This document shows, piece after piece, positions 1 through 64,000 of a DNA stretch of 64,000 bases. The translations under genes were made by a program, and so were the position numbers. The DNA comes from Malacoraja senta. Taxonomy: Eukaryota. Numbering within the stretch: position 1 is the stretch's first letter; each line of letters starts with the position of its first letter. Below the pieces are notes generated by a model. The model made no database searches, was not told where the DNA came from, and saw nothing but the letters and a program-made list of their open reading frames with translations. Location: assembly GCA_038087875.1 (NCBI GenBank), contig CM075986.1, forward strand, positions 28,396,001-28,460,000. The letters are read 5' to 3'.

Positions 1-167
1 ATTGATTTTAAAAAACAAAACCAGTGCCTCCAACCAGCTTCACAGCCTGGAAAGTGCTTTAGGATATCCAGAGTTCATGAATCACACTACGTAAATAGAA
101 ATGCTTCCCTTTATGGAAAAGCATTTACATGATCAAAATTATGCCAGAGGACATAATAACTATATAG

Positions 168-355
168 TATTTTTATAGCATATATTTATATATAATACTA
201 GCAATGCAAAAATTGATTCGCAATCGAGTTGGGAATCGTTATAGAACTTGTGACAAAGAACAATCGCCACAAGTTCTATAATAATTCCCAACATTGGAAT
301 CAATTTTTGCATAGCCAGTACTATATTTGTAAATATACAGTATACTATAAAAATA
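168..355. repeat. Long imperfect inverted repeat (~85-bp arms, 15-nt loop)
   Basis: tatagaacttgtg/cacaagttctata, gttgggaat/attcccaac, gcaaaaattgattc/gaatcaatttttgc, tatttttatag/ctataaaaata. Confidence 0.85.
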
Positions 356-1279
356 AAATATTTTAAACAATTTTTACTTTAAAATTCAAACTGGGCATTT
401 TGTGCACAGTGCTACTGTAGTGTCATGTGTTGTCATGCAGAGAACATGTTATTTACAAAGCTAGAATGTAGAAACAAGGAACTGCAGATGCTGGTTAATA
501 GGCAAAAGGACACAAAGTGCTAGAGTAACTCAGCAGGTCAGGCAGCATGTCTAGAGAACATGACCCGACCCAAAACATTGCCGAACCATGTTCTCCAGAG
601 ATGCTGCCCGACCTGTTGAATTACTCCAGCATTTTGCGTCCATTTATAGACACAAGAAGCTGGAGTAACTCAGCGGGACAGGCAGCATCTCTGGAGAGAA
701 GGAATGGGTGACGCTTCGGGTCGAGACCCTTCTTCCATTTATTTACAGACTTGTGCTGCTGCAGTAATTTGTAATGAAACAAATGTTATTGTTCCATTTC
801 ACCACATATGACAATGAACCACTCTTGACATACTTGTCCACTTTTGCAAACCTTTCCTTTCTTTGCTCATTGAAAATCTTTCTAACTAAAGTGTAGGAAG
901 GAACTGCAGATGCGGGTTTAAACCCAAAATAGACACAAAGTGCTGGAGTAACTCAGTGGGACAGGCAGCATCTACTGGAGAGAAGTATGTGAAGTTGAGG
1001 TTACAATCAAATCAGCCATGATCTTGTTAAATGGTGGAGCAGGCTCAGGGAGTGACTGCCTTCTCACGCAGCCACAAAAGTGGCCACAATTGAGGACGAG
1101 GAACAGAAATTCCTCTGGTATCCTGGATAATATCCCGTTACAACAGGGCACATCATTGGCATTTCTTATGACCTCAGTGTATCCCACCACTGCATGCCAT
1201 GTACAATTTACCACATTACTGCAGTCATTACATTTCAAGAGTCGAGATTCTCGAGATCTTTGGGTGCTGAAATATTTAC

Positions 1280-1424
1280 CTGTAGCTTTAACTCGGCTGT
1301 GGGCTCCACTTCCCGCTGGGTCTGTTTTCTCAGATCAACCCAGTCCAGAAACTTCTCCTTGAATAAAATCGTTTCATTGTGCTGCGATAAACGACCAAAA
1401 ATGACCCACTCAGGTCGCCCCTGT
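1280..1424 (-). CDS. SVIL: SVIL-like exon ([28 protein letters not shown]...ELKLQ)
   Basis: ttctccag / CAG|gtaaat; phase 2 to 0. Translated by hand. Confidence 0.93.
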
Positions 1425-4400
1425 CTGGAGAAAAGGAATTAACTTTTAACTTTGTAAGACAATAGACAATAGACAATAGACAATAGGTGCAGGAGTAGGC
1501 CATACCCCGTTCCTGCCTTCTCCCCATATCCCCTGACCGCTATTTTTAAGAGCCCTATCTAGCTCTCTCTTGAAAGCATCCAGAGAACCTGCCTCCACCG
1601 CCCTCTGAGGCAGAGAATTCCACAGACTCACCACTCTCTGTGAGAAAAAGTGTTTCCTCGTCTCCGTTCTAAATGGCTTACTCCTTATTCTTAAACTGTG
1701 TGGCCCCTGGTTCTGGACTCCCCCAACATCGGGAACATGTTTCCTGCCTCTAGTGTATCCAAGCCCTTAACAATCTTATATGTTTCATTGAGATACCCTC
1801 TCATCCTTCTAAACTCCAGTGTACAACCCCAGCTGCTCCATTCTCTCAGCATATGACAGTCCCGCCATCCCGGGAATTAACCTTGTAAACCTACGCTGTA
1901 CTCCCTCAATAGCAAGAATGTCCTTCCTCAAATTAGGGGACCAAAACTGCACACAATACTCCAGGTGTGGTCTCACTAGGGCCCTGTACAACTGCGGAAA
2001 GACCTCTTTGCTCCTATATTCGATTCCTCTTGTTATAAAGGCCAACATGCCATTCGCTTTCTTCACTGCCTGCTGTACCTGCATGCTTACTTTCATAGAC
2101 TGATGTACAAGGACCCCCAGATCCCGTTGTACTTCCCCTTTTCCCAACTTGACGCCGTTTAGATAGTAGCTGTTGTTAATAAAAATAACTCAGTGAGATT
2201 TTGAGCATAGCTAAGGGCCTGTGACCATTGATTTTACAAAAGCAATCCAAAACTAACAATGCTGCTTTGATCTCCTGAGTCTATTCCACTACCTCAACTA
2301 ATTAGCCACAATCTCTCCAATGATAACCTCACCCACTCTCAGCTCCACCAACCTTTGCATAAAGTCCTTGGTAATCTCTCTCCTCACCCAGATTACACCA
2401 ATTCTTATTATTTTCAGTTTGTTTAGTTTATTGTCATGTTTACCAAGGTATAGTGACAAGCTTTGATGATCTTTTCCCATCCGTTCAAAAAACAAGGAAC
2501 AGCAGATGCTGGTTTAAAAATCAGGACACAAAGTGCCAGAGTAATTCAACAGGTCAGGCAGCATCTCTGGAGAACATTTACAGGTGATGTTTTGGATCGG
2601 GACCCTTCCGTAACTTCACAATGACTTACAATTGGTGACGTCAGCAGTTGATGGGAGCAGTTCACGGTAGATTTCAGTTTTTACAGTTATAGCGTGGAAA
2701 CAGACTCTTTGGCCTAATGAGTCTCTTTCGACCATCTATCACCTGCTAATACTAGTTCTATGTTATCCCTCTTTCTCATCCATCCTCTACACACAAAGGG
2801 CAATTTACAAAGCCCAATTTACCTCCAAACCCGCATGTCTTTGGATGTGGGAGGAAACTGGAGCACCCAGGGGAAACCCATGCATTCACAGGGAGAACAT
2901 GTAAACACCACAAAGACAGCATCAGAGGTCAGGTGTTGTGAAGCAGTAGTTCTGCCAGATTTTTACTCGCTATCCCCACAGCATCTCCAAAACCTGCACT
3001 GTCTACGGCTAAGACAAATGAAGGTACTGTAACTGATGCATGGCGACCTAGTCAGCTGAAGGTTTCTCTCCGAGATACACACCACACTGATTTGATGATC
3101 CAGCTGCGATGCTTCAGTCATGGAATGCCTAACGCCATTGTGTGAGACATTCACCAAAATCTCTGCAGCAATTCAATAACTCCCAGGGTTTAATATCACC
3201 TTCTCAATGGCAAACGGCCAGGCAATAAAATGAAGGGCGGCACAGTGGTAGAGTACTGCACCAGAGACCCGGGTTCAATTCCGACCACAGGTGCTGTCTG
3301 TATGGAGTTTGTATGTTCACCCCGTGACCGCGTGGGCTTTCTCCAGGAGCTCCGTTTTCCGCCCACAATCCAAAGATGTACAGAGTTGTAGGTTAATTGC
3401 CTTTTGTAAACGATAAATTGTCCCTAGTGTGGAGGATAGTGCTTGTGTACGGGGTGATCGCCGGTTGGCACGGCCTATTTTAAAGGTGGCCTTGTCAGTG
3501 ATGGCCAGATGAAAAAACAAAAAAACAAATCAATATATTAACAAATTTAGAAACTGCTCGAGTTCTCAATAGATTGGCACCAAAATGTGGAGAGAGAAAA
3601 AGAGTTGATGTTTCAGAACAGTGTCAATGGAATGTCATTCCCTCCTCCCCCGGAAGCTGCCGACCCTCAGCAGGCAAACGGCGCATGGTTCATGTCTTTC
3701 TTTGTATTTCTATTTTTTTTAAATATTTATTTCTTAATTTAAATTAGCTTTAGAATGTTTTTGAGAATCAGGGACATGGCATAGCCAGTTGTCAACATTC
3801 TTTGCACTGTAGTGTGTGTGAGGTATGATGTCCATCCACAGTGTCACCAGGTGATGGAGGCAGCTTCTCAACGCGGGTTGTCACTGGGGCTGTGGGTGTG
3901 GTAAGTGCCAGGGCATGATGGAGCAGGCTGTGAGTGTGAGTATCCATCAGCGACAGTGACAGGCAACAAGTGTGAGTGGTGAGTGTGAGTATGGAGCATG
4001 GACTGCACGCAGGCGGCTAGTGTGAGTGTTGCACGTGAGCAGTGAGGAGCATCAAGTGTGGGCAGTGAACGGCATCTGTGAGGAGTGAGTGTGAGTATTG
4101 ACTGCAGACAGTAAACACAAGCAGTGAGGGTGAAGGGTGAGTGTGTGTATTGACTACACACAGGTGATGATTGTGAGCAGTGAGTTTGTAGTGACTACAC
4201 ACAGGTGATGATTGTGAGCAGTGAGTGTGTGTATTGACTACACAGGTGATGATTGTGAGCAGTGAGTGTGTGTATTGACTACACACAGGTGATGATTGTG
4301 AGCAGTGAGTGTGTGTATTGACTACACAGGTGATGATTCACAGGCAATGAATGTGAGGGGTGGGTGTGTGTACTGACAGTGAACACAGGAGATGAGTGAA

Positions 4401-7400
4401 GCAATGTATGGAGGAGGGTGAATGTCGGTGCTGGCTGTGAGTCATAAGTTATATCCTCATCTCCAGTACCCGTCCTCCTTCAGGTCCCCGAGTAGGATTG
4501 TCTAATTGGTGACTGTGAGGAGGATTTACAGAGAAGTGTCCAGGAGATGATGTTTAATTTATACAGTGTAGAAACAAGCCCTTCGCCCACAGAGTCCGCA
4601 CCAATAAGTGATCACCCCGCACACATTAGGGACAATTTACAAATGTACCAAAGCCAGTTAACCTACAAACCAGTACGTCCTTGGAATGTGGGAGGAAAAC
4701 GGATATCCTGGACTAAACCCACGCAGGTCACGGGGAGAACGTACAAACTCCATGCAGGCACCACCCGCAGTCAGGATCGAACCCGGGTCTTTGGCACTGT
4801 AAGGCAGCAACTTTACCACTGCGCCACCGTGCTGCACAAAATGTCATGTTCTGGAGATGAAAAGATCATTCTCCGCGGCTTTATAATGACACCTTCTGGA
4901 GACACTAGATTGAACCCAATGGATGTGGATGTGGAGGTTGAGATTGGGGAACATTGCTGACACTTGTTGTCCAGCCAGACAGAAGGATAATGGCCATTCT
5001 GCCACAGCCTCAGCACCCCCCAGTGTCCAGCACCAGACTGGACACAATGAGGATCGATATTGTTGCAACATTAACTCACTGTTGGACGATGTTCCTCGTG
5101 GCCCCTGGGTCCAGGGGGTTGATGACATAGTTGCTGTAGTCGTAGGAACTGCTCAGCAGCTGCTTGCCCAAGTGCAGCGCCGTCTTTCGCTGTGTCAGCG
5201 TCACCTCCTTGCCATGCCAAATGTACAACTCACTGCCAAAGTCAAGAACCAGTACCTGCAAGCAAAGAGCGAATAAACTCAACCATCAAATCCACTGGCT
5301 CGCCATCAACATGGGAAACATTTGTTGTGTTGGAAGGAACTGCAGATGCTGGTTTAAAGACAGACACAACATGCTGGAGTAACTCAGCAGGACAGGCAGC
5401 ATCTCTGGAGAGAAAGAATAAGTAACATTTCGGGTCGAGACCCTTCTTCCGATTGACTGCCAATAATACTCCACATACCTAGGTACAGTGAAGTTCCCTT
5501 TTTACATACATTTTAGTAAAAATCTTACTATACATCATACTTTATATCAACGGGTCGATGGTGGAGAGGGTCAAGAGCTTCAAATTCCTGGGCGTGCATA
5601 TCTCTGAAGATCTCTCCTGGTCCGTGAACACTGATGCAATCATAAAGTAAGGACATCAGCGCCTCTACTTCCTGAGAACATTACGGAGAGTCGGTATGTC
5701 AAGGAGGACTCTCTCGAACTTCTACAGGTGCACAGTAGAGAGCATGCTGACTGGTTGCCTCGTGGCTTGGTACAACTTGAGCTCCCAGGAGCGGAAAAGA
5801 CTGCAAAAAGTCGTAAACACTGCTCAGTCCATCATCGGCTCTGACCTCCCTACCATCAAAGGGATCTATCGCAGTCGCTGCCTCAAAAAGGCTGGCAGCA
5901 TCATCAAGGACCCACAACATCCTGGCCACACACTCATCTCCCCGCTGCCTTCAGGTAGAAGGTACAGGAGGAGCCTGAAATCTGCAACATCCAGGTTCAG
6001 GAATAGCTGGTTCCCCACAGCAATCAGATTATTAAACTCAACTCAAACAAAATCTGAACATTAGTAGCCCATTGCACTTTATCTGTTTATTTATGTGTGT
6101 GTATATATATATTCAATAGTATATGGTCACACTGATCTGTTCAGTATTTATTTATGCCTACTATATTCTGTTGTGCTGAAGCAAAGCAAGAATTTCATTG
6201 TCCTATCTGGGACACACGACAATAAACTCTCTTGAATCTTGAATCTTGAATCTACTCTAATTACTCCGGCGTGTCTGTCGAAGGTTGGTCAAGAAAACTG
6301 TCGAGAGAACAAAGAGAGACCCAGTATGTGGCCCAAGGGAACAAAGAGGGACCTGGCATGGGGGGTCACTGAGAACAGTGGGACCTGGCATGGGGAGGGC
6401 CACTGAGAGAACAGAGAGGAACCATTGGGACTACAATGAATACTTTGTAACACTGTCGGCACCCTATAATTGGCGACTCTTTGCATATTTTGTGTATGCA
6501 AGACAAACACTTTCAGTGTCAAATGTGATAATAAGTATCATTCATTCACTCACTCATTCATTCACCAGGGTAAATTACACTGAGGCAGTACACAAGAGTT
6601 GTCATGTTTCCAGCCACACTTGTCTCCCTCAAGATCAAAGTTGTGGAAGATACAGAAGCTCAAAAACACTCGTACCTCCTTTGAACTCAGCATGGAGCAG
6701 CGAGGGATCTTTCCCCACCATTCCGTGTCTGGGACAAGCTTGTCGTCCACCAGGCGATATATGTGGTTTGTTTCGATGATTGCAGCTTCATACATCTCAT
6801 CTTCTTCAGGGTCCCCAGCATCTGCAGACACACACAAAAGTCACCACCACAGGGGCGGCAGCCAGACAGATGCTCCCAGACTGCTGGAGGACAACCACAT
6901 GCGGAGCTCACGGTGGGTGGGGTCTCAGCAGCTGGACTGCCCATCCATCAGCACAATGCTCTCCCAGAGGCGAAGCAAGAGGGTGGGAGGGGGTGTGAGA
7001 GGGTGTGAGAACGAGCAGTACGGTGAGAGAGGCTCGGGGAATGCTGGTGAGCAAACGTTAGAGGCTTAGAGAATGAGAGAGATTGTGAGAAATTTGAGAA
7101 GGTTTGAGAAGAGGATTGAGGGAGAGGCTTGGGAGAGAGCAGGTGTGTGGGTGGAAAGGGAGAATGTGGGAATGAGGGTGAGAGAGAGGAACGTGGGAAG
7201 TAAAGTGAGGATGACTGTGGGAGAGAGGGCAGTGGGCAGGGAAGTGAGGGTGGAAATAGGAACAGCAACATTAGAAACAGTGCAGACTAAGCCAGATGGC
7301 ACTTTGAGCAGCTCTGCTCTTCAGTACATAGAAACATAGAAAATAGGTGCAGGAGGAGTAGGCCATTCAGCCCTCCGAGCCTGCACCTCCATTCAATATG

Positions 7401-10400
7401 ATCATGGCTGATCATCCAACTCAGTATCCTGTACCTGCCTTCTCTCCATACCCCCTGATCCCTTTAGCCACAAGGGCCACATCTAACTCCCTCTTAAATA
7501 TAGCCAATGAACTGGCCTCAACTACCTTCTGTGGCAGAGAATTCCAGAGATTCACTACTCTCTGTGTGAAACATGTTTTTCTCATCTCGGTCCTAAAAGA
7601 CTTCCCCCTTATCCTTAAACTGTGACCCCTTGTTCTGGACTTCCCCAACATCGGGAACAATCTTCCTGCATCTAGCCTGTCCAACCCCTTAAGAATTTTG
7701 TAAGTTTCTATAAGATCCCCCCTCAATCTTCTAAATTCTAGCGAGTACAAGCCGAGTCTATCCAGTCTTTCTTCATATGAAAGTCCTGACATCCCAGGAA
7801 TCAGTCTGGTGAACCTTCTCTGTACTCCCTCTATGGCAAGAATGTCTTTCCTCAGATTAGGAGACCAAAACTGTACGCAATACTCCAGGTGTGGTCTCAC
7901 CAAGACCCTGTACAACTGCAGTAGAACCTCCCTGCTCCTATACTCAAATCCTTTTGCTATGAATGTTAACATACCATTCGCTTTCTTCACTGCCTGCTGC
8001 ACCTGCATGCCTACTTTCAATGACTGGTGTACCATGACACCCAGGTCTCGTTGCATCTCCCCTTTTCCTAATCGGCCACCATTAATTTGTGGCTGACCCG
8101 ATCCTTGCTTCAGTCCCCTCCCTTGCCAGTTCTCTGTAGCACTCAACCTTGCTAGGATCCAATATAATATACACCTGAGCCGTGAACTGATTCAATGATA
8201 CCATCTCCACTGCTCTCCAGGGTAGAGAATTCCAGAGATTCATGACCTTTTAAAGAAAGATATTCCTCCTCATCTCAGTCTTTACTGGGTGACTCTTTAC
8301 AGTGAAACGGTCCACAGTTCTGGATTCCCCACAAGGGGTAGCATCCTTACTTCCTCCACCTTGTCAAGACCCTCACAATCTTAGCATTCAATAAAATTAC
8401 CTCATTTTCCTGAACCTTATTAAGCATTGACTGCATCTGGTCAAACTTTCCCACAGAGCCAAACACTTCATTCCAGGAGATAACCGATTCTAACTTGCTT
8501 TTAAAACAAGTCTATGCTCCTTAATTAAAGAAACAAACACAAGATGTAATACTCCACTTATGGTTTCACCCAAACATGCTGCTGTGGTTGCTGGACTTCC
8601 CCACATTGGTCCTCCATGCTCCATGCAATAAGGGCCATCATTTCACTTATCCCACAATGCCTCAGAAAAACATAAACAACGACTTGTCTCACCCTGGTCA
8701 TTCTTTTTTCTCCCCACTCCTGTCAGGCTGAAGGTTCAAAAGATTGAAAGCGAACACCACCAGACTCAGGAACAGCTTCTTCCACTCTGTTATCAGGCTT
8801 CTGAACGGTCCTTCCATAAGCTAGGGTACTGTCTGATTCACTTCCACCTCATCTACTGTCCGGTTCACCAATACCCCATTGCAGACATTGAACTTTGTCT
8901 CTGGAACTGGTGCACTACTGGGAGTCATAGAATCATAAAGAGATACAGTGTGGAAACAGGCTCTTCGGCCCAACTTGCCCACACCGGCCAACATGTCCCA
9001 GTCACAGCAGTCCCATCTGCCCACATTTGGTCCATATCCCCCCAAACCTGCCCTATCCATGTACCTGTCTAACTGTTTCTTAAATGCTGGGATAGTCCCT
9101 GCCTCAACTACCTCCTCTGGCAGCATGTTCCATGCACCCACCACCCTTTGTGAGAAAAAGTCACCCCTCAGATTCCTATTAAATCTTTTCCCCTTCACAT
9201 GAAACCTACAGTACGTCTTCTGGTCCTCGATTCCCCTACTCTAGCCAAGAGATTCTATGCATCTACCCAATCTATTCCTCTCATGATCTTACACACCTCT
9301 ATAAGATCAACCCTCATCCTCCTACGCTCCAAGGAATAGAGTTCCAGCCTACTCAACCACTTCCTATAGCTCAGACCCACTAGTCCTGGCAACAACCTCG
9401 TAAATCTTCTCTGTACCCTTTCCAGCTTGACAACATCTTTTCTATAACACGGTGTCCAGAACAGAACACAATACTCTAAATGTGGCCTCACCGATGTCTT
9501 ATACAACTGCAACATGACCCAACTTCAAAACTCAATACTCTGGCTGATGAAGGCCAATGTGCCAAAAGCTTTTCTGACCACCCGATCTACCTGCAACTCG
9601 ACCTTCAAAGAACCATGCCCCTGTACTCCTAGATCCCCCTGCCCAGAGGCCAACCATTTACCGTGTAGGTCCTGCCCATGTTAGACGTTCAAAAATGCAA
9701 CACCTCACATTTCTCTGTATGAAATTCCATCTACCATTCGTCCGCCCATCTGGCCAATCGATCAAGATCCTGCTGTAATTTTTCACAACCATCTTCACTA
9801 TCTGCAAAGCCACCCACTTTTGTATCATCTGCAAACTTGCTAATCTTGCCCTGTATGTTCTCATCCAAATCATTGTAAATGACAAACAGCACCAAACCCT
9901 GAGGCACACCACTAGTCACAGGCCTCCAGTCCGAGAAGCTACTTTCCACCATCACCCTTTGCTTCCTTCCATGAAGCCAATTTTTCTATCCATTCACCTA
10001 TCCCTCCTTGGATCCCATGCAAACTAACCTTCCAGAGCAGATTACCATGTGGAACCTTGTCGAATGCTTTGCTGAATTCCATATATAATGCATCTACAGC
10101 TCTGCCCTCATCATAAAACTCAATCAGATTTGCAAGACACGACCTCCCATGTACAAAACCATGCTGACTGAAGAAGGGTCTCGACCCAAAATGTCACCCA
10201 TTCCTTCTCTCCAGAGATGCTGCCTGACCCGATTAGTTACTCCAGCATTTTGTGTCTACCATGCTGACTATTGCTTATCTAAAGGCCTGTATATCCTAAC
10301 CCATAGAATACTCTGTAGTAACTTTCCAACTGCAGATGTTAATCTCACCGGCCTATTGTTCCCAGCATTTTCCCTGCAGCCCTTCTTGAATAGAGGCACA

Positions 10401-13400
10401 ACATTTGCCACCCTCCAGTCTTCTGACACCTCTCCTGTATTTAAAGACGACTCGTAAATTTCAACCAGGGCTCCCACAATTTCCTCTTTGGTTTCCCACA
10501 ATGTCCTCAGATATATCTGATCAGGCCCTGGAGATTTGTCTTTATACATGATGGTACATTCAGCACCTCTTTGACCGTAACACTGACCATATCCATAACT
10601 ATCGTAAACCTAATCGAACAGTGGTCACTGGTCCTAAAAGGTTCTTCCACGAACACTTCATTCACTTGACCTTCCCAATTTTCCAAGACGAGAACAAGTT
10701 GCCCTGACACGCGTGGGGCCCTCTACTTACTGCTGGAGAAAACTCTCCTGAACACCTTTGAGAAATTGCACCCCATCAACCTTTCATGCTATGATTTCCC
10801 CAGATTATATTGGGAAAATTAAAATCCCCTACTATAACAACTTATTTGACCTGCAGCTGTCTGCAATCTCCTGGCACATTTGTTCTTCTAATTTCCCTTT
10901 CTTGTTCCTCAGCTCCACCCATATAGCCTCACTAAACGAACTGTCCATAATGTCACCTCTGAACACAGCCGTGACATCCTCCTTAGTCAACAATGCAACC
11001 CCCCTCCCCTTTTTCCCTCGCCCCGGTCTCTCCTGAAGCTCCTGTACCCTGGAACATTGAGCTGTCAGTCCTGCCCCTCCCTTAACCAGGTTTCAGTCAT
11101 GGCTACAACGTCCCAGTCGCTCGTACCTATCTATGCCCTAAGCTCATCTGCCTTACCCGTCAGGCCCCTTGCATTAAAATATGTGCAGTTTAAACCTCGC
11201 TCTCCGCCTTTCACCTGTTTATTCTGTTCTCTAACCTTTCTCTCAACACCCTCCAAAAACACCTTCTAACCTCTCACCTGCCTCGGTATGAGATCCCACC
11301 CCCCTGCCAATCTAGTTTAAATCTACCAGTGTAGCATCAGCAAAGCTGCCCGCTAGGATGTTGGTCCTCCTCCAGTTAAGGTGTAACCCGTCCCTTTTGT
11401 ACAGGTCACCGCTGCCCCAGAAGAGATCCCAATGGTCCAGATATCTAAATCCCTGCCCCCTGCACCAACTCCTCAGCCACACATTAATCTCCGGTATCTT
11501 TCTGTTTTTACCCTCACCAGCACAAGGTATTAGAGCATGAAGTTGGGATCTAGTTGAATTCATTGTCATACCCACAGGTATGGTGAGGTGCATTTTGCGA
11601 AAATGTTCAATACAAGATACTCAGCAAATAAATACTTGTGTTGGAAGATCCATGGCTTCATGAAATCCTTCCATCGATTCAATTCATTTGAGTAAATTCT
11701 TGGCAACTAGTGGGTGATCCACTGACTAATGACATTGCATTATTCTGATGTTCTTACCTTGATATTCCATCTGGCCACCAAGGAGATCCCAGAAGTCCTT
11801 GGTCCGTTTGCTTTGGTTGTTAATGCCCTCTTCGATAACGGTGACCGTTGCCGCCCGGCACCCCAGTTCACGTTTTGTCTGGATGAAATTAGCCAGCTCT
11901 GATGCCTAAAGGAAGGGAAGCAACCAATGGTCACCACTCAACCACTCAAGGAAATCAAGAACAAAACAGACAGTGATATCCACGTCCAAAGGTTTGGTCA
12001 GTCCAAGTATATGGTGAATGCTTCTCAATGGTATCTGTGGTAAAGTTATGGTAGACGCTTCCCTTAGATCACTTTGATGGTTGGGAGGTCAGTACCTATG
12101 ATGGACCAGGCACTGTCCACCACTTTCTGTAGTCTCCTGTATTCCTGAGTGTTCAAGTTTAGATTAGATTGGATGTACAGCATGGAAACAGGCCTTTTGG
12201 CTTATTGAGGCGTCAGGGGGCGATCCTGATGTGTGAGGAGTGAGTGAGAGCACATTTAGTGAGTGGGACATCTCCCTGCCAACATCACACTGCCTGCAAC
12301 ACTTCCAATCAACTGCGTTCCTCATATCTGTTCACCGTGATGTGAAATTATTCAGTCATCAAGCTTACTCAAGCGTTTGGTCAGTCAGAAGAAATGGAGA
12401 CCTGTAAAAACTCGGGTGGTGGGTTGGGATCAGTCATGACCTCACTGACTGGCGGCCTGGCCTGGGCTGGACTCACCCTGATCCTGCTTCTTGTGTTGTT
12501 AAATGGTTTCAGTGCAGACATGAAGCTCGATGGTCAGGATGGATCTGGGCTGCTGAAGTTGTGACGCAGTAACACTAAGTATTGTGTCCTTCAAGGGAAA
12601 CTCCAATGACGCATAGGAAATACTAAACATTTGATATGACAGCCAACAAGAAGCTACCAAGGATTTGAAATGGACTCAGCCTCAATAGCTTTGTCAGGCA
12701 AGGATTCCAGGTTTCCATTTCTTTCTGTGAAGCTTCTTCCGAGTTTCACTTCTGCTGGATTAGTTCCAATGTGAAGGATATACTACCTTGATCAGGACTC
12801 CTGCAACAAAGGATATAGATCCCCTATGTCCATCCAAAATTACTTGAACAATTTCATCATCCCGATACTTTCTAGGCCTGGTCATGTGAATCACTAGAAC
12901 GTCAGTGGACTTTTAGTTTAGTTTCGAGATACAGTGCAGAAACAGGCCCTTCGGCCCAGCGAATACATGCCGACCGGCACACTAACATTATCCAACACAC
13001 ACTGGGGACAATTTACAATTATACCAAGTCAATTAACCGACAAACCTGTACATCTTTGGAGTGCGGGAGGAAACCGGACCACCTGGACAAAACCCACGCA
13101 GGTCACGGGGAGAACGTGCAAACTCCGTACAGACAGCACCCGTAGTCAGGATTGAACCCAGGTCTCTGGCGCTTTAAGGTTGCAGCTCTAGAGCTGCGCC
13201 ACCGTATCGCCCTCTCCAAGCATGCCGACCTCCAGAGATGAGCTGAGCAGTAAGTGCAAGCATCCACAATGAACTGTACTGAAGGAGTCAGACTTAGCAG
13301 GCGTACGTACCTTGGAGCGCTCGATGACATTGGCGAACTCGCCAATCCACAGGAAGCAGTGCTGAGCCGTGACCAGCAGGAAGCAGTCTCCACTGTTGAG

Positions 13401-16400
13401 TGAGGTGGCTCGGGGCTCCACCAACCGAACCTGCACGTGCCTGCGACCTGCAAACGGCAGAGTTAACCCTGGGTCTACAGCGGTTCACAAACAGAAAGCT
13501 GCCATTGATTGCTAGCGGTGGCATCAAACAGGTGGAGAGGTCACAGGTCAAGTGGCCGGGAGGCAGAAACTGGGGAGCTCAGTGTCACATTGTTTTGCAG
13601 ATTCACAGAACCCCCTCACTGTAGCTGGGGGGGGGGGGGGGTACAGAAGAGCTGCAGCGACAGGTGGCATCGGCAGCCCTGGGCTGATGGACGGGTGGGT
13701 CAGTCATATCTCTCCTGCAACCCACCAGAGGCTAACAATGAGATATGGGTGTGCTGTGCTCCTGTCAAACAATCCATATCATGGCCTACCATAATGCAAA
13801 GCCATGTCTATGTCATCTTCACATATGTCAAGGAGTTAAAAAAACATATTTGTTTACTTTATTTCACATAAAAACTGTGTGAGCAAATTTTAATCTACAT
13901 CCCAAATTTGCGGGCAGTGATTTGTGAATTCTGTGAGGGAAGTTAGGAACCAGCACACCTGACTGGCCGATCCATCGCTGGAGGCAAAACTGAGCCTTTA
14001 GACTTTACGTTAGACTTTAGAGAACAGCACGGTAAAAGGCCCTTTGGCCCAGCGAGTCCACGCTGACCAACGATCACCCCGTACACTAGATAGATTAGAT
14101 AGATTAGATAGATTAGATAGATAGATAGATAGATTAGATTAGATTAGATAGATTAGATAGATTAGATTAGATAGCCCTTTATTGTCATTCAGACCGAAGT
14201 CTGAACGAAATTGCAACAGTCATACATAAAACAACAATAAACACATATTAACATCCACCACAGTGAGTCCACCCAACATCTCCTCACTGTGATGGAGGCA
14301 AAAGTCTTAGGTCTGCAGTCTCTTCCCTCCTCTTCTCCCTCTGCGCTGAGGCGATACCCCCCGGGCGATGTTTCCCGCGGCTCAAACACCGCGGCCCGGG
14401 GTGGTCGAAGCTGCCGCCCACCAGTCCTGCAAACGCAGCCGCTGGCCCACGGCCGAACCCCGGACTCAGGCCACCACCGCCAGAACACCATCCCAGCCAC
14501 CCTCACGTGAGTACCGTGCCGTCTTCAGCCTCGGGCTGGGCCGCCCCGACATGGGCGCCGAACCTCCCCCCGGGCCGGGCTGCCCCGACTTGGGCGTCGC
14601 TTCTCCCCCCGGCCGGGCCGCCGAACCTCCCTCGGGCTGGGCCGCCCCGACTTGGGCGCCCACGGGAGCACTGTTCCAGCCCTGAGCCGGACCACCCTCA
14701 CGGGAGCGAGCTCAGGGCGAGTCCTGACGGGCTCTGCCTCCGGAGCCTCTAGGTCATCAGCTCCATTAGGCCTCAGCGCAGACGGAGGCAGAGAAGGGGA
14801 ATACGACCAAAAGTCGCATTCCCCCGCAGGGAGAGACTGCAAACCCCGTTACAACCCCCCACCCCCCCAAAACACAAACTAAGAACCAAAAACTAGACTA
14901 ACCAAAACGAAATAAACAACACAAAAAACACAAACAAACAGGACTGCCGATGAGCCGCTGCAGCCAGTGCCGCGCCGCCACTAATGTTATTCTACACACC
15001 TGGGACAATTTACAATTTTACCGAAGTCAATCAACCTATAAACCTGTTTAAGAAAGAACTGCAGATGCTGGAACAATCGAAGGTAGACAAAAATGCTGGA
15101 GAAACTCAGCGGGTGAGGCAGCATCTATGGAGAGAAGGAATAGGCGACGTTTCTAAGGGTCTCTACCCGAAACGTCACTTATTCTTTCTCTCCATAGATG
15201 TTGCCTCACCCGCTGAGTTTCTCCAACCTATAAGCCTGCATGTCTTTGGAGTGTGGGAGGAAACCTGAGCACCTGGAGAAAGCCCACGCGGTCACAGGGA
15301 GCCGGGAGAGTTCCTGGAGAGAGCCACAGGGTCACCTCACACTCAGGGCTCTGCTTTACATCAGGGTCAGCGACATTTGTGGAGCGTTTGAAGGTGCAGG
15401 TGGGAGCTTTGTTTCATTTTAGTCAGTATTTTTATTTTGTCACTGATTTTATGTGCCCTCAGATAAAAAGTTTTAAGTAGTTTAATTAATTTGGGGATAG
15501 CACTGAATAGCGGTTTCGTTGCCGCTGCTCTCTCCTCAAATTGTGCTTCTGATTTTCTTTTTTGTGTTTTTGGAAGGAATTCTGTCCCTGATTTGTGTAT
15601 TGGTCTTTATAACTTATTTTTTTAAATTCTGATTATATGTTTCCTATAAATCTCTGTAAGGTGTCCTTGAGACCTCGGTATAAGGCGCCCATAAATAAAA
15701 TTCATTATTATAGTCATAAAGTGCAGAAACAGGCCCTTCAGCCCAACTTACCCACATCTACTTGTCCCATCTACACTAGTCCCACCTGTCTGCGTATGGC
15801 CTATACCCTTCTAAACCTGTCCCAGCTATGTACCTGTCCAATTGCTTCATAAACATTGTAATCGTCCCTGCCTCAACTACCTTCTCCGGCAGCTCGTTCC
15901 ATACACCCACCACCCTTTGTGTGAAAATGTTACTCCTCAGATTCCCATTAACCCCCCCCCCCCCCGCCCTTAAGCCTATGTCCTCTCGTTCTTGAACCCA
16001 GTGGTCAAAAATGTCATTTTGAACCTTAATCTTTGGTTGTGTTATTGCATTCACAGCTGCACGGGTCAAACATTGGGGCAGATTTTGAGGAATCTCCAAG
16101 TGTGCGAGATCCTAATTTGGGAATAGTGATGGTGTTGAGACGTTCGCCTCAGTGGGAGAGTAGTTACCCTTCACTTGAAGCAGCATCAGTTTGCTGAAGG
16201 GGAGGCTGCTGCTGCTGCTGAATGGCTGCTCTGTCATCTTCACGTTGCGGAGGTTGACGTTCTTGAAGTTCTCCTTGCTAGTTAGCCCTGCCAACGCCAC
16301 GTCAGCATAGTTCGAGTGTTTGGCCACTGTAAACGTGCAAAAATCTTCATCAGACAGACCAATACATATAAAGCATGATGTTAAATAACTTTCCTATGCA

Positions 16401-19400
16401 ACAGACATCTTTTTTTTAATATCAGATACACAAGGATTAAATATCTGGAATAACATAAAATGACCTTAAAGTGACCCTAAAGATCGAGGTAGAACATAGA
16501 ACGCTTCAGCACAGGAAAGGGCCCTTCGGCCCACAATGACATGATGCCGTTAAATTGGTTTCATCTGCCTGCACATGATCCATATCCCTCTGTACTCTAT
16601 ATGCCTGTCCAAAAGGCTCATACACCACTGTTGTATCTGCCTCCATCACCACTCCTGGCATTGCGTTCCAGGTCTCCACCACTCGGTATGTAAAAAAACT
16701 TGCCCCAAACATCTCAGTTAAACTTCCCCCGTTCCCCTGTGCCCTCTAGTTGGGCATTTCCACCCTGGGGAAAACGTTCTACCCCATCTATGCCTCTCAT
16801 AATTGTATGCACTTCTAACAAGTCTCCCCTCAATCTCCAACTTTCTAGAGTAAACAATCCAAATCTATTCTGAAACCCTCTGATCCAGACAGCATTCTGG
16901 TAAACTGCCTCTGCACCTTCTCCAAAGGCTCCACATCTCTCCTGTAATGAGATGACCAGAATTGCACGGAAAATGCTCCAAAGTCTGATCAAAATCCTAT
17001 AGAGCTGCATCATTACTTCCCGACTTTGATGTTCAATGCAGCTAGCAATGAAGTCAAGCACACCTTCTTAACCACCCTATCTACATGTGCTGCCATCTTC
17101 AGTGAACTATGAATATGGACTCCAAGATCCCTCTGCACATCAGTGCTGTTTATGGTCTTGCCATTAACAGTATAGTCTCTCCTTACATCCAAAGAGCAAC
17201 ACACTTGTTTGGATGAGAAGATATTTCTTCCCAGACAGTGGTGAATCAGTGGAGGTTTGCTGAGGCTCCGTTATTGAGTTCATTCACATTGGAGATGGAT
17301 GGATTTCCGGACATTAAAGAGATAAAGGGATACGGGGAGAGTGTGGGAAAATGGTACTGAGGTAGAAGCTTATCCACAGGTGTGATGAGGGCCAGAGAGC
17401 CTATCCGGCCTACTAATTGCTCATGTCCCTATGAAAGCAGCAAAGGAAGGCTATATTGGATAACACGCCATCTGCACTGTGTTCAAATGCAGTGCGCAGC
17501 CTGCGGTATAATATCAACCCAAAACACATTTATTTTATTGCCTCCATTATGAGTACCAGTTTTTATTTAATTACACATCATTTAATTATTTCAGTTAATT
17601 AAAATGGTGGTGGAAGTAGATTCAGTAGTGACTTTGTAAAGGGGTTTGTAAACGTACAAGATGGGAGATGGTGTGGGGCCAATGCTGCCAGCACAGGCAG
17701 ATCCACTTACTCTTCTCCGCCCGGATCCTCCTGGCCTCCACCGCGGCCACGTTGAGCCGCTGCTCGGTGTACTCCAGCCGGAGGTCCCCTCGGGCAGCCA
17801 GAACTCGCAGGGGGTTGCGCGACGACTGGGTTTTACGAGTGGGTCTCACTGCTCGCTTGTGTTCTGCCACCTCAAAGATCAGCCTGCAGGGACAAAGGCA
17901 GCATTAACCCAGCAACCGACCCAAGCTGCAGTCCATGTTGCTGAGTTCACCTGTTGAGTTCCTCCAGTACTGTGTGGCACCACATTGCAGCATTCTTGTG
18001 TCTCTATTAAAAATCAGCAACTCCCCTAGTCTTAATCCATCTTCATGTGCAAAGAGTAGCTGAATGGTTTTGTTGGAAGGAACTGCAGATGCTGCTTTAG
18101 ACTGACACAAAATACTGGAGGAACTCAACAGGTTAGGCAGCATCTCTGGAGAGAAGGAATAGGTGACGTTTCGGTTTGAGACTGGTCTGAAGAAGGGTTT
18201 TGACCCGAAACGTCACCTATTCCTGTTCTCCAGAGATGCTGCCAGACCCGCTGAGTTACTCCAGCATCTCACAGGAGGCTGCGAGTGGCAGACAGCTCCA
18301 AAGAGGCAGCGGAGAAGCTGGGCGTCAGATCCTCATGGCCGGACTCTGAGTTGGAGCATCAGGAGTGGACACGGCAGTGGTTGAGGTCGGGAACTAAGGG
18401 GGACCACAAATGAATTGTGTTAAAAATGGTTTGTGTTAAAATGGTATACTTGCATACCTTGGGTATACAAAACATAGCAATGTTACAAAATTTTGAGATT
18501 TTAAAAATCAAGTCTGCAATTTATCCCATCAGATAAAGCATAAAAATAAGTTTAATTTGACACCTAATTCATTTTCATATCTTCAGTATAACAAAAGTTA
18601 TGGCCATTTTCATACTTGGAAATTAGCATCTTGTTCCCTATTGCTTTTCCATTGACAACAGAAAAGCTGTGACCAAGGACAGTCAAAAGCCCATAACTTT
18701 CTTAAACATTAAGAGAACTGAAAGAAATGTTCAGTTATTATAGTTTGAAGCATTCTGAAACAAATATGAAACAATCTTACTTGGATGACCTGAAATTAAT
18801 TAGTTAGTTACCCAATTGTAGCTAATTACAAAATTCAATTACTAGATCTAAACATCTATCCATTTCTTAAGAAAAGATTAACATTTTTAAATAGCCTGTG
18901 TCCAAATAACATTCACACAAGAATTCACAATATAACATTATTTTTAAATCTCATTGTCATGGATTTATAGGCCAAATGGAAGGAATTTAGTGTTTAATTC
19001 CCATAAATTAATGGCCATTTAAATCATCTTGCGAGTGGGTTTTTGTGGAACACGATCGATTGGAACATTGCGGTTGCGGTGAATTTAAACCTCATATCGG
19101 CAGGATAAATACTGCCGGTTCGTATGGGTCCTAAATCACCTTTTCGCAACGTAAAATTTGGATTAAAGGCATCCTAAGAAGCACGTTTATATGTAAAATA
19201 AACGGCTTTCCTTTACCTGTCCCGTGCGTGAAATCCGTCCCCGTTGTCGGCGTTCACGGCATTAGAAGCTGATTTTTTAATTACTCCAGCGCTGAAATTG
19301 TCAGGCGATTAAAAAATATAATTCACAGAACGGCCGTCGGAACAAATCTTCAGCAAAAGCTTGCACTCCGAGAAAATATATCCAGGACAGGTAGGAGAAA

Positions 19401-22400
19401 AAACACATTTTAACCCCGCCCCCCCCCCCAAAGGCGGCAAAGTCGCGCACACGGCCAGTGACAGAACTGCAGCGCCGCTGAAGGTAAGTTTTGTAACATA
19501 CCTACAAAACAAAGAATATCACTGTGACTTGTCACATGTGACAATAAAGTATCAATAATGTTCTCCCTGTGACTGTGTGGGTTTCATCTGGGTGCTCCGG
19601 TTACCTTCCATATCCCAAAGACATGTGGGTATCCAGGTTAATTGGCCTCTGTAAATTTCCATTTGTGTTTAGGGAGTGGTATAAAAGAGAGCTAGTTTGA
19701 ATGGGTGATCAATGTGTGGCATGGATTTGATGGATCAAAGGCCCTGTTTCCCTGCTGGATCTCTCAACGAAACTCTAAACTCTCAATGAAATCAAAGCAA
19801 AACCTGAACAACAAAGATGCTTGAGATCTGAAGCAAAGTAGGAACTGCTGGAAGTTTGACCTGAAATGTTAACTTCCTATTTCCACAGATGCTGCCTGAC
19901 CTGCTGAATATTTCCTGCATTCGATTCTGCGTAATTATCTTAATTTGCTTTTGTTCTTGATTTCAGAGCTCAGCCTTTGCTCACAACTCAACACATCAAA
20001 CCTGCCATGCTTCCTGCTCACTCTAACATCCAGCATGGTGCAGCCGCCTCTGGCTCCTGCTCCCCTCACAGGTAATCGCAAGCCATAGTTGAAGGAACGG
20101 ATCTCAACCATTTTCCCCAATCCCATGTGACGGAAAGGTTACTCAACCTCCAGAAAAGCCTGCTGATCCAATTGTGACATCCAACTGCTTTCTGAAAGGA
20201 TTTCTCCTCCTTTGTTTGTACTTTGAAACCCATTCTATGTCCAGTATAGTGAAACCTCTTATTTCACTTGGGCAGCTTACAATCCAGCGGTATGAACCCT
20301 AATTATTCTAATTTCTCGTAACCCTTGCATTCCCTCTCTCTCTGTCCCTCCCCCACCCTGGTCGTCTTGCTAGTTTTAGTGTTCGTATCCCTTTGGTATA
20401 ACCTCCTCCACAGCCAACAATGGACCATTGTGGGCTCCTTGGCCATCTTTGCAGGATCTGATTTCTTCTGTACCTTTTCATATAAATCATTTCCCTTTCC
20501 CATGATTCTCAGTCTGAAGAAGGATCTTAACCCGAAACAGTCATCTATTCCTTTTCTTCAGAGATGCTGCCGGTCCCACTGAGTTATTCCAGCATTTCGT
20601 GCCTATCTTCGGTTTAAACCAGCATCTGCAGTTCCTTCCTACACATATATGGAATATATTCAAGGTTAGGGTTATCCTTTCTCTGTAACACTGTATTGCT
20701 ATTGAACTATATTCTGCACAGCCATTTTTCTCTTTGCACTTGTATATGGTCATCGTACTCATATATGTTATGAATTGACTAAGAGCTCACAAAACAAAGC
20801 TTTTCATTAATCTCAGTACATGTGAGAATAAACCAACACCTTTATTCCTCTCAGATGTTAACAGGTTCTTTACAACAAGCCAATTGAGTTCTTACTTTGG
20901 CGTGTTGCTTTCAAAAATGGCATCAAAGCTCTCTTCGATTTTCACCACAGTGGACGTTAGGAGGCTCGGTGTGTGCTTATAGAATTTACTGAAAGTGTCG
21001 TCATCATCTGGCCTCAGTACTTCCTTCACTGTTTGTTCTGTCACCGTGATGGTCGTCTCCTGGTTGCTGGCGGCTGAGGAAAGATCACATGAAGTCACGT
21101 CTGTTATCAAAGGCCTGGAAATACAGATAGTTGGAGATAATTCACGATTAATGAACACAAACAGCAACGGGAAGGAAAGGCCGATAATGTCCCGGAAACA
21201 GCACACCATCTATCGTAGTTTCATTGAAAGAAGCAGGCTGTTCATTTGTGCAAACTATGATCCCCTGAACAGTAATAAGATAAATAATTTTAGTAATATT
21301 TGCTGAGAATGTTTTTGTTTCCTCTGGGAAATAGGATCTTTCTAAAACCTGGGATGTTATAATCTGTACAAAAATGGGGTGAAGAAGGGTCCCGCCCCGA
21401 AGCGTCACCCATCCATTTTTTCCAGAGATATTGCCTGACCCGCTGAGTTACGCCAGCACTTTGTGTCTATCTTTGCTATAAACCAGCATCTGCAGTTCCT
21501 TGTTTCTACATGGGCTATTCGTGTCCACCTATGAAGGTTTATCATCGGCTTGGGAAGTGAAACATTCTGACAGAGTAGCACTCACACTCCACCGGTGATC
21601 TGTAAAGGTCAAACACATGTAAATACCACCAGTGTATATCTCTGATGGCTGATCCACTCTAAGCAGGAAAGTCCCAGTTACTCCCCTGGTCTCTGCTAAA
21701 GTTTATGAATTTAAGTCAGACAGGTTAGGTGTCTCAGTACTCATGTAATACATGTAAAACAAAGGAATGCCAGGGTTCTGGTTCTCTGTTTAGTAGATAC
21801 CGTGGTACAGACAGTTACGAGACTAGTAAGTATTATCTAGGAAATAGATATAAAATGCTGGAGTAACTCAGCGGGACAGGCAGCATCTCTGAAGAGAAGG
21901 AATGGGTGACGTTTCAGGTCGAGACTCTTCTCCAGAGATGCTGCCTGACCCGCTGAGTTACTCCAGCACTTTGTGTCTATCTTCAGTGTAAACCAGCATC
22001 TGTTGTTCCTTCCTACACTAACTATTATCCAGAGTCTGAACGAAAAACGTTAAGATGAGTTGCTGTGTCCCACCATGGCTGTTGTCAAATTTAAGGCCAG
22101 TTAATTCAATAATTTGTAATTGTCAAATAAAATGGACAACAGTCACAGGAGTTTCGACCAGCCCAGACCCGGGGTCCGATCGCCCGGCGCGGGGGAGCTG
22201 AGATCCCCTCAATGCGGGAGCTTGATCGCCCTGATGTGGAGGGCCTGACCGCCGGTTGCGGGAGCCAAGATCGTCCCGTCAACGGAAGGCTCGAGGCCCC
22301 CGACCACGGGAGGACAAAGAAGGGAGAGTTGAACTTTATTTTTGACTTCCATCACAGTGAGGAATGTGGAGGAGTCACTGTGGTGGATGTTTATGTTAAA

Positions 22401-25400
22401 ATGTATTTTGTGTGTTTTGTTGCTTTTTATTGGTATGACTGTACGACAAATCAAAATCCTCATATGTTGCAAAACATACTTGGTTAATAAAGTATGATTA
22501 TGATTTAGTTTACATTAAAATTTTGAGATACAGTGTGGAAACAGGCCCTTCGACCCATTGGGTCCGTGCTAACCAGCGATTCCGGCACACAAACACTATC
22601 CGAAACACACTAGGGACAATTTATAATTTTACCAAAGCCAATTAGCTTACAAACTTGTACGTCTTTGGTGTGTGGGAAGAAACCAGAGATCCCGGAGAAA
22701 GCCCAAGCGGTCATGGGGACAACGTACTCCATACAGACAGCACCCGTAGTCAGGGTCGAACCCGGGTCTCTGGCGCTGTATGGCAGCAACTCTACTGCTG
22801 CTGTTCTATGTTTTATGCATCCCTGGTTTCAGGTCTAGTTTCTGATGAACCTAACAGAGCAGGGGTGTCAGGGGTTATGGGGCAAATGGAGGAGAATGGG
22901 ATTAAGAGGAAAAGATAGATCAGCCATGAATGAATGGCGGAGTAGACTTGATGGGCTGAATGGCCGGAAGTGGCGGTGCTGCCCAAGCAGCTGCGGCTCG
23001 CCTGCAGTATGTCTGTCTTTTTTTCCCTTTTTTTCTTGTTGGACGTATATTTTAGTTTATTTTTAGTTGTGTATATGTGGGGGGGGGGGGGGGGACTTGT
23101 TTTAGTCTCTTCCTTCGGGGGGATGCGACCTTTTCTTGTCATATCCCCATCTCCGTCTGCGCTGAGGCCTAATCGCGGAGCTGGCAGCCTCTAACTGGGG
23201 CCGACCTCGATGCTCCGGAGGCAGAGCCAGGACTCACCATCGCGAGGCTGGCCAACTTCGGGGTTGTGGTGGCGCTGTGGCGGCAGCCCGACCTCGGAGC
23301 CTCGGAGGCTTCGGCCGCGGGCCCTGAGGATGACAACATCGGGAGCTCACAGGTCCCAGGTTGGTGACCGATTCTCCGCAGTTCCCGCAACAACAGCTTC
23401 GTCCACTGGACTGGAGGGTGGCAGCTTCGTCCGTCCTGGGCCACGGAGTTTGAACCGGCCCGTTCGCGGAGCTCGGATTCGGCCGCGGGACTTACCATCA
23501 CCCGGCGGGGGGGCCCAACATCGAAAGCCTGGATCGCCTCAACGCAGAGGGAGAACAAGGAAGGAAGGTACATGGACTTTAAGACTTTTGCCTTCCATCA
23601 CAGTGAGGAGATGCCTGGTAGACTCACTGTGGTGGATGTTAAACTGTGTTCATTGTGTGTTCTGTTATTTTATTCTCTGTTATGACTGCAAGGTATTTAA
23701 TTTCGTTCAAACTAACAAGTTTCAATGACAATAAAGGATGCTTTATACTTTATACTTTATTCTGCTTCTGGAACTTTTGAACTGATGAGGAGAACTTGAC
23801 CATTCTTTGAACAGATTCCTCCATTGCCTATGTATAACCTCCTCCATTCCTCCCCGATTCTGCCTTTCGTGCATTCCCAGTTTGCACTGGCCAACCGTGT
23901 CCTGGGAAGCCTGAGAATGAACTTCTGGAATTTTGTTAATAACCTTCAGGTGGCACAGTGGCACAGCTGGTGGAGCTGTTACCTCACAGACCCTTACAGC
24001 ATCAGAGACCCAGTTCAATCCTAATCTCCACCGTTGGCTGTGTTAAATGTTCTCTAGATGCCAGCTGATCTACATCGGTGAGACCAAGCGGAGGCTTGGC
24101 GATCGTTTCGCCGAACACCTCCGGTCGGTCCGCAATAACCAACCTGAACTCCCGGTGGCTCAGCACTTCAACTCCCCCTCCCATTCCATATCTGACCTCT
24201 CTGTCCTGGGTCTCCTCCATGGCCACAGCGAGCAACACCGTAAATTGGAGGAAATGCACCTCATATTCCGCTTGGGCAGTCTACATCCTGGGGGCTTGAA
24301 CATTGAATTCTCCCAATTCTGCTAGCCCTTGCTGTCCCCTCCCCTTCATCAGCCCTCTGGTTGTCTCCTCCCCTCCCCCAGCCCTCGGGCTCCTCCTCCG
24401 CCTTTTTCCTTTTTTCCTTTCTTCTCCCCACCCCCTATCAGTCTGAAGAAGGGTTTCGGCCCGAAACGTTGCCTATTTCCTTCGCTCCATAGATGCTGCT
24501 GCACCCGCTGAGTTTCTCCAGCATTTTTGTGTACCTTAAATGTTCATATTTTGGTTACAGTGGTTTCCTCCCATATAACAAGATGTGCATGTTGATCGGT
24601 TAACTGGCCATTGTAAATTGACTGTGGTATGTAGGCAAGTGGTAGAATCTGGGGGGATTGATAAGAAAGTGGGGTGGATTTTTTTTTAAAGTGCTGATAT
24701 TATGTTTTCAAACCATACAAGTGAACATGCGGCTGAAACTCTGCTCTGGGTGATGGGTCCTTATCCAAAAACTCAGTCATAGGGGATTCATTTTAACTGA
24801 GTGGTTTGCAAACACAACAGCAATGCAAGCGATGCAATCTGCAGTGTGGAATGAGTGAGATGTTTTGACATCATAGACATCTACATCGGCATAATTAACA
24901 AGTTTCCCTTTTCTTCCATTAGTGAAATAATTTTATCGTAAATTCTGATGAAAGGATTGTGATTAATGACTAGCGATTTCTAAAACATAGAGCAATTACT
25001 TTGTATTTCACTGCTTCATACATTTCCTTCTACCCCATCAGAAAGAGAACTGTGCTTAGCAATGTTACAAAATTTTGAGATTCTAAAATTAAAGTCTGCA
25101 ATTTATCCCATCAGATAAAGCATAAAAAGAAGTTTCATTTGACACCTAATTCACTTTCATATCTTCAGTATTAAAAAAGTTATGGCCATTTTCATACTCG
25201 GAAATTAGCATCTTGTTCCCTATTGCTTTTCCATTGACTTAACACAAAAGCTGTGATCGAGGACAGTCAAAAGCCCATAACTTTCTTAAAAATTAAGAGA
25301 AATGAAAGAAATGTTCAGTTATTATAGATTGAAGCATTCTGAAACAAATATGAAACAATCTTACTTAGATGACCTGAAATTAAAGCATATAATTAGTTAG

Positions 25401-28400
25401 TTACCTAATTGTAGCTAATTACAAAATTCAATTACTAGATCTAAACATCTATCAATTTCTTAAGAATAGATTAACATTTTTAAATAGCCTAAGTGTCCAA
25501 ATAACATTCACACAAGAATTCACAATATAACATAATTTTTAAATCTCATTGTCATGGATTTACAGGCCAAATGGAAGGAATTTAATGTTTAATACCTGTA
25601 AATTAATGGCCATTTAAATCATTTTGCGAGTGAGGTTTTCTGGAACGCGATCATTTGGAACGTTGATTTGCGGTGAATTTAACCCCGTATCGGCATGAAA
25701 GATTCTGCCGTTAGTTCGGGGAAAAGAATCACCGTTTCGCATTAAAAAATATGAATTAAAGGCTTCTTAAGAAGCACTTTTATACATTAAAACTTCTGTT
25801 TACCTGTCCCGTGTGTGAAATCCGTCCCCGTTGTCGGCGTTGACGGCTTTCGAAGCTGATTTAAAAATAACTCCAGCGCTGACATTGTCGATTAAATAAA
25901 AATAAAAAATACACAAAGCCCCCGTAGGAACGATTTTTCAGCAAATGCTTGTACTCCAACGAAATATAATACAGGACAAGGTAGGAGAAACCCACGTTTT
26001 AACCCCGCCCCCCCCTTAAAGGCGCCGAAATCGCGCACACGGCCAGTGGCAGAATTGCAGCGCCGCTGAAGGTAAGTATTGTAACATACCTACTGTGTTT
26101 CTTAAATTTTCAAGATATGAACCTATTTAAAACCGGCTCCAAGTACCTTTAACACCGTAAATATATCAATGTTCACCTGCACATCTGCTGTTACTGGTTT
26201 TTGACTCCGTTAAAATGAGCTATAATTATGACTGAGGATTTGGTCGAGACAGCATCACAACAGCAGAGAGCGCTGTTGGTGCATGTTCTGCAGGGTTTGA
26301 ATACATAGCAACAGCATATTAACTGACTACAAGATTCTTATTCAAACCCTCCTACAATTACCTTACCAGGCAACACATTTATTCATCATCTGCAACCACT
26401 TCATAGTTAGTGCTGCATTGGAGCTGAGCCAATATTAGAGAATGTGGACAGACACAAATGGTGGAGTAACTCAGTGTGACACGCTGAGTCAGCATCTCTG
26501 GAGAAACGGAATGGGTGACGTTTTGGCACAAAACCCTTCTTCAGACTGAGCGAGTTTCTACCTGAAATGTCACCTATTCCTTTTCTCCAGAGATGCTGCC
26601 TGCCTGACTGTGAGAAAGGGGTTAATAGGTAAAGTTGATTTAAACTAAGGACCCTGAGAAATAGCTGAGAGTAGACGAGCTCTCCGCACGAACACCCGAC
26701 AGCGCTCGACTAGATAATAACCGAAAGAACAACTGGTGACATTTCAAGGATGAGAAAAAGGAGATAGCAACAGTCCGGAAAGAACTGGGGTAAAGGGCAT
26801 GAACAACTCTCTAGTGCGCATGGGTAATGAGACAAATGAATATTGCAAACACGCCCATCATGACAAGATGTCTCATTTAAATGCACATGCGATGTATGAT
26901 GTGGAGGCACCAGGGGCGGGACCGGTAGAGTGTGCATCTCAGTGCTCTGATTTGAAAGGAGCCCGAAGGGGAGGAATAAATGTAACAAATGTAAAATGAT
27001 ATGAATAAAAGAGAGTGACTTCCCGACCTCGGTGTGTCTCGACAGGGGAGGCACCCGAATCTGCAGACTTGCTAATAAATAAACTTGTTTCTCTAATTTC
27101 TCTAGCATCGTGATTGTGAGCACTCACTTTTTAAACCTCACAAGCCTGGGGACTCGTCTTGGGATCGCCACTCCGGCCAGCTGGCGGCGGTATACGGGAG
27201 AAGGGACGGTGCACCCCGCTGATTCAGCGGCCCTGGACCCCTTGCTTGCCGTCAGCGGTTTGAGCGAGTGATATCCCAGACCAGAAATTAGAGAAACAAG
27301 TGGGAGTAGTTGGAAATCGCGAGGAGCCAAATCGAGTGATTCTTGTGCACAGGACCCGGGTAAGAAAACGACTATTAAGTACTACTCGGGCGATTAAATA
27401 GATCGGAGGGAAATTCCAATCGGAGGATGGGCAATGAAAACAGAAAGCCCAAAAGGGAGGGGAAGGGCGGTAAGCCCGACCCCCGCATTCTGCCTGATAG
27501 TCCGTTGGGGCGAATGCTGAGCCTCTGGGGGCAAGGAAATACCCAGGGATTTTATATATGTGATAATTATTTTGTTTACTGTATTTGTAGATCACATTGT
27601 AAGAGTAAGTAAGTAAGTAAGTTTTATTAGAATCAAAAATGTCCACTGTAGGTAGGTGTATGTTCCTTTAAATAAATTAGGTCATGGTGAAAGGCGAGGA
27701 ACAGCTGTAAGATAACGATTAATTGTTTGTATCCTCGTAACCTAGAAGGGGAAGTTGTAAAATCAGCTTTTGGTTTTTCTGATGTTCTTTTAGATTTCTA
27801 GTCAGTAAAGTTAATTTGGAAAATTGTTACTAGTGCTAGGAATTGGACATTTAAAATAGTGGTGAATATGGATTGAAATAATTGGAAATAAGTTAATTGG
27901 TAGACATTCAAGTTTAGAAAGAAAGGAGAGAGAGAGGCAGTTAGGAGATAACAGAAGTAGAAAAACGACAGGCGTGAAAGTAATAAAGCAGGAGGAGTCA
28001 GTGGAAGATTTAAAAAAGAAAGGTGAATGAATTTGCAAGGAGGCTAGAATATTTGAGAAGCAAGAAATTGAGTTTAGAAAAAGAAAGAAGGCATACCAGA
28101 AAGGAAGCATAGGGATGAGACTGTGGGAAGCATAGGGATGAAACTGCTTTAAAGAGAAAAGAGAAGGACAGACACGGATTATCCCTTGGGGGCACCCATA
28201 AACTGAGAGGGCTAAAAAATACCTCGCCCTATATCCCTGATGGGGGAGGAAATGGATTAGGGCTTTGGAGGAGGAGAACGTGGGACGATTATTGACCATG
28301 GAAGATTTGAAGGCACTGTTGGTAAAAGTGATAGGAACCACTAAAGTGACAGAACTACTGAAGATGGATGGTATAAACTGATGCGAACAATGTAATAAGC

Positions 28401-31400
28401 AATGGCATACTGTTTGACAGTCAGGCAGAGGGTATGGCAGGCCCTCAGACAATGTAATCCAGCAGCCTATCTGGAAAACCAGCTGAAAAGGTGGAGAGTT
28501 GATTGATGAACATTATATTATGAACTACTGTGGTGGATGTCATTCTTCTTAAAGTCAAGCAGATTGGAGAAGGTGGTGAGATTGTCATTAATTTCCCACC
28601 CCTGATTCAGCGAACAGTTGGTCTCTGCGGTCGAGAAATATCGCAAAGATATGAAAAAGACTTGCAAACCAGCAGGAGGAGCTGTTGTCAATAAACAATG
28701 GACCTGGTTGAAAAGACAAGTGAGTCCTTTGACGGAACCAAGCAGGGCTAGAGAATTACATGCCAATAATGAATGTCTTTGGGGAACGTTTCCTCAAAAA
28801 GTCCTATCAGGAGTGAAATTAATCTGGATATAAGCCCTAACAGGACTGGGGTCCCCAAGAGAGAAAAGGATTTAAAGGAGGATTTGTTGGTATTGTTGCA
28901 TAAGTGAAAAGTGATGTAAGAGAGAGAGAGAAATAATAATAATAATTTAAAAAAAAATACTTCAGAATGTAGGACAGAGGATGATAACCTTGGGAAAAGG
29001 CAGGATATAGTTCAGACTAGATTAGGTATAAGCCCTGTAGTGTCGTTTATGATGAATAAGGTAATTAAGAGGTTTGGTAGACCTACAGAAATCAGCTTTG
29101 ACAACGGATTGATTTCATTTAGGGAGTAGCCAAGTTGGTGATAGAGACCCTTAGAGTAAAATACACATTTGGGTATGTAACACCTACAGTCACAGGCATG
29201 GTGGAAAGAATAAATGGAACATTGAAGGTTAATATAAATAAGATTTGTTTAATTACAAAGTTGAATTGGATCGATGCCCTGCCATTGGCACTGAAGAGAT
29301 GTTGCATGCAAACTAACCGAGCTGGTGGCACAATGGAGAGGTCCCTACAAGAGACCGAGTTTGGAACAGTTAAAGATAGAATTTTAAAAGTATATGAAAC
29401 AGTTAATTATGATATACAAGTCTATTTATGAACAGGTAACGTAAAAGCTGTTGGAGGTGGACCAGGAGGAAGGACCCTTTAAACCTGAAGACAAGGTGTA
29501 TGTATGAGTTTACTAAACTACCGACCGATGTTCAGGTAGAAGGTTGATATACCTGGTACCATTTCAATAATTACATGAGGGCTGTCCTGCAGGTATGAAT
29601 AGATAATAGCCCTGAGGTAAGTGAACAGGAGGACAAAGATGTGAGAAAAGAGTAGAGTTTTAACAAGAACGTTGTTTGACATCAGTGGTGGGCAAAATAA
29701 TGGAAAGGATACTTAAGACAATATATAAGAATTTGGATAAATAGGGTAGGATTAGGAAGAATTAGCATGGATTTGTGATTGTGATGTTTGACTAATCTTG
29801 AATTTTTTGAAAAGGTTATTTGACAAGGTTCAATAAGGAAATAAGGTTGGTTAAGAAGGGTTAGTAAGGAATAGCAAGATGGATTAAAAAGTGGCTGTAT
29901 GGGAGATGTCAGAGAGCAATGGTGGATGGATGTTTGTCAGGTTGGAGGTCAGTGACTAGAGGGGTACCTCGGGGATGTGTGTTGGGTCCACTGTTGTTTT
30001 TCATGTGAATCAATAATCTGGATGTTGGTGTGGTAAAATAGATTAATAAGTATGTAGATGATACTAAGATAGGTGGTGTTGTGAATAAAGAAGTAGATTT
30101 TAAAAGTGTACAGAGAGATTTGGGTCATTTGGAAGAGTGGGTTGAAACATGACAGATGGGTTTAATGTTGATAAGTGTGAGGTAATACATCTTGGCAGGA
30201 CAAATCAAAATTGGACGTACATGGTAAATGATTGTGAATTGAGGAATGAAGTTGAACAGAGGGATAAGGGGGAAATCCTTTAAAACCGAGATGAGAAGAA
30301 CTTTTTTCACACAGAGAGTAGTGAATCTCTGGAACTCTCTGCCACAGAGGGTAGTCGAGGCCAGTTCATTGGCTATATTTAAGAGGGAGCTAGATGTGGC
30401 CCTTGTGGCTAAAGGGATCAGAGGGTATGGAGAGAAGGCAGGTACGGGATACTGAGTTGGATGATCAGCCATGATCATATTGAATGGCGGTGCAGGCTCG
30501 AAGGGCCGAATGGCCTACTCCTGCACCTAATTTCTATGTTTCTATGTTTCTATGATCTAGGAATAACTGTGCATAGTTCCCTGAAGGTGGAATCTCATGT
30601 AGATAGGATGGTAAAAAAAGATTTTGGTGTGTTGGCCTTTATAAATCAGAGCATTGTGTATAGAAGTTGAGTTGTAATATTAAATTGTACAGGTATTGGT
30701 GAGGTCAATTGTGGAGTATGGTGTATAATTTTGGTAGGCATAATTATAGGAAAAAGGTCAACAAAATAGAGAGAGTACAGAGGAGATCAATTAGAATGTT
30801 GACTGGGTTTCAGCAACTAAGACACAGAGAAACGTTGAACAAGTTAGGTCTTTATTATTTAGGAAAGATAGAAGGGGTCCCAACAAATACAAGGGAATGA
30901 TGTATTCCTAAGGAACTATTTACTGGCAGTATCTCGTTCTATTACATAATTAAAAACCAAGGGGCTGCTGGCACAGAGTTCCCATCTCGACTTTCCAATC
31001 CATTCTGTAAAAGTGAGGGACTGGGATCTTGTAACATCATGGAAGGAAGAAAAGTTGCAACCCCGTTGGACTGGTCCATATTTGGTATTATTAACCACCG
31101 AGACAGCAGTACGAACAAAAGAAAAAGGGTGGACACATGCAAGCCGATTTAAAGGTCCTGTGGAGGCCCCATCAGACAATATCAGCCCGTGGACTGTGCG
31201 CGAAGGGAAGGAACCATTGACTTTGGTATTCACCAAGACCCCACACGGAAAATGAAGACTTCGTGCTGGTGGATCGTGTGTTGGGTGGTTACCCAACTCA
31301 TGAGTTGTATAAAAATGACAATACCACAGAATAGAAAGTCCACCACCATCCCATTTAATGTATGTAAAGGAAAATGGTGGTGTGGCTATAGGATGTATGT

Positions 31401-34400
31401 ATGCACCCATCCCTGTAAAAATTGGCACGCGGTGTTCACTTCATCAAGAGATGGGTGGCATCAGCCCACCTATCAAACTGGGAGGTGGAGAGTATATCAA
31501 AACCCAAATGAGGGATTGCCAGGACGCCGCCATCATGGCCTTTAGAACACAGTATGACCAGCGAGAGGAAGATAGGGAGGTGAAGATTCTGCTGTTAGCA
31601 CTAGAAAAGGAGGAAATAGTATAAATCAAAGTAGCGTAGCAAAAGAAAAAGGGTGGATTGTGAGAAAGGGGTTAATAGGTAAAGTTGATTTAAACTAAGG
31701 ACCCTGAGAAATAGCTGAGAGTAGATGAGCTCTCCGCACGAACACCCAACAGCGCTCGACTAGATAATAGCCGAAAGAACAACTGGTGACATTTCAAGGA
31801 TGAGAAAAAGGAGATAGCAACAGTCTGGAAAGAACTGGGGTAAAGGGCATGAACAACTCTCTAGTGCGCATGGGTAATGAGACAAATGAATATTGCAAAC
31901 ACGCCCATCATGACAAGATGTCTCATTTAGATGCACATGCGATGTATGATGTGGGGGCACCAGGGGCGGTACTGGTAGAGTGTGCACCTCAGTGCTCTGA
32001 TTTGAAAGGAGCCAGAAGGGGAGGAATAAATGTAACAAATGTAAAATGATATGAATAAAAGAGAGTGGCTTCCCGACCTCGGTGTGTCTCGACAGGGGAG
32101 GCACCCGCCTCTGCAGACTTGCTAATAAATAAACTTGTTTCTCTAATTTCTCTAGCATCATGATTGTGAGCACTCACTTTTTGAACCTCACACTGACCCA
32201 CTGAGTTACTCCAGCATTTGGTGTAAACCATCATCTGCAGTTCCTTCCAACACATTAAGTTCCTAGCACTTCCATCTGACAATAGACAATAGATGCAGGA
32301 GTAGGCCATTCAGCCCTTTGAGCCAGCACCGCCATTCAATGTGATCATAGCTGATCATCCACAATCAGTACCCCATTCCTGCCTTCTCCCCATATCTATC
32401 TAACTCTCTCTTGAAAGCATCCAGAGAACCGGCGTCCTCTGAGGCAGAGAATTCCACAGATTCACAACTCTCTGTGTGAAAAAGTATTTCCTCATCTCTG
32501 TTCTAAATGGCTTACCCCTTATTCTTAAACTGTGGCCCTGGTTCTGGACTTCCCCAACATCGGGAACATGTTTCCTGCCTCTAGCGTGTCCAAACCATTA
32601 ATAATCTTACATGTTTCAATAAGATTCCCTCTCATCCTTCTAAATTCCAGAGTATACAAGCCCAGCCGCTCCATTCTATCAACATATGACAGTCCCGCCA
32701 TCCTGGAAATTAACCACAGCCTGACATAAAAACAGCTTTTTTCTACGAGTAGTAGCTCTACTCAATAACCAAAAGTCTATCGCCTCCTTTTGCTCTGTTA
32801 TTTTATTTCATTCACATGTTTAAACTATAATGTTTTATTCTTAATGTTTTATGTTTTATTCTTAATTGTTTACTGTATGTCGTGTTGTTACTTGCGAGCG
32901 GAGCACCAAAGCAAATTCCTTGTATGTGAATACTTGGCCAATAAACTTATTCATTCATTCATTTTGTCTGCTCCACTCAGAGAATGAGGTGTTGAATAAC
33001 CTCTTCAATTGCCCGTGATATTCGGATGCATTGTAACTAGAGGGCAAGTGGTGTTCTTAGCCCAAATTAATGGCCAATTGTCCATTCAGTTCCCTAAGGG
33101 ACCCCAGACAGAGGAAGAACTTTGAACAGAAAATTAAAGGTATCAGCCTTACTTTTGGAATGGAGTTTATTGAGGAAGGTCTCCAAGCTATCCAAAGTAG
33201 CATCACTCTCCAGGGGCACATCAGAACGACTTGTAATCTCTGTAAAGTAGAGTATATAGCGTCAACAATCCAAGGGAGCATTAGGATCAAGAAATGTATC
33301 TTCAATTGAAGTATCAAACACAACGATGTTCCACAGGCATATTGTACTTTACCCTCTGACAGTCATTCCATTGAATTCATTAGAAGTGAACCCGAGTGGC
33401 AGAAGACAACATGCCAACACTGCAATATACATGAGCAAAACAGGATGCTGCAGGAAATCAGCAGGTCAGACAGCATCTGTGGAGTGAATGGACAGATGAT
33501 ACTTTGGGTCAGAGCCTTTCTTCAGACTGTCTGAACAGGTTCCCAAACCGAACATCACTCGTTCATTCCCTCCATAGATGCTACCTGACCCACAGAGTTC
33601 CTCCAGCACTTTGTGTTTTACTCAAGATTCCAGCATTTGCACTCTCTCGAGTCTCCATTTTATTACAATGGTCATGTCTACAACTGAACCACTCCTCCAG
33701 ATTCTGAAAAATGAAAATTACATTTTGGTTCACCAATATAAAGTCCAGATACTTGATTATCCCTCGAAAAGAACGTGGTCCTAAATGTTTTCACACAGAC
33801 ATCTCGGGGAAATGAATTTCTGACTTATTTAGTCTGTGTAAAAATGGAATGGAATCTTATATCTTTCCATTTTATTTTCAGTTCAACTCTTTGGTCTCCT
33901 TCGTTATATACTGAGGTATAACTTGCCCAGATTGAGCTAATAAAAGGAATGGGATAATGTTAATATTCAGGACAAATTGTGTTTGTGTGCGAGGGGTGGG
34001 AAGGAAGGAATGAAAATTGGTGATATTGTAAGCAGGGTGAGAGTTTGGCAATGGAGGTCATTCAACTCAGGCACTGGGCTGTCTGTGAGGAAAGCCCTTG
34101 GTCACTATCAAGAAGATGGTGGCTCACTGCTTACATTAAAGGTCTGGCAAACCAACACGTCATACCCATACTGAGCTGCCCCTGAGATAGTGGTGCTGAG
34201 CCCTGCACTCGTTCCAGATTCCATGACTTTCCTGCTTTAACCATGGATTTGTGGGTTTCCAAGATGGCCTGGACTTTGTTAACAAAAGTACTGAATAAAA
34301 TGCGGCAGAAAGTCATACAATTAACCGGCAATTTGTTTGCCGGGACATGGCACTGATCCCACAGTGTCAACAGTAGTTTGGTTTAGTTCAGTTTAGAGAT

Positions 34401-37400
34401 ACAGCATGGAAACAAGCCCTTCGGCCCACTGAGTCCACACCAACCAGCGATCCCCACACACTTACAGTATCCTACATAATAGGGAAAATTTAGCAAGCCA
34501 ATTAACCTACAAACCTGAAGGTACACAAAAATGCTGGAGAAACACAGCGGGTGCAGCAGCATCTATGGAGCGAAGGAAATAGGCAACGTTTCGGGCCGAA
34601 ACCCTTCTTCAGACTCCATAGATGCTGCTGCACCCGCTGAGTTTCTCCAGCATTTTTGTGTACCTTCGATTTCCCAGCATCTGCAGTTCCTTCTTTAACA
34701 CAACCTACAAACCTGTATCTCTTTGGCCTTCATAACAAGAGGAGTTGAGTATAGGAGCAAAGAGGTCCTGCAGTTGTACAGGGCCCTGGTGAGACCACAC
34801 CTGGAGTATTATGTGCAGTTTTGGTCTCCAAATTTGAGGAAGGACATTCTTGCTATTGAGGGAGTGCAGCATAGGTTCACGAGATTAATACCCGGGATGG
34901 CGGGACTGTATATTTAATCAAAATATGCTAATCGCTTCCCTTGACATGGGACAGGCAAAGACCCTCCACTGATACTACCTGTTCTGGATCACATAAAGGC
35001 ACAAGCAACACAAATAAGCTTATTCGCAATTAGCTGCATCCAATCTTGCAGTCTAACCTAAATGGCATGGCTTTAGACTCTAGACTTTAGAGATACTGAG
35101 CGAAGACAAGGCCCCTTGGTTCACCATGTCTACGCCAACCAGCAATCACCACATTCACTATCACTATCCTACACAGTAGGGACAAGTTACAATTTACCGA
35201 AGCCAATTAACCCTCAAACCTGCACGCCTTTGGAGTGTGGGAGGAAACCAGAGCACCCGGAGAAAACCAATGGGATAACAGGGAGAACGTACAAACTCTG
35301 TACAGACAGCATCCATAGTCAGGATCAAACCTAGGTCTCTGGCGCTGTAAGGCAGCAAATCTGCCACTGCACCACTGGGCCGCCCAAAAATGTTTCATCT
35401 TTCAATGTTTAGATATGTTTAAAATCTATCCTCCAGCTATGAATGTGCTCCTGAATTTACTTCATCAGATCCTTTGCCAGACAGGAAGTGACTTTCTCAC
35501 TGGTTATTGAGCAAGTGTCAGGCCACATGAAATTAACCCCATGTAGAAAAGCTTCATCTCCAGTTACGCTATCTGCAAGTTGGAATACATTACTCCCACC
35601 CTTCCGTCAAATTGTTTGCAAGTGTTAGTCTGTAACATAACCAATTCATCCGATATCCATTCCTAGGCTTTCATGGTGGCTTTCCCGGCTCATTAGATCT
35701 GCCTGCCTATCCTCACCCCATTCCCAACTTCCACGCAGGACAGACCTTCAACTAGGACAAGTTCCAGCAAGTATGAATAACTGGAGTCATGATACAGGAT
35801 GAACAAGCTTAAACAGAACCTATTGCTGTGTGGACAACTACAAAAATGTCATTTATGTGGATCGCTGGGATAACAAATTAATAAATTATATAAATCAAAA
35901 TATCTCTAAAAGTCCAAATTCTAAAATAAAACAATGCGAGCTGAAAATACAGAGCATAGAAGCATGAAGAAGGGTCTTGACCTGAAACATCACCCATTCC
36001 TTCTCTCCAGAGATGCTGCCTGTCCCACTGAGTTACTCCAACATTTCGTGTCTATCTTCGGTTTAAACCAGCATCTGCAGTTCCTTCTTGCACATGAAGG
36101 ATTTGTTGGTGGGATGAGATAATTGTGGGTGAGCAGAGGTTGTGGTGCATGGGTACATGAGCAGGTTGTTGGACCAAATGTGCTGTTAACAGCTGTGAAC
36201 TCAGGCAGGCCCTTGCCCTCGGTGGCTCATGCTAAAGGCAATGGATCCTAATGTTTGGTAGAAGAGGCTGGCATGGCCGTGCCAATACCTCTGCTTAACT
36301 TGATTGGTCGCAGATGCATTTCTGCCCAGCAAACTCTACTGGATTGTAATTAGATGTATGTGGGATTGGAATTGTATTTTGTGCTGGACTAAAGGATGAT
36401 TCATGACCAACATAGCAGCAAGGGAATTTTCAATAAGGTTACGATCTATTAAACTAATAAACCAGAGGGGCCTGAGGGTGACTTGGTCTAGGGGAGGTCC
36501 ATCATGAACCAGAATCTCACTCCAAGTTTAATCCTGGAGTGGAGACTGGAGGTCTGACTCTGAATTCATGCTGCTATCCACCAGGTGGGGAAGGTCTTGT
36601 GCTTCATCCTATGGCCATGGGAACTGGCAACGGCCTTCAGCCACACTGGGACAATCAGACATCATTCAGTTTGACAGTGATTCTTGCCATGCATGGAGTA
36701 TTTCAATGGCATTTCAATGGTTTCTATTGTCACGTGTACCAGGTAGACTGAAATACAATGTTTTGCATACAGCTCAGCAAAAGTATCTCTCCAGTCAGTA
36801 AAGTATGCACAGAACAGCCTACCGAGTCCGTATGCTCCAGTCAAGAGTATTTGATTGTCATATATACCAATAATGGAACAACACCATCTTTACTTGCAGT
36901 AGCTAACAAGCCCATAAACGCAATGTGCACAGATAAATATAACAATTACAATTTCAATAAATTAATAACTATACTAGTGCAAACAAAAAGTCCATAGTGC
37001 AACCAAATACACAGCGCATAGAAGTTCATATGTGCTGAAGTTAGTGTTGTGTAGTGTTCAATAGCCTGATGGTTGCTGGGAAGGAACCAAAGCCAGCAGC
37101 ATAATCAAGGACCAGTCCCACTTCCTCTTCTCCCCTCTCCCATCAGGCAAGAGATACAGAAGTTTGAAAACCCTTACCTCCAGATTCAGGAACAGTTTCT
37201 TCCCAGCTGTTATCAGGCAACTGAGTGGTCCTCTCACCAACTAGAACGGATTCCTGACCTCCCATCAACCACATTGGAGATCTTTGAACTATCTAATGGG
37301 CCATTGAACTTCAATGATATATCTTTGCACTAAATGTTATCCCCATTGTCCTTTACTCATGAACTGTGGATGGCTTGATGGTCTTCATGTATAATCTGTT

Positions 37401-61400: not shown

Positions 61401-62497
61401 ACTCCCTCCATGCCACATTGGCTATTAGGCTAATGGCCACTGTGATTTACCACTAGTGTAGGTGGCTGCTGAGAGAAGCAGGCAGTGTTAATGGGAATGT
61501 GTGGAAATAAGTTACAGAGTATGATGAAGGGAAGTGGGCTTGAGCTGGCTTAGACATGGGGGGTCAGTTTACCTTTTCCGATGCCATAAGCAAACATGGA
61601 AACGTCTTCAACAGGTCAAGAAGTTATATAATATGATACAATGGAACTTTATCTCAGGAGGGAAATTGGTCAATAGATGGGTGGTGAGTGGGTGGGTGAT
61701 AATAGCACATTCCAAACTAAGCCAGGTTATTTGGCACTAGAAAATGAATGTAGGATTAATACAAATGAACAAATGATGGACAGCATGGACTCAGTGGGCC
61801 AAAGGGCCTGTTTCCATGTCATTCACTCCATCATTCTACGACTCCAAAAAATAATCAGCATTAAAATAGTAACGGAATAAGCAAATAAATCATTATACTT
61901 GCCCACTGCTTCTTTCTTATCGTGGACTTCCAGTAGTTCACTGGAATTTTGTTCCTCTGAGAGATCTTTCTCAATTGGTCTCCTTTCATCTCCCATTCCC
62001 TGCGGCTCCTCGGATGCCCCATCCATGCCTGTGTTCTGTATCTCATTGATTGCCCCAGTGAGGCCCGCGATCTGTATCTCATTGGTTGCCCCAGCAAGGC
62101 CTGCGATCTGTATCTCCTTGGATGTCCCAGCAATGCCAGCGTACTGTTGCTCCTTCCCTGCCTCACACAGAGCACTTGGAACAGAGCTGCTCTCAGCCAT
62201 TACGCTGGCCACATGTTCCCCAGGCCGTTCCCACAGATCGCAACTCTCCAGACGTCCATCTCTCTGCTCGTCAAGACTCTGTGTTCTCAATATTCCCTTA
62301 ATGTCCGTGGCCATCCCTCCATTCTCCTCATTGGCTCCTTCCCAGCTGCCCTGGATGCTGGTGAATGGCAGAGCTGCCATGGTCTCAGGCTCCAGCTTCT
62401 CCCCCTGGGCAGCAAGGTGTGACGGTGTCTCCACTGCCGTGAGAGGTACTTGTGAGTTGGGTAGCGATTGAGGACGTTGTTTTGATTGTTCCTGGAA
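1280..62497 (-). CDS. SVIL: Supervillin-like gene (partial; 16 coding exons in window, ~845 codons; continues beyond both window ends)
   Basis: Phase-compatible exons with splice signals encode supervillin-type peptides ([60 protein letters not shown]). May be a SVIL paralogue rather than the 1:1 orthologue. Confidence 0.93.
1457..2165 (-). mobile_element. CR1 (HER1-type) LINE 3' fragment
   Basis: ORF with [15 protein letters not shown]; (GACAATA)n tail at 1457-1484. Confidence 0.92.
3235..3480 (+). mobile_element. HE1-like tRNA-derived V-SINE
   Basis: gggcggcacagtgg...cccgggttcaatt (A/B boxes), V-domain gtatggagtttgtatgttc.ccccgtg. Confidence 0.8.
4138..4340. repeat. ~41-43 bp minisatellite within a (GT/GA)-rich tract (3880-4440)
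   Basis: gtgtgtgtattgactacacaggtgatgattgtgagcagtga, about 5 copies. Confidence 0.9.
4550..4832 (-). mobile_element. HE1-like SINE (further copies ~2675-2960, 12912-13205, 19560-19780, 22505-22800, 35070-35385, 39865-40118, 41828-42043, 43850-44105, 45710-45968, 57435-57750)
   Basis: tRNA head, V-domain and CR1-derived tail ending ctaaact repeats. Confidence 0.8.
5080..5255 (-). CDS. SVIL: SVIL-like exon, gelsolin repeat ([18 protein letters not shown]...INPLDPG)
   Basis: ttgcag / CA|gtgagt; phase 0 to 2. Confidence 0.95.
5548..6252 (+). mobile_element. Rex1/Babar LINE 3' fragment
   Basis: [14 protein letters not shown]...QRLYFLR...[13 protein letters not shown]...[15 protein letters not shown]; (TTGAATC)n tail. 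Confidence 0.9.
6676..6821 (-). CDS. SVIL: SVIL-like exon ([24 protein letters not shown]...[14 protein letters not shown])
   Basis: tctgcag / GAG|gtacga; phase 1 to 0. Confidence 0.95.
7326..8085 (-). mobile_element. CR1 LINE 3' fragment (young, intact RT C-terminus)
   Basis: ORF 7421-8146 carries CR1 motifs; (ATAGAAAC)n tail. Confidence 0.93.
8922..11535 (-). mobile_element. Degraded, internally deleted near-full-length CR1 (ORF1 esterase, EN, RT)
   Basis: ORF1 SGNH-like [17 protein letters not shown]...DGLHLNW; [36 protein letters not shown] motifs. Confidence 0.88.
11758..11905 (-). CDS. SVIL: SVIL-like exon ([18 protein letters not shown]...[13 protein letters not shown])
   Basis: cctttag / G|gtaaga; phase 0 to 1. 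Not in the ORF track; translated by hand. Confidence 0.95.
13311..13447 (-). CDS. SVIL: SVIL-like exon, gelsolin repeat ([25 protein letters not shown]...ANVIERSK)
   Basis: tttgcag / AAG|gtacgt; phase 1 to 0; gelsolin-domain [10 protein letters not shown] motif. Confidence 0.96.
14089..14978 (-). mobile_element. Non-coding GC-rich retroposon with Rex/Babar-like 3' end and (TCTA/TCTAA)n tail
   Basis: Interrupts a SINE with a CACTA duplication; homologous to 22968-23760. Confidence 0.7.
16168..16326 (-). CDS. SVIL: SVIL-like exon ([21 protein letters not shown]...LMLLQVK)
   Basis: tttacag / G|gtaact; phase 1-1; LAGLxSKENF motif. Confidence 0.95.
16490..17205 (-). mobile_element. Old CR1 3' fragment
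   Basis: [14 protein letters not shown] motif and CR1 3' UTR. Confidence 0.8.
17711..17883 (-). CDS. SVIL: SVIL-like exon ([46 protein letters not shown]...)
   Basis: cctgcag / A|gtaagt; phase 2 to 1. Confidence 0.95.
18184..18217 (+). ncRNA. Minimal type I hammerhead ribozyme motif (representative copy)
   Basis: ggt-CTGAAGA-a-GGGT tttg ACCC-GAAA-CGTC-acc: stem I, catalytic core, stem II and palindromic stem III. Activity not shown. Confidence 0.65.
18475..19504. mobile_element. Non-autonomous TIR DNA transposon, copy 1 (~1.03 kb, hAT-like TAG...CTA ends)
   Basis: TIR TAGCAATGTTACAAAA / TTTTGTAACATACCTA; flanking repeat CAAAACA; colinear with 25057-26092. Confidence 0.85.
20250..20645 (+). 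mobile_element. Penelope-like 3' region + pLTR
   Basis: Degenerate LIFxLGSLQxxGMN end of the EN domain, then the gtctgaagaagg...ccgaaac pLTR. Confidence 0.65.
20896..21073 (-). CDS. SVIL: SVIL-like exon ([32 protein letters not shown]...[10 protein letters not shown])
   Basis: tcctcag / AA|gtaaga; phase 1 to 2; matches VKEVMKPDDDETFAKFY. Confidence 0.94.
22968..23760 (+). mobile_element. Non-coding GC-rich retroposon (same family)
   Basis: Shared ccgtctgcgctgaggcctaat and ccatcacagtgag...ctcactgtggtgg segments; tgacaataaa + (TTTATAC)n tail. Confidence 0.7.
24045..24537 (+). mobile_element. Penelope-like element 3' fragment (GIY-YIG endonuclease C-terminus + pLTR with hammerhead core)
   Basis: [20 protein letters not shown]...VAQHFN...GLN, followed by ctgaagaagggtttcggcccgaaacgtt. 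Confidence 0.9.
25057..26092. mobile_element. Non-autonomous TIR DNA transposon, copy 2
   Basis: Same termini; flanking repeat CTGTGCT/CTGTGTT. Confidence 0.85.
26609..27142 (+). repeat. 5' LTR
   Basis: Direct repeat of 31659-32192 with about 15 substitutions by manual count; TG...CA ends; AATAAA motifs. Confidence 0.95.
27147..27165 (+). promoter_or_regulatory. Primer-binding site, tRNA-Pro-like
   Basis: tggggactcgtcttgggat resembles the tRNA-Pro PBS TGGGGGCTCGTCCGGGAT and lies just after the 5' LTR. Confidence 0.75.
27427..27545 (+). pseudogene. gag: gag matrix N-terminus remnant
   Basis: MGNENRKPK...[14 protein letters not shown]: myristoylation-type MG start and the PDSPLG.ML..W motif of HERV-I-like Gag. 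Confidence 0.75.
29040..29580 (+). pseudogene. pol: Degenerate integrase core and C-terminus (second retroviral lineage)
   Basis: [13 protein letters not shown]...[11 protein letters not shown]...[12 protein letters not shown], then [11 protein letters not shown]...[13 protein letters not shown]. Confidence 0.75.
29670..30860 (+). mobile_element. Old, C-depleted CR1 RT fragment inside the ERV
   Basis: Degenerate QHGF, WRxVTxGVPxGxVLGPLLF, KYxDDTKIGG and ERVQRR motifs. Confidence 0.85.
30262..30554 (+). mobile_element. Young CR1 3' end nested in the old CR1 inside the ERV
   Basis: Near-identical to 42579-42876; (TTTCTATG)n tail; splits agagggat|ctaggaata. Confidence 0.9.
30899..31255 (+). 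pseudogene. pol: Integrase C-terminal (GPY/F) remnant, HERV-I-like
   Basis: DVFLRNYLL...LKTKGLLAQ...DFPIH...[37 protein letters not shown]. Confidence 0.85.
31252..31624 (+). pseudogene. env: Internally deleted env (signal peptide + SU start, then probable cytoplasmic tail)
   Basis: ATG at 31252 overlaps the pol stop. [19 protein letters not shown] hydrophobic leader, Cys/Trp-rich; sits before the PPT. Confidence 0.6.
31659..32192 (+). repeat. 3' LTR
   Basis: Preceded by the polypurine tract aaaagaaaaagggtgga (31641-31657). Confidence 0.95.
32277..32712 (-). mobile_element. CR1 3' fragment
   Basis: Same subfamily as 1457-2165; GACAATA tail. Confidence 0.85.
32713..32962 (+). mobile_element. 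Rex1/Babar 3' end
   Basis: Matches the 3' end of the element at 63155-64000; (TTCA)n tail. Confidence 0.75.
33153..33239 (-). CDS. SVIL: SVIL-like exon ([29 protein letters not shown])
   Basis: tttacag / A|gtaagg; phase 1-1; matches supervillin LESDLKLDRLETFL. Confidence 0.92.
34518..34701. mobile_element. Palindromic (inverted-pLTR) Penelope-derived mini-element with 14-bp TSD
   Basis: TSD AACCTACAAACCTG at 34504-34517 and 34702-34715. Related palindromes at ~467-640, 15047-15223, 18073-18270, 21846-22017, 33445-33650, 51352-51561, 55635-55885, 58426-58853, 61148-61313. Confidence 0.8.
34722..34912 (+). mobile_element. CR1 RT internal fragment
   Basis: [19 protein letters not shown]. Confidence 0.85.
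37844..37939 (-). CDS. SVIL: SVIL-like exon ([32 protein letters not shown])
   Basis: ttacag / G|gtgagt; phase 1-1; aligns to supervillin GLAS...VSKPLE. Confidence 0.88.
39085..39420 (-). mobile_element. Old Penelope GIY-YIG fragment
   Basis: [22 protein letters not shown]. Confidence 0.65.
42234..42876 (+). mobile_element. Young CR1 3' fragment
   Basis: [16 protein letters not shown]; (TTTCTATG)n tail. Confidence 0.93.
43599..43746 (-). CDS. SVIL: SVIL-like exon ([49 protein letters not shown])
   Basis: ctgttag acceptor, G|gtcagc donor; phase 0 to 1; strong supervillin motif. Confidence 0.93.
44582..45220 (+). mobile_element. CR1 3' fragment
   Basis: ORFs 44589-44837 and 44795-45139 carry CR1 motifs. 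Confidence 0.92.
46815..47490 (+). mobile_element. Penelope-like element 3' fragment (Zn-linker + GIY-YIG + pLTR)
   Basis: RCNTCPF...[24 protein letters not shown]; near-identical to 24045-24537. Confidence 0.9.
48301..48372 (-). CDS. SVIL: 72-nt exon ([24 protein letters not shown])
   Basis: (ct)-rich tract + aaag acceptor, AAG|gtgatc donor; phase 0-0; ends in WxxK like neighbouring exons. Confidence 0.5.
48976..50217 (-). mobile_element. Non-autonomous Helitron-like element A
   Basis: Minus-strand end ...CTAG|T with degenerate subterminal hairpin; 5' TATATTACTTAAACTCTC + (TTTG)n; internal pyrimidine/purine tract. Confidence 0.65.
50218..51195 (-). mobile_element. Non-autonomous Helitron-like element B (5' truncated)
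   Basis: Hairpin GGAACCCAATGGGTCCC, then 7 nt, then CTAG|T; shares the gtgagtaagg-tgg..aaaa..tagcg segment with element A. Confidence 0.7.
51732..51776 (-). CDS. SVIL: 45-nt micro-exon ([15 protein letters not shown])
   Basis: Long polypyrimidine tract + tgtag acceptor, TGG|gtaaga donor; phase 0-0 and open. No homology support. Confidence 0.55.
52077..52835. repeat. Minisatellite changing from an 18-bp to a 15-bp unit
   Basis: CCCACYGCTGTAGACGCM repeats, then CCCACTCTAGACGCA repeats. Confidence 0.95.
53644..55306. repeat. (CA/TG)-rich degenerate satellite interrupted by assembly gaps
   Basis: cacacacatgggcacac repeats and N runs. Confidence 0.9.
55978..56107 (-). CDS. SVIL: SVIL-like exon ([14 protein letters not shown]...[20 protein letters not shown])
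   Basis: catcag acceptor, AAG|gtaaga donor; phase 2 to 0; supervillin-like motif. Confidence 0.8.
56286..56612 (+). mobile_element. HE1-like SINE
   Basis: Full head-to-tail copy ending tatctctaaactaaac. Confidence 0.82.
56680..57165. mobile_element. PIF/Harbinger-type MITE inserted in a SINE
   Basis: TIR A(A/G)(G/A)GCCTGTCCCACG; TTA TSD (56677-56679, 57166-57168); CpG-rich; internal ~43-bp duplication. Confidence 0.85.
57932..57983. repeat. (TAAT)n microsatellite
   Basis: attaattaattaattaat. Confidence 0.85.
58865..59320 (+). mobile_element. Old CR1 3' fragment
   Basis: [13 protein letters not shown] motif and CR1 3' UTR. Confidence 0.75.
59760..59859 (-). CDS. SVIL: SVIL-like exon ([34 protein letters not shown])
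   Basis: Acceptor ctgat...ttgctccacag, donor AG|gtacgc; phase 1 to 2. Joins the next exon to give [16 protein letters not shown], matching the supervillin SxKERLALLKKSGEEDW motif. Confidence 0.65.
60305..60405 (-). repeat. (GGGGC/GGGGGT)n G-tract array
   Basis: More than 15 consecutive C4-5 runs on the + strand. Confidence 0.9.
61903..62497 (-). CDS. SVIL: SVIL-like exon, N-terminal low-complexity region ([10 protein letters not shown]...KKEAV)
   Basis: Inside the 228-aa ORF 61823-62509. Acceptor ttttcag (tandem acceptor 6 nt downstream, exon start 62491). Donor G|gcaagt (GC-AG), phase 1. Confidence 0.65.
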
Positions 62498-63154
62498 CTG
62501 AAAATACAATGGTTACATTAACTACTGCATGACTGATAAAGTGGAAGACATTTGAAGATTGGTTAGCCACAATCCAAGACTATTTGGCTTATTTTATAGA
62601 TTTCAGGAGATGAGATGGAGTAACAGTGCAAGAGAATCACATGAACAGGTCCACCATCAATGTTGTCCGCCACCCTTGGTTTTAGAGCCATTGTCCACTT
62701 TGAGGAGCAACAGAGGTCACGGCCTTGGGGGGCGGGGATACTGGCCTGTAAAGTGGGCCACGGAAGTCGGCTGTGGGAACAGATCTGCCGGCTCCAGCTG
62801 GGCCGGAGTTCCAGAGCCCAGGATGCAGGGGGCAAATTCAACCCGCTGGTCGGAGTGGGTGACCACGAGGTCAAGATCGGCCGTCTCACCCAGCCGAGGC
62901 GCCACATTTTCGGGGGGACTCAATTTCAAGTGTGCTCTCGTGCTTTTGTCCAGATCAAAGTGAGGGCCAGACCAGCAGCTGTCAGACCAGCCAGTTGTGC
63001 GGTGGACCTGCATCTGTAAGGAGGAAGACAATTTAAATTGATACAAAATGGCACCATGTGTTGGAGCAACTCTGTGGTTCAGGGAGCAGCTCTGGAGAAC
63101 ATGGACAGGTGATGTTTCGAGTCGGGACCCAAACACAAACCACATGGAGATGAA

Positions 63155-64000
63155 GTTTATGAATAAGTTTATTGGCCAAGTATTCACATACAAGGAATTT
63201 GCCTTGGTGCTCCGCCCGCAAGTGACATCATTACAGTTAGGAATGACACATAAAACATTAAACATTAATAATAAAACATTATTGATTAAACATGTGAATT
63301 AAATAAAATACCAGAGCAAACGGAGGCTACAGATTTTTGGTTATTGAGTAGAGCTACCACTCGTGGAAAAAAGCTGTTTTTATGTCTGGCTGTGGCAGCT
63401 TTGACAGTCCGGAGTCGCCTTCCAGAGGGAAGTGATTCAAAGACATTGTGGCCAGGATGAGAGGGGTCAGAGATGATCTTACCCTCTTGCCTCCTTGCCC
63501 TTGCAGTGTACAGTTCGTCAATGGAGGGAAGGTTGCAGCCAATAACCTTCTCAGCTGATCGGACGATTCGCTGCAGCCACCGGATGTCGTGCTTGGTGGC
63601 TGAGCCAAACCAGACCATGATGGAGAAGGTGAGGACAGACTATGATGACCATATAGAATTGGACCATCATTACCTGTGGCAGATTGTGCTTCCTCAGCAG
63701 CCGCAGGAAGTACATCCTCTGTTGTGTCTTTTTGATTGTGGAGTCGATGGTAGCCCCCCATTTAAAGTCTTTGGAGATGATGGTTCCCAGGAACTTAAAA
63801 GACTCCACAGATGTGACTGTGGTGTTGTTGATGGTGAGTGGGATGAGGGGAGGGGGAGCTCTCCTAAAGTCTACTATCAATTCCACTGTCTTAAGAGCAT
63901 TGAGCTCCAGGTTGTTGCGATGACGCCAGCTGTTTCACTTCATGCCTGTAGGCAGATTCCTCCCAATCAGTCCAATCAGGGTTGTGTCGTCCACAAACTG
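63155..64000 (-). mobile_element. Rex1/Babar LINE 3' portion (continues beyond window)
   Basis: ELIVDFRR...SFKFLGTIIS...QQRMYFLR...RHKNSFFP. Confidence 0.9.

Follow-up and report, generated by a model that had tools for sequence, protein, structure and literature searches.

In the 64,000-nt window analysed here (the whole stretch of Malacoraja senta DNA), positions 26609–32192 represent a single retroviral integration, recognisable from paired long terminal repeats (LTRs), a CTGAC target-site duplication and a SINE split in two. The 5' LTR (26609–27142; 534 bp; AATAAA at 26975, 27004, 27074 and 27078) and the 3' LTR (31659–32192; 534 bp), delimited by comparison of the pair, both run from TG to CA. 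Aligned without indels, they show 15 mismatches (K2P 0.029), in line with the roughly 15 of 534 sites in the original prediction; five of the 15 are CpG transitions, and the mismatches are evenly distributed, with a longest identical run of 103 bp (P = 0.55). The flanks match successive halves of a SINE that has an intact copy near 36000, the left half (26560–26608) ending in the duplication (26604–26608) and the right half (32193–32235) beginning with it (32193–32197). The insertion is ‘young’ in relative terms only, that is, millions to tens of millions of years old. All provirus pieces lie in sense, on the plus strand, and neither a third LTR nor internal repeats were found within the provirus. 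ARAGORN and Rfam returned no match in the window, and an exact look-up of ten window ORFs in the protein collection retrieved none.

The primer-binding site (PBS), placed by its position in the sequence, occupies 27147–27165. Judged by eye, we take it to be of the tRNA-Pro type, and it therefore gives no pointer to HERV-I proper, which has a tRNA-Ile PBS. PBS usage is called an unstable trait in the available text of PMC4724089. A polypurine tract (17 of 19 purines) is located at 31638–31656. An inverted-match search combined with folding z-scores further revealed a 19-bp long-range pairing that encloses the PBS (27083–27301): positions 27083–27101, directly 3' of the last AATAAA, pair perfectly with leader positions 27283–27301. 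This was the sole perfect inverted match among ten pairs and appears twice, once for each LTR; its z-score was −5.1 for a region picked after the match was seen, and −2.3 on a wider region. From sequence, the pairing is probably a cis-acting 5' RNA structure.

Sequence comparison assigns the two ends of the interior, referred to below as the shell, to a class I lineage. The start of shell gag is probably at 27427–27549, where 41 stop-free codons give way abruptly to AT-rich sequence. Its placement draws on position and on a motif from which we presume the family likeness; the segment gave no Pfam match and no usable Atlas match. The shell integrase linker and C-terminal domain (30856–31255; one frame change, one stop) emerged from Pfam (MLVIN_C, E = 2e-7), PDB (MLV IN CTD 2m9u, E = 1e-9) and a pol comparison, which gave 78% over 127 aa with P0025, a pol of Leucoraja erinacea. 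The N-terminus of shell env (31252–31527) consists of 92 stop-free codons, followed by a large deletion, and reaches 80–83% over 95 aa to the Logan env records P0005, P0006, P0010 and P0011; judging by its position after the deletion, 31528–31624 is probably the env 3' tail. By eye, we suspected an Ig-like domain in the env relatives, but this found no support: Pfam gave no match in P0010 and P0006, and PDB none of significance for P0005.

The HERV-I label originally given to the shell ends is unproven, and the pol matches contained no named HERV-I reference, the nearest named relatives being skate, ray, shark and bird pols. HERV-IP resembles avian ChiRV1 according to the available text of PMC4724089, and a HERV-related lemon shark ERV is cited in PMC4422223; by analogy, both may be considered compatible with the label, if indirectly so. 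Little skate (L. erinacea) possesses six uninterrupted 882-aa pol records, one to four residues apart (the XP_055491949.1 cluster), which, unlike the provirus, combine RT, RNase H and integrase in one frame. This pol family forms the sister lineage of the shell (support 100/98). The proposed search for an intact helper thus returned an uninterrupted, helper-like pol, but one whose 22% divergence from the shell makes it a sister lineage and not necessarily the helper.

The middle of the interior holds remains of a second retrovirus. Positions 27550–28156 are unassigned and C-poor (8–13% C), possibly the decayed upstream gag of that virus; a gag profile match at 27945–28166 fell below significance (iE 2.4). 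Next, at 28157–28683, lies a decayed gag capsid region (three frame changes, three stops, two internal deletions) from a second class I lineage, of fish type; its nearest named relatives are from Hemitrygon akajei. It includes the different gag-like piece that had been predicted here, a 24-letter peptide that begins at 28250. Also as predicted, a second integrase with a distinct C-terminus is present: its core, linker and C-terminal domain (28980–29583) are decayed by three frame changes and five stops, and its nearest named relative is from Chiloscyllium punctatum. The core matched the little-skate pol at just 51% over 39 aa, and a PDB search with it returned weak integrase matches alone (best E = 0.58). 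The pro, RT and RNase H of this lineage are absent. The stretch between its gag and its integrase (28684–28979) is unassigned.

In the integrase tree, a 100/100 branch separates the two pieces, and keeping them together was rejected (AU p = 9.4e-7). The tree relied on leaves out the unnamed shell-side rows except P0024; other trees gave the same split. This separate placement bears out the presence of two integrase lineages, for which recombination had been suggested. On sequence grounds, the middle gag and integrase belong to a distant fish-type lineage, grouping among fish-type class I ERVs with shark and stingray records as a separate lineage. We presume this lineage to be ZFERV/SSSV-like, a name that serves as a lead only.

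The second-virus pieces carry six frame changes in 1126 bp, as opposed to no indels between the LTRs (P = 0.018), and the shell gag and env starts are stop-free whereas the middle is ruined. The record P0074 has decayed gag residues in common with the window (27 of 33 identical), two of which are absent from ten relatives; the best intact relative is slightly less close to the window, at 25 of 33.

Adjoining the second integrase on its 3' side, and in the same sense, is LINE sequence, recognised by LINE-type RT similarity plus a tandem-repeat 3' tail, and which we take to be of the CR1 family. The CR1 RT fragment of the original prediction turned out to contain a LINE-type RT as stated, but comprises two elements, an old one split by a young 3' end. 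The old fragment, identified by an RVT_1 match and comparison with host CR1, extends from approximately 29670 to 30261 and resumes at 30555–30856, where it ends at a junction also found in P0024; it is ~67% to the host CR1 at 8900–10400. The young 3' end (30262–30554) has a (TTTCTATG)n tail, is bordered by GAT on both sides and is 99% to the copy at 42579–42870. Compared for strand bias with one host copy, the old CR1 showed counts of 39 versus 15 for C-to-T and 69 versus 41 for G-to-A (C-to-T versus G-to-A frequency, p = 0.066).

This CR1 piece gave the sole RT match in six frames (RVT_1, E = 2.6e-6). No retroviral RT, RNase H or protease was detected with 29 relatives longer than 500 aa and a pol profile, which matched the gag and integrase pieces alone, so the reported lack of RT and protease holds for retroviral ones. 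The provirus retains no intact gag, pro, pol or env.

Logan protein P0024 and all six other members of its cluster contain the same CR1-to-integrase junction as the window, with decay in common; the evidence on other copies consists of protein records, and the common junction is the 3' one. The CR1 part of the cluster matches the embedded CR1 at 17/18, 30/35 and 21/24 aa, versus at best 8/13 for host CR1 copies in the window, and includes a frame that needs a 1-base insertion missing from six of six host copies. P0024 is placed in one clade with the window (97/95), on a shared stem of 0.12. Relative to P0025 they have 11 changes in common, eight of them absent from five named ray and shark outgroups. 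They nevertheless differ at 17 of 112 residues, whereas simulation from the LTR divergence, assuming equal LTR and integrase rates, gave a mean of 6.4 and reached 17 in 0 of 5000 runs. With the same junction and decay, yet 17 differences instead of about six, P0024 argues that at least the 3' seam predates the insertion and was copied, and that the provirus probably spread as a hitch-hiker. The claim that decay preceded insertion and that the mosaic spread as a unit thereby gains direct support at the 3' junction. The P0024 integrase end is joined to a different part of env than the window's, and two frame types occur within the cluster. A GL-x-Y peptide common to both sides (30844–30858) hints, at the peptide level, at junction microhomology. 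For the tail of P0024, a short match, GLQNTV / GL*NTV, was read by eye, and a PAM30 tblastn search did not recover it.

We consider it likely that the provirus is one copy of a helper-moved, non-autonomous recombinant ERV family of the recKoRV/Harlequin/ETn kind. Class I LTRs, PBS, leader and polypurine tract surround 3.3 kb of foreign, same-sense sequence. In the proposed course of events, an old, deleted fish-type provirus with a CR1 insertion would have been transcribed, and its RNA packaged together with that of the shell virus. Two template switches by reverse transcriptase, one near 27550 and the other near 30856, would have replaced gag-pro-pol; with its cis signals kept, the recombinant would have been copied in trans by intact helpers. 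Further decay and a split into sublineages would have preceded the landing of the present copy in the SINE, after which the LTRs would have diverged by 2.9% and the young CR1 3' end entered at 30262.

The same non-autonomous family might instead have been built stepwise, the second virus and the CR1 being captured separately, the latter being taken up straight as LINE RNA or having inserted into a master copy. The env structure of P0024, the later CR1 insertion and the two P0024 frame types portray a family that keeps changing, and speak for this possible but unlikely course. Against it, one composite donor needs just two switches, and the CR1, in sense like the second integrase, sits directly 3' of it, as an ordinary insertion into an old provirus would; we prefer the single-cargo route on grounds of parsimony.

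Very unlikely is an old provirus that decayed in place with nested insertions, its LTRs homogenised by gene conversion and P0024 being an orthologue in another skate. A single LTR pair leaves room for conversion, and slow chondrichthyan rates make insertions common to several skates plausible (PMC4422223, PMC10587355). Yet the nested virus left no internal LTR or repeat, the LTR mismatches are even along their length, and the stop-free shell gag and env starts next to a ruined middle, with all pieces in sense, fit such a history poorly. Capture of retroelement DNA at breaks has reportedly been described (PMC4516963), and a templated patch of host DNA could have replaced the interior at this one locus during break repair, after integration. 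We judge this highly improbable, given that P0024 has the same junction while having diverged beyond what the LTR pair allows, and that the shared decay of the shell integrase predates the split between window and P0024. An assembly chimera is scarcely credible: the window does contain six N-gaps, but the nearest is more than 15 kb away, the target-site duplication and the two SINE halves are mutually consistent, and independent records contain the junction as well.

The preferred reading, a helper-moved recombinant family, has counterparts elsewhere. As far as the available text of PMC6112702 describes it, in recKoRV (koala KoRV-PhER), too, the LTRs, leader and env end are those of one class I retrovirus and enclose the degraded inner part of a retroelement that is older and dissimilar, with a target-site duplication, no intact genes, dependence on helper integrase and breakpoints common to several loci. 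The same text dates the KoRV invasion to less than 50,000 years. Unlike recKoRV, the skate provirus is far older, resides in a cartilaginous fish and has a LINE RT fragment in its cargo; its shell remnants decayed before the copies diverged, and junction microhomology is at most hinted at by the GL-x-Y peptide. Set against Harlequin and other mosaic HERVs as covered by the available text of PMC4724089, the provirus has the same LTR at both ends and no third one (criterion 2) and has all parts in sense, one of the points of criterion 1 for defective recombinants that have reintegrated. Most human mosaics in that text join related viruses, whereas here deeply separated class I lineages meet a non-retroviral LINE. 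Mouse ETn/MusD (PMC6466679) and D-type ERVK[2-1-LTR] of cattle (PMC10924933), in the available portions of these reports, are likewise non-coding LTR elements on which coding-competent relatives act in trans; both are class II with demonstrated mobilisation, whereas the skate provirus is class I and its mobilisation is inferred.

The architecture is of a known kind; the host is new. The mainly open-access literature searched yielded no report of such an element in skates or of a CR1-carrying recombinant provirus, and the family may be catalogued already, for example in Repbase or Dfam. While leaving knowledge of the mechanism unchanged, the provirus would extend the recKoRV route, recombination with old genomic debris followed by re-mobilisation, to cartilaginous fish, to a much longer time-scale and to a LINE passenger. 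It also illustrates that LTR dating gives the age of an insertion and is silent on that of its interior, and that ERV surveys based on RT overlook families of this sort. A bolder and quite doubtful reading is a long-lived natural retroviral vector lineage in skates, with host LINE DNA and remnants of a second virus on board through millions of years of replication, its coding sequence decaying and its 5' RNA structure kept, with plus-strand C loss arising from passage through RNA and reverse transcription and not from genomic decay. If true, such a lineage would have kept a natural record, over a long time, of the mutations that the RT phase or deaminases introduce in cartilaginous fish.

The provirus occupies 26609–32192, delimited by paired LTRs and by CTGAC on both sides. 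Each LTR spans 534 bp and runs from TG to CA; the two differ by 15 mismatches without indels (K2P 0.029), in line with the roughly 15 of 534 sites in the original prediction, which described a real element and read it correctly. A SINE found intact elsewhere in the window matches the flanks with its two successive halves; together with the CTGAC duplication, this therefore indicates one integration, in which the element inserted as a unit. The primer-binding site starts at 27147, and 31638–31656 is a purine tract. Just upstream of the provirus sits one copy (25057–26093) of a 1-kb interspersed repeat, 87% identical to its counterpart at 18475–19505; the window also holds a 0.5-kb repeat pair (24052–24545 and 46955–47463; 94% identical) and adjacent minisatellite arrays of 18-bp and 15-bp units (52077–52837), with open frames on both strands.

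The interior combines two retroviral lineages. Domain and structure-database matches identify an MLV-type integrase C-terminus at ~30856–31255, belonging to the shell, i.e., the proviral ends. The middle carries a gag piece (28157–28683) matching gag proteins of another lineage, which may be ZFERV/SSSV-like, and an integrase piece (28980–29583) matching integrases of that same lineage, the best named one from bamboo shark. For one matching gag protein, from stingray, the nearest Atlas clusters were Gag-like, with lead-level scores. A 24-row tree separated the two integrase pieces of the window by a 100/100 branch, and a topology forcing them together was rejected (AU p = 9.4e-7), bearing out the proposed mixture of lineages. 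Domain, long-relative and pol-profile searches of the element returned no retroviral protease or RT, as predicted, and no RNase H either. Shell gag presumably starts at 27427, judging from position and motif; Pfam and Atlas searches returned no match to it. HERV-I-like, the affinity predicted for the shell, is a tentative label. Two second-lineage gag records of Hemitrygon akajei (P0068 and P0139) have ends that resemble, by eye, the transmembrane part of env, which points to a stingray family with a deletion of its own.

Between these integrase pieces lies a LINE passenger, presumably of the CR1 family. Its decayed RT fragment (~29670–30856; 67% identity to one long host copy within the window) had been described as one piece; the old RT sequence is there, but it is split by a 293-bp younger CR1 3’ end, 99% identical to 42579–42870. 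The latter has diverged less than the LTRs, which fits an insertion later than integration. A long old CR1 copy on the minus strand (8900–11500) is itself broken by a SINE near 10170–10260.

Used as a protein query, the shell integrase retrieved P0024, a Logan record representing a chance reading frame that runs from decayed CR1 into integrase at the window’s 3’ junction (~30856). All seven members of its cluster, summing to 28 contigs, cross this seam. Their CR1 part agrees with the embedded CR1 at 17/18, 30/35 and 21/24 residues, as against 8/13 at best for host CR1 copies, and its frame requires a one-base insertion missing from six of six host copies. In integrase, P0024 groups with the window (97/95), the pair having a common stem of 0.12 changes per site; 11 changes relative to a Leucoraja erinacea pol (P0025) occur in both, eight of them absent from five named outgroups. 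Nevertheless, 17 of 112 residues differ between the two, against 6.4 predicted from LTR divergence; none of 5000 simulations at that divergence reached 17, and ~5–9% DNA divergence fits. Because P0024 shares junction and decay yet differs beyond this expectation, junction and decay are older than the present insertion, as had been proposed for the decay. P0024, known as a protein record, most likely represents a separate insertion, and the junction it is seen to share with the window is the 3’ one. Its tail departs from integrase at 31231 into an env-like segment lacking a window counterpart and bypasses the env start retained in the window; either splicing or a deletion distinct from the window’s would explain this. 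Within the cluster (P0113–P0118), one V/A variant occurs in both frame types, a hint of recombination or of more than one close copy. Sharing of the gag piece finds weaker support in another record, P0074, identical at 27/33 residues (best intact relative, 25/33), two of them absent from ten relatives. Exact look-up of ten window ORFs in the protein collection returned none.

With respect to origin, an old second-lineage provirus with CR1 already aboard would have been transcribed and, we infer, its transcript co-packaged with shell virus RNA; most likely, a double template switch between both RNAs during reverse transcription followed, and a putative helper would then have copied the recombinant in trans. 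The number of capture steps is likewise conjectural, and stepwise capture, which is one version of this family model, is possible, if rather unlikely. A very old vector lineage with C loss written by replication seems doubtful. Plus-strand C amounts to 7–9% at 29670–30856 and at 27550–27950, versus 13–17% on the sense strand of host CR1 copies, and the embedded CR1 has changed 18/26 conserved C versus 17/56 G (p = 0.0016), compared with 10/25 and 17/53 in a host copy; this reading draws on that single uneven C/G count, and a C-poor CR1 subfamily accounts for the deficit equally well. Decay in place followed by LTR conversion is improbable. The second-virus pieces contain six frame changes in 1126 bp versus no LTR–LTR indels (P = 0.018), while the shell gag and env starts contain no stops. 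The LTR mismatches are evenly spread (longest identical run, P = 0.55), with no sign of partial conversion; full conversion is conceivable. A local repair patch is very improbable, and an assembly error, the closest N-gap lying >15 kb away, hardly merits consideration.

The LTRs are young, as predicted, in a relative sense, whereas their absolute age ranges from 6.5 to 65 million years with the assumed rate. PMC4422223 assumes 2.2e-10 per year (65 million years for 0.029) and quotes a mammalian rate (6.5 million years), and PMC10587355 gives 7e-10 per generation (~20 million generations).

Regarding an intact helper, a sister lineage with uninterrupted pol occurs in little skate, while the helper itself is postulated. 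Among named sequences, the shell comes closest (78% identity over 127 aa of integrase) to an 882-aa RT-RNase H-integrase record from Leucoraja erinacea, which makes a skate the probable host; six such records differ mutually by 1–4 residues. As the eight named members of this pol cluster sit on sequences of six different lengths, it suggests a recently amplified, pol-intact sister family of the shell. The shell env start (31252–31527) is 80–83% identical to Logan env records, which go on beyond the point at which the window env is deleted. Five coinciding lengths among the longest source sequences suggest that env and pol clusters derive from the same virus. The longest env relatives (P0006, P0010 and P0011) stop at 301–326 aa with dissimilar tails and no Pfam match; the family’s env may be defective while pol is intact.

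At the 5’ end, a perfect 19-bp match pairs 27083–27101, immediately downstream of the final AATAAA in the LTR, with leader positions 27283–27301. All 200 shuffles folded less well than the enclosed region, which was picked after the match was seen (z −5.1); for a wider region, z was −2.3. Since this pairing can form at the 5’ end only, its role may be to mask the 5’ poly(A) site or to organize the packaging/priming region. In a comparison of 26609–27426 with 31659–32192, CpG transitions between the LTRs all fall in the 3’ copy (5/5; p = 0.06) and leader CpG is undepleted (o/e 0.99), hinting, from base composition, that the 5’ end may have escaped methylation.

RecKoRV similarly combines one virus’s ends with a degraded interior derived from an older, dissimilar element and depends on helper integrase (PMC6112702), Harlequin and similar mosaic HERVs arose by recombination and then reintegration (PMC4724089), and ETn/MusD (PMC6466679) and bovine D-type elements (PMC10924933) are mobilized in trans. 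Our literature search, with repeat databases outside its coverage, found no account of this recombinant family. The element is a known kind of recombinant ERV; what is new is the host, the LINE passenger and the signs of a long-lived family.

Follow-up and report, generated by a model that had tools for sequence, protein, structure and literature searches.

The question raised by this locus is how one strand of an endogenous retrovirus (ERV) came to be almost devoid of cytosine in places, while its guanine stays abundant. Within the window (the whole stretch of 64,000 nucleotides of Malacoraja senta DNA analysed here, GCA_038087875.1 CM075986.1:28396001-28460000), positions 27545-30260 (2716 nt) hold 307 C (11.3%) vs. 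724 G (26.7%), a C deficit relative to the window mean with a binomial P of ~2e-55. The first-pass annotation, made from the sequence alone, had confined the depletion to this interval and ascribed it to C-to-U editing of the plus strand, possibly by an uncharacterised deaminase defence, or else to a bias accumulated over replication cycles. The depletion and the most extreme 60-mers were reproduced by recounting (27841-27900 with one C, 29701-29760 and 30061-30120 with two each), but the 3′ limit had been drawn too early: the C-poor core extends beyond a nested CR1 insertion to ~30856, with 9.3% C in 30555-30856.

The provirus (26609-32192; it and all features given with exact coordinates are on the plus strand) is flanked by a 5-bp target-site duplication seen in the sequence (26604-26608 and 32193-32197) and is hosted by a short interspersed repeat (around 26604-32197), recognised by its match to repeat family D3. 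The LTRs (26609-27142 and 31659-32192) are 97% identical (521/537), and the 5′ LTR is of a helper type, with 84-92% identity to an ERV family possessing long pol frames. It is followed by a helper-derived segment (27143-27545, 24% C) comprising a PBS-like site, the leader and the first ~43 gag codons, the latter with 86% amino acid identity to helper gag 24-66. The core opens with the leader region of an older family, natively very poor in C (27545-27910), and continues with broken relics of gag (27911-28883) and pol/integrase (28941-29668; 64% amino acid identity to P0039) from the same older family. Next comes a captured sense fragment of CR1 ORF2 (RT domain), identified by free copies (L021-L040) and by precursors with the same junction. 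Its pieces A (29674-30261, 6.6% C) and B (30555-30856) are separated by the 3′ end of a young CR1 (30262-30554), a later insertion that is 99% identical to window positions 42579-42870 and missing at this site in 20/20 sisters. The end of piece B is the recombination junction with the helper, beyond which lie a helper-derived integrase C-terminus, an env remnant and the polypurine tract (30856-31658; PF18697 with E 6e-9, 87-89% identity to the helper, 84% at the amino acid level). The reading frames are broken, so the provirus lacks coding capacity. The closest named protein, at 81% identity, points to a cartilaginous fish as host, probably a skate.

The limits of the core coincide with the helper junctions: the helper family matches the window through 27551, where the blastn match of the helper copies breaks off, and again from 30856 onward. 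Neither the helper, which shows no DNA match to the core and just 40% amino acid identity in integrase, nor other ERV families, which are unrelated, qualify as the core source; the middle section stems from a different, older ERV family. Deleted non-autonomous intermediates without CR1 were found, along with a precursor family that shares the integrase-CR1 junction, retains the CR1 3′ end in full, is flanked by LTRs of the old family and lacks any match to the helper, and the integrase-region tree (62 copies) forms a ladder from the coding family to the young one. Overall, a deleted, non-autonomous lineage arose from a coding older ERV, took up a natively C-poor CR1 piece and later had its LTRs and ends swapped for those of a younger helper. 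The element is hence a non-autonomous, recKoRV-like ERV with a non-coding passenger core. As had been noted initially, the LTRs (19% C) and the nested young CR1 (17%) are spared from the depletion, and C is likewise normal in the helper-derived leader (24%) and the 3′ segment (19%). The LTRs and the nested CR1 retain C because they joined the element later, so the contrast with the core is one of origin (recombination with the helper, insertion at a later time), not of selective sparing.

The C-poor core is a family trait. Genome searches returned 642, 1641 and 658 candidates, and all 40 of the CR1-piece matches listed from the 1641 were 98-100% identical. The element was re-amplified as new insertions, as indicated by hundreds of candidates, LTR pairs of 95-100% identity and the target-site duplication. 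Among the first 20 sisters, 16 end at one and the same 3′ truncation and are possibly segmental copies, so only 7-8 of these 20 were tallied, together with 20 dispersed copies.

Much of the observed C poverty is inherited, so that one of the grounds named beforehand for dismissing the depletion, a source CR1 poor in C by nature, applies in part. Free copies of the source CR1 contain 11.4% C and 29.9% G (22 copies), with 7-8% C at four-fold sites and just 6 and 4 C opposite 29701-29760 and 30061-30120, respectively; opposite 27841-27900, each of the 5 older relatives examined has 0-1 C. A purely native composition (or an artefact), with nothing lost, would be compatible with the natively C-free leader segment and with the 11% C of the source CR1, and native composition makes up about two-thirds of the CR1 deficit relative to a 23% background. 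Still, this explanation is almost certainly wrong and is refuted as a complete one: on top of the native poverty, 41/106 C of the CR1 piece have been replaced, vs. 18/283 G, 13/282 A and 14/269 T (fixed differences from free CR1, P=1e-13; 29 young copies), and C is kept in direct precursors with the same junction. Among the scored CR1 changes of C, 32/40 are non-synonymous or introduce a stop, so these changes arose in the element; this and the C retained by the precursors rule out mis-polarisation through the evolution of CR1 itself. The suspected conversion of gcagat to gtagat is genuine as well, the corresponding column (637) of free CR1 being C.

Taken over gag, integrase and CR1, the fixed losses amount to 94/331 for C vs. 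50/646 for G (P=9e-17), the further C loss ranging from 17 to 39% by segment. On the gag stem, 17-26% of C and 5-15% of G were lost, and in integrase 27% and 9%, respectively. Arranged 5′ to 3′, the C loss reads 17, 26, 27 and 39%, a suggestive gradient between segments whose reference sets differ.

The loss proceeded stepwise. Of the 41 CR1 losses, one is present in all of 9 precursors, 11 in some and 29 in none, and each of 29 precursors carries 0-6 of the 41 in mosaic sets; such partial losses rule out a single hypermutation burst in the founder. The precursor copies are independent insertions, as evidenced by different flanks in 21/21 copies with a located 3′ LTR end (of the 29). The alleles common to at least 3 of the 29 precursors are biased (C 24/120 vs. 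G 15/327, P=2e-6), whereas singletons are not (C 50/120 vs. G 122/327, P=0.44), post-insertion decay is strand-symmetric, and free CR1 lineages display no strand bias in 19 copies and 34 fragments. Hence, the C loss was cumulative and tied to retroviral replication; the unbiased free CR1 also speaks against a general host effect on retrotranscribed RNA. In gag and integrase, successive trunk segments repeat the bias (C 12/238 vs. G 7/393; C 41/234 vs. G 31/416); along the trunk, plus-strand C was replaced 2-6 times as often as G. Thus, the second option of the first-pass annotation, a bias accumulated over replication cycles, is borne out by the precursors and the trunk.

The spectrum of the core losses comprises 48 C>T, 34 C>A and 12 C>G, as compared with 40 G>A, 6 G>T and 4 G>C. 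The strongest asymmetry is that of C>A (34/331) vs. G>T (6/646); the polarity opposite to APOBEC3 holds too (C>T 48/331 vs. G>A 40/646). Decay of methylated CpG, which would be symmetric and CpG-confined, is not the cause: outside CpG, the loss affected 82/290 C vs. 41/588 G, i.e., the substitutions are neither strand-symmetric nor restricted to CpG. Plain C-to-U editing as the main cause is disfavoured, because it predicts C>T alone and 46/94 of the fixed C losses are transversions (C>A or C>G). Lost C was more frequent after G (35/81) and T (28/74) than after A (13/84) and C (11/65), the preference for a preceding G being significant (35/81 vs. 52/223, P=0.001); the WRC context was hit in 32/89 vs. 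51/190 cases, AC was cold (13/84), and the core C losses showed no preference for a TC motif. The changes recur at hot sites: two different replacement bases were seen at 12/54 hit C sites, vs. 2/41 for G, 0/23 for A and 0/24 for T, and C sites polymorphic in the precursors were lost later in 20/26 cases vs. 21/81 for other C sites (P=5e-6). Tandem substitutions, typical of shark hypermutation, were considered and rejected, as 9 adjacent pairs were counted vs. 7.8 expected.

On balance, the extra C loss probably represents a plus-strand C>T/C>A/C>G bias acquired step by step in replicating lineages, and RT errors are its likely source, judging from the sequence comparisons. In this scenario, a wrong base would be inserted opposite template C in minus-strand synthesis during reverse transcription. 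The same pattern would be expected whether RT misread a normal C, read through a chemically blocked one in its RNA template or copied a damaged G of the single-stranded minus DNA. A passenger free of coding constraint would then drift to the mutational equilibrium of its replicase, predicted at ~2-8% C.

The closest known analogue is the A-rich, C-poor bias of HIV-1, for which the consulted part of van Hemert et al. (2013, PMC3594280) gives single-stranded-RNA rates C>U:C>A:C>G of 1.007:0.575:0.195. The pooled C row of the present element (C>T:C>A:C>G 54:41:14, with 9 G>T) fits that row (chi2 P=0.32). As far as that part of PMC3594280 goes, C is the most replaced base in both, with C>U above C>A above C>G in similar proportions, C>A far exceeds G>U, and the predicted equilibrium is ~48-50% A. 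At the same time, the C loss relative to G>A is here ~2-4.5 times that of HIV, G>A being weak, so an HIV-type bias explains the shape of the spectrum and not its size. Further differences from HIV-1, as described in the same part of that source, are that its changes concentrate at unpaired bases whereas the sites hit here are not predicted to be unpaired, and that the present record is kept in a LINE fragment that is non-coding and was captured by a fish ERV. RNA-folding prediction assigns an unpaired probability of 0.18-0.28 to hit C vs. 0.25-0.32 to non-hit C, i.e., the former tend slightly toward pairing (P=0.04 for one window size out of the three used).

Alternatively, a host enzyme could lesion plus-strand C at a low dose per cycle, acting via deamination, uracil excision and error-prone bypass or via an N3-type RNA block. 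This would amount to an undescribed antiretroviral mutator of cartilaginous fish, placing a non-instructive lesion on C in GC/TC context in packaged ERV RNA or nascent plus DNA; one ERV lineage and not LINEs would be affected, and the captured CR1 would be its fossil reporter. Both the enzyme and its casting as such a mutator seem unlikely to us. The strict C specificity with the bias to a preceding G, the recurrent multi-allelic hot sites, and a bias stronger than that of HIV and episodic across branches are in line with an enzyme, and deamination followed by abasic bypass can yield transversions, as known from AID/UNG. On the other hand, no burst-hypermutated copy occurs among 29 precursor and 29 young copies, C>A lies far above C>G, the WRC preference is slight, TC is not preferred, and free CR1 lineages are unaffected. 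Two profile searches for the AID/APOBEC family retrieved only 2 loci, APOBEC2- and APOBEC4-like, and the survey was incomplete, since it missed AID itself, which is expected in jawed vertebrates; within that incomplete search, no APOBEC3-like gene was retrieved. No AID/APOBEC motif clearly fits and no deaminase expansion was retrieved in that search; the novel deaminase defence put forward initially is unlikely. If a host lesion-forming enzyme did turn out to be the cause, it would constitute a new class of retroelement defence.

Two further explanations dispense with a mutator. Selection on the passenger RNA could have removed particular C (weakening base-pairing or abolishing a recognition site) by sorting ordinary mutations; this appears distinctly unlikely. 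It would account for the bias of trunk branches and its absence from side stems, C-row proportions resemble those of ordinary decay, hit C is predicted to be slightly more paired, and multi-allelic sites are also compatible with site-specific selection. Against it stand the dependence on the 5′ base and the shared C-loss alleles, whose frequency is not significantly higher (median 0.15 vs. 0.12, P=0.12). Compositional selection also predicts that gains of C be held down, and they show no such deficit (T>C 20/641 against A>G 17/854). Highly improbable is a scenario in which reverse transcription played no part and transcription-associated mutagenesis acted on master loci that were long-lived and strongly transcribed. 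Any shared allele must have gone through a transcribed source locus, and deamination of non-template-strand C is known to yield plus-strand C>T; but the excess on the non-template strand is of C>A, not of G>T, and the source lineages of free CR1, likewise transcribed, lack the bias. The young-family stem, moreover, acquired 61 changes per ~940 sites, faster than genomic residence suggests; judged by their LTR pairs (94-100%), precursor and young copies are of overlapping age.

The C loss also shares features with better known mutational processes. APOBEC3 hypermutation of retroviruses and ERVs is a strand-asymmetric, replication-linked G>A change at C:G pairs, all-or-none and with a TC/CC motif; the present process is likewise strand-asymmetric, replication-linked and directed at C:G pairs, but it concerns the opposite strand, consists half of transversions, is gradual and lacks the TC/CC motif. 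In AID somatic hypermutation and kataegis, C is replaced by each of the three other bases, with hot sites, as in the core, where the WRC signal is nevertheless weak, TC is not preferred, C>A is well above C>G, A/T mutagenesis is absent and the changes are cumulative over many insertions. Structurally, the element recalls recKoRV1, in which, according to the consulted part of Löber et al. (2018, PMC6112702), the LTR and gag leader as well as the 3′ env end and LTR derive from a younger retrovirus and the middle from an older degraded retroelement, and which exists in many copies. Here, by contrast, the middle had already been moving as a non-autonomous family in its own right, equipped with LTRs and a captured CR1, and it bears a compositional signature, no such bias being mentioned for recKoRV1 in that part of PMC6112702.

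The ingredients, a recombinant non-autonomous ERV and a C-poor retroviral bias, are known; the element is set apart by how strong the bias is, by the repeated hits at hot sites and by carrying its own neutral reporter. No description of plus-strand C loss in fish ERVs was found in the literature searched, which left supplements and most subscription papers outside its scope, and the consulted parts of PMC7140322, PMC5399928 and PMC11331410 offered background and nothing decisive for C loss. The captured LINE fragment, with its known source and successive lineage stages, provides a natural, neutral record of retroviral mutation, separating replication-linked mutation from genomic decay. On the old question of whether retroviruses are C-poor by mutation or by selection, the unsuppressed C gains and the hot-site losses favour mutation.

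The bias was not constant per cycle, as it is weak or absent in the shared alleles of the young family and in two side stems (C 1/223 vs. G 7/392; C 7/268 vs. G 5/425). In 39 young copies, the shared alleles are weakly skewed (C 23/303 vs. G 36/700) with one C>A, the corresponding figure for the CR1 piece being 3 of 39. The bias may have faded there because few hot sites were left, because a different helper took over, or both: hot-site exhaustion would account for a part of it, and the replicase may also have changed when the helper was swapped, with 16% C at four-fold sites in the old coding family and 22-23% in the helper.

At four-fold sites of the active CR1 subfamily that supplied the captured piece (free copies L021–L040), C makes up only 7–8% and G 28–32%; despite this low content of C, the C bias is absent from the recent shared alleles of the subfamily. 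The same CR1 subfamily is found at positions other than that of the captured piece in six related non-autonomous copies (L115, L116, L121, L122, L128, and L129), apparently as a result of independent captures, and changes there are few, the shared ones amounting to 3/90 at C vs. 2/250 at G. The stem of the side clade formed by L115, L116, and L121 displayed a different plus-strand skew in the gag and integrase relics, with A>G at 11/565 vs. T>C at 1/346, an excess possibly originating from ADAR-type RNA editing. C depletion is absent in a distinct young ERV family (L061–L064, L075, and L080), whose near-identical members have long open reading frames for gag, pol, and env.

Young copies (L041–L060 and L092–L100) possess cores 94–98% identical, but the similarity of their LTRs is just ~80%, which implies that LTRs were exchanged with helper subtypes more than once; in several of them, the LTR pairs are 100% identical. 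Among the sisters of the window provirus (L001–L020, L087), 16/20, located mostly on small unplaced contigs, share an end point corresponding to window position 31428, and no 3′ LTR was found in their fetched DNA, which suggests that these copies were amplified as part of a larger repeated unit.

The AID/APOBEC-family profile searches of the genome yielded APOBEC2-like (L161:1456–2013) and APOBEC4-like (L162:1297–2283) coding exons. Elsewhere in the window, several tandem arrays (15-nt, 18-nt, and 16-nt units) and G/C-rich low-complexity tracts occupy positions 49200–53900 and 60290–60420.
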